DNA of 64,000 bases from Bacteroidales bacterium (GTDB lineage: Bacteria > Bacteroidota > Bacteroidia > Bacteroidales > UBA4417). The notes below the pieces were generated by a model. The model ran no database searches. It saw only the letters and a program-made list of their open reading frames with translations, and was not told the origin of the DNA. A program made the translations under genes and the position numbers. Positions within the stretch are counted from its first letter, which is position 1; each line of letters opens with the position of its first letter. Location of the stretch: positions 779,605 through 843,604 of the forward strand of contig OY782677.1 of assembly GCA_963677975.1 (NCBI GenBank), in the 5' to 3' direction. This document shows, piece after piece, positions 1-64,000 of this stretch.

Positions 1-87
1 GGAATCATCTGCGGAGGGAGCGCTATCTACCTGGCTATGGCCGAAGTCCTGGAAGAAACCAGGGGTAAAAAGATACTTCCTTTCTGA
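1..87 (+). CDS. 3' end of an unidentified gene (C-terminal 28 codons, partial)
   Basis: The frame is open from base 1 (GIICGGSAIYLAMAEVLEETRGKKILPF) to TGA at 85-87. A terminator hairpin follows. The fragment is too short to name. Confidence 0.3.
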   Translation, partial: GIICGGSAIYLAMAEVLEETRGKKILPF

Positions 88-110
88 TTTTAACAGGTCC
101 TTGTTTTATC

Positions 111-138
111 AAAAAAGCTGCAACATGCAGCTTTTTTA
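111..138. terminator. Rho-independent (bidirectional-looking) terminator hairpin
   Basis: An A-run precedes stem AGCTGCA (116-122), loop ACA and stem TGCAGCT (126-132), followed by a T-run at 133-138. Confidence 0.6.
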
Positions 139-340
139 TTTTATGAGCAGCCCGGATTCCGAACTCAGTATTAAGACCCAGTTGGGTTCAGATTTTAGCA
201 TTTTGTCGGATAAAACATGACCTGTTTTGGAACCTATTTTGAGAAATAATCGTTAATAATTAAATCTAATAAAAATAATTTGTTCCATAATATACTGAAT
301 AACAATGCCATGTTAAATTTATTGTAAATTATATTGTATA

Positions 341-371
341 AAACAGTACTGTGCATTGCATAGTACTGTTT
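341..371. promoter_or_regulatory. Candidate PadR operator (31-nt near-perfect palindrome)
   Basis: AAACAGTACT-gTGCAtTGCAt-AGTACTGTTT has perfect 10-bp outer arms and 28 of 31 positions self-complementary. It lies 40 bp upstream of the padR-like ATG at 411. Confidence 0.45.
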
Positions 372-410
372 ATTGTATTATCTTTGCCTCGTTATTCAAA
401 TATACTCCTC

Positions 411-800
411 ATGGAAAAAGCAGATTCAACAATTGCCCAGATGCGAAAAGGAGTGCTCGAGATGTGTGTACTGGCAGCCATTGGTAACCGCGAAGCATAT
501 GCATCGGATATTCTTGACTGGTTAAAGCAATCGCACCTGATTGTCGTCGAAGGCACACTGTACCCTATCCTGACAAGGCTCAAAAACGAAGGTTTTCTTA
601 ATTACCGGTGGGAAGAATCAAGCTCAGGACCTCCACGAAAATACTATTCAGTTACTCCTGAGGGCACTGCATTCCTTTCGGAACTGCGTTCAGGCTGGAA
701 TGATCTTGTCCGGTCAGTGGTTTCATTAGCTGCCGGGAATTACCAACCGAAAATACCGGGGCAGCCAGTCACTAACGACCAGTGGATCAGCCTCGATTAA
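411..800 (+). CDS. PadR family transcriptional regulator
   Basis: Winged-helix PadR signature (GVLEMCVLAAI...YASDI...EGTLYPILTRLKNEGFL...RKYYSVTPEG). The track ORF starts at GTG 351, but ATG 411 (MEKAD) is the more plausible start. Confidence 0.85.
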   Translation: MEKADSTIAQMRKGVLEMCVLAAIGNREAYASDILDWLKQSHLIVVEGTLYPILTRLKNEGFLNYRWEESSSGPPRKYYSVTPEGTAFLSELRSGWNDLVRSVVSLAAGNYQPKIPGQPVTNDQWISLD

Positions 801-877
801 TAATCGGGTATCTGAATTACTCATATTATTGAACAAAGGGTACCAGGATTTATCCAATAATAAACAAAAACAACAAA

Positions 878-2431
878 ATGAAAAAGAACTTCTCAGTTAA
901 TATAGGAGGCCGGATTTTTAACATCGACGACGATGCATACGAATGCCTCAACAACTACCTTTCACGTTTGCGAAACTTTTTTGCTTCCGATCAGGGATCA
1001 TCAGAAATATTAGCCGATATCGAAATGCGTATTGCCGAATTGCTCGACCAGAAAAAAGAACAAGGCCAGCAAATTATTACTTTGGCAAATATAGAAGACG
1101 TAATAGCCGGTATGGGCGAACCTGACCAGTTGTCGGACACCGAAACAGAAAAGCCACAAAACCGTTCAGGGATAAAAACCGGCGGTAAGCTTTTCCGCGA
1201 TCCCGACAACAGGCAGATAGGTGGGGTTGCAGCAGGAATTGCTGCATGGTTTGGAATCGACCCGGTATGGGTAAGGTTGATTTTTGCTTTGTTCACATTG
1301 TTTTATGCAGTTGGGATAATTGTATACGCTGTGTTGTGGCTTATACTTCCTGTAGCACAAACCACCTCCGAAAAACTTGAAATGCAGCGGCAGACTATTA
1401 ATATCAGCACACTGCGAAATGAACTTGCATCGGCAAGCAATGGTATTCAGAAAACCGGGAACAGTATTCTGAGGTCGACAGGGACATTCATCCGCTTTAT
1501 AACGGAGGTTGTAGCCCATCTTTTTCGGCTGATAATTACAATTCTCGGTAGACTGGCAGGGCTGGCATTATTGCTTGGAGTTGTTGCAATTTTTGTAGGG
1601 CTTAGCGTTGCATCCCTGGTCAGGGAACCTATAAATATGGGCAATTACCAGCTTGATACAACCACTGTTATACAGGGACTTCAGTGGTTGGTTCCTGGTC
1701 CTGATGTAAGATGGCTGGCATACATTACAGTACTTCTTTTGCTTATAGCAATAACCGGTTTGCTTATATACACAGGCCTGCGGCTGCTGCTGAAATGGCC
1801 ACCACTTCGCTGGCAGGTTGTTATTGTTTTTGTTCTGTTACTGGTGGCGGGAATAATAACCGGATTCGGAACAGTATTCCAGTATTCACGTTCGTCGGAA
1901 AAAATTGCATCACTTACCGAACGAAACAGTATCGTTATGAAGAAAAAAATAATTCACCTGGCTTCGGGGCCAAACGAATACAATGAATATTTTATGCCTC
2001 TTGCCGGTGATACAACACCTGGAAACTCAAAATACGCCCTGGGGGAAATCAACCTGAGTCTACGTCCCGTTCCAGCAGACAGCTTATTTATAACCGGCAT
2101 TAAATCATCGTCGGGTTGGCAGGAATCTATAGCTCAAATGTATGCAAAAAACATTTCATACAGTCTTAATTTACAGGATACACTCATTACGCTTAATCCC
2201 TATTTTATGTTTCCGCAAAGCGATGGTATGCGTTACCAGAAACTTGCTGTAATAGTTGGCATACCTGTGAATACTGAGGTTAGAATTGACGAACCATTAA
2301 GCTGGCGCACCAATTATAGTGATTTCATTGATCACGATCGCGAGGCAGGGATTTATATTATGACTGCATCAGGACTTAAACTGAAAAATCCGCCGGTTGC
2401 TGAATCAGATAGTGCTTCGCAGGCAAAGTAA
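878..2431 (+). CDS. PspC domain-containing membrane protein
   Basis: PspC motif FRDPDNRQIGGVAAGIAAWFGIDPVWVRLIFAL followed by several TM segments. The PadR + PspC-domain pairing is common in Bacteroidota. Confidence 0.8.
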   Translation: MKKNFSVNIGGRIFNIDDDAYECLNNYLSRLRNFFASDQGSSEILADIEMRIAELLDQKKEQGQQIITLANIEDVIAGMGEPDQLSDTETEKPQNRSGIKTGGKLFRDPDNRQIGGVAAGIAAWFGIDPVWVRLIFALFTLFYAVGIIVYAVLWLILPVAQTTSEKLEMQRQTINISTLRNELASASNGIQKTGNSILRSTGTFIRFITEVVAHLFRLIITILGRLAGLALLLGVVAIFVGLSVASLVREPINMGNYQLDTTTVIQGLQWLVPGPDVRWLAYITVLLLLIAITGLLIYTGLRLLLKWPPLRWQVVIVFVLLLVAGIITGFGTVFQYSRSSEKIASLTERNSIVMKKKIIHLASGPNEYNEYFMPLAGDTTPGNSKYALGEINLSLRPVPADSLFITGIKSSSGWQESIAQMYAKNISYSLNLQDTLITLNPYFMFPQSDGMRYQKLAVIVGIPVNTEVRIDEPLSWRTNYSDFIDHDREAGIYIMTASGLKLKNPPVAESDSASQAK

Positions 2432-2500
2432 CAGGAATTTATTCCCCCCTTTTATCCAAACAAACACAAAGATAAAAGTGGCAATAAATGAGAAGAAGAG

Positions 2501-3289
2501 CTATTCCTTTTCCCCGTTCATCCAGGCTTTGAAGGCTGATGAACGTGACCGGCTGACGATAATTTCCTGTCCCGGATCGGGCATGATATCGATTTTCAGC
2601 TTGAAACTGAAATAATTATATACTTTCCGGATGGCGTCAGCTGAAACTATAAACTGCCTGTTTACCCTGAAAAAAAGCGTTGGATCAAGAACAGATGTCA
2701 GTGTTTCAATCGAATACGGAATAAAATATCTCTTATTGTCGAGTGTAAGCATCAGCACTTCTTTGTCTTCAGCATAAAAACAGGCAATATTCCGGACTTT
2801 AACAGGCACCATAGTATCGCCCTTGCTTACAAGGAAACGGTCTTTAAAAACCTGTTTTTCAGGAGCCCTTAAGTTGCGTATCATATCATATAGCTGTTGA
2901 TTCGGATTTGATACACCATAATATTCTTTAAGTTTCTGCAGCTTTTCCAATGAAGCTTTCAGTTTTTCCCGGTTCACCGGTTTAAGCAGATAGTCGATAC
3001 TGTTAAGTTCGAAAGCTTTAAGCGCATATTCGTCATAAGCAGTTGTAAAAATTACCGGTGTAACAATGTCGCACTCGTCGAAAATTGAAAAACTTTTCCC
3101 GTCGGCCAGCTGTATATCGAGCAGTATCAGGTCGTATTGAGGTTCCGATTTAAGGTGCAGGATGGTGGCCGAAACCGTATCGATCGGCCCGAAGATTTCG
3201 GATTCAGGCTCAATTGCTTTCACCAGTTGTGCCAATCTCTGAGCGGCCAGTTCTTCGTCTTCTACAATAAGGATTTTCATGGTATTCAT
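2501..3289 (-). CDS. LytR/AlgR-family response regulator (REC + LytTR DNA-binding domain)
   Basis: N-terminal receiver (KILIVEDEELAAQRL...LDIQLADG) and C-terminal LytTR (FFRVNRQFIVSADAI). Confidence 0.85.
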   Translation of the reverse strand: MNTMKILIVEDEELAAQRLAQLVKAIEPESEIFGPIDTVSATILHLKSEPQYDLILLDIQLADGKSFSIFDECDIVTPVIFTTAYDEYALKAFELNSIDYLLKPVNREKLKASLEKLQKLKEYYGVSNPNQQLYDMIRNLRAPEKQVFKDRFLVSKGDTMVPVKVRNIACFYAEDKEVLMLTLDNKRYFIPYSIETLTSVLDPTLFFRVNRQFIVSADAIRKVYNYFSFKLKIDIMPDPGQEIIVSRSRSSAFKAWMNGEKE

Positions 3290-3325
3290 TTTTTCTTCTT
3301 ACAGAGTATGCTATGCCTTTGCTGA

Positions 3326-4393
3326 TCATATTGATTTTTCGAACAGGGGAAGCATTACCATAAATTTACCATTTTCCTGTTTTACAACTATATTTTTACC
3401 GGAAAGGTGCAGATAGCGGTTTTGAATATTGGAAAGGCCTACTCCTGTAGACGGATCTTTATCAATTTTAGCTTTAATAGTGTTTTCGATAACAATGTAT
3501 ACATTATCCGAAATGTAGACTTTCACATTCAACGGGTCTTCCTTCGAAACGACATTATGTTTTATGCTGTTTTCAAGCAACATCTGCAGCGAAAGCGGTG
3601 GAATAGCATAATGGTAATACCTTTCGGGCACATCAAATTCGACCTGGAGTTTGTTGCCGAACCTGCTTTGCTGAACAAAAACATAATCGCGGGCAATTTT
3701 CAGTTCATCGCGCAACAAAACAGCTTCTTTATCACGTGACTGCAACATATAGCGCATGATCTCGGAGATACTTTCGACATAACGCGATGCTACAGGGTTG
3801 TCATTAACCAGCATCAGCAAAGTATTCAGGCTATTGAAAAGAAAGTGCGGATTAACCTGGTTTCGCAATGTGTCGTAGCGTGCTTCGAGGTTTGCTTTTT
3901 CCAGTTCCTGTGTACGCAGGAGGTTTTCTTTCCACTGTATAAAAAAAGCAACCGAAGCGTATATAGAACTGATCATGAATGTAATCAGCAGCGACCCGAT
4001 AATCAATGTACGCTTCTCCCCATAGCCCATTGGGATTTTGAGATAATGTTCAACAGTATATATTTCACTTAATTCAACTATAAGTACAAAACTGCAAAGG
4101 GCAATAACCTGAAAAGCAATAAGTTTGAATGTTTCCTTAAAAACAGGGAACCGCTTAACTGCAAACTGTATGATGATCATACTTCCGTTCCATATTAAGG
4201 CCGTTCGTATAAAAGATACAAGGAATGCCTTCAAGAACCCTGCATCGCCCTGCGAATACCCAAAATCGATAAATACGGAAACTGCAGAAATAGCAGTAAT
4301 TCCTATAAACCGTATTATGAATTCGCGCCACTGGTTTTTACGCTGATCCAGTACCGGAATACAATCGATATTTTCCTTTCTAATCTCTTTCAT
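3326..4393 (-). CDS. Sensor histidine kinase (LytS/YehU-type His_kinase + HATPase)
   Basis: Membrane N-terminus, NPHFLFNSLNTL H-box, and LLENSIKH...GVGLSNIQNRY ATPase motifs. It sits directly upstream of the LytTR regulator on the same strand. Confidence 0.85.
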   Translation of the reverse strand: MKEIRKENIDCIPVLDQRKNQWREFIIRFIGITAISAVSVFIDFGYSQGDAGFLKAFLVSFIRTALIWNGSMIIIQFAVKRFPVFKETFKLIAFQVIALCSFVLIVELSEIYTVEHYLKIPMGYGEKRTLIIGSLLITFMISSIYASVAFFIQWKENLLRTQELEKANLEARYDTLRNQVNPHFLFNSLNTLLMLVNDNPVASRYVESISEIMRYMLQSRDKEAVLLRDELKIARDYVFVQQSRFGNKLQVEFDVPERYYHYAIPPLSLQMLLENSIKHNVVSKEDPLNVKVYISDNVYIVIENTIKAKIDKDPSTGVGLSNIQNRYLHLSGKNIVVKQENGKFMVMLPLFEKSI

Positions 4394-4468
4394 TTTTTTG
4401 AAGTGTACTGATTTGCTAAACTATAAAATATTCTTTTATGCGATGCAGATTTCAGTTTATTAACCTTT

Positions 4469-4942
4469 CTAAACCGGAACTTTCAGAACCATCATTCCAA
4501 AGGCAATAAAGGGTGTGAGCAGCGCAACCAAACCCCATACATCCCAATTTTTCAAAAGTTTACGAAACAAATACCAGTCCTCATTGGCCATAGTTTTCGA
4601 TGTTGAAGTAAGAGTATAAATCCTGTTCTGCAATGGGGTTACTTTTAAGCCAAAGGCAATTCCTGAAGTGATAAAAAGCAGGATTGGCCAGAGTATCCAA
4701 CTTGTTTTCAGCATAGGAAAATGCGCATATAAAGCCAGTCCGATTCCAGATGCCACAATAACAATCACCCCGGGAATTGTAAAAATCTTATCGGCTTGAA
4801 TAATGGATTTTATGGTGTGATTGATCACTTCCTGGCTTTTAGTCCGCACTGCATAATGCATCCAGAATAAGCCGGTGGTGATATTGCCTAAGAATAACAT
4901 TATGGCAAATATGTGAATTGCTTTCAGGATTAAATACATCAT
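4469..4942 (-). CDS. DUF2269-type integral membrane protein
   Basis: Four predicted TM helices, and the N-terminus LKAIHIFAIMLFLGNITTGLFW resembles DUF2269. Confidence 0.5.
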   Translation of the reverse strand: MMYLILKAIHIFAIMLFLGNITTGLFWMHYAVRTKSQEVINHTIKSIIQADKIFTIPGVIVIVASGIGLALYAHFPMLKTSWILWPILLFITSGIAFGLKVTPLQNRIYTLTSTSKTMANEDWYLFRKLLKNWDVWGLVALLTPFIAFGMMVLKVPV

Positions 4943-4986
4943 CTGATGAAGGAATTTAAACTGTTTTGTAAGTGTATAATGATTAT

Positions 4987-5565
4987 CTATTTTAGATTTT
5001 TCCCCAACATTTCAGCCTCGTTCAGCCATTTTTCACGGGAGTTAGCTTTTGACGAGATAAGCGGACTGAATGAAGTAATTTTTACTGGTTTTATGCCGCA
5101 AAATCCCAGCACCCCGATTTTCATAGCATTATGCCCCGGGTTGTGCATGAAAAGCGAATAGTACCATTTTGGCGTATCCATAGTTACTATCAGCCTGGCC
5201 GATTTACCGGTTAAAAGTTTATTCAACATCCGGCTGTTTTCGCGGTAACTGAATGCAAATCCCGGAAGTAAAATCCTGTCGAGGAAACCTTTTAGTAAAG
5301 CAGGATACGTTCCCCACCAGTTTGGGTATACAAGAACTATGTGCTCTGTTTTTGAAATTTCCTGTTGCATCATTAACAAGTCTGGTTCAAGTTCCGTGCG
5401 GTGGCGGTAACCGTAGCTCAAATTCGGGTCAAATTTAAGATCAGTAAGATTTACCAGTTTGCATTCGGCTCCTGAGTGTTCAGCTCCATTTTTATACCTG
5501 ACTGCTAATTCGTTACAAAAACTTTGCTTGTCGGGATGGCCGTTTATGATCAATATGTTTTTCAT
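4987..5565 (-). CDS. NAD(P)H-dependent oxidoreductase, flavodoxin-like fold
   Basis: MKNILIINGHP...IVLVYPNWWGTYPALLKGFLDRIL is typical of the Flavodoxin_2 / NAD(P)H dehydrogenase (quinone) family. Confidence 0.75.
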   Translation of the reverse strand: MKNILIINGHPDKQSFCNELAVRYKNGAEHSGAECKLVNLTDLKFDPNLSYGYRHRTELEPDLLMMQQEISKTEHIVLVYPNWWGTYPALLKGFLDRILLPGFAFSYRENSRMLNKLLTGKSARLIVTMDTPKWYYSLFMHNPGHNAMKIGVLGFCGIKPVKITSFSPLISSKANSREKWLNEAEMLGKNLK

Positions 5566-5589
5566 TTTTATATACTGTTGTTCAGAGAT

Positions 5590-7950
5590 TTAGAAATGAA
5601 TCCGATACTGCATCATAGGGAAAAAACCGAGCTGATAAACATTTGTAACTTCATTTTTCGATGGGCTGTAGGTTTGCATCAGGACGTTCTGGTGGTTGGT
5701 GAAATTCTCTATGTAGAAAACCCACTCCTGCGATACTTTGCGCCAGTTAAGCCTGTACCCAAATTTGATATCGGCCTTGAAATACGGGTCGAATTTCTCG
5801 CTGTACGCTTTTGAATCATCATACTTTGTCATGTTTGCAGCCTGGGATGCCTGCAGATCGACCGGTGTGTAATAGTTCCCTCCGGCAACGGTCATCTTAA
5901 AGTCGATGTTGAAAGCCGATTTACTGTTAATCGGGAACTCTTTGCCAAGCAATGCATTCACCACATAGTTCCCGTTGAATGCAGTATTACGTTCTATTCC
6001 GTCACTGCCCTTGTATTTGGATTCGAAGAGTGATACAGTTGCCAGGTAATAAATGTTTTTACTGAAGAAGCGCTCAACCGTAAGTTCGAGCCCGTAGTTT
6101 TTCCCGGTTCCATTATTCAACAGGCTATCCTGGGCTGCCACTCCCCAGCCGGCGCCCGTATTCAACATACTGAATGAGGTACTGGCTGTTTCCACAGGCA
6201 CGTCATACAAATATTGATAATATATTTCTGCCTTTATACGGGTGTTTTCTGTTATGGAATTGTTGTAGCCCAGAATGAATTGGTGTGATTTCGTAAATCC
6301 AAGCTCTGTATTGGTTTCGATTAGTGATCCGTCAGCCATTTGTGTTCCGAGGAAATAGGTCGACAATGTTTGGGAGCGTGAATGCAGGCCATACCCAAAG
6401 CTGACTTTTTGTTTCCCATTCAACTGCCAGGTCAGGCCTAAGCGCGGTTCGATTGTAGCAGAACTGTTGAGGTCGAGATAGCTGAAATGAAGGCCCGGAA
6501 CAATACTGAATTTATCGTTAAAGCGATAGGTTGCCTGGGTATACGGCTGGTATAGGGTGACACCTTCACCTAGTCCTTTGCTTTCATCGATCATGGCACG
6601 CATCGACTGCGACTCGTTGTTATAAATTTTGGTGAGAAGGTCAAAGCCCATACGGTCGATCTGAAATCCGCCTCTTACAGTTAAATGGCTGTTATACTTT
6701 GAGTTTACGAAACCGCTTAATGATGTTCGGAATTCAGCATAATTATGGTCAATATTGGGGTGAGGCATTCCACCCGAATCGAGAGTATCGATGGTGGTAC
6801 CGCCATTCTGGTAGAAACCGGAAAGCATCAGTTTATAATAGGTATGCTCATTCATAAACCGGGTATATGTAATTCCTGTAGCTCCCATTTTGGAGCGGTT
6901 TCGCAAATCCTGTCCCTCATTTGAGTATAAGTCCTGCTGGTTGCCATTCTGGCTGTCGAGCATAGCTATCTCGCTGTTCCCGCCAAGTCCGAAAACGGTA
7001 ATCCTGCCTTTTTTAAGAGGGAAATTGAGCTTGAATGTAAGGTCCTGGTATTTTGGGATACCGGTTGTCCCCAGGTTGATAACACCGTCCATGAGTTGAA
7101 GTGTTGAATAACGAAAATTAGCCAGATACGAAGCTTTATGGTTTTTACTGAACGGACCTTCGGCTCCGGCTTCAAACCCGTTGAAGCCTACCTGGAAGAG
7201 TTGCTCGTGTTTCTGGTTATTTCCATTGCGCATATTGAGGTCGAAAACCCCGCTAAGTGCATTGCCATATTGTGCGGGAAAGGCACCTGTAAAGAAGTCG
7301 CTGTTTTGGAGCACGTTGTTGTTAAGCATGCCAACGGGGCCACCGGTTGTGCCGTTTTCGGCAAAATGGTTTGGGTTTGGAATGTCAACATCTTCGAGCC
7401 TCCAAAGTAAACCGCTGGGAGAGTTGCCCCTGATAATAATATCGTTACGTTGATCGTTAGCCGATGAAACACCGGCAAAATTCATTGCCATGCGGGCAAC
7501 ATCGCCACGACTTCCGGCATATTTTTCGGTTTCTTCGACTGTGAAAGTACGGGCACTCACGGTTGCCATCTGGTTGCGTGTTTCATATTTGTGTGCCTTT
7601 GCGGTTATTACAACGCCAGTTCCTATAATCACGTTTTGTTCAAGTTCAACTTCAAGGATAATTTCTTTTACCGAATTCACAATAATTCCCTGGAAAGTTG
7701 CTGGTTTGTATCCCATATAAGTTACCTGCAGATCCTGTCGGCCAAGTTTTACATTGCTAAGCCTGAAATCACCTTCCTGGTCAGATATGGTGCCGGTAAG
7801 TGGCTGAACATTAAGCAGAACAACTGTGGCACCTGGAAGTGGTGTTTTCGAATCTTTATCGGTTACATGCCCGCGGATAGTTTGTCCCTGTTGCGCTTTT
7901 ACGATTCCGGAAAAAAGGATGGCGATCGTTATAATCAATAGATGCTTCAT
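5590..7950 (-). CDS. TonB-dependent receptor with N-terminal carboxypeptidase-regulatory-like domain
   Basis: Signal peptide ending VKAQ-Q, a CarboxypepD_reg-like block (IRGHVTDKDSKTPLPGATVVLL...GDFRL), a plug region, a long beta-barrel and a C-terminal aromatic residue (..YRIHF). Confidence 0.85.
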   Translation of the reverse strand: MKHLLIITIAILFSGIVKAQQGQTIRGHVTDKDSKTPLPGATVVLLNVQPLTGTISDQEGDFRLSNVKLGRQDLQVTYMGYKPATFQGIIVNSVKEIILEVELEQNVIIGTGVVITAKAHKYETRNQMATVSARTFTVEETEKYAGSRGDVARMAMNFAGVSSANDQRNDIIIRGNSPSGLLWRLEDVDIPNPNHFAENGTTGGPVGMLNNNVLQNSDFFTGAFPAQYGNALSGVFDLNMRNGNNQKHEQLFQVGFNGFEAGAEGPFSKNHKASYLANFRYSTLQLMDGVINLGTTGIPKYQDLTFKLNFPLKKGRITVFGLGGNSEIAMLDSQNGNQQDLYSNEGQDLRNRSKMGATGITYTRFMNEHTYYKLMLSGFYQNGGTTIDTLDSGGMPHPNIDHNYAEFRTSLSGFVNSKYNSHLTVRGGFQIDRMGFDLLTKIYNNESQSMRAMIDESKGLGEGVTLYQPYTQATYRFNDKFSIVPGLHFSYLDLNSSATIEPRLGLTWQLNGKQKVSFGYGLHSRSQTLSTYFLGTQMADGSLIETNTELGFTKSHQFILGYNNSITENTRIKAEIYYQYLYDVPVETASTSFSMLNTGAGWGVAAQDSLLNNGTGKNYGLELTVERFFSKNIYYLATVSLFESKYKGSDGIERNTAFNGNYVVNALLGKEFPINSKSAFNIDFKMTVAGGNYYTPVDLQASQAANMTKYDDSKAYSEKFDPYFKADIKFGYRLNWRKVSQEWVFYIENFTNHQNVLMQTYSPSKNEVTNVYQLGFFPMMQYRIHF

Positions 7951-8187
7951 AAAGAAATGTTTTTTGTTTGATGAAGCAAAATTGAAGAAACGTTTTAGAA
8001 ACAGAAATATTTTTCCGACGAATTGCAGAAAATGAAGGATGAAATTACTAAAAATGGGACTGATCCACCTTCCGCCATCGGGGCACTTTCCGAATATTTA
8101 ACTTCTCATTGCTTTCCATACCGGATTTATTTGTAATTTAGGTTTTATTATGTTGCAAAGCTGCATTAGCTGCCCAATATAATATTT

Positions 8188-9825
8188 TTGTATTCAACTC
8201 ATTTAAAGCGTAGTATCTTGTACAGGATCGAGTCAAAAATAAACATCCATTCTCCCGAATATGAGGCGAATCTGGAAGCCTATGGGCTGATTATGCAGCA
8301 ATACCACGACAGGCTGAATTCTGTTGTTAACGGTTCGCCGGCAGCCCTTGTGAGCCGGCATAAGGAAAGGGGCAAACTCCTTGCCCGCGAGCGTATCGAT
8401 CGGCTGATCGATCCCAATACGCCGTTCCTGGAGCTATCAATAATGGCTGCATACGGAATGTTCGATAACGGATTTCCTTCGGCCGGGATAATCACCGGCA
8501 TTGGTGTAATTCATGGCCGCGAGGCTATGATTGTTGCCAACGATGCCACTGTAAAAGGCGGAACATATATTGCCGAAACCATCAAAAAGCATGTCAGGGC
8601 ACAGGAAATTGCCATGGAAAACCATCTTCCGTGTGTTTACCTTGTTGATTCGGGCGGCGTTTTCCTGCCTGAACAGGCCAATGTGTTTCCTGACAAGTAC
8701 GATTTCGGGCGTTTCTTTTTCAACCAGGCTCGGATGTCGGCCGAAGGAATTCCCCAGATTTCCGTTGTGATGGGTTCCTGCACTGCCGGGGGTGCCTATG
8801 TCCCGGCTATGAGCGATGAGGTAATTATTGTCCGGAACCAGGGAACCATATTTATCGGCGGCCCTCCTTTGGTAAAGGCCGCAACCGGCGAAGAAGTTAC
8901 TGCCGAAGAACTTGGCGGGGCCGAAGTGCATACTTCCATCTCAGGTGTTGCCGATCATATAGCCGAGAACGACAGCCACGCGCTGCAGATCTGCCGCGAT
9001 ATCTTTTCAACGCTTCGCAAACCTTCGAAGCAACTCCTTGAATTTGCAGCTATTGAGGAACCCTACTACGATCCTTCCGAACTGTATGGAATTGCCCCCA
9101 TCGACCTGCGAAAACCGGTTGATGCGCACGAAATAATTGCCCGAATGGTGGATGGAAGCCGTTTTCACGAATTCAAGGCAAAATATGCTCCTACCATTGT
9201 AACCGGTTTTGCCCATATTATGGGAATGCCGGTGGGAATACTTGCCAATAACGGGGTCTTGTTTTCAGAAACTGCACTTAAAGGAGCACATTTTATCGAA
9301 CTCTGTACTTCGCGGAATGTGCCAATCTTATTTCTGCAGAATATTACAGGATTTATTGTAGGCAAGGAATACGAACGCCGCGGCATTGCCCGCGACGGGG
9401 CAAAACTCGTTCATGCTGTTGCAAATGCCAGGGTTCCGAAATTTACCGTGGTTTTCGGCGGTTCGTTTGGTGCAGGCAACTATGCCATGGCCGGCCGTGC
9501 GTACGAGCCACGCCTCCTCATTATGTGGCCCAATTCGAAAATCAGCGTTATGGGAGGCGAACAGGCTGCTGGTGTACTTATCACCGTGAAGGAGGAACAA
9601 CTTAAAGCAAAAGGACTCACACTTGCTGATGCTGAGCGTGATGAAATGCGCAATTCGATCTTGAAAAAATACGAGGAAGAAGGCTCTGCATATTACAGTA
9701 CAGCTCGCCTCTGGGACGATGGTATTATAGACCCCGTCGATACCCGCAAGGTTTTAGCAATGGGGATAGCGGCTTCGCTAAACAAGCAATGGGAAGAAAC
9801 GAAGTATGGGATTTTCAGGATGTAA
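8188..9825 (+). CDS. mccB: Methylcrotonyl-CoA carboxylase beta (carboxyltransferase) subunit
   Basis: Carboxyl-transferase fold ([16 protein letters not shown]...GIGVIHGR...[11 protein letters not shown]...SGGVFLP). The context supports the call. The 5' end is uncertain: the track start is TTG and the first ATG is 35 codons in. Confidence 0.85.
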
Positions 9826-9979
9826 TCCGGACAATGCGAAGAAGAGACAATGCGAAGGGCGACATAGTGAAAAATGCTGAATTCTTGATTAGGTGTTGAA
9901 TGCGAAGCAGATGATCAGAATTTTGAATTAAACTTTGCATTTTGAATTACCTGGTTTCCATAATTTAAACACCACTAAA

Positions 9980-10768
9980 ATGACTGATTATAAAACAATT
10001 AAACTCGAAACCGGTAGTGGTATTGCCACCATCCTGCTTAACCGCCCCGATATCCGGAACGCATTCAATGAAGTTATGATTGCTGAATTGACTGATGCTT
10101 TCCAAAAAGCCGGGAAAATGGAAGATGTGCGGGTAATAATTCTCAAAGGGGAAGGGAAATCCTTTTGCGCCGGTGCTGACCTGAACTGGATGCGCGATGT
10201 TTCCAAATATGGCTACGAACAGAATTATGCTGAGAGCTACCACTTGTCAAAATGTTTTTATGCCATTTATACTTCACCGAAACCTACTATTGCTGTAATT
10301 CACGGAGCTGCTATCGGCGGTGCCAACGGTCTGCTTGCTGCATGCGACATTGCAGTTTGCGATAGCGAAACCGTATTCTCGCTAAGCGAAGTAAAAATCG
10401 GTATAGTTCCTGCATGTATTTCGCCATATGTTATAAAACGTGTTGGCGAATACGGTGCCCGCGAGCTGATGCTTACCGGTAGGCGGATCAATGGTCAGGA
10501 AGCCGAAAAATATAAACTTGTGAATAAATCGCTTCCCGCCGGCCAGGTCGACGATTATGTTGAACAAATGGTTCAGATGCTCTTAACCAGCGGGCCAGCA
10601 GCCATTACACATTGTAAAAACCTGATCAACACGGTAGTAAATCACATCGATCTCGATGAAGCACTAACCTATACTGCAAAAATGATAGCCGAAATCCGTG
10701 CTTCCAACGAAGGTCAGGAAGGAATGGCGGCGTTCCTCGAGAAAAGGCCTCCGAAGTGGATTGGTTAA
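9980..10768 (+). CDS. Enoyl-CoA hydratase/isomerase family, probable methylglutaconyl-CoA hydratase
   Basis: Crotonase motifs (LNRPDIRNAF...GKSFCAGADL...HGAAIGGANGL). It lies between the two MCCase subunits. The start was refined to ATG 9980 (MTDYKT). Confidence 0.8.
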   Translation: MTDYKTIKLETGSGIATILLNRPDIRNAFNEVMIAELTDAFQKAGKMEDVRVIILKGEGKSFCAGADLNWMRDVSKYGYEQNYAESYHLSKCFYAIYTSPKPTIAVIHGAAIGGANGLLAACDIAVCDSETVFSLSEVKIGIVPACISPYVIKRVGEYGARELMLTGRRINGQEAEKYKLVNKSLPAGQVDDYVEQMVQMLLTSGPAAITHCKNLINTVVNHIDLDEALTYTAKMIAEIRASNEGQEGMAAFLEKRPPKWIG

Positions 10769-10849
10769 AGGTTTGAAGCCGGAAGTCCGAAGCCGGAAAA
10801 AAGGGCACAAAAAAAATGATTCTTAGAATTCTCAATTCTTTGTAAATAA

Positions 10850-12847
10850 ATGATAAAGAAACTATTAATAGCAAACCGTGGTGAAATAGCTGTACGTATT
10901 ATCAGGACAGCAAGAAAAATGGGTATCAGAACAGTAGCTATTTATTCCGAAATCGATAAAAGCAGCCTTCATCACAGTTTTGCTGATGAAGCGTATTGTA
11001 TAGGTAAATCAGAGCTTTCCGAAACCTATTTGAATATCCCGGCAATTATTCATATCGCCAAAAGCAGCCATTGCGATGCTTTGCACCCGGGTTATGGTTT
11101 CCTTTCGGAAAATCCAACACTTGTTAAAGCCTGTAACAAAGCCGGGATCATTTTTGTCGGCCCAGAAGCACAGGTTATGGAAGTAATGGGGAATAAGGTG
11201 GAAGCCCGCAATTTTGTATCCTCTATCGGGGTCCCGGTAACAAAAGGAATTTCAGGTACTACTGCCGCAATTCTTGGCCAGGTTGATGAAATTGGTTTCC
11301 CCGTCCTGGTAAAAGCCGCAGGTGGAGGCGGAGGTAAAGGGATGCGGATCGTAAATGATAAAGCAAGCCTGTCCGAAGCTTTGGAAGCTGCATCGCGCGA
11401 AGCGTTGAATTATTTTGCCGACGGAACGGTTTATGTTGAAAAGTACCTGGCCGAACCCCGTCATATTGAATTCCAGATATTGGGAGATAATTTCGGGACT
11501 GTCGTACACCTTTTCGAGCGTGAATGCACCATCCAGCGGAGGTACCAGAAAATTATCGAGGAAGCTCCTTCGCCCACACTCACGCCCGAACTACGATCAC
11601 GGATGGGCGAAGCAGCGGTGGCAATCGGAAAAGCCATCAGTTACTCAGGTGCCGGAACAATTGAGTTTCTTGTGGATAAGGACCTCGGTTTCTATTTCCT
11701 CGAAATGAATACCCGTATACAGGTTGAACATCCTGTTACAGAGCTTACTACAGGAATCGATATTGTTGAGGAACAGCTTTTTGTGGCTTCAGGTGAGCAA
11801 CTCCGGTTGAATCAAAATGAGCTTCAGCAGTCGGGACATGCCATCGAATGCCGTATTTATGCCGAAGATCCTGCCAATAATTTTCTGCCGTCACCGGGGC
11901 AACTTTCACTTTACAGGAAACCCGAAGGTGATTTCATCCGTGTAGATGATGCCATGAACACGCCTTACCAGGTTAGTAGTTTTTTCGATCCCATGATTGC
12001 CAAGCTCATCACCCATGGAAAGACCCGTGAAGAGGCCAGGTTTCATATGATTGATGCATTGCAGAATTATGGTATACACGGGATCAAAAATAACATCAGC
12101 TACCTGTTTGCCATTTTGCAAAACAATGATTTTATAAATAATACCATTTCAACAAAATTTTGCGCCGAGCATACCGATTTCTTGCTGGCTGGAATTGAAA
12201 AAGACAGGAAATCGGTGCCGGAAGTTCTTATGCTTGCAAGTGCACTGGCTTCAAACGCCGGTCAAACTCCGATTTCGACAGATGGACAAACAATTTGGAA
12301 TAAGATCGGTTACTGGCGCCTGCTTATGCAGCCGGAACTTGAACTGGAAGGCAAATGCTGTTATTCCCGCATCCTTGACAGGAAAGAAAGTGAAGTTACA
12401 GCAGAAATAGATGGGAAAAAACTGCAGATTCGGTTTGAAGAAAAGGAATCGGGACAGCAATTGGAACTTCAGCTAAATGGGGAACCCTTTACTGCTTTTG
12501 TCTCGCACCCTGAACCCGGAGAAATCGCCGTTAGTTACAATACCCATACTTTTAAAGTTACCCGGAAAGATATACTTCCTGCCGCCACAGAGTTTAATAC
12601 AGTAACTGCCGGTGTGGGCGAAGGCGGTAGCAATATTACATCTCCCATGCCGGGGAAAGTGATAAAAGTTCTGATTAAACAAGGTGATATTGTTGCAAAA
12701 GGAGACTTATTACTGGTTGTGGAAGCTATGAAAATGGAAAACAATATACTTAGCCCGGCCGATGCAGTTGTGGACCAGGTAAATGTGGCAACCGGCGCCC
12801 TGGTCGACAGCAATATGGCGCTTGTACATTTATCTGCTTTACTCTGA
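10850..12847 (+). CDS. mccA: Methylcrotonyl-CoA carboxylase alpha subunit (biotin carboxylase + fused BCCP domain)
   Basis: KLLIANRGEIAVRIIRTA, ATP-grasp GGGGKGMR, and a C-terminal biotinyl-lysine motif VVEAMKMEN. Confidence 0.9.
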   Translation: MIKKLLIANRGEIAVRIIRTARKMGIRTVAIYSEIDKSSLHHSFADEAYCIGKSELSETYLNIPAIIHIAKSSHCDALHPGYGFLSENPTLVKACNKAGIIFVGPEAQVMEVMGNKVEARNFVSSIGVPVTKGISGTTAAILGQVDEIGFPVLVKAAGGGGGKGMRIVNDKASLSEALEAASREALNYFADGTVYVEKYLAEPRHIEFQILGDNFGTVVHLFERECTIQRRYQKIIEEAPSPTLTPELRSRMGEAAVAIGKAISYSGAGTIEFLVDKDLGFYFLEMNTRIQVEHPVTELTTGIDIVEEQLFVASGEQLRLNQNELQQSGHAIECRIYAEDPANNFLPSPGQLSLYRKPEGDFIRVDDAMNTPYQVSSFFDPMIAKLITHGKTREEARFHMIDALQNYGIHGIKNNISYLFAILQNNDFINNTISTKFCAEHTDFLLAGIEKDRKSVPEVLMLASALASNAGQTPISTDGQTIWNKIGYWRLLMQPELELEGKCCYSRILDRKESEVTAEIDGKKLQIRFEEKESGQQLELQLNGEPFTAFVSHPEPGEIAVSYNTHTFKVTRKDILPAATEFNTVTAGVGEGGSNITSPMPGKVIKVLIKQGDIVAKGDLLLVVEAMKMENNILSPADAVVDQVNVATGALVDSNMALVHLSALL

Positions 12848-12971
12848 AAACCTGATATAACATGGATTGTTATATATCCGTAGAATTGTGTTTCTGGGAT
12901 GTTTTTAATGCGATTAAATAGCCATAAACAGAACAATACAATAATTGGATTTTTAACGAAAAAGTAAGTTA

Positions 12972-13580
12972 ATGAAAGAAAATGCCCGGATTGAAGCCTT
13001 CAGCGACGGTGTATTTGCCATTGCAATTACGCTGCTGATCCTTGAAATTAAAGTGCCGCCCTATGCTTCCATACAATCAGTCGGTGATTTATGGAAAGGC
13101 CTTTACCAGCTGTGGCCGTCCTATTTTGCTTTTGTTTTAAGCTTTGGTATCATACTGGTTTCGTGGGTAAATCACCATTATTTGTTTAACACACTCGGTA
13201 AATCGTCGCGTACGTTTCTGTATGCCAATGGATTTTTGCTGCTTACCATAACCTTTATGCCATTCCCGACCGCTTTACTGGCTCAGTATATAGGCACCGA
13301 ATATGCAAAACCCGCAATTGCTTTTTACTGTTTCGGCGGTGTTGTTAACTCTATAGGGTGGATGCTTTTGTTGCATTCCGTTATTAAACCTAAACTGCTT
13401 CTGCTCCAGGGTGTTAAAATTGAGTCGATTTATGAAACCCGGCGCACTGTCAGGCTTGGATTTGTTGTTTATGTGGTCTCAACAATACTTGCATTCTGGT
13501 TTCCCATAATAGCATTATCAATGAATTTATTACTGTGGATCGTCTGGATAACCTTATCGATTAATGCCAAATCCGATTAA
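12972..13580 (+). CDS. TMEM175/DUF1211 family putative K+ channel
   Basis: Signature RIEAFSDGVFAIAITLLILEI plus about 6 TM segments. Confidence 0.75.
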   Translation: MKENARIEAFSDGVFAIAITLLILEIKVPPYASIQSVGDLWKGLYQLWPSYFAFVLSFGIILVSWVNHHYLFNTLGKSSRTFLYANGFLLLTITFMPFPTALLAQYIGTEYAKPAIAFYCFGGVVNSIGWMLLLHSVIKPKLLLLQGVKIESIYETRRTVRLGFVVYVVSTILAFWFPIIALSMNLLLWIVWITLSINAKSD

Positions 13581-13639
13581 TTACCTGAAAACTGACACTT
13601 ATCTGAGAATTACCAGGAATCATTAAAAACCAAAATAAC

Positions 13640-14785
13640 ATGAATTTTCACCTTACCGAAGAACAGGAAAGTATCCGCAAAGCAGTCCGCGATTTTGCCG
13701 AGCGCGAAATCAAACCTATAGCCCGCGAACTGGATGATGAAGGACGGTTTTCGCCCGAAATCACACTTAGTATGGGTCAATTAGGGTTGTTCGGGCTCAG
13801 CACACCGGTTGAATATGGCGGACATGGTATGGACACCTTATCGTATATAATTGCTGTTGAAGAGCTTGCACGTGTCGACGGGTCGCAGGCAGCAACCATA
13901 GCGGCGCATAACTCACTGGGTATTGGGCCGTTGTTTTACTACGGTACCGAAAAACAAAAGCAGAAATACCTTCCCCCGCTTTGTACAGGAGAAGCCATGT
14001 GGGCTTTTGGCCTTACCGAACCCGATGCCGGAAGCGATTCGCGCGGAACGCGCACCCGGGCTTACGTCGAAAACGGCGAATGGGTGATTACTGGGTCCAA
14101 AATATTTATTACCAACGGAGCTTCCGATATTTCTGCAGGAGTAACTGTTCAGGCCGTAACCGGTGATACGAATGGTAAAAAGGAATTTACCACCATTATT
14201 GTCGAAAAGGATACGCCTGGTTTCACACGCCGTGCCATGCATGGCAAAATGATGTGGCGGGCAAGCGATACCGCCGAGCTTTTCTTCGACGAATGCCGTG
14301 TTCCTTATGAAAATGTCCTTGGTAAAGTTGGCGATGGCTCAAAAATTATGCTCAGCACACTCGATAACGGACGTTTGTCAATAGCCGCCATGGGGCTTGG
14401 TTGTGCCCAGGGAGCTTTCGAAATGGCACTCAGCTATGCGCAGGAACGAAAGCAGTTCGGCCAGCCGATTTCCAAATTCCAGGCCATAGGGTTCAAACTT
14501 GCCGATATGGCCACCAAGATTGAACTTGCACGCACTCTCCTGTATAAAGCCTGCTGGCTTAAGGATAATCATTTGCCGTTTGCCAAGGAAGCAGCCATGT
14601 CGAAACTGTATTGTTCCGAAATTGCCAAGGAAGTTACCGACGAAGCCGTCCAGATTCATGGCGGCTATGGCCTGATGAAAGATTACCCTATCGAACGCTT
14701 CTACCGCGACCAGCGCCTGCTGCAAATAGGCGAAGGAACTTCGGAGATACAGAGGATGGTGATTTCGAGGTATATAGGATGTTGA
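13640..14785 (+). CDS. Acyl-CoA dehydrogenase (isovaleryl-CoA dehydrogenase by context)
   Basis: ACAD N, middle and C domains (GLTEPDAGSD...IGEGTSEIQRMVISR). Substrate specificity is inferred only from the neighbouring genes. Confidence 0.8.
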   Translation: MNFHLTEEQESIRKAVRDFAEREIKPIARELDDEGRFSPEITLSMGQLGLFGLSTPVEYGGHGMDTLSYIIAVEELARVDGSQAATIAAHNSLGIGPLFYYGTEKQKQKYLPPLCTGEAMWAFGLTEPDAGSDSRGTRTRAYVENGEWVITGSKIFITNGASDISAGVTVQAVTGDTNGKKEFTTIIVEKDTPGFTRRAMHGKMMWRASDTAELFFDECRVPYENVLGKVGDGSKIMLSTLDNGRLSIAAMGLGCAQGAFEMALSYAQERKQFGQPISKFQAIGFKLADMATKIELARTLLYKACWLKDNHLPFAKEAAMSKLYCSEIAKEVTDEAVQIHGGYGLMKDYPIERFYRDQRLLQIGEGTSEIQRMVISRYIGC

Positions 14786-14943
14786 GTTATGTTAATAAAA
14801 TTCTTAGTGTAACTAAGTGCTCTTAGTGCCTTAGTGGTGAAAATAAACCACTGAGACTTGGAGTTCACGGAGCTACACTAAAAAGAAGGTTATGCTGTTT
14901 GAGTATGAGAAAAGTGTATTTGTTGTTTACTTAAGATCGTAAA

Positions 14944-15807
14944 ATGAGCAATGACCGACTGATTTATATTACAGAAACTGCCCGGGATGCTATTCAGGGC
15001 TTAACCAGGACTATTCCCACCAGTATAAAGTCGGACTATATTAATCTTCTGCTCAAATGTGGATTTAGAACAGTAGATGCCGGAAGCTTTGTTTCTCCGA
15101 AAATGGTTCCACAAATGGCAGACACAGAAAAGGTTATTTCTTTGCTTAATACTGCAGATTCAATTTCAAAGCTTATGGTTCTGGCAGGAAATGTACAAGG
15201 TGGCCATATGGCTGCAGCAGTCTCCAAAGTTAAAATTATTGGTTATCCCTATTCCGTTTCCCCTACTTTCCTGAAACGGAACCTCAACATTACTCCGGAA
15301 GCTGCATGGCAAACCATGTTGGATTTAAAGAGAATTTGTGAAGACTCGCAGAAGGAACTAAGAGTATATGTTACAATGGCATTTGGCAATCCCTATGGTG
15401 ATGCCTGGGATGACGAAGTTGTTATGCATGAGATTAAAAGGCTGTACGCTGAAGGCTTCCGTGACCTTGTATTTTCGGATATTACAGGTGAAGGCGATCC
15501 CGGTACTATCGAAAGGCTTACTGCTGAATGGATTACAACATTTCCGGAAGCCAGCCTGGGTATTCACCTTCATACAAAGCCTCACCACTGGCAGGATAAA
15601 GTAGAAGCAGCCTGGCGCGGAGGTATGCGGAATTTTGAAAGTGCCGTTGGTGGTTTTGGCGGATGCCCGATGACCGGGTTTGAATTGCTGGCTAACCTCG
15701 ATACATTAAGTCTTGTTGAATGGTGCACAAAAAACCGGATTGACTGCAATGTGAACGAAGATTCTCTTTCTGAAGCCAAACGAATGGCTTTGGACGTGTT
15801 TATATAA
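14944..15807 (+). CDS. Hydroxymethylglutaryl-CoA lyase (HMGL-like TIM barrel)
   Basis: ITETARDAIQG...FVSPKMVPQMADT...GIHLHT...VGGFGGCP. It is a diverged HMGL-like sequence in a leucine-catabolism context. Confidence 0.7.
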   Translation: MSNDRLIYITETARDAIQGLTRTIPTSIKSDYINLLLKCGFRTVDAGSFVSPKMVPQMADTEKVISLLNTADSISKLMVLAGNVQGGHMAAAVSKVKIIGYPYSVSPTFLKRNLNITPEAAWQTMLDLKRICEDSQKELRVYVTMAFGNPYGDAWDDEVVMHEIKRLYAEGFRDLVFSDITGEGDPGTIERLTAEWITTFPEASLGIHLHTKPHHWQDKVEAAWRGGMRNFESAVGGFGGCPMTGFELLANLDTLSLVEWCTKNRIDCNVNEDSLSEAKRMALDVFI

Positions 15808-15817
15808 AAAAATACTC

Positions 15818-16657
15818 ATGTATTTTTCAAAGACTTTGATTTTACTTCTTCTTGCAATGATTGCATTCAGATTTTTGCAGGCACAGTCACCGGTAATTTC
15901 ACCGTTCGATACAACTTCGTACGGCAGAAATGAAGCCGTGGGGAAATATATGGATATAAACGGGATTAAATTGTATTATGAAATTTATGGGAAAGGGGAA
16001 CCATTACTTATGATCCACGGGAACGGAGGATCCATCAGTAGTTTCATGTACCAGATCCCGTATTTTTCCTCTCATTACCAGGTTATCGCAGTCGACAGCA
16101 GGGCGCAGGGAAAATCAATCGACCCTGGCGATTCTTTGAGTTTCGAAATGATGGCTGATGATTTCAGTGCATTGCTCGACAGGCTGCATATCGACTCGTG
16201 TAATGTTCTGGGATGGAGCGATGGTGGTATTAACGGGTTATTGCTGGCCATTCGCCACCCCGAAAAAGTGAAAAAACTGGCTATAACCGGGGCAAACTTA
16301 CGGCCCGACAGCACTGCAATAAGTGCTGCTGATTATATGTGGGGATTAAATTTTTACGATACATTAGGCAAAATGCCGCAAACACCTGACATTATCAAAA
16401 CCAGGAAACTTGTAAAACTGGATACATTTGAGCCACATATTACCGTTGAGCAGTTGCAACAGATCAAAAGCCCTACTCTTGTTATCGGGGGCGATCACGA
16501 CATCATCCTTCTCCGGCATACACTCCTGATTGCTGAATCTATCCCCGGGGCTTTTTTATGGATTTTGCCAAATTCAAGCCATTTTACTCTTATCGATTAC
16601 AAGGAACATTTTAATGATGTGGTTGGTGATTTTTTTGGAAACGCGCTCAGGAGATAG
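15818..16657 (+). CDS. Secreted alpha/beta-fold hydrolase
   Basis: Signal peptide (..FLQAQ-S), HGNGGS oxyanion region and nucleophile elbow GWSDGG. Confidence 0.75.
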   Translation: MYFSKTLILLLLAMIAFRFLQAQSPVISPFDTTSYGRNEAVGKYMDINGIKLYYEIYGKGEPLLMIHGNGGSISSFMYQIPYFSSHYQVIAVDSRAQGKSIDPGDSLSFEMMADDFSALLDRLHIDSCNVLGWSDGGINGLLLAIRHPEKVKKLAITGANLRPDSTAISAADYMWGLNFYDTLGKMPQTPDIIKTRKLVKLDTFEPHITVEQLQQIKSPTLVIGGDHDIILLRHTLLIAESIPGAFLWILPNSSHFTLIDYKEHFNDVVGDFFGNALRR

Positions 16658-16761
16658 CTATATGAATAGAAAATAAAAGAAATGCCGTGCAGAAACAGAA
16701 ATTTATTAAGAATTGAAACGGAATCAAATTATTGTATACTTTCATAATCAAATACAGAAAT

Positions 16762-17454
16762 ATGAACAAGGTTGTAAAAAATGCTGCCGAAGCTATTGCC
16801 GGGGTAAAAGATGGAATGACTTTGATGGTCGGGGGCTTTGGCCTTTGCGGAATTCCCGAGAATGCAATTAAAGCGCTGGCCGAAAGTGGTGTGAAAGGAT
16901 TAACATGCATTTCGAACAATGCCGGTATCGACGATTTTGGCCTTGGAGTATTATTGAAAACCAGGCAGGTACACAAAATGATTTCGTCGTATGTGGGCGA
17001 AAACTCCGAATTCGAGAGGCAATTGCTGAATGGTGAACTCGAAGTGGAACTCATCCCGCAAGGCACCTTGGCTGAACGATGCCGTGCCGGGGGTGCAGGG
17101 ATCCCGGCCTTGTTTTTACCTGCAGGTGCAGGAACCGAAGTAGCCGAAGGCAAGGAAATACGCGAATTCAACGGCAAACCTCACCTCCTCGAAACGGCGC
17201 TTACGGCTGATTTCGCTTTTGTGAAAGCCTGGAAAGGCGACACTATGGGAAACCTGGTATATAAACAAACTGCAAATAACTTTAACCATCCTATGGCTAT
17301 GGCCGGTAAAATTACCGTGGCTGAAGTTGAAGAACTTGTTCCTGCCGGCACGCTCGATCCAAATTTTATTCATACCCCGGGTATATTTGTTCAGAGAATT
17401 TTCCAGGGCTCGGATTACGAGAAAAGGATTGAGAGGGTGACTGTACGGGAGTAA
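16762..17454 (+). CDS. scoA: 3-oxoacid (acetoacetate) CoA-transferase subunit A
   Basis: MNKVV..AIAGVKDGMTLMVGGFGLCGIPE...SNNAG is typical of CoA-transferase A. The start was refined to ATG 16762. Confidence 0.85.
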   Translation: MNKVVKNAAEAIAGVKDGMTLMVGGFGLCGIPENAIKALAESGVKGLTCISNNAGIDDFGLGVLLKTRQVHKMISSYVGENSEFERQLLNGELEVELIPQGTLAERCRAGGAGIPALFLPAGAGTEVAEGKEIREFNGKPHLLETALTADFAFVKAWKGDTMGNLVYKQTANNFNHPMAMAGKITVAEVEELVPAGTLDPNFIHTPGIFVQRIFQGSDYEKRIERVTVRE

Positions 17455-17586
17455 TTGGGGATTTGCGATTGCGGAATTCGGATTATTTTCCGATTCCTGC
17501 ATGCAATCAAGAATCTTGTCCTTTAAATACTGCTAAATAAAAATACCAATAATTCCGACATCTGATATCCGAAATCCGACATAAAA

Positions 17587-18243
17587 ATGGCTTTAACAAA
17601 AGAACAAATCGCCCACCGCATAGCCCGCGAACTTCAAGATGGCTATTATGTTAACCTTGGCATAGGTATACCAACCCTGGTGGCTAATTATATTCCCGAA
17701 GGAATGCAGGTTGTGCTGCAATCCGAAAACGGAATCCTCGGAATGGGACCTTTCCCATATCCTCAAGAAGTGGATGCAGATCTTATAAACGCGGGCAAGC
17801 AAACTGTTACCGTAGTGGATGGTTCATCATTTTTCGATTCTTCGATGAGTTTCGCCATGATCCGTGGTGGTCACGTTGACCTAACGGTTCTCGGAGCTTT
17901 CGAGGTAACCGACCAGGGCGATATAGCCAGCTGGAAAATTCCCGGTAAAATGGTTAAAGGCATGGGCGGGGCCATGGACCTGGTGGCTTCAGCTCAGAAT
18001 ATTATTGTTGCTATGCAGCATTGCAGCAAAGATGGTGAATCGAAGCTGCTGAAAAAGTGCACTTTGCCGCTTACCGGTATAAAATGCGTTAAACGTATTG
18101 TATCCGACCTGGCAGTGATTGATGTAACCGAAAACGGATTTAAACTGGTGGAAAGAGCTCCGGGGGTGAGTGTGGAGGATATTGTAAAAGCAACAGCAGC
18201 TCCTCTTTTGGTTGAAGACGAAGTACCGGAAATGAAATTTTAA
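17587..18243 (+). CDS. scoB: 3-oxoacid CoA-transferase subunit B
   Basis: [25 protein letters not shown]...[10 protein letters not shown] contains the active-site ENG motif of subunit B. Confidence 0.85.
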
Positions 18244-18362
18244 ATTAAAACAATATGCCTTAAACTGGTTCCAAAAGAATTATTCATTCAATAAAGGCAT
18301 TTTCAAATCGCCGGGGAATCAATCTCAGGTACGGGTTAACTTATTCGGCAAAAATGGCGCAG

Positions 18363-18387
18363 CCTCAAATGTAAATTTGAGGTTTTT
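18363..18387 (+). terminator. Rho-independent terminator after scoB
   Basis: Stem CCTCAAAT (18363-18370), loop GTAA, stem ATTTGAGG (18375-18382), then TTTTT. Confidence 0.6.
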
Positions 18388-18512
18388 GCTTTTTGGGTGA
18401 ATATTCCGGCCAAATAGAGCCAGTAAATCCGGACGAAAGTGAGCCACTAATCCGGTTGAAAGTGAGCCAGTAGGCAAGGAACAATGGTGTGGTAAAAATA
18501 GCTTTTTTCTTT

Positions 18513-19241
18513 TTATGTTTTCTTTCTTAATGATTCTCCTTTTAATTCAATTCTATGAGCTGAACCTGACAATCTGTCCATTATTGCATCAGCTAAAGTG
18601 GGTTCATCCAGATACTGATACCATGATTTTACAGGAAGTTGGGATGTGATAATGGTTGCACGTTTTCCATAACGGTCTTCCAGCAGTTGTAACAGGGTGA
18701 GTTTAGTATTGTGATCCAATGGAGCCAGCCCAAAGTCATCCAGTATTATGAGCGGGATTTTTTCTAATTGATTGAGCAGTTTGATATAAGATCCATCGAG
18801 TCTGGCCTGGATCAGCCTTTCAATAAATCTGTTCATTCCCAGGTAATACACTTTGTAACCTAAGGAACAGGCCTGCCGACCTAAAGCACAAGCCAGATAA
18901 CTTTTGCCACAACCTGTGGCACCGGTAATCAGTATATTTTCACTTCGTTGAATGAAGCTGCAATCCGAAAGAGAGAGTAATTCTTCACGTGAGAGGTTGC
19001 GGTTAGTTGAGCACTGTATCTGCTCTATAACGGCATCATAGCGGAGTTTACTCAGTTTAAGATACATCTGAGTTCTTAGGCCAGTGCGGTTTTGACCTTC
19101 GGCTTCCACCAATCGGGCAATCAGTTCGTGGGAAGTTGGTTGTTCGTGCGTAGGAAGTGCGAGGGCTCCCCGGTATGCTTGCGCCATACCATTTAACCTG
19201 AGTTGTTCAAGTTGTTCTAAGGTTGCATTTGTGTTAATCAT
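18513..19241 (-). CDS. istB: IS21 helper ATPase IstB
   Basis: AAA+ Walker A GATGCGKSYLA and Walker B LIILDDFG, with IstB-like length and N-terminus. Confidence 0.9.
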   Translation of the reverse strand: MINTNATLEQLEQLRLNGMAQAYRGALALPTHEQPTSHELIARLVEAEGQNRTGLRTQMYLKLSKLRYDAVIEQIQCSTNRNLSREELLSLSDCSFIQRSENILITGATGCGKSYLACALGRQACSLGYKVYYLGMNRFIERLIQARLDGSYIKLLNQLEKIPLIILDDFGLAPLDHNTKLTLLQLLEDRYGKRATIITSQLPVKSWYQYLDEPTLADAIMDRLSGSAHRIELKGESLRKKT

Positions 19242-19363
19242 AATGATTTGGTTTTAAAGAGTGGATAGTGTTGTGAAGTATGCTAACCTTCTTTTCCGCC
19301 CCCTTCCTGTGGGCATGTGGGCAGATATAGGAAGGGGAGCGGAGAAGAAGAGTAATCCGGGAG

Positions 19364-20926
19364 TTAACCGTAAGTTCCGGCTCCCCGCAGGTTATCGTGT
19401 TGCGGCAGACTGTAATCAATGGATATTTGCAGCGGTTGTTTGTCCAGGCATTTTTCAAGGATACTGTTTAGAGTACCATAGGTTACTTTCCCATTGTAGG
19501 ACAAAGCCCTGGCACATGCTGCTTCAAGCCTGAGCTTTCCATATTTGTCGGCTAAGCGTATTATTCCTATGCATGAACGATAAGTTTGTTCTTTAAAGAT
19601 CTTCTGTTTTAAGACTTCACGGATGGCCGCCACTGTGTTTTCACCGATTGTGGTAGATTTCTTCAAAAAATATTCTTCATCCCAGCCTCGCTGTTCTGTA
19701 TAATGCTTATGGTTGGCAGGCATATGCTCATCAAGGGTTGAATAAGTATTACTACGGGTATCCCGCCAATGCGAAGCGATACGTTGTTGGTTAAGGTAAA
19801 TCTCTACGTTTTCAGTATCATAAACCAGGCTTACCTGCTTACCGATATATTGATGGGGAACACTGTAAAAATGTTTGTCTTCGCCCAGCATCACATGATA
19901 GTTCTTTGCTACTTTGGCTGATCGGGTTGACTTGGGAACGAAAGCTTCCTGTGGCAATGGTCGCAGCAATGGGTGCTCCAGGCTTATAAATTTATCATAT
20001 CGACTGTAATCCCGACTCTGATATTTACTGTGATTGAGTTTATCTGTTTTTTCTAAAAGGGCTTTGTTTAATTCAATCAAAGAGTGAAAGTGCTCGTTAC
20101 GAAGCGGAGCATATACCCGATAATAAGCTGTGTTAACACTACTTTCAACCCCGGCTTTATCGCGTGGTTTGGCTACCCGGGTAGCTGTGAGCGTAGTGTT
20201 GTAATGTCCGGACCATTGCTGGGCATATTCATCAAACGATGGCTCATAACGGTTTGCTTTTTTTACAAACTGTTTCATGTTGTCGGTACGTACCATATAC
20301 GGAACTCCGCCAAAATACTCCAATGCCCTGCCTAGTGCGGCTATCAGCCAGGGCCGTTGCTGTGATGGCAATGCTTCAATGTAGGTGTATCCTGAACAGG
20401 GCAACCGGCATACCAATACAACAGATTTTATAATTTCACCTGATTGTTGATTAACATAGTTAATCGTATCGCCGGCAAAGTCAAACTCCATTAACTCGGC
20501 TGGTGGATGGTCAAAGTGCATAACAGCGTTCCTGCTATCCTGATACCGTTTCAGTAAATCACAAAACTGAGAACGGCTATACCCGCCAGGAACTTCTTCT
20601 CGGTATTCTTCCCACAATATCTGTTTTGTTGTTTTCTTGTTCTTTAACTGCTCCGTGAAGTATTTCACCCGCTGTTCAAAGTCAACATATTTGCTGTCTT
20701 TATCCGGCTCTGCTTTTACTGAAAGTACAGCTTCTGCAAGATCCTCATCATTTAACCGTAATAACTCCTTGTAGCTTCTTCCACAATGGTTTATACGAGT
20801 TACATACGCGCCCACCGTGTTCCGTGTCACATGCAATATCTCAGAAATCTGACGATTTGAAGAGCCTTGCTCTTTGAGTTGTAGTAGTCTTTTTATCAAT
20901 AACATGGGTACAGGTTTATTCGCCAT
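19364..20926 (-). CDS. istA: IS21 transposase IstA
   Basis: N-terminal HTH (SNRQISEILHVTRNTV) and a DDE integrase core (MEFDFAGD...VRTDNMK...). It lies upstream of istB. A 122-bp istA-istB gap contains a strong hairpin at about 19295-19343. Confidence 0.9.
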   Translation of the reverse strand: MANKPVPMLLIKRLLQLKEQGSSNRQISEILHVTRNTVGAYVTRINHCGRSYKELLRLNDEDLAEAVLSVKAEPDKDSKYVDFEQRVKYFTEQLKNKKTTKQILWEEYREEVPGGYSRSQFCDLLKRYQDSRNAVMHFDHPPAELMEFDFAGDTINYVNQQSGEIIKSVVLVCRLPCSGYTYIEALPSQQRPWLIAALGRALEYFGGVPYMVRTDNMKQFVKKANRYEPSFDEYAQQWSGHYNTTLTATRVAKPRDKAGVESSVNTAYYRVYAPLRNEHFHSLIELNKALLEKTDKLNHSKYQSRDYSRYDKFISLEHPLLRPLPQEAFVPKSTRSAKVAKNYHVMLGEDKHFYSVPHQYIGKQVSLVYDTENVEIYLNQQRIASHWRDTRSNTYSTLDEHMPANHKHYTEQRGWDEEYFLKKSTTIGENTVAAIREVLKQKIFKEQTYRSCIGIIRLADKYGKLRLEAACARALSYNGKVTYGTLNSILEKCLDKQPLQISIDYSLPQHDNLRGAGTYG

Positions 20927-21495
20927 TGTCTAAAGGGGTTTAACCTTCAAACTTAAACCATGTTCCTGTACCTCTGGGTGGCTCACTTTGCGCCGGATTG
21001 TCAGGTGTTTTTTTGAAAAACAATCCAAAAATGATTCCTGAGTCTTTTAACGTGTCAAATTAAAGTGTCACGTTTTGCTCCGGATTTGGTGGCTCACTTT
21101 GCTCCGGATCGGTGTCACCCTTTCGTCCGGATTTGTGTCACTATATACTCCGGATTATTCATTTGGGAAAGAAAATTATGCGTTTTTGCAGGTTTTACGC
21201 ATTTAAAAAGCTAAATATAATAAATTCAGATTTTGAAAAATATTTTATTCAAATATTGCAAGACATTGATATACAGGAAGTAATAAAAAAGAAAGCATAT
21301 AACAAAACTTCACAATTCCCAAAACTAAATTATTTTTTTCAAATATTTATGAAATAAGTATTTTGATACATTTGCGTCTTTACTTAGACAGAATATCAGT
21401 GCAGCACTGATAGATTATACGTGAATTAATTAGTGATTATTTGGTTAACGAAATTAAAACTGCTTTCCTAATTATACAACCAAACTAATAGACCT

Positions 21496-22659
21496 ATGAA
21501 AAACCGCAAACTCTTTCACCGTTTCTTTTCTGTCATCCTTCTCTTACTTTTCAGCTCGCCGGCTTTATTTGCGCAAAACCCGGAAGGCAGTCAAATCTCT
21601 AACATTCTCCAGATACAACAATATGAGCGCGCCATACATATTATGGCAATGCTGTTGATCGGATTTGGATTTTTAATGGTATTTGTAAAAAAATACGGAC
21701 GCTCGGCATTAACTGCCACTTTTCTTCTGGTCAGTGTGGCCCTTCCGCTTTATATTTCACTAAAGGGATTGGCAATTTTCGAATCACGGAGCGAAATTGA
21801 GCAATTGATTCTTGCCGAGTTCGGGGCAGCAAGTTTGCTTATTGCAGCCGGGGCAGTTTTAGGAAGAATAAAGATTTATCAGTATTTAATCCTGGGCCTG
21901 ATTTTTATTCCTTTCTACATATTAAATGAATTAATCGTAGTTAATGACTATTTCCATTTTGTAGGAAAAGTATACGATACCGGGGGTTCAATCGTAATTC
22001 ATTCATTTGGCGCTCTTTTTGGTATAGCCGCGGCCATTTCACTTACATCGAGAAATGACCTGGAAATTCCAATTGAATCAGATGCCACAACAGATAAATA
22101 TTCGGTATTGGGCAGTATGGTATTGTGGGTTTTCTGGCCAAGTTTCTGCGCAGCCCTTGTTCCTATCGAAGCCATACCTCATACAGTAGTGAATGTTTTC
22201 CTGGCACTTTGCGGTTCAACATTAGCCACCTACTTTGTTTCTGTTAAACTGAGAGGAAAAGTGCTGATTGCTGATATTGCCAACGCTGCACTTGCAGGTG
22301 GAGTTGCCATTGGTGCTACCTGCGACTTTGCAACACATCCGCAGTCTATTATCATAGGCCTGATTGCCGGGGTTATATCGACAGTAGGATTTGCCATTCT
22401 TCAAAGCAAGCAACAAAATTTCCACAAGATTGTGGATACATGCGGAGTATCGAATCTTCACGGATTGCCTGGTATATTTGGCGGCCTATGCGCAATTGTA
22501 GTTAACCAGGGTATTGATGTTGGTTCACAGCTGACAGGAATTGCCGTAACTGCTGCAATAGCTGTTATTTCCGGTCTCTTAAGCGGAAAATTAATCTCAT
22601 ATTTTGGTAAGACCAGGGAGTTGTATAACGACGTAGCCGAATTTAAAGATGCCGCATAA
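21496..22659 (+). CDS. Rh-type (Rhesus/Rh50-like) ammonium transporter family protein
   Basis: GFGFLMVFVKKYGRS, DTGGSIVIHSFGALFG, LWVFWPSF and especially DTCGVSNLHGLPGIFGG match the Rh-branch signature (DTCGVHNLHGLPG) rather than AmtB. The N-terminal signal peptide ends FAQ-N. Confidence 0.75.
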   Translation: MKNRKLFHRFFSVILLLLFSSPALFAQNPEGSQISNILQIQQYERAIHIMAMLLIGFGFLMVFVKKYGRSALTATFLLVSVALPLYISLKGLAIFESRSEIEQLILAEFGAASLLIAAGAVLGRIKIYQYLILGLIFIPFYILNELIVVNDYFHFVGKVYDTGGSIVIHSFGALFGIAAAISLTSRNDLEIPIESDATTDKYSVLGSMVLWVFWPSFCAALVPIEAIPHTVVNVFLALCGSTLATYFVSVKLRGKVLIADIANAALAGGVAIGATCDFATHPQSIIIGLIAGVISTVGFAILQSKQQNFHKIVDTCGVSNLHGLPGIFGGLCAIVVNQGIDVGSQLTGIAVTAAIAVISGLLSGKLISYFGKTRELYNDVAEFKDAA

Positions 22660-23159
22660 AGAATGGGAAAGAGCCTTGTCGGACGCTATGTAATGCCCGT
22701 TCTCTAACTGAAAATAAAAAATAGTACCTTTTACAGGTATGCATACCGTTGAACCAATATTCATCGGCTTAACCGCTGACGTCCTTTCATGTAAGATTCT
22801 ATTAAAGTGACCAGAGAATGCGCAATGGCCGTATAATTGACTTTAAACCGGCAATTACACGGCCATTCTTTTTAACCTTTACCCCAAAGCCGGACGATGT
22901 CCATATTTCATTGCAGATCACGGGTAACGAAGTGTTTTTCCTTTAATGCAGTGCCTCGAAATCGAATATGCATCAGTTCCGGACGGGGCGCTCATTACTT
23001 TAAACGGTGCATGAAACAAAACTCCCGGAAAATTTGTTTATGAATAGCTGACATATATATAGTTTGCATTATATTAGCACTATAAATAGAGTCTTTTTAG
23101 GTGTTCGTAACCCGGTCACCCACCAACCACAATGCTGTTCACCCCAAACCCGACAGAAA

Positions 23160-24170
23160 ATGAATTACCCCAGGAAAGTTACAATAGGCGATATCACCGT
23201 CCGCGACGGTTTCCAGCATGAAGAAAAATTTATTCCGACGGCTGCAAAGCTTTGGCTGACCGAACAACTTGTACTTGCCGGCTTCAGGCATGTGGAGGTA
23301 ACCAATATGGGAAATCCATCGGGAATGCCCCAGTTTAAAGATGCCGACGAGTTAATGAAAAAGATCAGGGCCAGCAAAACGATAGCCAAACAACTTCCTG
23401 AAGTAAGTTTTACTGCGGTTACTATACGCGAAAAGGCGATCGAAAGGGCTATTCAGGCGCGGCAGGAAGGCTGGGGTCCCGACAGGATTCTGCTGATGGT
23501 TTCGACAAGCGAATCGCATCATATTAAAAACTCTGGGTTATCACTTGCCGACTATTGGAAAATGGCTGAAGAATGGATCCCGAAGGCAAAAGCCGCCGGG
23601 CTGAAAGTGAACGGAACCGTTAGTACCATATGGGGATGCCCGATCGAAGGTCCAACAAAAATGGAAAAGGCTGTTGATTTTGCCCGGCGATGGTTCGATA
23701 TTGGCGCAAGTGATGTGGAACATGCCGATCACGACGGATCGGCTTCGCCCGACAGGGTTTATCGCTATTATTCCATGTTAATGGATAAAATCGGCCGCCC
23801 CGAAAAACAGATTGTTCATTTCCATTCCACCCGCGGATGGGGCCTTGCCAATGTACTGGCCGCTATGCAGGCAGGAATGACCAATTACGAATCAACAATG
23901 GGAGGAATAGGAGGGCAGCCGGCTAATTTCGTGGATGGAGTTCCCGTTGCCGGGACAGGCGCATATTATTATGCCGATCCAATGCTCACCGGGCTGATCC
24001 AAACTGAGGATTTGGTGGTTATGATGGACGAAATGGGAATCGAAACCAATCTCGATATTGACAAAGTTTTACAGATAGGAGCCATGGTGGAACGCATTGT
24101 GGGACGGAAACTTCGTTCTGAATGTGTGCGAACCGGAAGAATTCCGAAAACCCTTACAGGCAGGGGCTAA
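23160..24170 (+). CDS. HMGL-like (pyruvate carboxyltransferase-fold) lyase, second paralog
   Basis: ITVRDGFQHEE...HVEVT...HFHSTRGWGLANVLAAMQAG...MGGIGGQP. The start was refined to ATG 23160 (MNYPRKV). The substrate is unknown. Confidence 0.7.
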   Translation: MNYPRKVTIGDITVRDGFQHEEKFIPTAAKLWLTEQLVLAGFRHVEVTNMGNPSGMPQFKDADELMKKIRASKTIAKQLPEVSFTAVTIREKAIERAIQARQEGWGPDRILLMVSTSESHHIKNSGLSLADYWKMAEEWIPKAKAAGLKVNGTVSTIWGCPIEGPTKMEKAVDFARRWFDIGASDVEHADHDGSASPDRVYRYYSMLMDKIGRPEKQIVHFHSTRGWGLANVLAAMQAGMTNYESTMGGIGGQPANFVDGVPVAGTGAYYYADPMLTGLIQTEDLVVMMDEMGIETNLDIDKVLQIGAMVERIVGRKLRSECVRTGRIPKTLTGRG

Positions 24171-24356
24171 AAAAGGGTATAGGGTTTAGGTTTTTGGGGT
24201 TAGGGAACGTCCTGGTGAAAATTGTTCTGTATAACGGGAAATTGTGCCCAAACTGGGACAATTGCTGTTAGTATTTCATTCTTGTTTAATACATCTAACA
24301 TCCCACATCTGACATCCGACATCCGACATCCAACCTGGTCTCCAATTCCCCAAGTC

Positions 24357-24764
24357 CTACCTCCAGGCTCCCAGAATAAGTCCAGACACGGTAAATCCAA
24401 TCGTGAGGTATCCGGCATTAATAAGGATATATTTCAGCGATCGCTGTTCGTACAATGCATTGAGCGCCACCGACATGGATACCCAGCCAAAACCTGTCAG
24501 AAAACCATAAAGAGCACCGGTCGAAGTGGTTATTGTTGGATCATTCAGAAAAAAGGCAAGGTTTGTAACCATGATAAATGACAACAGGAAAGTGACCGTC
24601 ATAATCTTGCCCATGTTCGATTTCTTAGCGTCATCCTTTGTCATTCCAATTTCTTTCATCCATGCATTGGCGAAGAGCACAGGTGAATACCAGAGTCCGC
24701 CGATTGCATAAAAAACTACAGTTGCGGTAGCAACAGCAAGCCAGTTGATAGTAGATGCATCCAT
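24357..24764 (-). CDS. DUF1761-type small membrane protein
   Basis: MDASTINWLAVATATVVFYAIGGLWYSPVLFANAWMKEIG resembles DUF1761, with 4 TM segments. Confidence 0.5.
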   Translation of the reverse strand: MDASTINWLAVATATVVFYAIGGLWYSPVLFANAWMKEIGMTKDDAKKSNMGKIMTVTFLLSFIMVTNLAFFLNDPTITTSTGALYGFLTGFGWVSMSVALNALYEQRSLKYILINAGYLTIGFTVSGLILGAWR

Positions 24765-25054
24765 GTTTTAAGGTTAGAGGTTAACTAATATTTTAATTAT
24801 TTGAATTAACACGCTATGATTAGAAAAAGTTCAAAAATCTATTAAATTTATTAATTCCTTGTGCTGTAAATTGGAAAGACATCATAATTGGAGGCGGATA
24901 CTTGTTATGCGATTTGCCCGAAATTTCTTATGTTGATTGATGAAACTAATATTTACTTTGTTAGAATCCGTGATAAGGAATAAAAAAGGAGGACTTTACC
25001 TGCCCTCCCATTTTCTGTTAACTATTTTCTTTTAACCCATCTCAATCCAACAAA

Positions 25055-26587
25055 CTACAACGGAATATTCCCATGTTTTCTCGGCGGATTGGTTTTCCGT
25101 TTATTCTGTGTCATTTCCAGTGCCTGAATGAGTTTAAACCGGGTTTGATGAGGGTAAATGATTTCATCAATATAACCCTGTTCGGCTGCTTTATAAGGAT
25201 TGGCAAAAGTTTCGCGGTATTCATCAACTGCAGTTGTGCGGGCTTCATCGCTGAGTTTATCGCGGAAAATAATGCTTACAGCACCATCAGCGCCCATTAC
25301 CGCTATCTCGGCCGATGGATATGCAAAGTTGATATCAGCTCCGATGTGTTTGCTGCTCATAACATCGTAGGCTCCACCATAGGCTTTGCGTGTGATAAGA
25401 GTGATTTTAGGTACAGTAGCCTCGGCAAAAGCATATAACAGCTTGGCGCCATGTTTGATAATTCCGCCGAATTCCTGGTTTGTGCCGGGTAAAAATCCCG
25501 GAACATCGACCAAGGTGATCAAAGGGATATTGAAAGCATCGCAAAAGCGAACAAAACGGGCCGCTTTGATTGATGAATTAATATCGAGAACTCCAGCCAG
25601 TGCCTGTGGCTGGTTGGCCACTATCCCCACGCTGCGGCCGCCGAGCCTTGCAAATCCTACAATGATATTCTGGGCATACAAAGGCTGAACTTCAAAAAAG
25701 TTGTGGTTATCCACTACTTCTTTGATGAGTTCTTTCATGTCGTATGGCTTATTTGGGTCTTCGGGAATAAGGGAATCGAGTTTTACATCGCTGCGGTTGA
25801 TATCATCGGTGTTGGCTTTGAAAGGCGCATCCTCCATATTGTTCGACGGGAGATAGCTCATCAGCTCTCGGACCATCATCATGGCATGTTCATCGTCGTT
25901 GGCGGTTAAATGTGCAACGCCGCTTTTGCTGTTATGTGTAAGCGATCCGCCCAGTTCTTCCTTGGTAACTTCTTCGTGGGTAACGGTTTTAATAACATCA
26001 GGACCGGTTACAAACATATAACTTGAATCCTCAACCATGATAATAAAATCGGTAATGGCAGGCGAGTAAACAGCGCCACCGGCGCAAGGACCTAATATTG
26101 CAGAGATTTGAGGTATCACGCCTGAACTCATAACGTTTCGGTAAAAAATATCGGCATAACCGGCAAGGCTTTCAACACCTTCCTGTATACGGGCCCCTCC
26201 CGAATCGTTGAGCCCGATAACCGGAGCACCCATTTTCATGGCGAGATCCATAATTTTCATGATTTTGTCAGCATTGGAGCGGCTCATGGTGCCCCCGAAG
26301 ACTGTAAAATCCTGGGCAAAAACATACATCAGCCTGCCATCAATTTTACCGTAACCAGTAACAACGCCATCGCCCGGTATCAGGTTCTTCTCCATCCCGA
26401 AATCGCGTGAGCGGTGGACAACAAATTTATCGAGTTCAACAAAGGTTCCGGGATCAAGCAGGTCGTTGAGACGTTCGCGGGCTGTTTTACGGTTTGCTGC
26501 ATGCTGGCGGTCAATACGGTCCTGCCCGCCACCAAGTTCGGCAACACGGTTTTTTGCTTCCAGTTTTTTAAATTTCTCTATCGACAT
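25055..26587 (-). CDS. Acyl-CoA carboxylase carboxyltransferase (beta) subunit, propionyl-CoA carboxylase / methylmalonyl-CoA type
   Basis: [32 protein letters not shown]...GYGKIDGR...[10 protein letters not shown]...[13 protein letters not shown]. Confidence 0.85.
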
Positions 26588-26759
26588 TTCTGTAATATAT
26601 TTTGGTGATGTATTTTTATTAAGATTGATGAGATTGAATGGATTGATGAGATTGAGAAGATTGAAGGGTTTCTGTGTTTCAGGTTTCAGTGTTTCTGGTC
26701 TTGTGTTAAACCTGGCTTGTAGCTGTTAACATCCGAATTTTGAATTCCGAAATCCAAAA

Positions 26760-27281
26760 TTACGCCTCAATATCTTCAATAACTACCAATACCTGGTTTC
26801 CATCCACGGTATCGCCTTCAGCAACGGGGATTTCGCTTACCACACCGGCTTTGGAAGCTTTGAATTCACTTTCCATTTTCATAGCCGAGACAATAATAAC
26901 AGTTTGGCCAACTTCGACAGTATCGCCAACTCCAACAAGTATTTTAACAATTTTACCAGGCATAGGTGAGCGGATAATATTGCTTACATGTCCTCCGGCA
27001 GCATTATCACGGCTGCGGATATACCTTGTTTCGGCATCCACAACTTCGATTTCACTTGAGAAATAAAAGGTGTTGACTGTAAAATGTTTGGGTTCGCGTG
27101 CTGGTACAACTTCAATGTTGTATGATTTTCCTTTATGGAGAACAGAGTATTCGGCCGGGCCCACCTTTACAAGATCGACGTTGAATATTTCATCGTCAAC
27201 CGAAATGCTCAGCTGGTTGCCTTCGCGGCTGATTTCTTTCAGTATAGCCTTTCGGCCATCAAGATTTAGTTCTAGTTCCAT
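26760..27281 (-). CDS. Biotin carboxyl carrier (biotin/lipoyl attachment) subunit
   Basis: The C-terminus SPMPGKIVKILV..GDTV..GQTVIIVSAMKMESE carries the AMKM biotinylation motif. Confidence 0.8.
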   Translation of the reverse strand: MELELNLDGRKAILKEISREGNQLSISVDDEIFNVDLVKVGPAEYSVLHKGKSYNIEVVPAREPKHFTVNTFYFSSEIEVVDAETRYIRSRDNAAGGHVSNIIRSPMPGKIVKILVGVGDTVEVGQTVIIVSAMKMESEFKASKAGVVSEIPVAEGDTVDGNQVLVVIEDIEA

Positions 27282-27358
27282 TTTATTTTAATTCGAAATA
27301 TCTAGGTTCAGAAATTGAGAGACGTCAATAAGTTTGAGTCAAGGCGAATTATTTATCA

Positions 27359-28885
27359 TTATAGCCTGAACGCAGCCTGCCGGCGCCCAAATTCCTTCCA
27401 GTCGCTTCCGTGACGTGATGAGGCAGGCGACATGGTTTGTTCGATTTCGCTGAGCTGAGTTGTATATTCAACAAAAGCTGCTATAAGTGCCAGGTTCTCG
27501 CAATCATAAACACATTCAAAATCTGCCTGCAGGAATTTTGTGTTTTCTTCAATAAAATGAGTGTTGTAGCCACCTTTTCGGAAAGCAGGAGCATCCATTA
27601 TCCGTTCAAGGAATTTAATTGAGGTTTTAACACCGCTGATCTTATATTCAAACAAAGCCCTGCGCATGCGCTCAATGGCCTCGTTTCGTGTTTTCCCCCA
27701 AACGATCAGCTTGCTGATCATCGGATCATAATAAATGGGAATAGTATAACCCTCGTAAACATACCCATCGCAGCGGACGCCCAAACCAAGTGGCTCAGTA
27801 ATATGGGTAATGGTGCCCGGATTAGGCATGAAATTGTTTTCGGTATCCTCAGCATATATGCGGCATTCGATGGCATGACCGTTCTGGTGGAGGTCTTCCT
27901 GGCGATATGGTAACGGGTGTCCTTCGGCGATACGGATTTGCTCCTTAACCAGGTCGACGCCCACAACACGTTCGGTAATAGGATGTTCCACCTGGAGACG
28001 TGTATTCATCTCGAGGAAATAGTAATTCAGGTTATCGTCCATAATGAACTCAATGGTTCCTGCTCCTTCGTAATTTGCTGCTTTGGCAGCAGCTACAGCA
28101 TGAGCTCCCATTTCGGCACGAACTTTCTCCGTCATGATTGGCGAAGGAGTTTCTTCAACAACTTTCTGATGCCGGCGCTGAACCGAACATTCACGCTCGA
28201 AGAGGTGAATTGTATTTCCCATGCTGTCAGCAAGCACTTGGAATTCAATATGATGGGGTGAGTCGATATATTTTTCAATGTAAACAGCGTCGTTCCCGAA
28301 GGCGGTTTTAGCTTCGGAGCGTGCACCACGTAATGAACTTAATATCTGTGATTCTTCTTTTACAAGACGCATACCTTTACCGCCACCACCTGCTGATGCC
28401 TTGATCATTACCGGAAGGCCGATCTGTTTTATAGTTTCCAGGGCTTCATCTTCGCTAGTAACAGCTTCGGATGTGCCGGGAACTACGGGAACTCCGGCTT
28501 TAATCATAGTACGGCGGGCTGTGATTTTATCGCCCATACCCAGAATTGCTTCCGGTGAAGGACCGATAAATATGATACCCTCCTCCTGGCAACGGCGCGA
28601 AAATTCGGCATTTTCCGAAAGGAAACCATAGCCTGGATGAATTGCATCCGCTCCCGACTTTTTAGCAACTTCGAGGATGGTATCAATCTTCAGATAGCTT
28701 TCGTTTGAAGGCGATGGCCCTATATGATACGCTTCGCCAGCGTATCTTACATGCATAGCTGTGCGGTCGGCATCCGAAAATACGGCTACAGTGTGTATGC
28801 CCATTTCACGGCACGAGCGGATAATTCTAACTGCAATTTCGCCACGATTTGCAATCAGTACTTTTTTTATGGGTTTTCGCTGCAT
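27359..28885 (-). CDS. accC: Biotin carboxylase subunit of acyl-CoA carboxylase
   Basis: KVLIANRGEIAVRIIRSC, GGGGKGMR, EMNTRLQVEHP. It has no fused BCCP domain, unlike the MCCase alpha subunit at 10850. Confidence 0.9.
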   Translation of the reverse strand: MQRKPIKKVLIANRGEIAVRIIRSCREMGIHTVAVFSDADRTAMHVRYAGEAYHIGPSPSNESYLKIDTILEVAKKSGADAIHPGYGFLSENAEFSRRCQEEGIIFIGPSPEAILGMGDKITARRTMIKAGVPVVPGTSEAVTSEDEALETIKQIGLPVMIKASAGGGGKGMRLVKEESQILSSLRGARSEAKTAFGNDAVYIEKYIDSPHHIEFQVLADSMGNTIHLFERECSVQRRHQKVVEETPSPIMTEKVRAEMGAHAVAAAKAANYEGAGTIEFIMDDNLNYYFLEMNTRLQVEHPITERVVGVDLVKEQIRIAEGHPLPYRQEDLHQNGHAIECRIYAEDTENNFMPNPGTITHITEPLGLGVRCDGYVYEGYTIPIYYDPMISKLIVWGKTRNEAIERMRRALFEYKISGVKTSIKFLERIMDAPAFRKGGYNTHFIEENTKFLQADFECVYDCENLALIAAFVEYTTQLSEIEQTMSPASSRHGSDWKEFGRRQAAFRL

Positions 28886-29187
28886 TTAAGTGGATTCTGT
28901 ATTACTTGTAATGTTCTGATACATAAAACCATTCACATAAACAACATATGTCGAAAGTTGTTCATTCAACGGCTGTTCAGATGCAAATATAAGTAAAGTT
29001 TTGATATATGAAAGTATGTGTATATGATTAGGGGCGGTTTTAAGTAAAATTGGGAATTTCCCGATTTCACTATTTGGAGTATTTTGAGAAGTAAGAAATT
29101 GCTGAATGTAGCTCAGGCGTCAACTGGTTCAGGTTAAAATTTTAAAATTGAACCCCGAATTCCAGTGCTGATTTCTTTTTCAATTTT

Positions 29188-30213
29188 TTAAACTGTCAGC
29201 TCTCCACGCAAAGGCGACTGAAGAAGCTCCTTTAATTTTTCGCCCTGGAATCCTTCACCTAAAAGGTACATCATTTTGGCAATAGCCGATTCGGTAGTGA
29301 TATCATATCCTCCTACAACCCCGATCTCGCCAAGCTTAACACTGGTTTCGTATTTACCCATATCTACTGCACCGCCTTTGCACTGGGTAACATTATAAAC
29401 GATGATGCCCTTCATTATGGCCTGTGAAAGTGCTTCGATAAACCAGCCATCGGTAGGAGCGTTGCCGGCACCATAGGTTTCGAGTATAACTCCTTTCAGT
29501 CCCGCAATATTAAGTGCATTTTTAACAACAACCTCAGCGATTCCCGGAAAAAGTTTCAGGATCAGAACGCTGTTGTCCAGTTTTTTATGAACAATTAATT
29601 TTTCAGATACAGGTTTAAGTATCAGTTCGGTGTTGTATCGGATATGAACTCCTACCTGGGCCAGTGAGGGGAAATTGCCCGAAAGGAAAGCATTAAAGTT
29701 TTCGGCATTGAACTTGCTGGTTCGGTTTCCGCGCATAAGTTTATTTTCGAAATAAATGGCAACCTCAGGAACCAAAGGCTTCCCGTCGGCTCTTGCGGCG
29801 GCTATTTCAATTGCATTGATGAAATTGTCGCGGCCATCCGTACGTACAACCCCCATAGGTAATTGTGATCCGGTAAAAATTACAGGTTTGTCCAGGTTTT
29901 CAAGCATAAAGCTTAGCATCGAAGCCGAGTACGACATGGTATCGGTACCGTGAAGCACCACAAAACCGTCATATTTCGTATAATTCTCCTCAATCACGGT
30001 TGCCAGTTTTACCCAAAACGAGGGCGTGACATTCGACGAATCAATAAGAGGGTTGAACGAAACGGATTCCAGCTTGTAATCGAAATTGTTCAGAACCGGC
30101 ATCAACTTGTAAATGTCTTCAAAATGGTAGGGTTGAAGCGCTCCTGTTACCGGATCTTTTACCATTCCGATGGTTCCGCCTGTGTAAATTATTAAGAGTG
30201 TTGGGGTATTCAT
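29188..30213 (-). CDS. ansA: Type I L-asparaginase
   Basis: LIIYTGGTIGM (catalytic Thr motif), HGTDTM, and ETYGAGN. The start was refined to ATG 30213 (MNTPT). The track's upstream extension runs into the repeat element. Confidence 0.85.
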   Translation of the reverse strand: MNTPTLLIIYTGGTIGMVKDPVTGALQPYHFEDIYKLMPVLNNFDYKLESVSFNPLIDSSNVTPSFWVKLATVIEENYTKYDGFVVLHGTDTMSYSASMLSFMLENLDKPVIFTGSQLPMGVVRTDGRDNFINAIEIAAARADGKPLVPEVAIYFENKLMRGNRTSKFNAENFNAFLSGNFPSLAQVGVHIRYNTELILKPVSEKLIVHKKLDNSVLILKLFPGIAEVVVKNALNIAGLKGVILETYGAGNAPTDGWFIEALSQAIMKGIIVYNVTQCKGGAVDMGKYETSVKLGEIGVVGGYDITTESAIAKMMYLLGEGFQGEKLKELLQSPLRGELTV

Positions 30214-30351
30214 GGAATTGTTTAAAAGGGTTAAGAAACTCACCCCCATCCCCCTCTCTTTGAAATAAAGAGAAGGGATGGCTGGGCATATTTTTGTTAT
30301 TTCATTCTAAAAAGCAAAAGAAATCAAGTTAATTCAATCTGGTTTTGAGAG

Positions 30352-30789
30352 TCACCCCCTCTCTTCGTGAAGAGAGGGGGCTGGGGGGTGAGTTTTTCTG
30401 AACATTTCCCTTATTTTGAATAAAATATATTCTGTGTTATTTACATCAATGTTTTTCAACCTCAGGACCCTCAATCCAAGTTCAACAAGCACTGATGTTC
30501 GCCAATCATCATATTCGGCATGAAATGTATATATTCCTCCGTCCAGTTCTACAATTAATTTCTCTTCGGCACAATAAAAGTCGGCAATAAAAAATTGAAA
30601 AGAGTCGAAAGAATTTTCATAAATGATTTTATGCTGCCTGAGAAATTTTTTGCCATCAAGTTTTCTGTTTCGTACCATTTCCCACACAATCTTCTCAGCC
30701 TCAGTCATGTTTTTACGGTTTTCCCGACAAATGGCAACTACAAATTTCTTACGTGAAACCGGTTTCATCGCTTTTTTCAAGAAACTCAC
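30352..30789 (-). CDS. DUF559 (Vsr/restriction-endonuclease-like fold) protein, copy 1
   Basis: MTEAEKIVWEMVRNRKLDGKKFLRQH...FIADFYCAEEKLIVELDG...LGLRVLRLKNIDV matches the DUF559 pattern. The track start is GTG inside the repeat, so ATG 30768 (MKPVS) or the later MTEAEK is a more likely start. The C-terminal HPPAPSLHEERG is encoded by the hairpin element. Confidence 0.75.
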   Translation of the reverse strand: MSFLKKAMKPVSRKKFVVAICRENRKNMTEAEKIVWEMVRNRKLDGKKFLRQHKIIYENSFDSFQFFIADFYCAEEKLIVELDGGIYTFHAEYDDWRTSVLVELGLRVLRLKNIDVNNTEYILFKIREMFRKTHPPAPSLHEERG

Positions 30790-30897
30790 CCCCTGCCCCC
30801 TCTCTTTGAAATAAAGAGAGGGGGTGGCCGGGCATATTTTTGTTATTTCATTCTAAAAAGTAAAAGAAATCAAGTTAATTTAATCTGGTTTTGAGAG

Positions 30898-31335
30898 TCA
30901 CCCCCTCTCTTCGGGAAGAGAGGGGGCTGGGGGGTGAGTTTTTCTGAACATTTCCCTTATTTTGAATAAAATATATTCTGTGTTATTTACATCAATGTTT
31001 TTCAACCTCAGGACCCTCAATCCAAGTTCAACAAGCACTGATGTTCGCCAATCATCATATTCGGCATGAAATGTATGTATTCCTCCGTCCAGTTCTACAA
31101 TTAATTTCTCTTCGGCACAATAAAAGTTGGCAATAAAAAATTGAAAAGAGTCGAAAGAATTTTCATAAATGATTTTATGCTGCCTGAGAAATTTTTTGCC
31201 ATCAAGTTTTCTGTTTCGTACCATTTCCCACACAATCTTCTCAGCCTCAGTCATGTTTTTACGGTTTTCCCGACAAATGGCAACTACAAATTTCTTACGT
31301 GAAACCGGTTTCATCGCTTTTTTCAAGAAACTCAC
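30898..31335 (-). CDS. DUF559 (Vsr/restriction-endonuclease-like fold) protein, copy 2
   Basis: It differs from copy 1 at 3 of 145 residues (D->N, Y->H, H->P). The same start-codon caveat applies (ATG 31314). Confidence 0.75.
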   Translation of the reverse strand: MSFLKKAMKPVSRKKFVVAICRENRKNMTEAEKIVWEMVRNRKLDGKKFLRQHKIIYENSFDSFQFFIANFYCAEEKLIVELDGGIHTFHAEYDDWRTSVLVELGLRVLRLKNIDVNNTEYILFKIREMFRKTHPPAPSLPEERG

Positions 31336-31509
31336 CCCCTGCCCCCTCTCTTTGAAATAAAGAGAGGGGGTGGCCGGGCATATTTTTGTTATTTCATTCT
31401 AAAAAGTAAAAGAAATCAAGTTAATTCAATCTGGTTTTGAGAGTCACCCACTCTCTTCGGGAAGAGAGGGGGCGAAGAGAGGGGGCTGGGGGGTGAGTTT
31501 TTTATAAAA

Positions 31510-32277
31510 TTACAAATTAAACAAATCAATCGCATTCCGGGTTGTTATTTCAGCAACCTCACGTACCGAAACACCGCACAGCTCAGCAACCTTATTGCCT
31601 ATTATGGGAATAAAAGCGGGTTCATTTCTCTTCCCTCGGTAAGGTACAGGTGCCAGAAAAGGTGAGTCTGTTTCCAGAACGATACATTCCGGCCCGACAG
31701 CTGAAACAACCTCCTGAAGGTGGGCATTTTTAAAAGTAACCACTCCGCCTATCCCCAAAAGGAAACCTGCTTCAATTACTTTTCGCGCCTGAGGCAGGTC
31801 GCCTGGAAAACAATGAAAAACTCCTTTTAATTCCGGGCCTGTTTCTGGTTTAAGTATTTGCCAGACCTCATCAAATGATTTGCGAACATGAATGACTATA
31901 GGCAAATTGAGTTTCTTTGCCAGTTGTACCTGGTATAGGAATATCTCCTCCTGCAAATCCAGATGCGTTTTGTCCCAGTATAAATCAATTCCGATTTCCC
32001 CTATAGCTATAAAGGATCCGGTTTCGAGCTGAGTTGTTAATTCAGCTAATTCGCTGTCAATGGTTTCCGGCAGAACGGAAGTAGGGTGTATACCTGCCAT
32101 CGGCAGGCAAATTCCCGGGTAGCTCGCAGCAAGTTCAAGCATGGGCTTCCAGGATGTGAGATCAATATTGGGCAATAGCATCCTGTTTACTCCGGCATCA
32201 ATGGCTTTTTGAACAACCAGGGTTCTTTCGTCGTCGAATTCAGCCAGATATAAATGGGTGTGTGTGTCGATAAACAT
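31510..32277 (-). CDS. TatD family metal-dependent hydrolase (DNase)
   Basis: MFIDTHTHL...GEIGIDLYW...VIHVR...HCF...ETDSPFL. The start was refined to ATG 32277. Confidence 0.85.
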   Translation of the reverse strand: MFIDTHTHLYLAEFDDERTLVVQKAIDAGVNRMLLPNIDLTSWKPMLELAASYPGICLPMAGIHPTSVLPETIDSELAELTTQLETGSFIAIGEIGIDLYWDKTHLDLQEEIFLYQVQLAKKLNLPIVIHVRKSFDEVWQILKPETGPELKGVFHCFPGDLPQARKVIEAGFLLGIGGVVTFKNAHLQEVVSAVGPECIVLETDSPFLAPVPYRGKRNEPAFIPIIGNKVAELCGVSVREVAEITTRNAIDLFNL

Positions 32278-32633
32278 GATGCAAAGGTAAATGAATTGAA
32301 AGGAATGAAATATGGGAAGTTCCAAATAAACCAACAGGATTGAAAATTGTTATAATATATGGAAAGGCCTACCGCCTGTAAAAGGTAAATTAGGGTAGAG
32401 ATGTAAAAATGTCAACCCGGTTTACAAAATGGTGATAAATTAATAATACTGGCTGTCAGGCTCGGGGAAGCCTGTGATTATTTTCTTATATTTGAAGCTG
32501 ATTTCTTCGTAAATTCATACTTACTGCTTTTACAGGAATATTCGCTGTGTGTTATACTCTGACCTGTTCTGAAGTAGTTATAGCCCTGGGCAAAATGGAA
32601 ATTGAAGAATAAGAGAATACAAAAAGAGACTAC

Positions 32634-34865
32634 ATGACTTCAGAATATAATAATAGGGAAAACAGAATGAAAAGCCTTAAAGGCTTCAATAAGACTGTTT
32701 TGGATTCTCATTCGGATTTAATTGTAGTTCTTAAGCCCGACTGTACTTATACTTATGTTAATGATGTGTTCTCGAAATTTTACGGAATTGATGTAAAACA
32801 AGCCCTCGGGCAAAAATGTTTTGATTTCGGACCACGGGAAATTGCTGAAAAAATCCAATCAATAAAGGAAACTCTTACGGTTGAAAATCCCACAGCCCAG
32901 TTTATACTGGAAAGTGAACGGTACGACGGAATTAGTTGCTGGATTTCATGGGTTATTTTAGGTGTTTTTGATACAACGGCTTTGCTTACAGTTTGGCATG
33001 TTATTGGTCACGATATTTCCGGCAGATTTGAAAGTGAGCGGAATCTTATAGAATCCCTGGATGAAATTTCGCAACTTCAGCTGAAATTCGAAACAGTAGC
33101 CAACTTTACATACAATATGGAGCAATGGGTATTAAGCGATGGCACGCTGCAATATATATCACCCTCATGCGAGAGGATTACAGGCTATTCGCAAGATGAA
33201 TTCATGAATACACCCGATCTCATGGATAAACTTGTGCTCCCCGAAGACCTACATTTGTGGAGAGGCCGGACTTCTGCAAATATTGATCGAAACAATCCTT
33301 ATGAAATGGAGTACCGCATCCTCCGAAAAGATGGGCAGGTGCGCTGGATGAATACAATTGTCGGACACGTTTCGGATGAATCAGGTGACAATACGGGAGT
33401 GCGTTCAAGTACCCGCGATATTACTGAACGTAAAAACCTGGAACTTGAGTTGCAACTTCTCAATAAAAGTCTTACGGAGCTTTCCGAAAGATATACCACT
33501 ATTGCAGAATTCACTTACAACATGGAGCGCTGGATTCTGCCTGACGGAACGCAGGCATATATTTCGCCTTCGTGCGAGCGGTTAACAGGCTATACCCGCA
33601 AAGAGTTTATTGAAGATCCCAAACTCTTTGAAAGTATAATAAAGATGGGTGATCAGAAAGTATGGAATAGCATAATGGCCGACCTGAATCCAAATGATAA
33701 CCTGCCTGAAGTTGAACTGCGCATACGGCATAAGGAAGGGCAAATCCGTTGGATAAGTACTTCCATTTCCTCGGTAGTTTCACCTGAGGGGAAATATCTC
33801 GGGATACGAACCAGCAGTTACGATATTACCAAACGAAAGAATGCAGAAATTGTTCTTCAAATGGCATTCGACGAAATAAAGGAAATGCAGGAAAAACTTG
33901 AACAGGAAAATCTGTACCTGCGCGATAAGATTATGCCTGCAAATCCAACAACGGGTTTTAATTTCAGTTCTTCTGCCATGACCGAGGTGATGAACAAAAT
34001 ATCACAGGTTGCGGTTACCGATTCGCCGGTGCTTGTTTTAGGCGAAACCGGAACAGGTAAGGAGCTAATAGCCAATGCTATACACCGTCAAAGCAAACGT
34101 TCGGGACATACCATGATTGTTGTGAACTGTTCGGCTCTTCCCCCATCGCTGATCGAAAGTGAGTTGTTTGGCCGCGAAAGGGGTGCCTACACAGGTGCTA
34201 TTGCCCGGCAGATCGGACGGTTTGAACTTGCTGATAAGTCTACTCTTTTTCTTGATGAAATCGGTGACCTGCCACCTGATTTGCAGGTTAAGTTGTTGCG
34301 TGTATTGCAATTTGGCGAGTTCCAGCTTTTAGGCAGCCCGCATACTCGGAAAGTGGATGTGCGTATAATTGCTGCCACCAACAGGGACCTGCAGGCAGCC
34401 ATGGATAACGGAACATTCCGGAGTGATCTGTATTTCCGGCTTAATGTATTTCCTATACATGTGGCTCCCCTTCGCGAACGAAAAGAAGATATACCGTCAT
34501 TGGTGTGGAGTATTGTGGAGGATAAAATGATTTCGATGGGTAAGCGGATCGAAAAGATCTCGAAGAAAAGTATGGAGATGCTGATGAACTACGACTGGCC
34601 TGGAAATATTCGCGAACTCCAGAATGTTGTTGAATACTCCCTGATATTGTCAAAAAGCACTACTCTCGAAGTTCAGATGCCTGCCCAGGTTGGTTTGCCC
34701 GAAAAGGGAATACCTAAAACCCTCGAAGAGAGTGAACGCCTCCATATTGAATCAATTTTAAAGCTATGCAATGGCCGTGTGAGAGGCAAAAGGGGGGCCG
34801 CCGAGATGCTGGGGCTTAAAGAATCAACTCTTCGGTTCAGGATGAAAAAGCTGGGGATCCGTTAG
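32634..34865 (+). CDS. Sigma-54-dependent transcriptional activator (bEBP) with multiple N-terminal PAS domains and C-terminal Fis-type HTH; no receiver domain
   Basis: Two clearly duplicated PAS modules (ANFTYNMEQWVLSDGTLQYISPSCERITGY / AEFTYNMERWILPDGTQAYISPSCERLTGY) and an AAA+ core with GETGTGKE, ESELFG and DEIGDLP. The sigma-54 contact loop reads GAYTGA instead of GAFTGA. HTH is AAEMLGLKESTLRFRMKKLGI. Confidence 0.85.
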   Translation: MTSEYNNRENRMKSLKGFNKTVLDSHSDLIVVLKPDCTYTYVNDVFSKFYGIDVKQALGQKCFDFGPREIAEKIQSIKETLTVENPTAQFILESERYDGISCWISWVILGVFDTTALLTVWHVIGHDISGRFESERNLIESLDEISQLQLKFETVANFTYNMEQWVLSDGTLQYISPSCERITGYSQDEFMNTPDLMDKLVLPEDLHLWRGRTSANIDRNNPYEMEYRILRKDGQVRWMNTIVGHVSDESGDNTGVRSSTRDITERKNLELELQLLNKSLTELSERYTTIAEFTYNMERWILPDGTQAYISPSCERLTGYTRKEFIEDPKLFESIIKMGDQKVWNSIMADLNPNDNLPEVELRIRHKEGQIRWISTSISSVVSPEGKYLGIRTSSYDITKRKNAEIVLQMAFDEIKEMQEKLEQENLYLRDKIMPANPTTGFNFSSSAMTEVMNKISQVAVTDSPVLVLGETGTGKELIANAIHRQSKRSGHTMIVVNCSALPPSLIESELFGRERGAYTGAIARQIGRFELADKSTLFLDEIGDLPPDLQVKLLRVLQFGEFQLLGSPHTRKVDVRIIAATNRDLQAAMDNGTFRSDLYFRLNVFPIHVAPLRERKEDIPSLVWSIVEDKMISMGKRIEKISKKSMEMLMNYDWPGNIRELQNVVEYSLILSKSTTLEVQMPAQVGLPEKGIPKTLEESERLHIESILKLCNGRVRGKRGAAEMLGLKESTLRFRMKKLGIR

Positions 34866-35553
34866 GGAAAGGGCGAATGGGAGAAAAGTAGACAAGGAGG
34901 CACAGAGGATGGTGATTCCAATCAGGCTGAACGCAGAAAACATTTGAGTCCTGTAACTCAGAAACCGTTTGTACCCGCAGCCCTTCCAGGGTATCAGTTT
35001 CCAATTAGGTTTTATAATCAGCATTCTATATTGCCGGAAAAAGTCAGTGACCAGCCGGAATAGTACCCTGTGCATCTTTTGCCTGGGGGGTCACATATCT
35101 CGTGACTATTCGGGTAACTTACAGATGTAGGTTATCACTTCACGCTATTCAACTATATCTTCCTCTGGTTTACCTGAAGCAAATTTTCCGATACCAGCTG
35201 CTAACTGAGCCATATAAAATTCGTATTCAAGTCACTACATTAATAATAAATCAGTATTTATTATAAGTATATTCTATAATAAAATAACACAGAATATATA
35301 CAGAATATACACAGAATATAATACTTTAACCAGAACTAGATAAAAGTTTAACCCGGATTACTTATCAATCCTGGAATTCTGAAACACGAAGCCTGAAACC
35401 TTGAAATGCGCAAACCGAAATACACACCATACCATTGACTATTTGAACAAAACAAAGCAAGCTAGAGTCAAAATAGTGATATAAAAACAAGAGTGAAAAC
35501 GACTTTAAATGGTTTTAAAGTGCAGCTTTTTTGTATCTTTCTAATAACGAGAA

Positions 35554-35592
35554 TTGCGCAATATAATGCGCGACAGCGCAAAATATTGCGCA
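35554..35592. promoter_or_regulatory. Extended imperfect palindrome containing the TTGCGCAATAT-NN-TGCGC motif
   Basis: TGCGCAATAT-AA-TGCGC-GACA-GCGCA-AA-ATATTGCGCA has 10-bp outer and 5-bp inner arms that are perfectly complementary. It is GC-rich in an AT-rich spacer. Confidence 0.5.
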
Positions 35593-35744
35593 TATTTATA
35601 AAGCATTGTTAACATGCCTAGGAAGATACTACGATTTATGATATTGATAATCAGAAACATGTATAAGTGTGTTTATGAATATTAATGTCCCATTATGAAA
35701 TTTGGTATAATCTTTGATCAATATAAGGTATCAAATTTTTCGCC

Positions 35745-36068
35745 ATGGTACTATGCACCTACTTCCTTAGCTCAACCAACTCGTCATCAAGGGAAATTCT
35801 CGAAGCGTTACGTTCAGTTGTAAATCCGCTTCAATTCAATAAAAACTGTGTAAAAACGGGTATCTGGCAAAATACAGATGATCCGGCCAGCCTTATGGTT
35901 TTTGAAGTATGGAAAAGTTTAACCTCACTTGAAAAATACCTGCAATCGGCACAATACAAGAGGATGATCGAAGTAATTGAAATGAGTGCCGAGAAACCTG
36001 AAATCCGGTTTGTGGACAGCGAAAGTGATTTCGGACTCGAATGGCTCGAAAAAGTAATCGTTGCCTGA
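35745..36068 (+). CDS. Possible small ABM-fold (antibiotic-biosynthesis-monooxygenase-like) protein
   Basis: The 107-aa ORF has a ferredoxin-like beta-alpha-beta pattern and an ABM-like core (DDPASLMVFEVWKSLTSLEKYLQSAQYKRM). It is isolated in an AT-rich region and the start is uncertain. Confidence 0.4.
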   Translation: MVLCTYFLSSTNSSSREILEALRSVVNPLQFNKNCVKTGIWQNTDDPASLMVFEVWKSLTSLEKYLQSAQYKRMIEVIEMSAEKPEIRFVDSESDFGLEWLEKVIVA

Positions 36069-36434
36069 TTTTGATGACCCAGCGAAACAAGGATTTTATA
36101 CCGGAAATGAAAGTTGGAACAAAATAATCTGAATTATTTATAAGCGTAACACCAGGAGTTTTATAGACACTAAATATAAATCAACAGACTGCAAAGCCCT
36201 CGCATTCTACAGGCTGAATGATCGGGAAAAGCAAAAGCCAGAAACGCTGAAACAGAGATAAATTAAACTTTGCCAAAAACACTCAACTAAAACTGAATTA
36301 CTACCCTAACTGATTGAACCACAAACACACAGCTCATTTTGATTAAAAATTTACTTGGATTTACTACATTAAGTCGTACAAGGCCAAAATTCGAAAACAC
36401 TACCCCGAACTCAAAATCGGGTTTAAAGTGTGAA

Positions 36435-36509
36435 CACAACCCTTCGGAGGTTGTGATCACCCGAATTTATGTGACCCTGCAAGCTTGCGCAATATGTTGC
36501 GCAAGCTTG
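36435..36509 (+). promoter_or_regulatory. Two adjacent stable hairpins in the leader of the giant gene (possible RNA structure, attenuator or operator)
   Basis: CACAACC-CTTCGGA-GGTTGTG (36435-36455, with a UUCG-containing loop) and CAAGCTTGCGCAA-TATG-TTGCGCAAGCTTG (36480-36509, perfect 13-bp arms), followed by TTGTTT. Confidence 0.45.
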
Positions 36510-36952
36510 TTGTTTCCATTATTAATAATTACCAAGCTATTACATAACAGACTGATAGAGCATTTGAGCGACTTTATTTACAGCTCATTTTTTATCACCT
36601 TAGGCTTTACCTTATATTTTCATAGTACTGAAAACATCCTTGCCAAACTGCGGGGTTACAATTCCATTGTTCCGGATATGGCATTTAAAATCTCTGAAAA
36701 GCTGAATCACAGGCTCCTTTCCATACTGCATACTTTTAAATTCTATGCGAATTATTGCCCAAATCCTGATCCCATATTGAACATAACTATTGCTAAAACC
36801 TGAAGGTTGAGGCATGCCCCGATATAATTAAACGAAAAAAAAGCAAAATCACACATAATATTTGCCACATGAAAAAAATATACTTGCAAGTTTCAACCCT
36901 AAGCACCAAGTTGAGCAAGATTATTCCTGAAATCAGTAAAAGCCATTCAATC

Positions 36953-39900
36953 ATGAAAGGAAAAAGAAATGTAGTATTGCTATGCCTGGGAATTATGCTC
37001 ACGCTTGGCACTCTTCAAACGAAAGCGCAGAATGCCAACTATCAATACTTTCTGCCCATTCCTGAGGCCCAGCTGAATGCTGATTTTAAAACAATTTATT
37101 CAGGAACCGGTAATGTTATGACCACAGTAGTATCCATGGTTATAGGGACTACCGGAACCAAAATTTATTACGATAACTGGGAAGATGGGTATGAAGCCAA
37201 TCCAACTTCGCCGGGCCAGGCCAGTACACAGATTTGGGGTGACGGTATTCTCACCAACGGAGTAGCCCCTGGTTATCCCGCCGATATTCTCAACGAAGGA
37301 AGCACAATTGCCTTGCGCAACGATGTTTCGCTTCCGCGTAATCCCTCGGTCATACTTTATGATGGCCGCGATAAGGTAGTTGCAACTCAGGCAATTACAA
37401 TAAGCAAAGCGGGTTGGGCTGTCAGCCCCGGCACAGTACTTGCTTCGTCAGTTGAAGTATACGATTTGAGCATTTATGGTAAGGAATTCCGGAGTACGGT
37501 TGGGGAAACAACCGTCGGTTCCAACAGCATGTTTAATCTTACCTCGCTTATGATCATGGCTTCGGAGAACAACACCCAGATCCAGGTCGATGCCGATGCA
37601 AACGGTTCATACGAAACAACAGTAACCATTCAGCAGGGCGAAAGCTACCTGGTTGCTTCTCCCACCATTGGCGATGTGCTCCAGGGGGCAAAAGTGATTT
37701 CAACCAAACCCGTGCAGGTGAATATTGTAACAGGTCGTATAGGCTCAACATACGAATCCCGGACCTTTGCAGCATACCCTCTCGAATTGTGGGGCCGCAA
37801 CTATTACAATCCCGTTTGCCAGACCAATGCATCGGCCGATGTATATGCTTTCCTTCACAACCCGGGGGCATCTTCAATTACAATTACCTGGACATCTTCT
37901 ACCGGTACAGGTACTTTTCCTGTCGCCGCAGGCGCCACGGAACGGTTTATTATGCCGCTCAACTCGGGGGTTGATTTTACAGCCCCTTCGGGCAGTAAAT
38001 TTTTCGGGGTGGGTGCCAGCGATGCCGATGCAACCAATAACCAAACCTGGGACTGGGGCTATTCCCTGCTTCCCGAAGCCTATCTTACCACTTCGCTTAT
38101 TACTGGCTGGGGACCGGGATCGTCGCAGCTGCCAATACCCCTTGTGAATGGAAGCCCTGTATGGCTTATGTCGCTCGAGGCGACCACAATTTACGTGGAC
38201 TACGATAACAATCCACTTACAGGGGGCTTAACCGACCCTAACGGTGATAAATATGATATCGCATACGCTGTTACCCCGCGCCAGGTAGTGAGGGTTTACG
38301 ACCCCGATAAGGACCAGACAAGCCTTCATGCCTATACCATTAACGGATCAAGGATAATGGGGATATGGGGCGAAGATCCCTCGGTGGCAGGACCTGCCAA
38401 CCCGTACCTCGATATGGGAACCACCGTATTACCCGACCGGAATGTGGAACTGTATAAATCCGCGGTGATTACATACAGTAATGTCATAAAAAATAAAGTG
38501 AGCGAGTTCGATACCGTCACATATACCATCACAATGAAAAATCTGTCTCTCAGGGTGAAGGAATTAAATGCCATGAAAGACACTATCCCTGCAGGCTTTA
38601 CTTATATTGCAGGGACAACAAAATGGAATACCTATACCATACCCGACGATGGAACCGGGACCCCTTTCCCGCTCGACGGAAACGGTTTTTATGTGGGCAG
38701 CTTCGGCCCCAATGCAAACGAAACCTTCACGTTTAAGGTTGTTGCTAATGCGGGAATTACTGCACATCCTACGGTTATAAACACTGTTTGGGTGCAAAGC
38801 AGTTTTGGCGATTTGTGGAAAGCCAGGAAAATACTGCCGGTTAACGTACCCCAGGTTACCGTGTGCACGCTGGGCTTTGTTGATGGTTCCGGTAATCCTG
38901 TAGCTAATTACCAGCCCAATACTTCGGTTTGCCTTAAGGTAACGGATGCTGACAGGAACACCAATACAGCCACTGCCCAGACGGTGACTGCCACCATCAC
39001 CAACAGCACCCAGGGTGAACAGGAAACCGTAACACTGACCGAAACCGGCAATAATACCGGGATTTTCCTGGGATGTATAACTGCCTCTTCATCAGGCGGG
39101 CAGGGCAACCAGAACGGAACCCTCTATGCTATACCGGGCGACAACCTTAATGCCCGTAGCATTGATCCCGTATACGGCGATATATGCGATGCCGCCCAGG
39201 TTGGCATTGCTACTCCTTCGTTTACCAAGCCGCTTTATCTTTCCGATACAACCGGCTTTGCATCCTCGCCGCTATCGCTCGACAGGGTAAAGCCCTGGGA
39301 TGGAACCGAAGCATTAAGTAGCCTGATGGGTACCACTGGCGCAGGAGGACCCGTTGCCTTGTCTGCTACTACGTCCGGCAAAATTAATTTGACCCTCGTT
39401 TCCCCCTATAATTTCACGGTGGCACATACAGTTTCAGGTAGTAATACCCTGTTGATGGTAGCAATTACCCACAATGATCCGACTAATGCTTATAATGTGA
39501 CTGGTGTAACCTGGAATACCTCTCAAACGCTGACACGTTTAGGTTCAAGGTATAACGCCGCGGGGACAAACAATGTGACTGTTGATTTCTGGTATCTCGT
39601 TGCACCTGATGCAGGAGCACATAATGTAGTTGTAACCTTTAATGGTGCTCTCCCCAGGGGAGTTGTAGGTGTAACTTCATTTACAAATGTTGACCAAACC
39701 ACTCCGTTTGGTACCACTGTAACGAATAAAGGCTCTTCAATAAAACCCTCAGTTCCAGTGGCATCAGTCACGAATGAAATGGTACTCGATGCTGTTGGTT
39801 TTTACGATAATACCACCCTTGCAGTAGCTGGTTCTCAAACTCAACAATGGAATGTCGTTGATAATGTTACTAATGCAAATACCTACGATCATGTTGGAGG

Positions 39901-42900
39901 TGGCGGAACTATGGCAGGTGCAGCATCAGATTCAATAAAGTGGACATCATCAGCAAACAACGAATGGGCAATTAGGGCTGTTCGCATTAAACCAAATACT
40001 ATCAGTACCGTTGCTTCAGTTGCTTTTACACAAAATCCAGGTATGTGTTCGGCGTTTACTATACCGGCAAGTGCAGCGATTTCTGCAAGTCTGTATTTAA
40101 CAATTAACACAGGTTCGATGCCAGGTTCGCCATCAATTACGGCAACGGTTACAGCAGGTGCTTCAACCATAGCAACCCTCAATACTGCAAGTTATAGCGG
40201 GGGATTACTTACGTTAAGCGGAACTACCAATGCTGTGACCGTACCAGCCGGAACTCCGGTTGTTTTAACTGTTACCACTGCACAGGCAGGTGTTACTTTC
40301 GTCATTCGTTACGACCACCAGACCTATCCTTCGCGTATCGATCTGCCTGCAACTACAGTTATTACGAACGATGCCCTTAATTTTTACGATGCGGCATACT
40401 CAGGTGGAAATATAGTAGGTGGTGCGCTTACCGGGCAGACTATTTATATACGGGGTACCGCCAGCGATCCCTTCGGTGCAGCCGATATCACGAGCATGAC
40501 ACTTAAAATTACTGACCCTTCTTTAACTACAACCACAATTACCGGCATTCCTGTTGTGAACACCAGCGGCTGCGGCAAGACATTCGAATATGCCTGGACG
40601 GTGCCCAACACTACCGGAACATATACCATCCAGACTATTGCCCGCGAAGGGACCGAAAACAATGTATCCGATACCCTTACAAAAACAATTAATGTAAGCT
40701 TCCAGGATCTTGGGTCGCCCTGCACTATGGCTTTTACCGATAACGCCGGGGCGCCTAAAATCAATTTTGCCCCCAATGCACAAATCTGCGTCCAGATCAG
40801 CGAAGCCGATAAAAATCAACTTTCCGGTACGGCCGAAACTATTACTGCTGTATTAAGTACAGCCCCCGGAGGCGATACCGAATCGGTGACACTTACCGAA
40901 ACAGGTAATAATACTGGTATTTTCAGGGGTTGTATTAACTCGAACAGTACAACCAATAGTTCCGGCGTACTGTATGCCCCGGTTGGAGCAATTATATCGG
41001 CTATCTACACCGACCCGAATGACCCTTCCGATGTTTGTAACGCCAATGCGTATATCAGCGCTCCTGCGCCTGCCGTAACAATTGTTAAATCCATTGTAAC
41101 ACCCAGCGATGGGATAACATTGGTCAATACGGATGTACAGTTCCGGATTATTGTTACAAATCCGGGTACTACCACCCTTACCACAGTTGCCGTGACCGAT
41201 AACTATAATTCCACCTTCCTGGGATATTCGGGGGCAAGCATAATGCCGACTTCTGCCGGTGGAGGTATTATTAGCTGGAGCAATGTAGGCCCGATTTTAC
41301 CGGGAGGAAGTGTAACGATTTATGTAGATTTCTCGGCGCTTGCCACCGTGAATAACACAACAAACAGCGCCAGTGTATCTGCTTCTGATGCAACCCCTAC
41401 AACAGTAACCAGTGGCCCATCCACGGCACTGGTCACAATTACCGACCCGCGGATGACCCTGAGTAAAACACTTACCAGTGGAGGCGGAAATGCCTATTTA
41501 GGGAGTACACTTACATACAGTCTAGTCTTAACAAACACAGGAAACACAGTAATTTCCACGTTGCCCCTAACCGACCAGTATAGTCCTTCATGCATGTCGT
41601 TAACCAGTGCTTCCATTGCACCTGATGCGAATAACGGTGGAATGCTGCTATGGAATAACCTTGGACCTTTGAATCCTACGGCAAGCATTACCATCAACCT
41701 GAGCTACCTGGTAATTGGATCCTGTCCTTCGGTGAACAACAGCGCAGATGTAAGCTATGCGTATGATGTAAATAGCGATCCCGTCCCCCCGGTAAGCAGT
41801 ACAGTTTCGAAGGATATACAGCTGATTCCAGAAGCTGTTAACGATACTGCATATACCACGGTTAATAATGCAGTGATTATCAATGTTCCGGGTAACGACA
41901 CCGATCCGAACGGCAATCTGAACCTGGCAAGTGTAACAACTTCAGGGCTTCTCGCTCCGGCACACGGAACACTTTCAGCTCCTGATGGTACCGGCCATAT
42001 TACCTATACACCAAACTCAGGTTATTCCGGCGTTGACCAGTTCGAATACCGCATTTGCGATAATACATCTCCGCCTTTATGTGATGTAGCCCTTGTAACC
42101 GTGTATATAAACTGTGCGGGCACAAGCGGTAAAAATATCATCAACGGGACCGTCTTTTTAGATTCAAACTTTAATGGGGCTTTGGATAATTCCGAAACTT
42201 CAACGGCTAATGTGAGGGTAGTGCTTTACCAGGATGTTAATTTCAACGGTTCACGCGACGGACTTGATATTAAGATCGATTCTGTTCTTACAACAAATGC
42301 TGCAATTAACTATCAATTCGAATTAGTTAATTCTTCCTGGCCTAAGCAATACCTTGTTTTAACACGGACAAATTCCTATCCGGCAAATTCGGTACTTACC
42401 ACTGATAATATTGAGATAGCGAATTTTGCTGCCCAGAGTACTTCCGATTGCAACAATAATTTCGGCTATGCCCCCGGAGCTGATCTTTCACTTCCTAAAG
42501 ATGTGAATGTTTCACATATCTGCAAAAACGGGAATGTTATATTTACCCTTTCTCTTACCAATTCCGGGCCGGCAACAGCCAACAATGTAGCAGTTAAAGA
42601 TATGCTTCCCTCGGGATTGACCTATGTAGGTTCCATTCCAGGTCAGGGAAGTTATAGCAATGCTACAGGCATCTGGACAGTGGGTTCGGTAACCAGCGGT
42701 ACAACACTGACTTTACAGATCACGGCCCAGGCAACAGGTACAGGTTATATCACAAATACAGCTGAAGTATCTGCCAGCGATCAGTACGACATTGATTCGG
42801 AGGTAAATAACAATAACCCATTGGAAGATGACCAGAATGATGCACAGATTTTGATTTACGATGTACCCGCTGTAACTACAAGTTCGAATTCCCCGGTTTG

Positions 42901-45900
42901 TGTGGGAAGTTCAATCACTTTATCATCGACACCTTCGGGAGGCGCATCTCCCTACACCTTCAGCTGGACAGGTCCTGACGGTTATACCGGCAATACCGAA
43001 GATCCTACTGTATCAGCAAGCGCCACAACCGCGATGGCAGGTACCTATAATTTAATGGTTTCCGATACAAATGGGTGTTCTGCATACAGCAGCACCAGTG
43101 TTGTAGTTGATAACCAGCCGCCGACGGTAACAAGTTGTCCTTCCAATATCAGTCATGCGGTGGATGCCGGAGAATGCAACTATACAGTAAATCCATCAGA
43201 ACCGGTTTTTGCCGACAATTGCAGTGTTACAAGCGTAACATGGGTTATGGCGGGAGCCAACACGGGAAGTGGAAGCATAAGCATAGGCTCGACTGACTTT
43301 CTGACCGGTACAACCACGATAACTTATACTGCGCAGGATGCTGCGGGTAATACAGCGACCTGTTCCTTTACGGTAACAGTGACCGACAACATCAATCCGG
43401 CTATCACCTGCCCATCGAATGTGAGCCAGAATGTAAGCTCGGGATGCGATAAGTCCATAGCCATAACCGATCCGACCTATTCTGACAACTGTTCGGTAAC
43501 AGCATTAACCTGGGCGATGACAGGAGCCACCACGGCAACTTCGGCAGGCACAGGCATCAATGTTGTGGGCACACAAACCTTCAACGTAGGGACTTCCACA
43601 ATAACCTACACAGCGAAAGATGCAGCGAACAATACAGCGACCTGTTCATTTACAGTAACAGTGACCGACAACATCAATCCGGCTATCACCTGCCCATCGA
43701 ATGTGAGCCAGAATGTAAGTTCGGGATGCGATAAATCCATAGCAATAACCGATCCGACGTATTCTGACAACTGTTCGGTAACAGCATTAACCTGGGCGAT
43801 GACAGGAGCCACCACGGCAACTTCGGCAGGCACAGGCATCAATGTTGTGGGCACACAAACCTTCAACGTAGGGACTTCCACAATAACCTACACAGCGAAA
43901 GATGCAGCGAACAATATAGCGACCTGTTCATTTACAGTAACGGTGACCGACAACATCAATCCGGCTATCACCTGCCCATCGAATGTGAGCCAGAATGTAA
44001 GTTCGGGATGCGATAAATCCATAGCAATAACCGATCCGACGTATTCTGACAACTGTTCGGTAACAGCATTAACCTGGGCGATGACAGGAGCCACCACGGC
44101 AGCTTCGGCAGGCACAGGCATCAATGTTGTGGGCACACAAACTTTCAACGTAGGGACTTCCACAATAACCTACACAGCGAAAGATGCAGCGAACAATACA
44201 GCGACCTGTTCATTTACAGTAACGGTGACCGACAACATCAATCCGGCTATCACCTGCCCATCGAATGTGAGCCAGAATGTAAGTTCGGGATGCGATAAAT
44301 CCATAGCCATAACCGATCCGACCTATTCTGACAACTGTTCGGTAACAGCATTAACCTGGGCGATGACAGGAGCCACCACGGCAACTTCGGCAGGCACAGG
44401 CATCAATGTTGTGGGCACACAAACCTTCAACGTAGGGACTTCCACAATAACCTACACAGCGAAAGATGCAGCGAACAATACAGCGACCTGTTCATTTACA
44501 GTAACGGTGACCGACAACATCAATCCGGCTATCACCTGCCCATCGAATGTGAGCCAGAATGTAAGCTCGGGATGCGATAAGTCCATAGCCATAACCGATC
44601 CGACCTATTCTGACAACTGTTCGGTAACAGCATTAACCTGGGCGATGACAGGAGCCACCACGGCAACTTCGGCAGGCACAGGCATCAATGTTGTGGGCAC
44701 ACAAACCTTCAACGTAGGGACTTCCACAATAACCTACACAGCGAAAGATGCAGCGAACAATACAGCGACCTGTTCCTTTACAGTAACGGTGACCGACAAC
44801 ATCAATCCGGCTATCACCTGCCCATCGAATGTGAGCCAGAATGTAAGTTCGGGATGCGATAAATCCATAGCAATAACCGATCCGACGTATTCTGACAACT
44901 GTTCGGTAACAGCATTAACCTGGGCGATGACAGGAGCCACCACGGCAACTTCGGCAGGCACAGGCATCAATGTTGTGGGCACACAAACTTTCAACGTAGG
45001 GACTTCCACAATAACCTACACAGCGAAAGATGCAGCGAACAATACAGCGACCTGTTCATTTACAGTAACGGTGACCGACAACATCAATCCGGCTATCACC
45101 TGCCCATCGAATGTGAGCCAGAATGTAAGTTCGGGATGCGATAAATCCATAGCAATAACCGATCCGACGTATTCTGACAACTGTTCGGTAACAGCATTAA
45201 CCTGGGCGATGACAGGAGCCACCACGGCAACTTCGGCAGGCACAGGCATCAATGTTGTGGGCACACAAACTTTCAACGTAGGGACTTCCACAATAACCTA
45301 CACAGCGAAAGATGCAGCGAACAATATAGCGACCTGTTCCTTTACGGTAACGGTGACCGACAACATCAATCCGGCTATCACCTGCCCATCGAATGTGAGC
45401 CAGAATGTAAGTTCGGGATGCGATAAATCCATAGCAATAACCGATCCGACGTATTCTGACAACTGTTCGGTAACAGCATTAACCTGGGCAATGACAGGTG
45501 CCACCACGGCAACTTCGGCAGGCACAGGCATCAATGTTGTGGGCACACAAACCTTCAACGTAGGGACTTCCACAATAACCTACACAGCGAAAGATGCAGC
45601 GAACAATACAGCGAGCTGTTCATTTACAGTAACGTTGACCGACAACATCAATCCGGCTATCACCTGCCCATCGAATGTGAGCCAGAATGTAAGTTCGGGA
45701 TGCGATAAATCCATAGCAATAACCGATCCGACCTATTCTGACAACTGTTCGGTAACAGCATTAACCTGGGCGATGACAGGAGCCACCACGGCAACTTCGG
45801 CAGGCACAGGCATCAATGTTGTGGGCACACAAACCTTCAACGTAGGGACTTCCACAATAACCTACACAGCGAAAGATGCAGCGAACAATACAGCGACCTG

Positions 45901-48900
45901 TTCATTTACAGTAACAGTGACCGACAACATCAATCCAGCTATCACCTGCCCATCGAATGTGAGCCAGAATGTAAGCTCGGGATGCGATAAATCCATAGCA
46001 ATAACCGATCCGACGTATTCTGACAACTGTTCGGTAACAGCATTAACCTGGGCGATGACAGGAGCCACCACGGCAACTTCGGCAGGCACAGGCATCAATG
46101 TTGTGGGCACACAAACCTTCAACGTAGGGACTTCCACAATAACCTACACAGCGAAAGATGCAGCGAACAATACAGCGACCTGTTCATTTACAGTAACAGT
46201 GACCGACAACATCAATCCGGCTATCACCTGCCCATCGAATGTGAGCCAGAATGTAAGCTCGGGATGCGATAAATCCATAGCAATAACCGATCCGACGTAT
46301 TCTGACAACTGTTCGGTAACAGCATTAACCTGGGCGATGACAGGAGCCACCACGGCAACTTCGTCAGGCACAGGCATCAATGTTGTGGGCACACAAACCT
46401 TCAACGTAGGGACTTCCACAATAACCTACACAGCGAAAGATGCAGCGAACAATACAGCGACCTGTTCATTTACAGTAACAGTGACCGACAACATCAATCC
46501 GGCTATCACCTGCCCATCGAATGTGAGCCAGAATGTAAGTTCGGGATGCGATAAATCCATAGCAATAACCGATCCGACGTATTCTGACAACTGTTCGGTA
46601 ACAGCATTAACCTGGGCGATGACAGGAGCCACCACGGCAACTTCGGCAGGCACAGGCATCAATGTTGTGGGCACACAAACCTTCAACGTAGGGACTTCCA
46701 CAATAACCTACACAGCGAAAGATGCAGCGAACAATACAGCGACCTGTTCATTTACAGTAACGGTGACCGACAACATCAATCCGGCTATCACCTGCCCATC
46801 GAATGTGAGCCAGAATGTAAGTTCGGGATGCGATAAATCCATAGCCATAACCGATCCGACCTATTCTGACAACTGTTCGGTAACAGCATTAACCTGGGCG
46901 ATGACAGGAGCCACCACGGCAACTTCGGCAGGCACAGGCATCAATGTTGTGGGCACACAAACCTTCAACGTAGGGACTTCCACAATAACCTACACAGCGA
47001 AAGATGCAGCGAACAATACAGCGAGCTGTTCATTTACAGTAACAGTGACCGACAACATCAATCCGGCTATCACCTGCCCATCGAATGTGAGCCAGAATGT
47101 AAGTTCGGGATGCGATAAATCCATAGCAATAACCGATCCGACGTATTCTGACAACTGTTCGGTAACAGCATTAACCTGGGCGATGACAGGAGCCACCACG
47201 GCAACTTCGGCAGGCACAGGCATCAATGTTGTGGGCACACAAACTTTCAACGTAGGGACTTCCACAATAACCTACACAGCGAAAGATGCAGCGAACAATA
47301 CAGCGACCTGTTCATTTACAGTAACGGTGACCGACAACATCAATCCGGCTATCACCTGCCCATCGAATGTGAGCCAGAATGTAAGTTCGGGATGCGATAA
47401 ATCCATAGCAATAACCGATCCGACGTATTCTGACAACTGTTCGGTAACAGCATTAACCTGGGCGATGACAGGAGCCACCACGGCAACTTCGGCAGGCACA
47501 GGCATCAATGTTGTGGGCACACAAACCTTCAACGTAGGGACTTCCACAATAACCTACACAGCGAAAGATGCAGCGAACAATACAGCGAGCTGTTCCTTTA
47601 CGGTAACAGTGACTGACAACATCTCACCGAATATCAGCGACTGCGGGCTCAACCTGAGTGCGAATGCCAACGGCAGTTGCCAGGCAGCAGTACCTAATTT
47701 CACCACGGCAGTAGTAGCAACGGATAACTGTACGGCGAGCGGATCGCTGACCATTACCCAGAGCCCGGCGGCAACAACGCTTGTAGGCGCGGGAGTAACC
47801 ACAGTAACAATTTCCGTTGCGGATGCAGTGGGGAACACCTCTACCTGTTCGCGCACTTTTACGGTAACGGATAATGATCCTCCTGTTTTTGACTGCGGGA
47901 CCTTAACGACAGTAAGTTTAACGACGAATCCATCGACAGGATGTACGAATGATACAGATGTAACGCCACCAGTAGCAACAGATAACTGCGATACTCCGAT
48001 CACAGGGGTAGGCACGCGCAGCGATGCAGCAGCGATTAATGCAGCATGGCCGTTAGGCACCACCACAATTACCTGGACCTTCACCGATGCAGCTGGCAAC
48101 ACTACCACCTGTTCACAGAATGTAACGGTAACGGATAATGATCCTCCTGTTTTTGATTGCGGCACCTTAACGACAGTAACCTTAACGACGAATCCATCGA
48201 CGGGCTGTACGAACGACACAGATGTCACTCCTCCGGTCGCCACCGATAACTGCGACACACCGATTACGGGCGTTGGCACGCGCAACGATGCAGCAGCGAT
48301 TAATGCAGCATGGCCGTTAGGCACAACCACAATCACCTGGACATTTACAGATGCAGCGGGCAACAGTACGACCTGTTCCCAGAATGTTACGGTAACAGAT
48401 AATGATCCTCCTGTTTTTGACTGCGGGACCTTAACGACAGTAAGTTTAACGACGAATCCATCGACAGGATGTACGAATGATACAGATGTCACTCCTCCGG
48501 TCGCTACAGATAACTGCGACACGCCGATTACGGGCGTTGGCATGCGCAGCGACGCAGCAGGTATCAATTCGCCATGGACATTAGGCACCACAACGATCAC
48601 CTGGACCTTCACCGATGCAGCTGGCAACACTACCACCTGTTCACAGAATGTAACGGTAACGGATAATGATCCTCCTGTTTTTGATTGCGGCACCTTAACG
48701 ACAGTAAGTTTAACGACGAATCCATCGACGGGCTGTACGAACGACACAGATGTCACTCCTCCGGTCGCCACCGATAACTGCGACACACCGATTACGGGCG
48801 TTGGCACGCGCAGCGATGCAGCTGGTATCAATTCGCCATGGACATTAGGCACCACAACGATCACCTGGACCTTCACCGATGCAGCTGGCAACACTACCAC

Positions 48901-51900
48901 CTGTTCACAGAATGTAACGGTAACGGATAATGATCCTCCTGTTTTTGATTGCGGCACCTTAACGACAGTAGCCTTAACAACGAATCCATCAACAGGCTGT
49001 ACGAACGACACAGATGTCACTCCTCCGGTCGCCACCGATAACTGCGACACACCGATTACGGGCGTTGGAACGCGCAGCGACGCAGCTGGTATCAATTCGC
49101 CATGGACATTAGGCACCACAACGATCACCTGGACCTTTACCGATGCAGCGGGCAACAGTACGACCTGTTCACAGAATGTTACGGTAACGGATAATGATCC
49201 TCCAGTTTTTGATTGCGGCACCTTAACGACAGTAAGTTTAACGACGAATCCATCGACAGGATGTACGAATGATACAGATGTCACTCCTCCGGTCGCAACA
49301 GATAACTGCGACACGCCGATTACGGGCGTTGGAACGCGCAGCGACGCAGCTGGTATCAATTCGCCATGGACATTAGGCACCACAACGATCACCTGGACCT
49401 TTACCGATGCAGCGGGCAACAGTACGACCTGTTCACAGAATGTTACGGTAACGGATAATGATCCTCCTGTTTTTGACTGCGGGACTTTAACGACAGTAAG
49501 TTTAACGACGAATCCATCGACAGGATGTATGAATGATACAGATGTAACGCCGCCAGTCGCAACAGATAACTGCGATACCCCGATCACAGGGGTAGGCACG
49601 CGCAGCGATGCAGCAGCGATTAATGCAGCATGGCCGTTAGGCACCACCACAATCACCTGGACATTTACAGATGCAGCGGGCAACAGTACGACCTGTTCCC
49701 AGAATGTTACGGTAACGGATAATGATCCGCCAACAGTTGCCACCTGTCCCTCAAATATTTTGATAAATAATGAGCCTGGTATTTGTGGAGCTCATGTTAC
49801 ATATACACTTCCCACCTTTAATGATAACTGTGCCGGAAGCGGACTAACAGGGACACTTACAGCTGGCCAGGTATCAGGATCATTATTCCCCACCGGAACT
49901 ACGACTGTAACATATGAATATACAGATCCTTCAGGGAATGGTCCAGCTATCTGCAGTTTTACCGTTGTGGTAAAACCATGTGCCGATTTGACTATCACTA
50001 AAACAGACGGTACCGCCACCTATACCCCGGGAACAACCACAACCTACACTATTGTAGCCACTAATAATGGCCCGAGCAGTATAACCGGAGGCACCATATC
50101 GGATGCCATTCCATCGGGCACTACCTGGATTTTTACAGCCGTTGGCACAGGTGGAGCCACAGGCTTCACAAGCGGACCAGCAAACACAGCCATCAACGAT
50201 GTGGTGAACATGCCAAGCAGCAGTACAATTACTTATACGGTTGTAGTAACAATTCCAACAGGAAGAACCGGTAACCTGGTAAATACGGCTACAATCACTC
50301 CTCCCGCCGGAGTAGCGGATCCAACACCTGCTAACAATAATGCCGTAGATACAGATGTGCAGAACAGCATTGCCGATCTGAGAATCACCAAGACAGATGG
50401 TACTGCAACCTATACCCCCGGAACAACCACTACTTATACGATAGTTGCTACGAACAATGGCCCCAGCACGGTTATTGGTGCCACCATATCAGATGCAATC
50501 CCAGCTGGGACGACCTGGAGTTATACCGCAAGTTCTACCGGCTTAGCCACTGGTTTCACAGCTGGTCCAGCCACCACAGACATCAACGATGTTGTGAACA
50601 TGCCGGGTGGTAGTACTATTACCTATACTGTGGTAGTAACAATCCCATCGGGACAAACAGGTGACCTGGTAAATACTGCCACGATAGCAGTTCCGGTAGG
50701 AGTAACTGATCCTACACCAGGCAACAATAACGCAACAGATACCGATACAAAGAACAGCAAGGCTGACCTGAGCATAACCAAGACTGACGGGATCGGAACT
50801 TATATTCCAGGTACCACAACTACTTATATGATTGTTGTTACTAACAATGGTCCTAGTGATGTAACGGGAGCCACTGTAGCTGATGCCATTCCATCGGGTA
50901 CAACGTGGATTTATACAAGCAGCGCCGCAGGCGGGGCAACAGGCTATACACCAGGACCAGCCATTACTGCCATAAGCGATGTAGTAAATATGCCTGCCGG
51001 AAGCACTGTCACTTATAGCGTTGTTGTAACTATTCCTTCAGGACGAACCGGGAATCTGATAAATACGGCAACGGTCACAGCTCCTGTGGGTATACCTGAT
51101 CCGAACCCGGGCAACAACAGTGCAACAGACATCGACGCACAAAATAGTACAGCAGACCTGAGTATCACCAAGACGGATGGAATCGGAACTTATATTCCTG
51201 GCACTACGACCACCTACACGATCGTTGTCACTAATAGCGGTCCAAGTTATGTAACGGGAGCCACAATTTCGGATGCCATCCCATCAGGTACTACCTGGAG
51301 TTATACGGCAAGCGGTACAGGAGGAGCTACAGGCTTCACAACCGGTACAGGCACTGCTGCTATCAACAATACCGTAAACATGCCAGTTGGCAGCACGATC
51401 ACGTATATTGTAACAGTGACTATTCCTTCAGGCCGAACAGGAGACTTGGTCAATACGGCAACTGTCACCGCACCTGGAGGAGTTACAGATCCGACCCCGG
51501 GCAATAACAGTGCTACAGATACAGACACAAAAAACAGTGTCGCGGACCTGAGCATCACCAAGACGGACGGCAATGCTACTTATATCCCCGGTACTACGAC
51601 TACATACACGATCGTAGCCACAAATAATGGTCCAAGTAATGTAACGGGAGCTACCATTGCGGATGCTATCCCATCAGGCACGACATGGAGTTATACCGCA
51701 AGCGCTACCGGCGGAGCCACAGGCTTCACTGCCGGTCCGGCCACCACAGCCATCAACAATATAGTGAACATGCCTAGCGGTAGCAAGATTACATATACAG
51801 TTGTAGTAACAATTCCGTCAGGACGAACAGGTAACCTGGTGAATACTGCAACGGTGACCACACCTGTCGGTGTAACTGATCCGACCCCGGGCAATAACAG

Positions 51901-54900
51901 CGCTACGGATACTGACACTCAGAACAGTATAGCAGACCTGAGAATTACTAAGACAGATGGCCATGCTACCTATGTTCCCGGTACCACGACTACATACACA
52001 ATAGTAGCCACCAATACTGGTCCAAGCAATGTAACCGGAGCCTCAATTGCGGATGCCATTCCATCGGGCACAACATGGAGTTATTCGGCCAGCGCTACAG
52101 GTGGAGCCACAGGCTTCACAGCCGGACCAGCAACCAATGCTATTAGTGATGTTGTGAACATGCCAGGCGGCAGCACAATCACTTATACGGTTGTAGTTAC
52201 AATTCCATCAGGACGAACAGGCAATCTCGTGAATACGGCTTCAATTGTTGCTCCTGTTGGAGTGACGGACCCGACCCCAGGCAACAACAGTGCTACGGAT
52301 ACTGACACGCAGAACAGTATTGCTGACCTGAGAATTACTAAGACTGACGGAATTACTATTTATATCCCCGGTACCACGACCACATACACTATAGTGGCAA
52401 CTAACAATGGTCCGAGTAATGTAATAGGAGCCACCATATCGGATGCCATCCCCTCAGGAACAACCTGGAGTTATACAGCAAGCGCTACAGGCGGAGCTAC
52501 AGGCGTCACAGCCGGACCATCCACTACAGCTATCAGTGATGTAGTGAATATGCCAGGCGGCAGCACAATCACCTACATAGTGGTGCTTACGATTCCATCA
52601 GGACAAACAGGTGCCCTGATAAATACTGCTACGATTACTGTGCCGGGAGGAGTAACAGATCCTACACCTGGCAATAATACCGCAACCGATACCGATGTAC
52701 CTATGTCAAGTGCAGATCTTGTCACGGTCAAGACGGACGGCAACGCTACCTATACAGCAGGCACGAATGTGGTTTACACAGTAACGGTTACCAACAACGG
52801 ACCTAGCGATGCTGTGAATGTACTTGTAGCCGACAATGCCCCTTCGGGCACGGCCATCACAGGCTGGACGTCAAGCGGCACCGGCGCCACCCCGCCGAAT
52901 GCGAGCGGCATCGGCAACCTGTCAGAGACGGTCTTGAGCATGCCTAACGGCAGCAGTGTGACCTATACGATCACCGTAAGTGTACCTTCCGACTATACGG
53001 GCAACCTGGTAAATACGGCCACGGTAAGCAGCCCGACCCCGGATCCTGATCCGACATGCCCGGCATGTACCGATACGGACACCCCGAGCCCAAGCGCCAA
53101 CCTGGTGACGGTCAAAACGGACGGTAGTGCTACCTATACAGCAGGCACGAATGTGGTTTACACGGTAACGGTTACCAACAACGGACCTAGCGATGCTGTG
53201 AATGTACTTGTAGCCGACAATGCCCCAGCGGGCACGGCTATCACAGGCTGGACGGCAAGCGGCACAGGCGCCACCCCACCGAATGCGAGCGGCAGCGGTA
53301 ACCTGTCAGAGACGGTACCCGGCATGCCTAACGGCAGCAGTGTCACCTATACGATCACCGTAAGTGTACCTTCCGACTATACAGGCAACCTGGTAAATAC
53401 GGCCACGGTAAGCAGCCCGACCCCGGATCCGGATCCGACATGCCCGGCATGTACCGATACGGACACCCCGAGCCCAAGCGCCAACCTGGTGACGGTCAAG
53501 ACGGACGGTAGTGCTACCTATACAGCAGGCACGAATGTGGTTTACACGGTAACGGTTACCAACAACGGACCTAGCGATGCTGTGAATGTACTTGTAGCCG
53601 ACAATGCCCCAGCGGGCACGGCTATCACAGGCTGGACGGCAAGCGGCACCGGCGCCACCCCACCGAATGCGAGCGGCAGCGGCAACCTGTCAGAGACGGT
53701 ACCCGGCATGCCTAACGGCAGCAGTGTCACCTATACGATCACCGTAAGTGTACCTTCCGACTATACGGGCAACCTGGTAAATACGGCCACGGTAAGCAGC
53801 CCGACCCCGGATCCGGATCCGACATGCCCGGCATGTACCGATACGGACACCCCGAGCCCAAGCGCCAACCTGGTGACGGTCAAGACGGACGGTAGTGCTA
53901 CCTATACAGCAGGCACGAATGTGGTTTACACGGTAACGGTTACCAACAACGGACCTAGCGATGCTGTGAATGTACTTGTAGCCGACAATGCCCCAGCGGG
54001 CACGGCTATCACAGGCTGGACGGCAAGCGGCACAGGCGCCACCCCGCCGAATGCGAGCGGCAGCGGCAACCTGTCAGAGACGGTACCCGGCATGCCTAAC
54101 GGCAGCAGTGTGACCTATACGATCACCGTAAGTGTACCTTCCGACTATACGGGCAACCTGGTAAATACGGCCACGGTAAGCAGCCCGACCCCGGATCCTG
54201 ATCCGACATGCCCGGCATGTACCGATACGGACACCCCGAGCCCAAGCGCCAACCTGGTGACGGTCAAGACGGACGGCAATTCCACCTACACCGCAGGCAC
54301 GAATGTGGTTTACACGGTAACGGTTACCAACAACGGACCTAGCGATGCTGTGAATGTACTTGTAGCCGACAATGCCCCTTCGGGCACGGCCATCACAGGC
54401 TGGACGGCAAGCGGCACCGGCGCCACCCCACCGAATGCGAGCGGCAGCGGTAACCTGTCAGAGACGGTACCCGGCATGCCTAACGGCAGCAGTGTCACCT
54501 ATACGATCACCGTAAGTGTACCTTCCGACTATACAGGCAACCTGGTAAATACGGCCACGGTAAGCAGCCCGACCCCGGATCCGGATCCGACATGCCCGGC
54601 ATGTACCGATACGGACACCCCGAGCCCAAGCGCCAACCTGGTGACGGTCAAGACGGACGGTAGTGCTACCTATACAGCAGGCACGAATGTGGTTTACACG
54701 GTAACGGTTACCAACAACGGACCTAGCGATGCTGTGAATGTACTTGTAGCCGACAATGCCCCAGCGGGCACGGCTATCACAGGCTGGACGGCAAGCGGCA
54801 CCGGCGCCACCCCACCGAATGCGAGCGGCAGCGGCAACCTGTCAGAGACGGTACCCGGCATGCCTAACGGCAGCAGTGTCACCTATACGATCACCGTAAG

Positions 54901-57900
54901 TGTACCTTCCGACTATACGGGCAACCTGGTAAATACGGCCACGGTAAGCAGCCCGACCCCGGATCCGGATCCGACATGCCCGGCATGTACCGATACGGAC
55001 ACCCCGAGCCCAAGCGCCAACCTGGTGACGGTCAAGACGGACGGTAGTGCTACCTATACAGCAGGCACGAATGTGGTTTACACGGTAACGGTTACCAACA
55101 ACGGACCTAGCGATGCTGTGAATGTACTTGTAGCCGACAATGCCCCAGCGGGCACGGCTATCACAGGCTGGACGGCAAGCGGCACAGGCGCCACCCCGCC
55201 GAATGCGAGCGGCAGCGGCAACCTGTCAGAGACGGTACCCGGCATGCCTAACGGCAGCAGTGTCACCTATACGATCACCGTAAGTGTACCTTCCGACTAT
55301 ACGGGCAACCTGGTAAATACGGCCACGGTAAGCAGCCCGACCCCGGATCCTGATCCGACATGCCCGGCATGTACCGATACGGACACCCCGAGCCCAAGCG
55401 CCAACCTGGTGACGGTCAAGACGGACGGCAATTCCACCTACACCGCAGGCACGAATGTGGTTTACACGGTAACGGTTACCAACAACGGACCTAGCGATGC
55501 TGTGAATGTACTTGTAGCCGACAATGCCCCTTCGGGCACGGCCATCACAGGCTGGACGGCAAGCGGCACCGGCGCCACCCCACCGAATGCGAGCGGCAGC
55601 GGTAACCTGTCAGAGACGGTACCCGGCATGCCTAACGGCAGCAGTGTCACCTATACGATCACCGTAAGTGTACCTTCCGACTATACAGGCAACCTGGTAA
55701 ATACGGCCACGGTAAGCAGCCCGACCCCGGATCCGGATCCGACATGCCCGGCATGTACCGATACGGACACCCCGAGCCCAAGCGCCAACCTGGTGACGGT
55801 CAAGACGGACGGTAGTGCTACCTACACTGCAGGCACGAATGTGGTTTACACGGTAACGGTTACCAACAACGGACCTAGCGATGCTGTGAATGTACTTGTA
55901 GCCGACAATGCCCCTTCGGGCACGGCCATCACAGGCTGGACGGCAAGCGGCACAGGCGCCACCCCGCCGAATGCGAGCGGCATCGGCAACCTGTCAGAGA
56001 CGGTCTTGAGCATGCCTAACGGCAGCAGTGTGACCTATACGATCACCGTAAGCGTACCTTCCGACTATACGGGCAACCTGGTAAATACGGCCACGGTAAG
56101 CAGCCCGACCCCGGATCCTGATCCGACATGCCCGGCATGTACCGATACGGACACCCCGAGCCCAAGCGCCAACCTGGTGACGGTCAAAACGGACGGTAGT
56201 GCTACCTATACAGCAGGCACGAATGTGGTTTACACGGTAACGGTTACCAACAACGGACCTAGCGATGCTGTGAATGTACTTGTAGCCGACAATGCCCCAG
56301 CGGGCACGGCTATCACAGGCTGGACGGCAAGCGGCACAGGCGCCACCCCACCGAATGCGAGCGGCAGCGGCAACCTGTCAGAGACGGTCTTGAGCATGCC
56401 TAACGGCAGCAGTGTGACCTATACGATCACCGTAAGTGTACCTTCCGACTATACGGGCAACCTGGTAAATACGGCCACGGTAAGCAGCCCGACCCCGGAT
56501 CCTGATCCGACATGCCCGGCATGTACCGATACGGACACCCCGAGCCCAAGCGCCAACCTGGTGACGGTCAAGACGGACGGCAATGCCACCTACACTGCAG
56601 GCACGAATGTGGTTTACACGGTAACGGTTACCAACAACGGACCTAGCGATGCTGTGAATGTACTTGTAGCCGACAATGCCCCTTCGGGCACGGCCATCAC
56701 AGGCTGGACGTCAAGCGGCACCGGCGCCACCCCGCCGAATGCGAGCGGCATCGGCAACCTGTCAGAGACGGTCTTGAGCATGCCTAACGGCAGCAGTGTG
56801 ACCTATACGATCACCGTAAGTGTACCTTCCGACTATACGGGCAACCTGGTAAATACGGCCACGGTAAGCAGCCCGACCCCGGATCCTGATCCGACATGCC
56901 CGGCATGTACCGATACGGACACCCCGAGCCCAAGCGCCAACCTGGTGACGGTCAAGACGGACGGTAGTGCTACCTATACAGCAGGCACGAATGTGGTTTA
57001 CACGGTAACGGTTACCAACAACGGACCTAGCGATGCTGTGAATGTACTTGTAGCCGACAATGCCCCTTCGGGCACGGCCATCACAGGCTGGACGGCAAGC
57101 GGCACCGGCGCCACCCCACCGAATGCGAGCGGCAGCGGTAACCTGTCAGAGACGGTACCCGGCATGCCTAACGGCAGCAGTGTCACCTATACGATCACCG
57201 TAAGTGTACCTTCCGACTATACAGGCAACCTGGTAAATACGGCCACGGTAAGCAGCCCGACCCCGGATCCGGATCCGACATGCCCGGCATGTACCGATAC
57301 GGACACCCCGAGCCCAAGCGCCAACCTGGTGACGGTCAAGACGGACGGCAATGCCACCTACACTGCAGGCACGAATGTGGTTTACACGGTAACGGTTACC
57401 AACAACGGACCTAGCGATGCTGTGAATGTACTTGTAGCCGACAATGCCCCTTCGGGCACGGCCATCACAGGCTGGACGTCAAGCGGCACCGGCGCCACCC
57501 CGCCGAATGCGAGCGGCATCGGCAACCTGTCAGAGACGGTCTTGAGCATGCCTAACGGCAGCAGTGTGACCTATACGATCACCGTAAGCGTGCCTTCAAA
57601 CTATACGGGCAACCTGGTAAATACGGCCACGGTAAGCAGCCCGACCCCGGATCCTGATCCGACATGCCCGGCATGTACCGATACGGACACCCCGAGCCCA
57701 AGCGCCAACCTGGTGACGGTCAAGACGGACGGCAATTCCACCTACACCGCAGGCACGAATGTGGTTTACACGGTAACGGTTACCAACAACGGACCTAGCG
57801 ATGCTGTGAATGTACTTGTAGCCGACAATGCCCCAGCGGGCACGGCCATCACAGGCTGGACGGCAAGCGGCACCGGCGCCACCCCACCGAATGCGAGCGG

Positions 57901-60900
57901 CAGCGGTAACCTGTCAGAGACGGTACCCGGCATGCCTAACGGCAGCAGTGTCACCTATACGATCACCGTAAGTGTACCTTCCGACTATACGGGCAACCTG
58001 GTAAATACGGCCACGGTAAGCAGCCCGACTCCGGATCCTGATCCGACATGCCCGGCATGTACCGATACGGACACCCCGAGCCCAAGCGCCAACCTGGTGA
58101 CGGTCAAGACGGACGGCAATGCCACCTACACTGCAGGCACGAATGTGGTTTACACGGTAACGGTTACCAACAACGGACCTAGCGATGCTGTGAATGTACT
58201 TGTAGCCGACAATGCCCCTTCGGGCACGGCTATCACAGGCTGGACGTCAAGCGGCACCGGCGCCACCCCACCGAATGCGAGCGGCATCGGCAACCTGTCA
58301 GAGACGGTACCCGGCATGCCTAACGGCAGCAGTGTCACCTATACGATCACCGTAAGCGTGCCTTCAAACTATACGGGCAACCTGGTAAATACGGCCACGG
58401 TAAGCAGCCCGACTCCGGATCCTGATCCGACATGCCCGGCATGTACCGATACGGACACCCCGAGCCCAAGCGCCAACCTGGTGACGGTCAAGACGGACGG
58501 CAATGCCACCTACACCGCAGGCACGAATGTGGTTTACACGGTAACGGTTACCAACAACGGACCTAGCGATGCTGTGAATGTACTTGTAGCCGACAATGCC
58601 CCTTCGGGCACGGCTATCACAGGCTGGACGGCAAGCGGCACAGGCGCCACCCCACCGAATGCGAGCGGCATCGGCAACCTGTCAGAGACGGTACCCGGCA
58701 TGCCTAACGGCAGCAGTGTCACCTATACGATCACCGTAAGTGTACCTTCCGACTATACGGGCAACCTGGTAAATACGGCCACGGTAAGCAGCCCGACCCC
58801 GGATCCGGATCCGACATGCCCGGCATGTACCGATACGGACACCCCGAGCCCAAGCGCCAACCTGGTGACGGTCAAGACGGACGGTAGTGCTACCTATACA
58901 GCAGGCACGAATGTGGTTTACACGGTAACGGTTACCAACAACGGACCTAGCGATGCTGTGAATGTACTTGTAGCCGACAATGCCCCTTCGGGCACGGCTA
59001 TCACAGGCTGGACGGCAAGCGGCACAGGCGCCACCCCACCGAATGCAAGCGGCAGCGGCAACCTGTCAGAGACGGTACCCGGCATGCCTAACGGCAGCAG
59101 TGTCACCTATACGATCACCGTAAGTGTACCTTCCGACTATACGGGCAACCTGGTAAATACGGCCACGGTAAGCAGCCCGACCCCGGATCCGGATCCGACA
59201 TGCCCGGCATGTACCGATACGGACACCCCGAGCCCAAGCGCCAACCTGGTGACGGTCAAGACGGACGGCAATGCCACCTACACTGCAGGCACGAATGTGG
59301 TTTACACGGTAACGGTTACCAACAACGGACCTAGCGATGCTGTGAATGTACTTGTAGCCGACAATGCCCCTTCGGGCACGGCCATCACAGGCTGGACGTC
59401 AAGCGGCACCGGCGCCACCCCGCCGAATGCGAGCGGCATCGGCAACCTGTCAGAGACGGTCTTGAGCATGCCTAACGGCAGCAGTGTGACCTATACGATC
59501 ACCGTAAGTGTACCTTCCGACTATACGGGCAACCTGGTAAATACGGCCACGGTAAGCAGCCCGACCCCGGATCCGGATCCGACATGCCCGGCATGTACCG
59601 ATACGGACACCCCGAGCCCAAGCGCCAACCTGGTGACGGTCAAGACGGACGGTAGTGCTACCTATACAGCAGGCACGAATGTGGTTTACACAGTAACGGT
59701 TACCAACAACGGACCTAGCGATGCTGTGAATGTACTTGTAGCCGACAATGCCCCAGCGGGCACGGCTATCACAGGCTGGACGGCAAGCGGCACCGGCGCC
59801 ACCCCACCAAATGCGAGCGGCAGCGGCAACCTGTCAGAGACGGTACCCGGCATGCCTAACGGCAGCAGTGTCACCTATACGATCACCGTAAGTGTACCTT
59901 CCGACTATACTGGCAACCTGGTAAATACGGCCACGGTAAGCAGCCCGACCCCGGATCCGGATCCGACATGCCCGGCATGTACCGATACGGATCAAAATTA
60001 TTCTTTAACAGTTGTAAAAACTCAGACCTCGGGACCAAATCCAGTAACTGCAGCAGGGCAATTACTAACATATAGTATTGTAATAACCAATTCTGGAACA
60101 ATTAACCAGACCGGATTAGTACCGACGGAGATCTATCCTGGTGCAGGCACAGGCACTTTGAGCGCAGCGACTGAAAGCATTAGCACGAATGGCATTCTGA
60201 ATGTCGGGGAGACCTGGACTTACATAGCTACTTACACTACCACTCAGGCGGATGTAGATGCAGCTATACCGCTTATTAACACGATCAGTGTGGTAACAAA
60301 TGAAATGCCCAGCCCGACTACGGATACGGAAACGACTCCGGTCATATCAACTCCTGTTATATCACTTACCAAAACAGCTGACGATGTAAGCGATGTAACC
60401 TTAGGCCAGACGATCACTTATACTTATGTTATAACCAACACAGGTAATGTAACGATGAGCAATGTGAGTGTTTCAGACGTGATCAACGTAGGAACAGGCA
60501 CACTGAGTTCGATATCCCCTACCAGTGTTGCAAGCCTTGCAGTTGGAGCAAGTACGAGCTTCACGGCCACTTATATAGTGACACAGGCAGACGTTAACCA
60601 CCAGGTGAATATTACCAATACCGCTACAGCCACTGCTTACAACGGAGCGACACCATATACAGCTACCGACAACGAAAGTGTTGATGTTACCGATTTACCA
60701 ACAGCTGTAACAGATACCTATACCACAACGGAAGACACACCTATAACGCTCTTACCGTTAACCGGTGACAGCGATCCTGACGGCGGTACCCTGTCGATTA
60801 CCTCGATCAACGGAGTGACCCTGACCCCGGGCACAGCGCAGACGATCCCTGTAACCAACGGAACGGTAAGTATCACAGCAGGCGGGGTCATAACCTTTAC

Positions 60901-63900
60901 CCCGGCAGCCAACTATTTCGGAACAGTGACCTTCCCGTATGTAATCAGCGACGGCCAGGGCGGCACTGCCACAGCCGATGAGATTATCAACATCAGCTCG
61001 GTGAATGATCCACCAATAGCTGTAACAGATACCTATACCACAACGGAAGACACGCCTGTAACGCTCTTACCGTTAACCGGCGACAGTGATCCTGACGGCG
61101 GCACCCTGTCGATCACCTCGATCAACGGAGTGACCCTGACCCCTGGCACAGCGCAGACGATCCCTGTAACCAACGGAACGGTAAGTATCACAGCAGGCGG
61201 GGTCATAACCTTTACCCCGGCAGCCAACTATTTCGGAACAGTAACCTTCCCGTATGTAATCAGCGACGGCCAGGGCGGCACTGCCACAGCCGATGAGATT
61301 ATCAACATCAGCTCGGTGAATGATCCACCAATAGCTGTAACAGATACCTATACCACAACGGAAGACACACCTGTAACGCTCTTACCGTTAACCGGCGACA
61401 GCGATCCTGACGGCGGCACCCTGTCGATCACCTCGATCAACGGAGTGACCCTGACCCCTGGCACAGCGCAGACGATCCCTGTAACCAACGGAACGGTAAG
61501 TATCACAGCAGGCGGGGTCATAACCTTTACCCCGGCAGCCAACTATTTCGGAACAGTGACCTTCCCGTATGTAATCAGCGACGGCCAGGGCGGCACCGCC
61601 ACAGCCGATGAGATTATCAACATCAGCTCGGTGAACGATCCACCAATAGCTGTAACAGATACCTATACCACAACGGAAGACACACCTGTAACGCTCTTAC
61701 CGTTAACCGGTGACAGCGATCCTGACGGCGGTACCCTGTCGATTACCTCGATCAACGGAGTGACCCTGACCCCGGGCACAGCGCAGACGATCCCTGTAAC
61801 CAACGGAACGGTAAGTATCACAGCAGGCGGGGTCATAACCTTTACCCCGGCAGCCAACTATTTCGGAACAGTAACCTTCCCGTATGTAATCAGCGACGGC
61901 CAGGGCGGCACTGCCACAGCCGATGAGATTATCAACATCAGCTCGGTGAATGATCCACCAATAGCTGTAACAGATACCTATACCACAACAGAAGACACAC
62001 CTGTAACGCTGTTACCGTTAACCGGCGACAGCGATCCTGACGGCGGCACCCTGTCGATCACCTCGATCAACGGAGTGACCCTGACCCCTGGCACAGCGCA
62101 GACGATCCCTGTAACCAACGGAACGGTAAGTATCACAGCAGGCGGGGTCATAACCTTTACCCCGGCAGCCAACTATTTCGGAACAGTAACCTTCCCGTAT
62201 GTAATCAGCGACGGCCAGGGCGGCACTGCCACAGCCGATGAGATTATCAACATCAGCTCGGTGAACGATCCACCAATAGCCGTAACAGATACTTATACCA
62301 CAACGGAAGACACACCTGTAACGCTCTTACCATTAACCGGTGACAGCGATCCTGACGGCGGTACCCTGTCGATTACCTCGATCAACGGAGTGACCCTGAC
62401 CCCTGGCACAGCGCAGACGATCCCTGTAACCAACGGAACGGTAAGTATCACAGCAGGCGGGGTCATAACCTTTACCCCGGCAGCCAACTATTTCGGAACA
62501 GTAACCTTCCCGTATGTAATCAGCGACGGCCAGGGCGGCACCGCCACAGCCGATGAGATTATCAACATCAGCTCGGTGAACGATCCACCAATAGCTGTAA
62601 CAGATACCTATACCACAACAGAAGACACACCTGTAACGCTGTTACCGTTAACCGGCGACAGCGATCCTGACGGCGGCACCCTGTCGATCATCTCGATCAA
62701 CGGAGTGACCCTGACCCCTGGCACAGCGCAGACGATCCCTGTAACCAACGGAACGGTAAGTATCACAGCAGGCGGGGTCATAACCTTTACCCCGGCAGCC
62801 AACTATTTCGGAACAGTAACCTTCCCGTATGTAATCAGCGACGGCCAGGGCGGCACTGCCACAGCCGATGAGATTATCAACATCAGCTCGGTGAATGATC
62901 CACCAATAGCTGTGACAGATACCTATACCACAACGGAAGACACACCTGTAACGCTGTTACCGTTAACCGGCGACAGTGATCCTGACGGCGGCACCCTATC
63001 GATCACCTCGATCAACGGAGTGACCCTGACCCCTGGCACCGCGCAGACGATCCCTGTAACCAACGGAACGGTAAGTATCACAGCAGGCGGGGTCATAACC
63101 TTTACCCCGGCAGCCAACTATTTCGGAACAGTGACCTTCCCGTATGTAATCAGCGACGGCCAGGGCGGCACAGCTACAGCCGATGAGATTATCAACATCA
63201 GCTCGGTGAACGATCCACCAATAGCTGTAACAGATACCTATACCACAACGGAAGACACACCTGTAACGCTCTTACCGTTAACCGGTGACAGCGATCCTGA
63301 CGGCGGTACCCTGTCGATTACCTCGATCAACGGAGTGACCCTGACCCCGGGCACAGCGCAGACGATCCCTGTAACCAACGGAACGGTAAGTATCACAGCA
63401 GGCGGGGTCATAACCTTTACCCCGGCAGCCAACTATTTCGGAACAGTGACCTTCCCGTATGTAATCAGCGACGGCCAGGGCGGCACTGCCACAGCCGATG
63501 AGATTATCAACATCAGCTCGGTGAATGATCCACCAATAGCTGTAACAGATACCTATACCACAACGGAAGACACGCCTGTAACGCTCTTACCGTTAACCGG
63601 CGACAGTGATCCTGACGGCGGCACCCTGTCGATCACCTCGATCAACGGAGTGACCCTGACCCCTGGCACAGCGCAGACGATCCCTGTAACCAACGGAACG
63701 GTAAGTATCACAGCAGGCGGGGTCATAACCTTTACCCCGGCAGCCAACTATTTCGGAACAGTAACCTTCCCGTATGTAATCAGCGACGGCCAGGGCGGCA
63801 CTGCCACAGCCGATGAGATTATCAACATCAGCTCGGTGAACGATCCACCAACAGCTGTGACAGATACCTATACCACAGCTGAAGACACACCTGTAACGCT

Positions 63901-64000
63901 CTTACCGTTAACCGGCGACAGCGATCCTGACGGCGGCACCCTGTCGATCACCTCGATCAACGGAGTGACCCTGACCCCGGGCACCGCGCAGACGATCCCT
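36953..64000 (+). CDS. Giant secreted repeat adhesin-like protein, 5' complete and 3' end beyond the window (>=9,016 codons). Contains a signal peptide, a unique N-terminal region, about 30 DUF11 modules, an SdrD-B-like module, about 25 HYR-like modules and >=11 cadherin-like modules.
   Basis: The frame with codon starts at positions = 2 mod 3 is continuous. I hand-translated it at more than 10 points between 36.9 and 63.9 kb and found no frame change. Start is ATG 36953 (MKGKRNVVLLCLGIMLTLGTLQTKAQ-N); an in-frame ATG at 36869 is less likely. Variation among repeat copies falls mostly at third codon positions of this frame. The ORF is absent from the track because it has no stop in the window. 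Confidence 0.9.
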   Translation, partial: MKGKRNVVLLCLGIMLTLGTLQTKAQNANYQYFLPIPEAQLNADFKTIYSGTGNVMTTVVSMVIGTTGTKIYYDNWEDGYEANPTSPGQASTQIWGDGILTNGVAPGYPADILNEGSTIALRNDVSLPRNPSVILYDGRDKVVATQAITISKAGWAVSPGTVLASSVEVYDLSIYGKEFRSTVGETTVGSNSMFNLTSLMIMASENNTQIQVDADANGSYETTVTIQQGESYLVASPTIGDVLQGAKVISTKPVQVNIVTGRIGSTYESRTFAAYPLELWGRNYYNPVCQTNASADVYAFLHNPGASSITITWTSSTGTGTFPVAAGATERFIMPLNSGVDFTAPSGSKFFGVGASDADATNNQTWDWGYSLLPEAYLTTSLITGWGPGSSQLPIPLVNGSPVWLMSLEATTIYVDYDNNPLTGGLTDPNGDKYDIAYAVTPRQVVRVYDPDKDQTSLHAYTINGSRIMGIWGEDPSVAGPANPYLDMGTTVLPDRNVELYKSAVITYSNVIKNKVSEFDTVTYTITMKNLSLRVKELNAMKDTIPAGFTYIAGTTKWNTYTIPDDGTGTPFPLDGNGFYVGSFGPNANETFTFKVVANAGITAHPTVINTVWVQSSFGDLWKARKILPVNVPQVTVCTLGFVDGSGNPVANYQPNTSVCLKVTDADRNTNTATAQTVTATITNSTQGEQETVTLTETGNNTGIFLGCITASSSGGQGNQNGTLYAIPGDNLNARSIDPVYGDICDAAQVGIATPSFTKPLYLSDTTGFASSPLSLDRVKPWDGTEALSSLMGTTGAGGPVALSATTSGKINLTLVSPYNFTVAHTVSGSNTLLMVAITHNDPTNAYNVTGVTWNTSQTLTRLGSRYNAAGTNNVTVDFWYLVAPDAGAHNVVVTFNGALPRGVVGVTSFTNVDQTTPFGTTVTNKGSSIKPSVPVASVTNEMVLDAVGFYDNTTLAVAGSQTQQWNVVDNVTNANTYDHVGGGGTMAGAASDSIKWTSSANNEWAIRAVRIKPNTISTVASVAFTQNPGMCSAFTIPASAAISASLYLTINTGSMPGSPSITATVTAGASTIATLNTASYSGGLLTLSGTTNAVTVPAGTPVVLTVTTAQAGVTFVIRYDHQTYPSRIDLPATTVITNDALNFYDAAYSGGNIVGGALTGQTIYIRGTASDPFGAADITSMTLKITDPSLTTTTITGIPVVNTSGCGKTFEYAWTVPNTTGTYTIQTIAREGTENNVSDTLTKTINVSFQDLGSPCTMAFTDNAGAPKINFAPNAQICVQISEADKNQLSGTAETITAVLSTAPGGDTESVTLTETGNNTGIFRGCINSNSTTNSSGVLYAPVGAIISAIYTDPNDPSDVCNANAYISAPAPAVTIVKSIVTPSDGITLVNTDVQFRIIVTNPGTTTLTTVAVTDNYNSTFLGYSGASIMPTSAGGGIISWSNVGPILPGGSVTIYVDFSALATVNNTTNSASVSASDATPTTVTSGPSTALVTITDPRMTLSKTLTSGGGNAYLGSTLTYSLVLTNTGNTVISTLPLTDQYSPSCMSLTSASIAPDANNGGMLLWNNLGPLNPTASITINLSYLVIGSCPSVNNSADVSYAYDVNSDPVPPVSSTVSKDIQLIPEAVNDTAYTTVNNAVIINVPGNDTDPNGNLNLASVTTSGLLAPAHGTLSAPDGTGHITYTPNSGYSGVDQFEYRICDNTSPPLCDVALVTVYINCAGTSGKNIINGTVFLDSNFNGALDNSETSTANVRVVLYQDVNFNGSRDGLDIKIDSVLTTNAAINYQFELVNSSWPKQYLVLTRTNSYPANSVLTTDNIEIANFAAQSTSDCNNNFGYAPGADLSLPKDVNVSHICKNGNVIFTLSLTNSGPATANNVAVKDMLPSGLTYVGSIPGQGSYSNATGIWTVGSVTSGTTLTLQITAQATGTGYITNTAEVSASDQYDIDSEVNNNNPLEDDQNDAQILIYDVPAVTTSSNSPVCVGSSITLSSTPSGGASPYTFSWTGPDGYTGNTEDPTVSASATTAMAGTYNLMVSDTNGCSAYSSTSVVVDNQPPTVTSCPSNISHAVDAGECNYTVNPSEPVFADNCSVTSVTWVMAGANTGSGSISIGSTDFLTGTTTITYTAQDAAGNTATCSFTVTVTDNINPAITCPSNVSQNVSSGCDKSIAITDPTYSDNCSVTALTWAMTGATTATSAGTGINVVGTQTFNVGTSTITYTAKDAANNTATCSFTVTVTDNINPAITCPSNVSQNVSSGCDKSIAITDPTYSDNCSVTALTWAMTGATTATSAGTGINVVGTQTFNVGTSTITYTAKDAANNIATCSFTVTVTDNINPAITCPSNVSQNVSSGCDKSIAITDPTYSDNCSVTALTWAMTGATTAASAGTGINVVGTQTFNVGTSTITYTAKDAANNTATCSFTVTVTDNINPAITCPSNVSQNVSSGCDKSIAITDPTYSDNCSVTALTWAMTGATTATSAGTGINVVGTQTFNVGTSTITYTAKDAANNTATCSFTVTVTDNINPAITCPSNVSQNVSSGCDKSIAITDPTYSDNCSVTALTWAMTGATTATSAGTGINVVGTQTFNVGTSTITYTAKDAANNTATCSFTVTVTDNINPAITCPSNVSQNVSSGCDKSIAITDPTYSDNCSVTALTWAMTGATTATSAGTGINVVGTQTFNVGTSTITYTAKDAANNTATCSFTVTVTDNINPAITCPSNVSQNVSSGCDKSIAITDPTYSDNCSVTALTWAMTGATTATSAGTGINVVGTQTFNVGTSTITYTAKDAANNIATCSFTVTVTDNINPAITCPSNVSQNVSSGCDKSIAITDPTYSDNCSVTALTWAMTGATTATSAGTGINVVGTQTFNVGTSTITYTAKDAANNTASCSFTVTLTDNINPAITCPSNVSQNVSSGCDKSIAITDPTYSDNCSVTALTWAMTGATTATSAGTGINVVGTQTFNVGTSTITYTAKDAANNTATCSFTVTVTDNINPAITCPSNVSQNVSSGCDKSIAITDPTYSDNCSVTALTWAMTGATTATSAGTGINVVGTQTFNVGTSTITYTAKDAANNTATCSFTVTVTDNINPAITCPSNVSQNVSSGCDKSIAITDPTYSDNCSVTALTWAMTGATTATSSGTGINVVGTQTFNVGTSTITYTAKDAANNTATCSFTVTVTDNINPAITCPSNVSQNVSSGCDKSIAITDPTYSDNCSVTALTWAMTGATTATSAGTGINVVGTQTFNVGTSTITYTAKDAANNTATCSFTVTVTDNINPAITCPSNVSQNVSSGCDKSIAITDPTYSDNCSVTALTWAMTGATTATSAGTGINVVGTQTFNVGTSTITYTAKDAANNTASCSFTVTVTDNINPAITCPSNVSQNVSSGCDKSIAITDPTYSDNCSVTALTWAMTGATTATSAGTGINVVGTQTFNVGTSTITYTAKDAANNTATCSFTVTVTDNINPAITCPSNVSQNVSSGCDKSIAITDPTYSDNCSVTALTWAMTGATTATSAGTGINVVGTQTFNVGTSTITYTAKDAANNTASCSFTVTVTDNISPNISDCGLNLSANANGSCQAAVPNFTTAVVATDNCTASGSLTITQSPAATTLVGAGVTTVTISVADAVGNTSTCSRTFTVTDNDPPVFDCGTLTTVSLTTNPSTGCTNDTDVTPPVATDNCDTPITGVGTRSDAAAINAAWPLGTTTITWTFTDAAGNTTTCSQNVTVTDNDPPVFDCGTLTTVTLTTNPSTGCTNDTDVTPPVATDNCDTPITGVGTRNDAAAINAAWPLGTTTITWTFTDAAGNSTTCSQNVTVTDNDPPVFDCGTLTTVSLTTNPSTGCTNDTDVTPPVATDNCDTPITGVGMRSDAAGINSPWTLGTTTITWTFTDAAGNTTTCSQNVTVTDNDPPVFDCGTLTTVSLTTNPSTGCTNDTDVTPPVATDNCDTPITGVGTRSDAAGINSPWTLGTTTITWTFTDAAGNTTTCSQNVTVTDNDPPVFDCGTLTTVALTTNPSTGCTNDTDVTPPVATDNCDTPITGVGTRSDAAGINSPWTLGTTTITWTFTDAAGNSTTCSQNVTVTDNDPPVFDCGTLTTVSLTTNPSTGCTNDTDVTPPVATDNCDTPITGVGTRSDAAGINSPWTLGTTTITWTFTDAAGNSTTCSQNVTVTDNDPPVFDCGTLTTVSLTTNPSTGCMNDTDVTPPVATDNCDTPITGVGTRSDAAAINAAWPLGTTTITWTFTDAAGNSTTCSQNVTVTDNDPPTVATCPSNILINNEPGICGAHVTYTLPTFNDNCAGSGLTGTLTAGQVSGSLFPTGTTTVTYEYTDPSGNGPAICSFTVVVKPCADLTITKTDGTATYTPGTTTTYTIVATNNGPSSITGGTISDAIPSGTTWIFTAVGTGGATGFTSGPANTAINDVVNMPSSSTITYTVVVTIPTGRTGNLVNTATITPPAGVADPTPANNNAVDTDVQNSIADLRITKTDGTATYTPGTTTTYTIVATNNGPSTVIGATISDAIPAGTTWSYTASSTGLATGFTAGPATTDINDVVNMPGGSTITYTVVVTIPSGQTGDLVNTATIAVPVGVTDPTPGNNNATDTDTKNSKADLSITKTDGIGTYIPGTTTTYMIVVTNNGPSDVTGATVADAIPSGTTWIYTSSAAGGATGYTPGPAITAISDVVNMPAGSTVTYSVVVTIPSGRTGNLINTATVTAPVGIPDPNPGNNSATDIDAQNSTADLSITKTDGIGTYIPGTTTTYTIVVTNSGPSYVTGATISDAIPSGTTWSYTASGTGGATGFTTGTGTAAINNTVNMPVGSTITYIVTVTIPSGRTGDLVNTATVTAPGGVTDPTPGNNSATDTDTKNSVADLSITKTDGNATYIPGTTTTYTIVATNNGPSNVTGATIADAIPSGTTWSYTASATGGATGFTAGPATTAINNIVNMPSGSKITYTVVVTIPSGRTGNLVNTATVTTPVGVTDPTPGNNSATDTDTQNSIADLRITKTDGHATYVPGTTTTYTIVATNTGPSNVTGASIADAIPSGTTWSYSASATGGATGFTAGPATNAISDVVNMPGGSTITYTVVVTIPSGRTGNLVNTASIVAPVGVTDPTPGNNSATDTDTQNSIADLRITKTDGITIYIPGTTTTYTIVATNNGPSNVIGATISDAIPSGTTWSYTASATGGATGVTAGPSTTAISDVVNMPGGSTITYIVVLTIPSGQTGALINTATITVPGGVTDPTPGNNTATDTDVPMSSADLVTVKTDGNATYTAGTNVVYTVTVTNNGPSDAVNVLVADNAPSGTAITGWTSSGTGATPPNASGIGNLSETVLSMPNGSSVTYTITVSVPSDYTGNLVNTATVSSPTPDPDPTCPACTDTDTPSPSANLVTVKTDGSATYTAGTNVVYTVTVTNNGPSDAVNVLVADNAPAGTAITGWTASGTGATPPNASGSGNLSETVPGMPNGSSVTYTITVSVPSDYTGNLVNTATVSSPTPDPDPTCPACTDTDTPSPSANLVTVKTDGSATYTAGTNVVYTVTVTNNGPSDAVNVLVADNAPAGTAITGWTASGTGATPPNASGSGNLSETVPGMPNGSSVTYTITVSVPSDYTGNLVNTATVSSPTPDPDPTCPACTDTDTPSPSANLVTVKTDGSATYTAGTNVVYTVTVTNNGPSDAVNVLVADNAPAGTAITGWTASGTGATPPNASGSGNLSETVPGMPNGSSVTYTITVSVPSDYTGNLVNTATVSSPTPDPDPTCPACTDTDTPSPSANLVTVKTDGNSTYTAGTNVVYTVTVTNNGPSDAVNVLVADNAPSGTAITGWTASGTGATPPNASGSGNLSETVPGMPNGSSVTYTITVSVPSDYTGNLVNTATVSSPTPDPDPTCPACTDTDTPSPSANLVTVKTDGSATYTAGTNVVYTVTVTNNGPSDAVNVLVADNAPAGTAITGWTASGTGATPPNASGSGNLSETVPGMPNGSSVTYTITVSVPSDYTGNLVNTATVSSPTPDPDPTCPACTDTDTPSPSANLVTVKTDGSATYTAGTNVVYTVTVTNNGPSDAVNVLVADNAPAGTAITGWTASGTGATPPNASGSGNLSETVPGMPNGSSVTYTITVSVPSDYTGNLVNTATVSSPTPDPDPTCPACTDTDTPSPSANLVTVKTDGNSTYTAGTNVVYTVTVTNNGPSDAVNVLVADNAPSGTAITGWTASGTGATPPNASGSGNLSETVPGMPNGSSVTYTITVSVPSDYTGNLVNTATVSSPTPDPDPTCPACTDTDTPSPSANLVTVKTDGSATYTAGTNVVYTVTVTNNGPSDAVNVLVADNAPSGTAITGWTASGTGATPPNASGIGNLSETVLSMPNGSSVTYTITVSVPSDYTGNLVNTATVSSPTPDPDPTCPACTDTDTPSPSANLVTVKTDGSATYTAGTNVVYTVTVTNNGPSDAVNVLVADNAPAGTAITGWTASGTGATPPNASGSGNLSETVLSMPNGSSVTYTITVSVPSDYTGNLVNTATVSSPTPDPDPTCPACTDTDTPSPSANLVTVKTDGNATYTAGTNVVYTVTVTNNGPSDAVNVLVADNAPSGTAITGWTSSGTGATPPNASGIGNLSETVLSMPNGSSVTYTITVSVPSDYTGNLVNTATVSSPTPDPDPTCPACTDTDTPSPSANLVTVKTDGSATYTAGTNVVYTVTVTNNGPSDAVNVLVADNAPSGTAITGWTASGTGATPPNASGSGNLSETVPGMPNGSSVTYTITVSVPSDYTGNLVNTATVSSPTPDPDPTCPACTDTDTPSPSANLVTVKTDGNATYTAGTNVVYTVTVTNNGPSDAVNVLVADNAPSGTAITGWTSSGTGATPPNASGIGNLSETVLSMPNGSSVTYTITVSVPSNYTGNLVNTATVSSPTPDPDPTCPACTDTDTPSPSANLVTVKTDGNSTYTAGTNVVYTVTVTNNGPSDAVNVLVADNAPAGTAITGWTASGTGATPPNASGSGNLSETVPGMPNGSSVTYTITVSVPSDYTGNLVNTATVSSPTPDPDPTCPACTDTDTPSPSANLVTVKTDGNATYTAGTNVVYTVTVTNNGPSDAVNVLVADNAPSGTAITGWTSSGTGATPPNASGIGNLSETVPGMPNGSSVTYTITVSVPSNYTGNLVNTATVSSPTPDPDPTCPACTDTDTPSPSANLVTVKTDGNATYTAGTNVVYTVTVTNNGPSDAVNVLVADNAPSGTAITGWTASGTGATPPNASGIGNLSETVPGMPNGSSVTYTITVSVPSDYTGNLVNTATVSSPTPDPDPTCPACTDTDTPSPSANLVTVKTDGSATYTAGTNVVYTVTVTNNGPSDAVNVLVADNAPSGTAITGWTASGTGATPPNASGSGNLSETVPGMPNGSSVTYTITVSVPSDYTGNLVNTATVSSPTPDPDPTCPACTDTDTPSPSANLVTVKTDGNATYTAGTNVVYTVTVTNNGPSDAVNVLVADNAPSGTAITGWTSSGTGATPPNASGIGNLSETVLSMPNGSSVTYTITVSVPSDYTGNLVNTATVSSPTPDPDPTCPACTDTDTPSPSANLVTVKTDGSATYTAGTNVVYTVTVTNNGPSDAVNVLVADNAPAGTAITGWTASGTGATPPNASGSGNLSETVPGMPNGSSVTYTITVSVPSDYTGNLVNTATVSSPTPDPDPTCPACTDTDQNYSLTVVKTQTSGPNPVTAAGQLLTYSIVITNSGTINQTGLVPTEIYPGAGTGTLSAATESISTNGILNVGETWTYIATYTTTQADVDAAIPLINTISVVTNEMPSPTTDTETTPVISTPVISLTKTADDVSDVTLGQTITYTYVITNTGNVTMSNVSVSDVINVGTGTLSSISPTSVASLAVGASTSFTATYIVTQADVNHQVNITNTATATAYNGATPYTATDNESVDVTDLPTAVTDTYTTTEDTPITLLPLTGDSDPDGGTLSITSINGVTLTPGTAQTIPVTNGTVSITAGGVITFTPAANYFGTVTFPYVISDGQGGTATADEIINISSVNDPPIAVTDTYTTTEDTPVTLLPLTGDSDPDGGTLSITSINGVTLTPGTAQTIPVTNGTVSITAGGVITFTPAANYFGTVTFPYVISDGQGGTATADEIINISSVNDPPIAVTDTYTTTEDTPVTLLPLTGDSDPDGGTLSITSINGVTLTPGTAQTIPVTNGTVSITAGGVITFTPAANYFGTVTFPYVISDGQGGTATADEIINISSVNDPPIAVTDTYTTTEDTPVTLLPLTGDSDPDGGTLSITSINGVTLTPGTAQTIPVTNGTVSITAGGVITFTPAANYFGTVTFPYVISDGQGGTATADEIINISSVNDPPIAVTDTYTTTEDTPVTLLPLTGDSDPDGGTLSITSINGVTLTPGTAQTIPVTNGTVSITAGGVITFTPAANYFGTVTFPYVISDGQGGTATADEIINISSVNDPPIAVTDTYTTTEDTPVTLLPLTGDSDPDGGTLSITSINGVTLTPGTAQTIPVTNGTVSITAGGVITFTPAANYFGTVTFPYVISDGQGGTATADEIINISSVNDPPIAVTDTYTTTEDTPVTLLPLTGDSDPDGGTLSIISINGVTLTPGTAQTIPVTNGTVSITAGGVITFTPAANYFGTVTFPYVISDGQGGTATADEIINISSVNDPPIAVTDTYTTTEDTPVTLLPLTGDSDPDGGTLSITSINGVTLTPGTAQTIPVTNGTVSITAGGVITFTPAANYFGTVTFPYVISDGQGGTATADEIINISSVNDPPIAVTDTYTTTEDTPVTLLPLTGDSDPDGGTLSITSINGVTLTPGTAQTIPVTNGTVSITAGGVITFTPAANYFGTVTFPYVISDGQGGTATADEIINISSVNDPPIAVTDTYTTTEDTPVTLLPLTGDSDPDGGTLSITSINGVTLTPGTAQTIPVTNGTVSITAGGVITFTPAANYFGTVTFPYVISDGQGGTATADEIINISSVNDPPTAVTDTYTTAEDTPVTLLPLTGDSDPDGGTLSITSINGVTLTPGTAQTIP
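43381..47610 (+). repeat. 15 near-identical tandem 282-bp (94-aa) units, HYR (hyalin repeat)-type domains
   Basis: The unit TDNINPAITCPSNVSQNVSSGCDKSIAITDPTYSDNCSVTALTWAMTGATTATSAGTGINVVGTQTFNVGTSTITYTAKDAANNTATCSFTVTV recurs at exactly 282-bp spacing (43381, 43663 ... 47329). More diverged HYR-like units flank the array at about 43120-43380 and 47611-47870. Confidence 0.9.
47871..49718 (+). repeat. 7 tandem 264-bp (88-aa) HYR-like units
   Basis: The unit DNDPPVFDCGTLTTVSLTTNPSTGCTNDTDVTPPVATDNCDTPITGVGTRSDAA(A/G)IN(AA/SP)W(P/T)LGTTTITWTFTDAAGN(T/S)TTCSQNVTVT recurs at 47871, 48135, 48399 ... 49455. Two sequence subtypes are intermixed. Confidence 0.9.
49982..52711 (+). repeat. 7 diverged tandem 390-bp (130-aa) DUF11 / conserved-repeat-domain units
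   Basis: Each unit starts ADL(T/R/S)ITKTDG..TY.PGTTTTYTIVATNNGPS and ends DP(T/N)PGNN.ATDTD. Units start at 49982, 50372, 50762, 51152, 51542, 51932 and 52322. Copies are clearly diverged at both DNA and protein level. Confidence 0.85.
52712..59992 (+). repeat. 19 near-identical tandem 384-bp (128-aa) DUF11-type units, each with a TCPAC motif
   Basis: The unit (A)NLVTVKTDGSATYTAGTNVVYTVTVTNNGPSDAVNVLVADNAPAGTAITGWTASGTGATPPNASGSGNLSETVPGMPNGSSVTYTITVSVPSDYTGNLVNTATVSSPTPDPDPTCPACTDTDTPSPS recurs at exactly 384-bp spacing from 52712. The last unit loses the linker at about 59992. Confidence 0.9.
60701..64000 (+). repeat. >=10.5 near-identical tandem 315-bp (105-aa) cadherin-like / tandem-95-type units; the array is cut by the window end
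   Basis: The unit (I/T)AVTDTYTTTEDTPVTLLPLTGDSDPDGGTLSITSINGVTLTPGTAQTIPVTNGTVSITAGGVITFTPAANYFGTVTFPYVISDGQGGTATADEIINISSVNDPP starts at 60701, 61016 ... 63851. Confidence 0.9.

Follow-up and report, generated by a model that had tools for sequence, protein, structure and literature searches.

Architecture of the giant gene

The window, i.e. the whole stretch of 64,000 nucleotides that was analysed, ends within a giant gene on the + strand, whose 5′ 27 kb (36953..64000) begin with an ATG at 36953 and stay open through the window end; the ORF scan of the window finds this frame free of stops from 36797 to 64000. In the gene call on ENA ERZ21831265 ctg82123l, the start of which is position 36953 of the window, the product has 13,906 aa. 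About 4,900 of these residues, at the C-terminus, fall beyond the window end, and the secretion/anchor region likewise lies outside the window. The N-terminus, MKGKRNVVLLCLGIMLTLGTLQTKA followed by Q (36953..37030, + strand), is by its translation a probable Sec signal peptide, with the cleavage site placed by eye, and the Gln after this site agrees with the Bacteroidetes 'Q-rule' as set out in PMC5837995. A Pfam domain scan of the N-terminal 2,000 residues identified no adhesive 'head' domain. The giant protein would be a secreted surface protein of an uncultured Bacteroidota bacterium.

Five separate repeat arrays of different ages, named A to E and all read on the + strand, lie within the gene. 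Array A (43381..47610), delimited by unit cutting and alignment, consists of 15 tandem 282-bp units with one 94-aa HYR domain each. Array B (47859..49728) has seven HYR_4C units of 264 bp that are ~90% identical, and array C (50045..52695) is an old array of ~6.8 DUF11 units of 390 bp that are 74% identical; both were defined by repeat, Pfam, and codon analysis. Array D (52724..59991), defined by repeat and codon analysis, contains 18.9 DUF11 units of 384 bp with 96.8% identity and a GC content of 0.60. Array E (60697..64000) contains at least 10.5 Big_9/cadherin-like ('tandem-95') units of 315 bp with 97.7% identity, and continues past the window end.

Geometry and flanks of array A

The first-pass annotation had described array A as 15 HYR-type units at exact 282-bp spacing, and both Tandem Repeats Finder and unit cutting confirm this. 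The former reports a single array at 43314–47623 with a period of 282, 15.3 copies, 98% matches, and 0% indels. When cut from 43381, the 15 units differ from unit 5 (u5 when counted from u0, the first unit) at 0–6 bases each and contain no indels, compared to 166 and 191 of 282 bases for the neighbouring units on either side. The mean identity among the units is 98.4% in DNA and 98.8% in protein (minimum 96.8%), with 14 distinct DNA units and seven distinct protein units; unit 5 has the same sequence as unit 13, and eight of the 15 protein units are the same. The copy number of 15 comes from one metagenome assembly. The assignment to HYR also holds, as Pfam HYR (PF02494) matches four stretches in window:43097-44225 well above the gathering threshold (154.5 bits against a cut-off of 21.7 bits, E = 1e-45).

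Diverged HYR and HYR_4C domains were found by Pfam on both sides of the array. The upstream one (43109..43396, + strand; Pfam HYR stretch 4–95 of window:43097-44225) is of the same 94-aa subtype and shares 60% amino acid identity with the array unit. Its 3′ tail (43314-43380, + strand) is an incomplete copy that opens the array, with 81% identity from column 215. Within the last 32 nt of this tail, mismatches to the array consensus are confined to columns 267, 273, and 279, where the tail carries C, G, and A, which are the minor alleles of array A at these columns. All three minor alleles occur in the last unit, u14; u0, u4, u6, u8, u9, u10, and u12 each carry one of them. Their presence in a diverged flank indicates that the alleles are old and have since been redistributed. 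At the other end, the first 13 bases of a 16th copy (47611..47623, + strand; from the end coordinate of Tandem Repeats Finder and the alignment) mark where DNA similarity stops, and the next domain (47627..47858, + strand; Pfam HYR/HYR_4C hits) belongs to another subtype with 39% amino acid identity to the array unit. The suggestion that the array was seeded from its flanking units can thus be kept at most for the upstream unit, which shares subtype, 60% identity, and minor alleles with the array, and not for the downstream one. Units in the proteins of other organisms (62–75.5% identity) are nearer to the array A unit than either flank.

Variation within the array is mostly silent

Array A has 16 variable columns, every one biallelic. 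Eleven, none of which alters the amino acid in the + frame, fall at codon position 3, the codon pairs being CCG/CCA, AGC/AGT, AAG/AAA, GCC/GCA, ACC/ACG, GCG/GCA, GGA/GGT, ACC/ACT, TCA/TCC, and, twice, ACA/ACG. The other five are conservative replacements (T→A, A→S, T→I, T→S, and V→L). Tabulating the 15-unit alignment by codon position therefore bears out the earlier description of mostly third-position, synonymous differences, including every codon pair and replacement it had listed: the changes are not evenly spread, and 11/16 exceeds both the one-third expected for position 3 (P = 0.004) and the 25% synonymous share expected from random substitutions on the consensus (P = 3e-4). The spectrum comprises nine transitions and seven transversions, with no adenine specificity.

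That the + frame is the coding frame, as had been proposed, is supported by its being the sole open frame, by the HYR Pfam hits, and by a very confident beta-sandwich model. Antisense coding was rejected, since all antisense frames are interrupted within array A, and in the other five frames just 1–7 of the 16 columns would be synonymous. Mean pairwise pS is 0.049 and pN 0.0047, giving dS ~0.05 and dN/dS ~0.09, in support of purifying selection on recently homogenised copies. Near-identity extends to the silent sites, a sign of recent copying beyond protein constraint alone.

The same silent-site signature is present in the four other arrays. Codon position 3 accounts for 43 of 53 variable columns in array B (dS 0.41, dN/dS 0.06), 22 of 31 in array D (dN/dS 0.15), and 18 of 21 in array E (dN/dS 0.03); in array C, dS reaches 1.5 with a dN/dS of 0.085.

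Predicted fold of the units

An AlphaFold2 model of two units (pLDDT 97.7, pTM 0.82) is all-beta, with about eight strands per unit and no helices, and on this model the array A units are predicted to be tandem Ig-like beta-sandwiches. For a model of two domains, a pTM of 0.82 suggests that they are arranged in a defined way relative to each other. The best PDB matches in Foldseek are the cadherin-like modules of SraP, Aureispira GhpA, an RTX adhesin extender, and cadherins. SraP of Staphylococcus aureus (PDB 4m00/4m03) is the best match among solved structures in both sequence and fold, and it too is an adhesin with a tandem pair of beta-sandwich modules; however, the identity is 24–28% and the TM-score 0.44–0.53, and SraP has two cadherin-like modules and not an array of identical ones. 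The fold and the architecture of the gene would fit array A as part of the stalk of a fibrillar adhesin.

Relatives of the array

Among 185,579 species-representative genomes, no close relative of the segment just upstream of the array was found, the best match having 55% identity over part of the query. Identical copies of two flanking proteins were found on the source contig, on a 12-kb k-mer contig that stops at the array, and on a second large contig of 5.64 Mb. In a protein search with a 382-aa query, the matches were all 222–668 aa long, and the 13,906-aa protein was not among them. Arrays of the same HYR subtype occur on two unrelated metagenome contigs, with the same signature. Arrays of this subtype in other metagenome contigs (P0001/L026, P0003/L027, P0002, and P0018) share with array A a 94–95-aa HYR unit with 62–75.5% protein identity to the array A unit, the dominance of third-position differences (35/54 and 32/43 columns), and the presence of chimeric units, one unit of P0001 being visibly chimeric between its two unit types. 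They differ in having 285-bp units, one codon longer than the 282 bp here, ~7 and at least 29 copies, 92–94.5% identity between copies, and indels and frameshifts in the contigs, for which reason the units of L026 and L027 were cut by anchors.

Exchange of sequence between copies

Ten of the 16 variant states are found in more than one unit and mostly in units that are not neighbours, as the first-pass annotation had noticed, and six columns are singletons. The four-gamete test proposed there was positive for 22 of 45 informative site pairs. The minimum number of recombination events (Rm) is at least 3 (3–4) whichever of the 282 unit phases is chosen, and the largest mutually compatible set holds four of the ten informative sites. 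The 41 departures from consensus sit on 16 columns, while the minimum in 20,000 simulations was 22, so this sharing of variants cannot come from independent mutation. Since the distribution of variants fits no single tree, we conclude that the copies of array A have exchanged sequence.

Adjacent units are not closer to each other than distant ones (P = 0.41). A higher-order repeat or block duplication was considered and rejected on the same adjacency value and on the best lag (8), which gave P = 0.11. Several four-gamete pairs are merely 6–19 bp apart, which implies very short exchange tracts, some recurrent mutation, or mixing of strains in the consensus. Concerted evolution, which had also been suggested, agrees with a dS of 0.05 within the array against 39–60% protein identity to the flanks and 62–75.5% to the units of other organisms; array A shows it in its non-tree-like variants and in the alleles shared with its flank, with a strain-chimeric assembly as a caveat.

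Origin and maintenance of the array

Our preferred explanation, to which we give a probability of about 80%, is that the 15 near-identical HYR domains are a stretch of the stalk of a giant adhesin, and that sequence exchange among the copies, with selection at the protein level, keeps them alike. At ~98.4% identity and with a length of whole codons, the units could align out of register when the DNA is replicated or recombines. Whole domains would then be gained or lost in frame through unequal crossing-over or slippage, and gene conversion or chimeric crossover products would move patches of sequence from unit to unit. Copying of such patches would produce concerted evolution together with a small set of old variants scattered over non-adjacent units, and selection on the folded domain would purge most amino acid changes and leave mainly synonymous variation. 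We infer the recombination mechanism itself, as well as length variation between cells or strains, the location at the surface, and the role as a stalk.

A single recent amplification burst, followed by independent point mutations under selection with no later exchange, could account for the very low divergence (dS 0.05) and for the six singleton columns, and the nested pattern at columns 72, 81, and 96 might reflect a genealogy of duplications. The burst is, however, largely refuted by the four-gamete and compatibility results: ten of the 16 variants are shared, the concentration of departures on 16 columns lies below the simulated minimum of 22, only four of ten informative sites are compatible with Rm at least 3, and the minor alleles at 267, 273, and 279 are already present in the diverged flank. 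We therefore consider a burst very unlikely. The earlier proposal of gene conversion in place of one burst stands in its second half, as the four-gamete test, the compatibility of sites, and the simulations all contradict the burst; the first half is too specific, because unequal crossing-over also yields chimeric units and conversion is inseparable from it here, and a consensus chimeric between strains could also contribute to the mosaic. Targeted diversification of a ligand-binding repeat, by a diversity-generating retroelement or other hypermutation, has in its favour just that a surface protein has variable repeats. With 11 of 16 changes silent, conservative replacements, a mixed spectrum that is not adenine-specific, and no evident pair of template and variable region, we regard it as extremely improbable.

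More weight should be given to an artefact of metagenome assembly behind the mosaic and perhaps also the copy number, in which the unit haplotypes or copy numbers of co-existing strains were merged or polished into a chimeric consensus, although we still think it unlikely. The sequence comes from a metagenome contig of 3.0 Mb (ENA ERZ21831265 ctg82123l). A k-mer assembly of ERR12015701 is 100% identical to the window from 31420 and ends at 43402, 22 nt into unit 0, which means that long reads are needed to resolve the array, and four-gamete pairs 6–7 bp apart would arise more easily from mixed haplotypes. On the other hand, the frame is intact without indels across 4.2 kb, random errors would not cluster at third codon positions, and the same pattern is found in independent contigs. 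The array is also shorter than typical long reads, the contig being taken for a long-read assembly solely from its size and name. Even in a chimeric consensus the variants would be real alleles of this array, and hence both the excess of synonymous changes and the shared alleles would stand.

Comparison with known surface proteins

Array A is a clear but unremarkable case of a kind of repeat already known, the near-identical stalk repeats of Periscope-type fibrillar adhesins. Periscope Proteins are surface proteins of variable length with highly identical tandem stalk domains, and include the SHIRT domains of Sgo_0707, SasG/Aap, Rib, Esp, and CdrA (Whelan et al. 2021, PMC8201768; review PMC9704523). 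The high DNA identity of their stalk repeats has been put forward as the property that enables recombination within the gene and variation in length (PMC8201768, PMC9704523). The product of the gene described here resembles them as a single chain with a signal peptide and long arrays of individually folding beta-sandwich domains, both signal and fold being predicted here, as well as in repeats that are 97–100% identical in protein and ~98% in DNA, so that near-identical neighbours break the usual rule of divergence between adjacent domains. It differs in several respects: the HYR domain is absent from the main text of PMC8201768, the host is an uncultured environmental Bacteroidota bacterium and not a pathogen, and five arrays of different ages make up a far larger protein (13,906 aa). 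The behaviour that defines Periscope Proteins, length variation from strain to strain, is a prediction for this gene.

The protein also shares its vocabulary of HYR, DUF11, and cadherin-like/Big_9 domains with the fibrillar adhesins and giant type IX cargo of Bacteroidota. Homologues are annotated as 'HYR domain-containing protein', and C-terminal sorting domains of type IX secretion (Por_Secre_tail, PF18962/TIGR04183, or type B, PF13585/TIGR04131) are common among them, with PF13585 or PF18962 in 32 of the 120 HYR homologues listed. Annotations of such giant proteins also include 'gliding motility-associated-like protein'. Fragments of Aureispira GhpA (9fly/9fls/9flp) are among the best structural matches to the array A units. 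The C-terminal region in which the present protein would carry such a sorting domain is outside the window.

With this gene, the HYR-domain arrays of environmental Bacteroidota join the surface-protein stalks made of near-identical repeats. The understanding of how such repeats evolve is unchanged by array A. Because the silent-site signature holds in all five arrays and in homologous arrays elsewhere, the gene is a good annotated example and a target for long-read study of repeat-number variation in natural populations.

A bolder reading is that exchange proceeds by unusually short tracts, that an ancestral haplotype is preserved at both ends of the array, in the tail of unit –1 and in unit 14, with a homogenised interior between them, and that exchange is GC-biased across the gene; we hold this to be unlikely. 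If it is true, the giant repeat genes of long-read metagenomes would offer a natural record of how long conversion tracts are, and of GC-biased gene conversion, in uncultured bacteria. Allele frequencies gave no support for GC-biased conversion, with G/C the major allele at just 7/13, 21/39, 15/27, and 11/19 weak/strong sites. Third-position GC is 0.51–0.66 in the three most recently homogenised arrays, compared to 0.39–0.48 in the old arrays and unique parts, as would be expected if exchange between repeats is GC-biased.

Unit geometry and codon-position bias in array A

Tandem Repeats Finder places array A, the run of HYR units (u0–u14) on the + strand of the giant adhesin-like gene, at 43314–47623, with a period of 282 and 15.3 copies that match at 98% and are free of indels. 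When units were cut from 43381, the 15 copies differed from unit 5, used as the reference, by 0–6 bases, compared with 166 and 191 bases for the adjoining 282-bp blocks, confirming the array of 15 units of 282 bp (43381–47610) reported in the first-pass annotation. These units contain 16 variable columns, biallelic throughout, among which are all the codon pairs and replacements listed in that annotation. Tabulated by codon position in the + frame, 11 of the 16 fall at position 3 and all 11 are synonymous; the remainder (three at position 1, two at position 2) give five conservative replacements, T48A, A50S, T80I, T82S and V89L. The excess holds both for position 3 (11/16 against one third, P=0.004) and for synonymous changes (11/16 against the 25% expected from random substitutions on the consensus, P=3e-4), while in the other five frames the number of silent changes among the 16 would be only 1–7. 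The earlier assignment of the + frame as coding is therefore borne out, and the core of the first-pass interpretation is supported.

Averaged over all pairs of the 15 units, pS is 0.049 and pN 0.0047, giving a dN/dS of 0.09. As silent sites are 95% identical, the likeness of the units reflects recent copying and not protein constraint alone, and the shortage of replacements indicates purifying selection since copying, as had been proposed. There are 14 distinct units in DNA and seven in protein, with eight of the 15 identical as protein. Copy number and haplotype order come from a single metagenome assembly. A contig from a k-mer assembly of run ERR12015701 (Logan ERR12015701_28857) matches 31420–43402 at 100%, which independently confirms the upstream sequence, and stops 22 nt inside unit 0, the first full unit; this break right at the array shows that array A is not resolvable without long reads.

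Exchange between copies

Variants at 10 of the 16 columns occur in at least two units. The 41 departures from consensus are confined to 16 columns, whereas simulations of independent hits always gave at least 22, even with 60 target sites and a single alternative base. All four gametes are present in 22 of 45 informative-site pairs, the Hudson–Kaplan minimum is 3–4 events in every one of the 282 unit phases, and the largest set of informative sites fitting one tree is four of 10. Neighbours in the array are not closer to each other than to units farther away (P=0.41), units 5 and 13 have the same sequence, and no higher-order period in the array was significant (P=0.11). The last 32 nt of the upstream flanking HYR unit mismatch the array consensus at only three columns, 267, 273 and 279, where the flank carries C, G and A, the minor alleles of array A. 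The final unit, u14, combines all three, and they are found singly in u0, u4, u6, u8, u9, u10 and u12. They are therefore old alleles that were redistributed and not recurrent new mutations, having either persisted at the edges of the array or passed between it and the flank.

These data support concerted evolution with exchange between units. Gene conversion, the mechanism named in the first-pass annotation, is not established, since chimeric units arise from unequal crossing-over as well and the two are inseparable here. Some four-gamete pairs are separated by only 6–19 bp. Explaining them would take exchange tracts that are very short, a degree of recurrent mutation, or a metagenome consensus in which haplotypes of different strains were mixed.

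The proposal that the diverged HYR units on both sides are seed copies is not established, and would hold at most for the upstream one. The upstream flank, of the same 94-aa 'TW.M.GA' subtype, shares 60% protein identity with the array A unit, a value inflated by the common tail, and is a possible sister copy. This does not hold for the downstream flank (39%); identity to array B units is 45% and to the last HYR 41%. Units in proteins from other metagenomes are closer than the flanks (62–75.5%), so the subtype is an old lineage found in arrays of several organisms.

The giant gene and its five arrays

The + frame is free of stops from 36797 to the window end, and the ATG at 36953 starts a signal-like peptide, MKGKRNVVLLCLGIMLTLGTLQTKA/Q. 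The window lies within contig ctg82123l (3.0 Mb) of ENA ERZ21831265, on which a gene call begins at that ATG and gives a product of 13,906 aa, whose C-terminus falls beyond the window end. The unique N-terminal 2,000 residues contain DUF11, Big_9 and cadherin-like domains (Pfam, NCBIfam), and are followed by five tandem arrays: A (HYR, 15 × 282 bp, 98.4% DNA identity), B (HYR_4C, 7 × 264 bp, 90%), C (DUF11, ~6.8 × 390 bp, 74%), D (DUF11, 18.9 × 384 bp, 96.8%) and E (Big_9/'tandem-95', at least 10.5 × 315 bp, 97.7%). Variation is dominated by third positions in all five, with dN/dS of 0.03–0.15 and dS of 0.05–1.5, a spread that makes array A the youngest of an intragenic age series and nothing special.

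Array D (52724–59991, 7.3 kb) is bigger than array A, as mosaic in its variants (203 of 351 pairs with four gametes), and has a GC of 0.60 against ~0.43–0.45 in the neighbourhood. Over 36953–64000, third-position GC climbs with recency of array homogenisation, from 0.44 in the unique N-terminus and 0.41 in the old array C to 0.48 (B), 0.51 (A), 0.60 (E) and 0.66 (D); neighbouring genes have 0.40–0.50. No GC bias was seen in allele frequencies at weak/strong sites, and biased conversion, a different origin and codon choice are all candidate causes of the trend. An antisense ORF of 729 aa (47554–49743, minus strand) covers array B completely and extends 57 nt into array A. As 43 of the 53 variable columns in array B lie at + frame third positions, this ORF seems to be a side effect of a repeat without stops and not a gene.

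Homologues, predicted fold and likeness to Periscope Proteins

A protein search at E≤1e-10 matched 753 HYR proteins, with 56–69% identity across the aligned region for the nearest ones. Many of them are annotated as HYR domain-containing or gliding motility-associated-like, and type IX secretion C-terminal domains are found in 32 of the best 120. Two homologues on unrelated metagenome contigs, P0001 (L026) and P0003 (L027), themselves sit in arrays, the first with at least 29 units, each of 285 bp, and the second with 7–8 units. Cut at anchors, these arrays have 35 of 54 and 32 of 43 variable columns, respectively, at position 3, and one P0001 unit can be seen to be chimeric between the two unit types present there. 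The signature is therefore a habit of the family. The JGI metagenome contig L026 consists almost wholly of HYR units over 1728–9983, with off-length spacings of 176, 283, 288, 289, 295 and 364 bp where gene calls are broken; the cause may be errors of assembly, or genuine frameshifts or pseudogenisation.

AlphaFold2 with 50 homologues predicted an all-beta fold for two consecutive units (pLDDT 97.7, pTM 0.82). In the PDB it best matches the tandem cadherin-like modules of SraP, a staphylococcal adhesin, together with fragments of GhpA, the grappling-hook protein of Aureispira, the extender region of an RTX adhesin, and tandem cadherin or Ig domains. By analogy, array A would be a stalk segment. 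An Ig-like domain contributes roughly 4 nm, and 15 units would add about 60 nm.

Periscope Proteins are defined as surface proteins of a single chain that carry tandem domains of high identity (Whelan et al., PMC8201768; review PMC9704523), whose high DNA identity is proposed to permit intragenic recombination and repeat gain or loss (PMC8201768, PMC9704523). The giant gene shares such repeats and has a probable signal peptide, although a rod shape is only suggested. It probably works like a Periscope-type stalk and, as read in one strain, is a probable, not proven, member of the class. HYR is absent from the main text of the 2021 Periscope paper (PMC8201768). Array A is a tidy case of a known phenomenon, in which the host and domain type are new.

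Other features of the window

Directly upstream of the giant gene, 32634–36068 encodes a sigma-54-dependent activator of 743 aa with a PAS domain and a small, 107-aa ABM-domain protein, a pair that could have a regulatory connection with the giant gene. Two neighbouring DUF559 (PF04480) genes on the minus strand (30352–30789 and 30898–31335) have the same length, each being a 145-aa ORF in the window and a 138-aa gene call on the source contig, and represent a local tandem duplication. ORFs at 18513–20926 (minus strand) are bracketed by two short 23-nt repeat arrays (18417–18472 and 21065–21156), whose consensus units, by eye, are possibly mutually reverse-complementary. Finally, three window proteins recur with identical sequence on a second contig (5,640,860 bp).

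What the first reader, a model, noticed from the sequence alone, without database searches (positions are those of the whole stretch)
49982..59992. Old-to-young gradient in one DUF11 super-array: 7 diverged 390-bp units lead into 19 homogenised 384-bp units with mosaic variant combinations
The gene contains 26 consecutive DUF11-type modules. The first 7 (130 aa each) are clearly diverged from one another. The next 19 (128 aa each) are almost identical at DNA level.

Within the young array, four dimorphic sites occur in at least four combinations:
- unit at 52712: PSG / TSSG / GIG / VLSM
- unit at 53096: PAG / TASG / GSG / VPGM
- unit at 55784: PSG / TASG / GIG / VLSM
- unit at 56168: PAG / TASG / GSG / VLSM

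This shows exchange between units, so the array is recombinationally active. It is a plausible source of length or antigenic variation in a surface protein. The young array is also visibly more GC-rich than the rest of the window.
Basis: seen in the sequence. Interest (0 to 1): 0.6.

Follow-up and report, generated by a model that had tools for sequence, protein, structure and literature searches.

The report
Repeat-domain stalk of giant adhesin
This stretch encodes 26 back-to-back copies of a stalk-building domain in a 13,906-residue bacterial surface protein; the last 19 copies are kept nearly identical by DNA exchange between them, a known behaviour of long bacterial adhesins, with one unexplained extra: a sharp rise in silent-site G+C limited to the near-identical copies.

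Summary
One open frame (start 36953, runs off the window; product 13,906 aa in the source contig) holds 7 x 390-bp and 19 x 384-bp DUF11 units, in register at 49982 and 52712. DUF11 has recently been renamed CLIPPER, an isopeptide-bonded Ig-like stalk domain.

There is no old-to-young gradient. The two arrays are separate subtypes (45% aa identity, all 7 old units equally far from the young ones). Both subtypes sit side by side as single copies in a different protein from another metagenome, so each was amplified separately.

The young array is a true mosaic:
- 59% of informative site pairs fail the four-gamete test, against 7% in a no-recombination null.
- At least 9 breakpoints are needed.
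- Two unit types are shuffled in blocks.
- A 3-unit duplication carries 1 mismatch in 1406 bp.

Exchange between units and a recent change in length are therefore supported, if the assembly is right. Antigenic variation is not supported: dN/dS is 0.15 and all units keep the isopeptide triad.

The G+C excess is real and purely synonymous (GC3 0.65 against 0.41 in the old array and 0.44 background). It steps at array borders, and its cause is open; biased gene conversion is one candidate. Copy-number variation could not be tested.

Verdict: a new member of a known kind (variable-length "periscope"-type fibrillar adhesin). Moderate-to-low interest.

The parts
36953..64000 (+). 5' 27 kb of one giant gene. 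The N-terminus reads MKGKRNVVLLCLGIMLTLGTLQTKAQ, which looks like a signal peptide. The product is 13,906 aa in the source contig, so the gene should end about 14.7 kb beyond the window.
   Evidence: Frame open from 36797 to 64000. Gene call on ENA contig ERZ21831265:ctg82123l, product 13,906 aa starting at window 36953. That locus is 100% identical to the window.
49982..52711 (+). Old array: 7 x 390 bp (130 aa) CLIPPER/DUF11 units of subtype 1. No cysteines; the K7/D41/N101 triad is kept.
   Evidence: DNA identity 69-81%. dS saturated at 1.6, dN 0.13. GC3 0.36-0.48 per unit. Triad.
52712..60007 (+). Young array: 19 x 384 bp (128 aa) CLIPPER/DUF11 units of subtype 2. Each has the K7/D41/N101 triad and a C116-P-A-C119 motif.
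   Evidence: Mean DNA identity 96.2%. dS 0.10, dN/dS 0.15. 208 of 351 site pairs incompatible, Rm >= 9. GC3 0.59-0.70 per unit.
53267..55824 (+). Higher-order duplication of 3 units (1152-bp period): 53267-54672 is repeated at 54419-55824 with a single mismatch.
   Evidence: Units 53480 and 54632 are identical, as are 54248 and 55400.
60008..60700 (+). Unique segment after the array, with two DUF7507 (CLIPPER_2) modules. GC3 drops back to 0.40.
   Evidence: Pfam; GC3.
43314..47623 (+). Same gene: 282 bp x 15.3 HYR-domain array at 98% identity, also mosaic. GC3 0.51.
47859..49728 (+). Same gene: 264 bp x 7.1 HYR-domain array at 91% identity. GC3 0.48.
60697..64000 (+). Same gene: 315 bp x >10.5 Big_9/cadherin-like array at 97% identity, running off the window. 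GC3 0.60.

Best explanation
The region is the middle of the stalk of a 13,906-residue secreted, fibrillar-adhesin-like surface protein. The organism is an uncultured member of Bacteroidota, close to Bacteroidales.

The region holds two independent tandem arrays of the CLIPPER (DUF11) domain, a CnaA-like Ig sandwich locked by an internal Lys-Asn isopeptide bond. The 7-unit array is an ancient amplification of one subtype whose copies no longer exchange DNA: silent sites are saturated while the protein is conserved. The 19-unit array is a much later amplification of a second subtype that still evolves in concert.

Mechanism (inferred). Because the young units share long runs of identical DNA, homologous recombination between misaligned or mismatched units has two effects. 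It copies short tracts, tens to about 200 bp, from one unit into another (gene conversion), which shuffles two unit types into block mosaics. It also adds or removes whole units (unequal exchange or replication slippage), as in the 3-unit duplication.

Purifying selection keeps every unit a working stalk module. The likely phenotypic output is a change in stalk length, that is, how far the distal parts of the protein project. It is not a change of epitopes.

Shown: domain identity, the two subtypes, mosaicism, the recent duplication, purifying selection, and the synonymous G+C excess. Inferred: surface location, the recombination pathway, length variation in the population, and formation of the isopeptide and disulfide bonds.
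For: - Architecture and domain family.
- Fold: an AlphaFold2 model of a young unit (pLDDT 80, eight strands) has as its best solved match PDB 9IFR, the CLIPPER domain of a Gram-negative fibrillar adhesin (TM 0.79/0.82, rmsd 2.2 A, 28% identity). The paper describing it (PMC12617251) renames DUF11 to CLIPPER, shows a K715-N806 isopeptide with D748 and a C-T-T-C disulfide, and states that the domain usually forms adhesin stalks.
- All 26 units keep K7/D41/N101 at matching spacing. Young units carry C116-x-x-C119.
- Two subtypes: old and young consensus are 45% identical in protein and 55% in DNA, with no trend across the old units. L079 carries subtype 2 twice and then subtype 1 once, adjacent, in a protein with a T9SS type B sorting domain. 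L079-c is as close to the old units (71-82% aa) as they are to each other (71-88%).
- Exchange: four-gamete failures 59% against a null of 7%. Block-wise A/B painting over 18 diagnostic sites. Identity does not decay with distance along the array. The array's outer edges escape homogenisation.
- Recent length change: 1406 bp duplicated at a 1152-bp offset with 1 mismatch.
- Constraint: dN/dS 0.15.
- Sequence quality: no indels, and the frame stays open over 27 kb.
Against: - No second genome, orthologue or read set could be reached, so copy-number variation and the phasing of the variants rest on one metagenome assembly.
- The C-terminus, and so the anchor or sorting signal, lies outside the window.
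- No adhesive domain was identified in the N-terminal 2100 aa.
- The two unit types differ at about 5% of sites, mostly synonymous. The array is therefore not very young in absolute terms, and part of the mosaic could come from recombination with a diverged allele of another strain rather than from exchange inside one array.
- The PHI-like test for spatial clustering of compatible sites is only weakly significant (p = 0.024).
Confidence: 0.75

Rival explanations
1. Assembly or polishing artefact. The order of the units, their number, or the phase of the variants was produced by an assembler threading reads from one or several co-existing strains through a 7.3-kb near-identical repeat.
For: - The sequence comes from a metagenome contig.
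- Tandem repeats are a documented source of assembly error (PMC6868369, listed).
- A k-mer assembly of run ERR12015701 breaks exactly where the first homogenised array starts, at window 43402.
- No independent copy of the array was found.
Against: - All 19 units are exactly 384 bp with no indel, and the frame stays open for 27 kb.
- The contig is 3.0 Mb, and its name style matches long-accurate-read metagenome assemblers. That match is from memory and was not verified. Reads from such platforms usually exceed 7.3 kb.
- The variants form long parental blocks rather than random scatter, though a chimeric path would also give blocks.
Confidence: 0.1
2. The mosaic comes mainly from recombination between alleles of different strains. 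Stretches of a diverged array would be imported by ordinary homologous recombination after DNA uptake, not exchanged between units of one array.
For: - Two deep unit types, with 18 fixed differences in 354 bp, are mixed rather than forming a star-like cloud of variants.
- dS between units averages 0.10 and reaches 0.23, which is large for a recent amplification.
Against: - Switches between types occur within single 384-bp units and several times per unit. This needs very short tracts whatever the donor.
- The 3-unit duplication is an intra-array event.
- The same kind of mosaicism is seen in the 282-bp and 315-bp arrays of the gene.
Confidence: 0.15
3. Programmed antigenic variation. The dimorphic sites would be epitopes reshuffled to escape antibodies, phages or grazers.
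For: The variable residues fall mostly in predicted loops or strand ends (positions 11, 12, 45, 67, 75-76 and 94 against the strand map). The combinations are shuffled into 7 patterns.
Against: - dN/dS is 0.15.
- 22 of about 32 variable core columns are synonymous.
- Most amino-acid changes are conservative S/A, N/S or D/N swaps.
- There are no silent donor cassettes or invertible elements near the array.
- Each protein molecule carries all the variants at once, so shuffling them changes little of what is displayed.
Confidence: 0.04
4. The G+C-rich young array is foreign. A unit or short array would have been acquired from a G+C-richer organism and then amplified, so the composition reflects its origin and not a process acting in place.
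For: - GC3 of 0.65 is far outside the window's gene range of 0.37-0.50.
- In L079 the three CLIPPER units (GC3 0.48-0.49) are also richer than their host ORF (0.38). The cassette may therefore travel.
Against: - The closest relatives of the unit found anywhere are 82-85% identical (L079, GC3 0.48) and then 62% or less. None is G+C-rich and close.
- Two other homogenised arrays of unrelated domains in the same gene are also raised (GC3 0.60 and 0.51), while the non-homogenised segments between them are not (0.40-0.48). The foreign-origin reading would need several separate imports.
Confidence: 0.12

Closest known systems
Periscope Proteins: SasG, Rib, Sgo_0707, CdrA, Esp and others (Whelan et al. 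2021, PMC8201768)
   Same: Both have tandem arrays of folded, mostly Ig-like domains with very high DNA identity inside a long surface protein. That paper proposes intragenic recombination as the source of gain and loss of repeats, and finds the largest arrays where repeat identity is highest.
   Different: - Repeat-number variation between strains defines the class, and it is not shown here.
- The organism is an uncultured environmental member of Bacteroidota, not a cultured pathogen.
- This protein carries at least three homogenised arrays of different domains plus two diverged ones. At 13,906 aa it is far longer than the named examples as I recall them (from memory; lengths not checked).
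CLIPPER (DUF11) domain of fibrillar adhesin B9T28_05395, Acinetobacter silvestris, PDB 9IFR (Costa et al. 2025, PMC12617251)
   Same: - Same Pfam family.
- Best structural match to the model of a young unit (TM about 0.8).
- The Lys/Asp/Asn triad is at matching spacing.
- There is a C-x-x-C motif in the last strand, C-P-A-C here and C-T-T-C in 9IFR and in L079-b.
   Different: - Only 28% sequence identity.
- The bonds are inferred here, not observed.
- The old subtype lacks the cysteines.
T9SS type B cargo proteins of Bacteroidota with long Ig-like repeat regions, such as the L079 protein found here and SprB of Flavobacterium johnsoniae (SprB from memory)
   Same: Same phylum, an N-terminal signal peptide, very long repeat-rich architecture and shared CLIPPER subtypes. 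L079 ends in TIGR04131, the T9SS type B sorting domain.
   Different: The C-terminus of the window's protein is outside the window, so T9SS sorting is untested. L079 has single diverged copies where the window gene has arrays.
Concerted evolution with GC-biased gene conversion: mammalian converted gene pairs (PMC2720389, listed, not read; the GC3 statement is from memory) and recombining bacterial genes (Lassalle et al. 2015, PMC4450053; abstract read)
   Same: Sequences that undergo frequent conversion show raised GC3, independent of the amino acids encoded. Here GC3 is 0.74 in young units against 0.38 in old units at 56 homologous positions that encode the same amino acid.
   Different: Those cases concern separate genes or alleles, not units inside one bacterial gene. 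The evidence here is one gene, with small counts (Fisher p = 0.03) and no general trend among 38 arrays from other loci.

Membership tests
DUF11 / CLIPPER domain (Pfam PF01345, TIGR01451) | Match to the family profile above the curated cut-off | tested here: met
   PF01345 scores 390.9 bits over 7 stretches in the old array and 256.8 bits over 4 young units, against a cut-off of 24.6. TIGR01451 scores 45.3 and 38.8 bits against a cut-off of 24.
DUF11 / CLIPPER domain (Pfam PF01345, TIGR01451) | CnaA-like Ig beta-sandwich fold | tested here: met
   This is a prediction only. The AlphaFold2 model has pLDDT 80.4 and eight strands. The top Foldseek PDB hit is 9IFR, the CLIPPER domain, with E = 2.5e-07 and TM 0.79/0.82.
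DUF11 / CLIPPER domain (Pfam PF01345, TIGR01451) | Intramolecular isopeptide triad (Lys, Asn, catalytic Asp); not universal in the family | tested here: met
   K7, D41 and N101 are invariant in all 19 young units. K7 and D41 were checked in all 7 old units, and N101 is invariant in the 11-unit alignment that holds all 7 old units. The offsets of +34 and +94 compare with +33 and +91 in 9IFR. Residues only; bond formation is not testable here.
Periscope Proteins | Tandem array of folded domains with very high DNA identity | tested here: met
   19 units at a mean of 96.2% DNA identity, plus two further arrays at 97-98%.
Periscope Proteins | Repeat number differs between strains or isolates | not testable with these tools
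   No orthologue above 47% identity in the N-terminal part and no second copy of the array in any collection. The giant product exceeds the 5000-aa limit of the look-up tools. The indirect hint is a 3-unit duplication with 1 mismatch in 1406 bp.
Periscope Proteins | Cell-surface protein with an anchor at one end and a functional domain projected by the stalk | tested here: inconclusive
   A signal-peptide-like N-terminus is seen in the sequence. No adhesive domain was recognised. The C-terminus is outside the window.
T9SS cargo (type A or B C-terminal sorting domain) | C-terminal sorting domain TIGR04183 or TIGR04131 | not testable with these tools
   The gene ends about 14.7 kb beyond the window. 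Only the relative L079 could be tested, and it has TIGR04131 at 47.3 bits.
Recombination-driven antigenic variation systems (pilE/pilS and vlsE type; features from memory) | Excess of amino-acid-changing variation in exchanged segments, and silent donor cassettes | tested here: not met
   dN/dS is 0.15. Only 8 variable residues of 128 lie away from the array edges, and most of the changes are conservative. There is no separate cassette locus in the window.

The most novel reading that the evidence does not exclude
The step-like rise of synonymous G+C could be the footprint of GC-biased gene conversion acting between repeat units inside a single bacterial gene. The rise is confined to the three homogenised arrays (GC3 0.65, 0.60 and 0.51). 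It is absent from the diverged arrays and unique segments between them (0.40-0.48; background 0.44).

The gene would then be an internally controlled case. Promoter, strand, expression level and, for the two CLIPPER arrays, domain type are all the same. That would separate conversion bias from selection on codon usage.

Support so far:
- GC3 of 0.74 against 0.38 at 56 homologous same-amino-acid positions.
- 23 AT-to-GC against 10 GC-to-AT changes on the lineage of the amplified unit, compared with 6 against 11 on its single-copy relative (Fisher p = 0.03).
- AT-to-GC derived variants are present in more units than GC-to-AT ones (mean 10.8 against 6.6, p = 0.06).

Against: no significant trend in 38 arrays from other loci, and the most homogeneous array has the smallest excess.
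Probability: 0.25. Interest if true: 0.55.

Novelty: new member of a known kind. Interest (0 to 1): 0.3.

Why it matters
As an adhesin, this gene adds an environmental Bacteroidota example, and an extreme one, to the variable-length stalk proteins so far described mostly in cultured pathogens. It is 13,906 aa long, with five arrays of three domain types.

It also shows in one gene both ends of the life of a repeat array. One is a frozen, diverged array. The other is an actively homogenised array of the same domain family. An outside sequence (L079) shows that the two were amplified separately.

The practical lesson is that 'young' arrays need read-level validation before their mosaics are interpreted.

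The part that could matter more widely is the synonymous G+C step at array borders. If it is general, tandem arrays in long-read bacterial genomes would give a simple, well-controlled test of biased gene conversion in bacteria.

Tried and rejected
- Close relatives of the young unit. A protein search with two units plus the following segment found nothing above 54% identity. That tool appears to list only hits up to 1.75 times the query length (852 aa for a 487-aa query, 3695 aa for 2116 aa), so giant proteins cannot be reached.
- Orthologues in species-representative genomes. The segment after the array matches Saprospiraceae MAG proteins at about 50% only. These carry their own DUF7507 arrays and are not orthologues. 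I first took the organism for Saprospiraceae and dropped that: the biotin carboxylase gene in the window is closest to Bacteroidales (81%), Mariniphaga (76%) and Prolixibacteraceae (73%) among named hits.
- An exact 28-mer of the young unit in JGI metagenome contigs gave no match.
- Sequence search of the PDB, with one unit and with a profile, gave only chance hits. The fold search was what found 9IFR.
- Literature search for the run and assembly accessions found nothing.
- General test of array identity against GC3 excess, on 38 arrays from the window, its duplicate locus L001 and the other fetched loci: Spearman rho 0.22, p = 0.19. This neither confirms nor excludes the conversion-bias idea, because few of those arrays are highly homogenised.
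- Recurrent mutation as the source of the mosaic is rejected by simulation.
- A nearest-neighbour exchange model is rejected, because identity does not fall with distance along the array.
- The four-gamete counts for the old array are uninformative, because its silent sites are saturated.


Full report
**What is there.** A single + strand reading frame is open from 36797 to the end of the window (9068 codons). The window is 100% identical to ENA metagenome contig ERZ21831265:ctg82123l (3.0 Mb). On that contig a gene is called from window position 36953 with a product of 13,906 aa, so about 14.7 kb of the gene lies beyond the window. The N-terminus (MKGKRNVVLLCLGIMLTLGTLQTKAQ...) looks like a signal peptide (read from the sequence, not tested with a predictor).

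Tandem Repeats Finder reports five in-frame arrays in the gene (domains from Pfam):

| Period x copies | Identity | Domain |
|---|---|---|
| 282 bp x 15.3 | 98% | HYR |
| 264 bp x 7.1 | 91% | HYR |
| 390 bp x 6.8 | 75% | DUF11 |
| 384 bp x 18.9 | 96% | DUF11 |
| 315 bp x >10.5 | 97% | Big_9 / cadherin-like |

The finding concerns the third and fourth arrays.

**Check of the observation.** Translating in register from 49982 gives seven 130-aa units. From 52712 it gives nineteen 128-aa units, followed by unrelated sequence from 60008. Old units are 69-81% identical in DNA (mean 74%). Young units are 90-100% identical (mean 96.2%), and two pairs are identical. The young array is 0.59-0.61 G+C; elsewhere the window is 0.35-0.52, except in the 315-bp array at its 3' end (0.54-0.56).

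**What the units are.** Both arrays match DUF11 (PF01345) and TIGR01451 well above the curated cut-offs. An AlphaFold2 model of a young unit is an eight-stranded sandwich with pLDDT 80. Its best solved match is PDB 9IFR, the CLIPPER domain of an Acinetobacter fibrillar adhesin (TM 0.79/0.82).

The paper behind that structure (PMC12617251) makes four relevant points:
- It renames DUF11 to CLIPPER.
- It shows a Lys-Asn isopeptide bond with a catalytic Asp, and a C-T-T-C disulfide in the last strand.
- It shows that the bond gives heat and protease resistance.

All 26 units here keep K7, D41 and N101 at matching spacing. Young units also have C116-P-A-C119, and old units have no cysteine. These are stalk modules. 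The bonds themselves are inferred.

**No gradient, but two subtypes.** The old and young consensus sequences share 45% of residues and 55% of bases. Each of the seven old units is 45-49% identical to the young consensus, with no trend towards the junction.

A scan of JGI metagenome contigs with one young unit found L079 (Ga0118677_10006055). In L079, a 4302-aa protein ending in a T9SS type B sorting domain carries three adjacent CLIPPER units:
- two of the young subtype, 70% and 82% identical in protein to the young consensus;
- then one of the old subtype, 82% identical to the old consensus.

That old-subtype unit is as close to the window's old units (71-82%) as those are to one another (71-88%). 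Both subtypes are therefore old paralogues that existed side by side before either array formed. Each was amplified on its own in the window gene, and their order here is the reverse of that in L079. Another contig (L080) has a diverged 384-bp x 9.7 array (72% identity) of units about 62% identical in protein to the young units.

**Age and selection.** Silent-site divergence among old units is saturated (dS about 1.6), with dN 0.13. Among young units dS is 0.10 and dN 0.015, which gives dN/dS of 0.15. Away from the two outer edges of the array, only eight residues of 128 vary, and most of the changes are S/A, N/S or D/N. This is purifying selection on a structural module, not diversification.

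**Exchange between units.** The core of the young units (columns 13-366) has 36 variable columns, of which 27 are informative.
- 208 of 351 site pairs show all four gametes, and at least nine breakpoints are needed.
- A tree-only null with recurrent mutation, restricted to 118 two-state sites, gave 7% incompatible pairs on average and never more than 43% in 500 runs. The observed value is 59%.
- Painting the units against two reference types (units 56552 and 53480, 18 diagnostic sites) shows pure units of each type and chimeras with one to several switches, in blocks.
- Identity does not fall with distance along the array.
- Only the first 12 bases of unit 1 and the last 16 of unit 19 escape homogenisation. 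This is the pattern I would expect for array edges, which have unique flanks.
- Segment 53267-54672 recurs at 54419-55824, exactly three units later, with one mismatch. This is a very recent gain of three units.
- The 282-bp and 315-bp arrays are mosaic too.

The simplest mechanism is homologous exchange between units: short-tract conversion plus unequal exchange or slippage. The pathway is inferred, and part of the mosaic could come from recombination with diverged alleles of other strains.

**The G+C excess.** It lies at third codon positions. GC1/2/3 is 0.46/0.62/0.41 in the old array and 0.51/0.62/0.65 in the young array, and 16 other genes in the window average GC3 0.44.
- At 56 homologous positions encoding the same amino acid, GC3 is 0.74 in young units and 0.38 in old units. 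At 103 such positions it is 0.66 in young units and 0.49 in the single-copy relative L079-b.
- GC3 steps at array borders. Old units are 0.36-0.48, young units 0.59-0.70, the next unique segment 0.40, and the 315-bp units 0.58-0.63. The 282-bp array is 0.51 and the 91%-identity array 0.48.
- With L079-a as outgroup, the lineage of the amplified unit shows 23 AT-to-GC against 10 GC-to-AT changes, compared with 6 against 11 for L079-b (Fisher p = 0.03).
- Derived AT-to-GC variants occupy more units than GC-to-AT ones (mean 10.8 against 6.6, p = 0.06).

This fits GC-biased conversion as proposed for bacteria (PMC4450053). However, the counts are small and the polarisation is across 24-34% DNA divergence. 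The most homogeneous array has the smallest excess, and 38 arrays taken from the window and the fetched loci show no significant trend (rho 0.22, p = 0.19). A foreign origin would need several separate imports and has no donor candidate. I leave the cause open.

**Organism.** The biotin carboxylase in the window is closest, among named sequences, to Bacteroidales (81%), Mariniphaga (76%) and Prolixibacteraceae (73%). The N-terminal 2116 aa of the giant protein belong to a wide family of large repetitive proteins at 47% identity or less, with no orthologue.

**Limits.** Everything rests on one metagenome assembly.
- In its favour, there are no indels and the frame is intact over 27 kb.
- Also in its favour, the contig name matches the style of assemblers for long accurate reads, but that is from memory and unverified.
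- Neither reads nor a second copy could be examined, so copy-number variation and variant phasing are untested.
- A k-mer assembly of run ERR12015701 stops exactly at the first homogenised array. This shows how fragile such regions are.

**Comparison with known systems and verdict.** The closest known class is the Periscope Proteins. These are surface proteins whose stalks are arrays of near-identical domains and whose repeat number varies between strains through intragenic recombination (PMC8201768). This gene meets the architectural criterion, but not yet the defining one of observed length variation. It also fits the CLIPPER-stalk fibrillar adhesins of PMC12617251. It is a new and unusually large member of a known kind. 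The 'gradient' and 'antigenic variation' readings should be dropped, and the synonymous G+C step is the only feature that might repay a wider study.

Noticed in passing
window 18411-21156, - strand: An IS21-family insertion sequence. It has istA (19364-20926; rve and Mu-transposase C-terminal domains) and istB (18513-19241; IstB_IS21, 212 bits). It is flanked by inverted sets of about 23-bp repeats (AATCCGGAnGAAAGTGAGCCAC), two to three copies at 18411-18472 and five at 20977-21156. These resemble the multiple terminal transposase-binding repeats typical of IS21 (that typicality is from memory).
   Followed up: yes
window 36953-64000 and beyond: The gene product is 13,906 aa according to the gene call on the source contig, which would place it among the largest bacterial proteins (from memory). 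It contains at least five separate in-frame tandem arrays of three domain families (HYR, CLIPPER/DUF11, Big_9/cadherin-like). There are also four isolated DUF11 modules at about 41.0-42.8 kb and two DUF7507 modules at 60008-60700.
   Followed up: partly
window 47554-49743 and 55904-58408, - strand: Long stop-free antisense frames of 729 and 835 codons lie inside the arrays. They are by-products of repeating a unit that happens to lack stops on the opposite strand, and a gene caller could mistake them for genes.
   Followed up: no
window 52712-60007; L079 9686-10069: Every young unit carries C-P-A-C near its C-terminus. The related single-copy unit L079-b has C-T-T-C, the exact tetrapeptide disulfide motif of the solved CLIPPER domain. 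The old subtype and L079-a have no cysteines. The disulfide is therefore a trait of one sub-lineage of the domain.
   Followed up: partly
L079 9302-10459 (JGI Ga0118677_10006055): Both CLIPPER subtypes of the window gene occur as adjacent single units, in reverse order, inside a different T9SS type B protein. That protein also has a 258-bp x 9.9 array at 85% identity. This suggests the modules are shuffled between giant adhesin genes.
   Followed up: partly
L004 10096-17750; L006 5926-16601; L009 8531-11777: Saprospiraceae MAGs carry 354-bp DUF7507 (CLIPPER_2) arrays of 9 to 30 units at 80-90% identity. In L009 the arrays have GC3 0.17-0.25 above the rest of their gene, a second case of the G+C excess seen in the window.
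   Followed up: partly
window 30350-31300 (L001 7719-8681): Two adjacent 138-aa DUF559 (very-short-patch-repair-like endonuclease fold) genes lie in tandem upstream of the sigma-54 activator gene, as listed in the gene calls of the source contig.
   Followed up: no

What the first reader, a model, noticed from the sequence alone, without database searches (positions are those of the whole stretch)
52712..59992. Every unit of the expanded DUF11 array carries a CPAC (CxxC) motif that the ancestral-looking units lack
In the 7 diverged units the inter-domain segment reads DP(T/N)PGNN(S/N)ATDTD and has no cysteine. In all 19 homogenised units the equivalent segment is PDPDPTCPACTDTD. The amplified unit therefore introduces 19 regularly spaced CxxC motifs, each flanked by Asp/Pro/Thr-rich linkers, into an extracellular protein.

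CxxC motifs are classically redox-active or metal-binding. Here they could form local disulfides that stiffen the linkers, bind metal, or crosslink. I do not recall a CxxC as a standard DUF11 feature, so this may be a lineage-specific innovation that was then amplified.
Basis: partly seen in the sequence, partly recalled or inferred. Interest (0 to 1): 0.55.

Follow-up and report, generated by a model that had tools for sequence, protein, structure and literature searches.

The report
Known disulfide staple in adhesin repeats
The 19 CPAC motifs are real, but they are copies of an already described feature: a small two-cysteine disulfide staple in the last strand of DUF11 ("CLIPPER") stalk domains of giant bacterial surface adhesins, so this is an ordinary new example.

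Summary
A giant + strand gene (about 36953 to beyond 64000, more than 9,000 aa) has 7 diverged DUF11 units with no Cys, then 19 near-identical units. Each of the 19 has exactly two Cys, as CPAC.

- The segment is not a linker. It is the last beta-strand of the DUF11 domain.
- The 19 motifs are one event copied 19 times. All use the identical codons TGCCCGGCATGT.
- The motif is not a private innovation. The only solved DUF11/CLIPPER structure, 9IFR (Protein Sci 2025), has a C-T-T-C "tetrapeptide disulfide motif" in its last strand. A profile alignment puts its two Cys in the same columns as CPAC, and 9IFR is the top fold match to my model.
- Of 2,827 DUF11 domains from 150 relatives, 162 carry CxxC at this spot. 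The inner residues vary and the two Cys almost always occur together.
- 23 of 39 Bacteroidota genome loci have it, including other homogenised arrays.
- The CPAC unit's nearest relatives elsewhere carry CxxC. The diverged units' nearest relatives do not.

Most likely this is a structural intrastrand disulfide beside a Lys-Asn isopeptide bond. A redox or metal role is unlikely. Interest is low.

The parts
36953..64000 (+). Giant surface-protein gene, more than 9,000 aa and open past the window end. Order of parts: signal peptide MKGKRNVVLLCLGIMLTLGTLQTKAQ, N-terminal head, scattered DUF11, HYR arrays, DUF11 arrays, DUF7507, Big_9/cadherin-like array.
   Evidence: Frame open from 36797 to 64000. 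Met at 36953 followed by a hydrophobic signal-like segment. Pfam architecture. Weak IgGFc_binding match in the head.
49985..52714 (+). Seven diverged DUF11/CLIPPER units of 130 aa, with no Cys. The last strand reads DPxPGNNxATDTD. The Lys/Asp/Asn triad is present.
   Evidence: TRF period 390, 75% matches. Pfam DUF11 66.7 bits, profile positions 1-113 of 114.
52715..60004 (+). Nineteen homogenised DUF11/CLIPPER units of 128 aa (384 bp). Each has CPAC in its last strand and the Lys/Asp/Asn triad.
   Evidence: Pfam DUF11 73.2 bits against a cutoff of 24.6. TIGR01451 44.7 bits. AF2 pLDDT 94-95. Top PDB fold match is 9ifr.
52730..52732 (+). Predicted isopeptide Lys (VTVKTDG) of CPAC unit 1. It recurs every 384 bp in all 19 units.
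   Evidence: Aligns to Lys715 of 9IFR, HMM column 10. Present in all 19 units.
52832..52834 (+). Predicted catalytic Asp (LVADNAP) of CPAC unit 1. It recurs every 384 bp.
   Evidence: HMM column 44, aligned with the LNDTL Asp of 9IFR. Present in all 19 units.
53012..53014 (+). Predicted isopeptide Asn (NLVNTATV) of CPAC unit 1. It recurs every 384 bp.
   Evidence: Aligns to Asn806 of 9IFR, HMM column 104. Present in all 19 units.
53057..53068 (+). CPAC motif 1 (TGCCCGGCATGT)
   Evidence: The Cys fall in the same HMM columns (121/124) as Cys818/Cys821 of 9IFR.
53441..53452 (+). CPAC motif 2
53825..53836 (+). CPAC motif 3
54209..54220 (+). CPAC motif 4
54593..54604 (+). CPAC motif 5
54977..54988 (+). 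CPAC motif 6
55361..55372 (+). CPAC motif 7
55745..55756 (+). CPAC motif 8
56129..56140 (+). CPAC motif 9
56513..56524 (+). CPAC motif 10
56897..56908 (+). CPAC motif 11
57281..57292 (+). CPAC motif 12
57665..57676 (+). CPAC motif 13
58049..58060 (+). CPAC motif 14
58433..58444 (+). CPAC motif 15
58817..58828 (+). CPAC motif 16
59201..59212 (+). CPAC motif 17
59585..59596 (+). CPAC motif 18
59969..59980 (+). CPAC motif 19, in the last unit, followed by TDTDQNYS and the DUF7507 domains

Best explanation
Each of the 19 units is a DUF11 (PF01345, recently renamed CLIPPER) Ig-like stalk domain. The domains belong to a giant secreted adhesin of a Bacteroidota bacterium, probably a type IX secretion substrate.

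The CPAC motif sits in the domain's last beta-strand, not in a linker. It is the counterpart of the Cys818-Thr-Thr-Cys821 'tetrapeptide disulfide motif' seen in the CLIPPER crystal structure 9IFR. There the two Cys bond to each other and make a bulge in the strand.

In this subfamily the motif DPxPxCxxC replaces the commoner DPxPGNNxA version of the same strand. The disulfide most likely acts as a small local staple. It would add stability and protease resistance alongside the Lys-Asn isopeptide bond, whose Lys/Asp/Asn triad is present in every unit.

There are 19 motifs only because one unit was amplified and homogenised recently. The Cys pair itself is an older subfamily trait, shared with adhesins of Chitinophaga, Flavobacterium, Pedobacter and others.

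Shown here: domain identity, position in the last strand, column equivalence to the crystal-structure Cys pair, recurrence and co-occurrence of the two Cys in other genomes, and the copy history. Inferred: that the bond forms in this protein, and that its role is structural.
For: Domain identity:
- Pfam DUF11 scores 73.2 bits against a cutoff of 24.6, and TIGR01451 scores 44.7 bits.
- The AF2 single-unit model has pLDDT 95.3 and the two-unit model 94.2, and both are all-beta.
- The best PDB fold match of the single unit is 9ifr, the CLIPPER domain, with E 2.8e-7, TM 0.69/0.74 and 28% identity.

The known motif:
- PMC12617251 reports the isopeptide bond Lys715-Asn806 and the Cys818/Thr/Thr/Cys821 disulfide, which causes a beta-bulge in the last strand, beta9. 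It also reports disulfides in 29.7% of isopeptide-bearing DUF11 domains.

Positional equivalence:
- I translated the 9IFR construct from Table S6 of that paper and aligned it to my DUF11 profile. Its two Cys fall in HMM columns 121 and 124, the same as CPAC. Its Lys and Asn fall in columns 10 and 104, the same as the unit's Lys and Asn.
- The models show a bridge residue, then two non-strand residues (Cys-Pro), then a strand from Ala-Cys onward. That is a bulge at the motif.

Recurrence:
- 162 of 2,827 domains in 27 of 150 representative proteins have CxxC there. CTTC occurs 26 times, CPAC 14 and CPDC 10, among 40 distinct forms listed.
- The Cys at columns 121 and 124 co-occur in 147 domains, against 21 domains with only one of them.
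- Cys per domain is 0 in 1,031 domains, 2 in 1,604 and 4 in 138, against 1 in 34 and 3 in 20.
- Within single proteins, units only 36-48% identical keep both Cys while showing 5-13 different tetrapeptides.

Other arrays and relatives:
- Other homogenised arrays carry their own CxxC: 15 CTGC in Chitinophaga sp. GbtcB8, 14 CPDC in C. agrisoli and 15 CDDC in Parapedobacter deserti.
- Chitinophaga sp. MM2321 WP_349318315.1 has 11 CPAC and is named a gliding motility-associated C-terminal domain protein.
- In the core-only comparison, 129 of the CPAC unit's top 200 relatives carry CxxC, against 0 of the top 400 for the diverged unit type.

Copy history:
- The codons are identical in all 19 motifs.
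Against: No direct evidence shows that the bond forms in this protein. Model coordinates are not exposed, so I could not measure the S-S distance or the solvent exposure.

The sequence match of the unit to 9IFR is weak. The profile score is 13.7 bits with high compositional bias, and PDB sequence searches with the unit and with the profile did not retrieve 9IFR. The equivalence therefore rests on the profile alignment, the fold match and the shared triad.

The function of the CxxC disulfide was not tested, even in the 9IFR study. Only the isopeptide Lys was mutated.

A Cys-Pro-x-Cys string superficially resembles redox-active motifs.

The genome survey was biased, because two of the scan patterns contained the motif itself.
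Confidence: 0.8

Rival explanations
1. The CxxC motifs are functional redox or metal-binding sites. They might act as a thiol-disulfide exchange centre, or capture Zn, Cu or Fe, arrayed 19 times along an extracellular stalk.
For: CxxC, and Cys-Pro-x-Cys in particular, is the classical form of redox-active and metal-binding motifs (established knowledge). The flanks are rich in Asp, which could add oxygen ligands. No experiment excludes it.
Against: - Each unit has only 2 Cys and no His, so it cannot make a four-ligand site.
- Successive motifs are separated by a whole rigid 128-aa Ig-like domain.
- The fold is all-beta with no helix, unlike thioredoxin-like or heavy-metal-associated folds. No such Pfam family matches.
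- The two inner residues are essentially free among homologues: CTTC, CDDC, CTGC, CPDC, CAGC and others, 40 forms listed. Redox tuning or metal geometry would constrain them.
- The homologous motif is an oxidised disulfide in the crystal.
Confidence: 0.06
2. The Cys form intermolecular disulfides. These would crosslink neighbouring adhesin molecules, or link the adhesin to other surface proteins, into a covalent mesh.
For: Nineteen regularly spaced Cys pairs on a long surface fibre would be well placed for lateral crosslinking. Whether the motif is exposed could not be checked here.
Against: The two Cys co-occur almost strictly (147 paired against 21 single). Domains have even Cys counts (0, 2 or 4), which is the signature of intradomain pairing. 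The i/i+3 pair bonds to itself in 9IFR. The isolated 9IFR construct carries its CTTC as an intradomain disulfide in the modelled structure.
Confidence: 0.03
3. The Cys pair has no role in this protein. It is a neutral feature of the unit that happened to be amplified, and it may stay reduced or be irrelevant to stability.
For: Within the window the 19 motifs are one event copied by repeat homogenisation, so their number says nothing about selection. The diverged units and most DUF11 domains do without it. The closest single relative found, P0105, lacks Cys at up to 63% core identity.
Against: Both Cys are retained across units and proteins that have otherwise diverged to 36-48% identity, while the residues between them change freely. 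Single Cys at either column are rare. The motif is spread over several Bacteroidota genera and also occurs in Acinetobacter.
Confidence: 0.08

Closest known systems
CLIPPER (DUF11, PF01345) domain of Acinetobacter silvestris adhesin B9T28_05395, PDB 9IFR (Protein Sci 2025, PMC12617251)
   Same: Same Pfam family and same CnaA-like Ig fold; it is the top fold match, TM 0.69/0.74. The Lys/Asp/Asn isopeptide triad falls in the same alignment columns. A CxxC in the last strand falls in the same two columns, where it forms a disulfide with a beta-bulge. Both are tandem stalk units of a giant Gram-negative surface adhesin.
   Different: The tetrapeptide is CPAC rather than CTTC. The loop between the isopeptide Asn and the first Cys is 3 residues longer (+15 against +12). 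Identity is only about 28%. The host is a Bacteroidota bacterium whose relatives carry a T9SS-type C-terminal domain, not a gammaproteobacterium with an OmpA-like anchor. Here the unit is amplified to 19 near-identical copies.
Canonical DUF11/TIGR01451 units with the DPxPGNNxA last strand, such as the 7 neighbouring units
   Same: Same domain, same triad and same strand. DP-x-P precedes and T-D-T-D follows in both.
   Different: They have Asn-Asn in place of the Cys pair and no Cys at all. Their cores belong to a different subfamily: 45% identity to the CPAC unit, and 0 of their 400 nearest relatives carry CxxC.
DUF11 domains with a mid-loop Cys pair (WTC-x7-C type)
   Same: Also a paired-Cys decoration of the same domain. 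This was the commonest Cys arrangement in my survey, at 1,194 of 2,827 domains. The published 29.7% figure for disulfides 'at various sites' probably includes this type; that is my inference.
   Different: The site is different, a loop between central strands. It rarely coexists with the last-strand CxxC (13 domains). In my biased sample it was found in non-Bacteroidota phyla, whereas the last-strand CxxC was found in Bacteroidota.
Gram-positive pilins and adhesins that combine isopeptide bonds with disulfides (SpaA_2/3/4 and DUF5979 families; PMC12617251 Table S4)
   Same: A covalent isopeptide plus a disulfide in one Ig-like stalk domain of a surface fibre.
   Different: Different folds (CnaB-like) and different disulfide positions, and a sortase-anchored Gram-positive setting.
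Thioredoxin-fold and zinc-binding CxxC motifs
   Same: Only the four-residue string C-x-x-C. The Cys-Pro start recalls DsbA or glutaredoxin motifs (from memory).
   Different: No thioredoxin or zinc-ribbon fold, no helix, no second ligand pair, and the inner residues are not conserved among homologues.

Membership tests
DUF11 / CLIPPER domain (Pfam PF01345; TIGR01451) | Match to the family profile above the curated threshold | tested here: met
   PF01345 scores 73.2 bits against a cutoff of 24.6 for a single CPAC unit. TIGR01451 scores 44.7 bits against 24. The DUF11 match to the C-terminal 4,672 aa, which holds both arrays, has 27 stretches.
DUF11 / CLIPPER domain (Pfam PF01345; TIGR01451) | CnaA-like Ig beta-sandwich fold like the solved CLIPPER domain | tested here: met
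   The AF2 model has pLDDT 95.3 and 8 strands of 3 or more residues plus one bridge residue. Foldseek's top PDB hit is 9ifr, with E 2.8e-7, TM 0.69/0.74.
DUF11 / CLIPPER domain (Pfam PF01345; TIGR01451) | Lys (first strand), Asp (catalytic) and Asn (penultimate strand) triad for the intramolecular isopeptide bond | tested here: met
   The residues are present in all 19 CPAC units and in all 7 diverged units. The Lys and Asn align to Lys715 and Asn806 of 9IFR. Formation of the bond itself cannot be tested with these tools.
DUF11 / CLIPPER domain (Pfam PF01345; TIGR01451) | Tandem stalk position in a long protein that has a signal peptide | tested here: met
   There is a signal-peptide-like N-terminus at 36953. 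The ORF exceeds 9,000 aa and has HYR, DUF11, DUF7507 and cadherin-like arrays.
CLIPPER last-strand 'tetrapeptide disulfide' variant (as in 9IFR Cys818-x-x-Cys821) | Two Cys at i and i+3 in the alignment columns of Cys818 and Cys821 | tested here: met
   hmmalign of the 9IFR construct and the CPAC unit to one profile puts both Cys pairs in columns 121 and 124.
CLIPPER last-strand 'tetrapeptide disulfide' variant (as in 9IFR Cys818-x-x-Cys821) | Location within the final beta-strand, with a bulge at the motif | tested here: met
   DSSP on both AF2 models shows a bridge at the Thr before the first Cys, then Cys-Pro non-strand, then a strand from Ala-Cys-Thr-Asp-Thr-Asp-Thr-Pro. This is a prediction, not an experiment.
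CLIPPER last-strand 'tetrapeptide disulfide' variant (as in 9IFR Cys818-x-x-Cys821) | The two Cys are actually joined by a disulfide bond | not testable with these tools
   Model coordinates are not returned, so no S-S distance is available. It needs mass spectrometry with and without reductant, or a structure. Indirect support comes from the paired occurrence (147 against 21) and even Cys counts in homologues.
Thioredoxin-like redox CxxC proteins | Thioredoxin fold with the CxxC at the N-terminus of a helix | tested here: not met
   Neither model has a helix. No thioredoxin-type Pfam match was found.
Thioredoxin-like redox CxxC proteins | Conserved inner dipeptide that tunes the redox potential | tested here: not met
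   Forty distinct tetrapeptides are listed at this position among homologues, and 5-13 different ones within single proteins.
Zinc or heavy-metal CxxC sites (zinc ribbon or knuckle, HMA domains) | Four ligands (two CxxC, or CxxC plus His or Cys) within one folded unit, or a beta-alpha-beta-beta-alpha-beta HMA fold | tested here: not met
   Each unit has exactly 2 Cys and no His. The fold is an all-beta Ig fold.
Type IX secretion (T9SS) type B cargo / 'gliding motility-associated C-terminal domain' proteins | C-terminal sorting domain | not testable with these tools
   The ORF runs off the window at 64000, so its C-terminus is not seen. The CxxC-bearing relatives P0099, P0101 and P0253 are named this way by NCBI or UniRef.

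The most novel reading that the evidence does not exclude
The last-strand CxxC might be more than a passive staple. It lies on the stretch of chain between one domain's isopeptide Asn and the next domain's isopeptide Lys, which is the only part of an isopeptide-locked stalk that carries load. A strained intrastrand disulfide repeated 19 times there could act as a redox- or force-sensitive element that changes stalk stiffness or length when reduced. In my (biased) sample it also looks like a Bacteroidota-typical alternative to the mid-loop disulfide used by other phyla. That could reflect how T9SS cargo is oxidised and folded in the periplasm.
Probability: 0.08. Interest if true: 0.45.

Novelty: new member of a known kind. 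Interest (0 to 1): 0.14.

Why it matters
It matters little beyond annotation. The result turns an apparently odd run of 19 CxxC motifs into a recognised structural feature of CLIPPER/DUF11 stalk domains.

Three small points add to the 2025 description:
- The last-strand CxxC defines a coherent DUF11 subfamily with the motif DPxPxCxxC.
- That subfamily is frequent in giant Bacteroidota adhesins. The published survey lumps phyla with fewer than 100 such domains under 'Other', and Bacteroidota is not among the phyla it lists, so it may be under-counted there. I have not tested why.
- The two kinds of Cys pair, last-strand and mid-loop, are nearly mutually exclusive and may be split by phylum.

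The function of this disulfide has never been tested, so a simple mutational study would be new. No long-standing question depends on it.

Tried and rejected
- PDB sequence searches with one unit and with a 20-sequence DUF11 profile found only chance Ig-like hits and missed 9IFR. The entry is in the library, but it scores only 13.7 bits with heavy compositional bias. I reached it through the literature and the construct DNA in Table S6.
- The fold search with the two-unit model was dominated by two-domain integrin alpha legs, AgI/II C-terminal domains and Cna. It was uninformative for the motif. The single-unit model gave 9ifr as the top hit.
- I looked for model coordinates in /data to measure the Cys-Cys distance and exposure, and none are provided.
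- The first homologue search returned only short fragments of at most 268 aa. It was enough to show CxxC in P0005, P0006, P0055 and P0063, but not for frequencies. The representative search supplied those.
- A second literature search for further work on CLIPPER disulfides found nothing beyond the 2025 paper.
- I considered assembly collapse or artefact as the source of identical units. It is not testable here. Units differ at 0-7% of nucleotides and at 9 amino-acid columns (plus the divergent tail of the last unit), in a mosaic pattern. That is what real homogenised arrays look like, but the copy number should be treated as approximate.
- I considered the neighbouring genes for a Dsb-like or metal-related context. 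They are ordinary: acyl-CoA carboxylase subunits, asparaginase, TatD, DUF559 twice and a sigma-54 activator.

Full report
**1. What is in the window**

The reading frame that contains the finding is open from 36797 to the end of the window. A Met at 36953 starts a signal-peptide-like segment, MKGKRNVVLLCLGIMLTLGTLQTKAQ.

The product exceeds 9,000 residues. Pfam gives this order:
- an N-terminal head with a weak IgGFc_binding match;
- scattered DUF11 domains and one Big_9 domain;
- two homogenised HYR arrays;
- DUF11 arrays;
- DUF7507 domains;
- a homogenised Big_9/cadherin-like array that runs off the window.

The gene lies among ordinary metabolic and regulatory genes. The window matches a metagenome-assembled contig of several Mb.

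**2.

There are 26 DUF11 units in the region.
- Seven 130-aa units at 49985-52714 have no Cys. They end in DPxPGNNxATDTD, with minor deviations in units 1, 3 and 7.
- Nineteen units at 52715-60004 each have exactly two Cys, in PDPDPTCPACTDTD.

These 19 are the only CxxC strings in the whole translated protein. In the alignment, T-C-P-A-C lies on G-N-N-S-A.

The number 19 carries no statistical weight. All 19 motifs use the same 12 nucleotides, and the units are 93-100% identical at the DNA level. It is one motif copied by repeat amplification and homogenisation.

**3. The segment is not a linker**

In the diverged units the Pfam DUF11 profile runs through the segment, covering profile positions 1-113 of 114.

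AlphaFold2 models are confident, with pLDDT 95.3 for one unit and 94.2 for two consecutive units. Both show the same pattern. The Thr before the first Cys is a bridge residue, Cys-Pro are non-strand, and the last strand continues from Ala-Cys-Thr-Asp-Thr-Asp-Thr-Pro. The motif is therefore a bulge within the final strand. The true linker is only the few residues Ser-Pro-Ser-Ala.

**4. It is a described feature**

A 2025 paper (PMC12617251) renamed DUF11 as CLIPPER. It solved the first structure of the domain, 9IFR, from an Acinetobacter silvestris adhesin.

The paper reports:
- an intramolecular isopeptide bond, Lys715-Asn806;
- in the final strand, a 'tetrapeptide disulfide motif', Cys818-Thr-Thr-Cys821, that causes a mid-strand bulge;
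- disulfides in 29.7% of isopeptide-bearing DUF11 domains, at various sites.

I translated the crystallised construct from the paper's Table S6 and aligned it to a DUF11 profile built from this window's units and their homologues. The two Cys of 9IFR fall in the same profile columns (121 and 124) as CPAC. Its Lys and Asn fall in the columns of the unit's VTVKTDG Lys and LVNTATV Asn.

The entry is in the PDB copy, and it is the best fold match of the single-unit model, with E 2.8e-7 and TM 0.69/0.74. The Lys/Asp/Asn triad is present in all 26 units.

**5. How common it is**

A full HMMER search with two units found 19,349 representative proteins at E up to 0.001. In the best 150 I located 2,827 DUF11 domains that include the last strand.

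*Frequency.* 162 domains (5.7%), in 27 proteins, have CxxC at this position. The forms are very diverse: CTTC 26, CPAC 14, CPDC 10, and 40 distinct forms listed.

*Pairing.*
- The two Cys co-occur in 147 domains, against 21 domains with only one of them.
- Domains have 0, 2 or 4 Cys (1,031, 1,604 and 138 domains) far more often than 1 or 3 (34 and 20). That is the usual signature of disulfide pairing.

*Divergence.* Within single proteins whose units are only 36-48% identical, both Cys are kept while the inner residues vary.

*Other site.* A different pair, in a central loop, is commoner at 1,194 domains and rarely coexists with the last-strand pair (13 domains).

*Named genomes.* A scan of named genomes found the last-strand CxxC in 23 of 39 Bacteroidota loci. 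The genera are Chitinophaga, Flavobacterium, Pedobacter, Parapedobacter, Algibacter and Postechiella. It includes other homogenised arrays:
- 15 CTGC in Chitinophaga sp. GbtcB8;
- 14 CPDC in C. agrisoli;
- 15 CDDC in Parapedobacter deserti.

It was found in 0 of 40 loci from other phyla, which used the mid-loop pair instead. This scan was biased, because two of its search patterns contained the motif.

A Chitinophaga protein with 11 CPAC units, and two other CxxC-bearing Flavobacterium relatives, are annotated as gliding motility-associated or T9SS type B C-terminal domain proteins.

**6. The two unit types are not ancestor and descendant**

The two unit types are 45% identical. I compared domain cores with the last strand removed.
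- Of the CPAC unit's 200 best matches elsewhere, 129 carry CxxC.
- None of the diverged unit's 400 best matches do.

The Cys pair is therefore a trait of an older DUF11 subfamily with the motif DPxPxCxxC. It was not invented in this protein from its neighbours.

**7. Mechanism**

The best-supported reading is an intrastrand disulfide that staples a bulge in the last strand. It takes the place of the Asn-Asn version of the same strand, and it adds to the stability that the isopeptide bond provides.

What is shown: domain identity, position, equivalence to the crystal motif, paired conservation and copy history. What is inferred: that the bond forms here, and that its role is structural.

The 2025 study mutated only the isopeptide Lys, so the role of the disulfide is untested anywhere.

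Four observations argue against redox or metal roles:
- the all-beta fold;
- only two Cys and no His per unit;
- a whole domain between successive motifs;
- the free variation of the inner residues.

Strict pairing argues against intermolecular crosslinking. A purely neutral hitchhiker is unlikely, given the conservation across diverged units and genera.

**8. What could not be done**

Model coordinates are not returned, so the Cys-Cys distance and exposure were not measured. The C-terminus of the protein is outside the window. The phylum split needs an unbiased census.

**9. Verdict**

It is wrong on novelty, on the 'linker' description and on the ancestral/derived reading.

This is a new member of a known kind. 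Interest is low.

Noticed in passing
L002-L080 (genome loci) and P0099-P0248: The site of the Cys pair in DUF11 domains appears split by phylum. In Bacteroidota loci, 138 of 334 domains have the last-strand CxxC and 2 have the mid-loop pair. In loci from other phyla, 0 of 325 have the last-strand CxxC and 200 of 325 have a mid-loop C-x(4-10)-C pair. The two sites rarely coexist (13 of 2,827 domains). The sample is biased by motif-containing scan patterns, and Acinetobacter 9IFR is an exception.
   Followed up: partly
window 36953-64000 (+): One gene of more than 27 kb holds five separately homogenised tandem arrays: HYR 282 bp x 15.3 at 98% (43314-47623); HYR-like 264 bp x 6.5 at 92% (48011-49728); DUF11 390 bp x 6.8 at 75%; DUF11 384 bp x 18.9 at 96%; and Big_9/cadherin-like 315 bp x 10.5 or more at 97% (60697 to the window end). 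Copy numbers in such arrays depend on assembly quality.
   Followed up: partly
window 47554-49743 (-): A 729-aa GTG-start ORF on the minus strand lies wholly inside the HYR repeat region of the giant + strand gene. It is probably a spurious antisense ORF kept open by the repeat composition.
   Followed up: no
window 36932-63997 (+), Pfam scan: Pfam 'hits' of the giant protein to IPK, TRAP_beta, bMG10 and CNDH2_M have good whole-protein E-values but zero individually significant stretches. They are summed noise from dozens of repeats, not real domains.
   Followed up: no
window 30352-30789 and 30898-31335 (-): Two adjacent 145-aa DUF559 (endonuclease-like) genes lie in tandem upstream of the adhesin region. 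A PAS/sigma-54 activator (32634-34865, +) is the nearest upstream gene on the same strand as the adhesin.
   Followed up: no
window 36953-38500 (+): The N-terminal head of the giant protein has only a weak IgGFc_binding Pfam match (29.4 bits), so the presumed adhesive tip is otherwise unannotated.
   Followed up: no
PMC12617251 Table S5 compared with L002-L080: The published AlphaFold-DB survey does not list Bacteroidota among the phyla in its table of disulfide-plus-isopeptide domains. Phyla with fewer than 100 such domains are pooled as 'Other' (2.8%). In contrast, 41% of the DUF11 domains in the Bacteroidota genome loci sampled here carry the CxxC. The database may under-sample giant adhesins. 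This is my inference, and my own sample is biased toward the motif.
   Followed up: no
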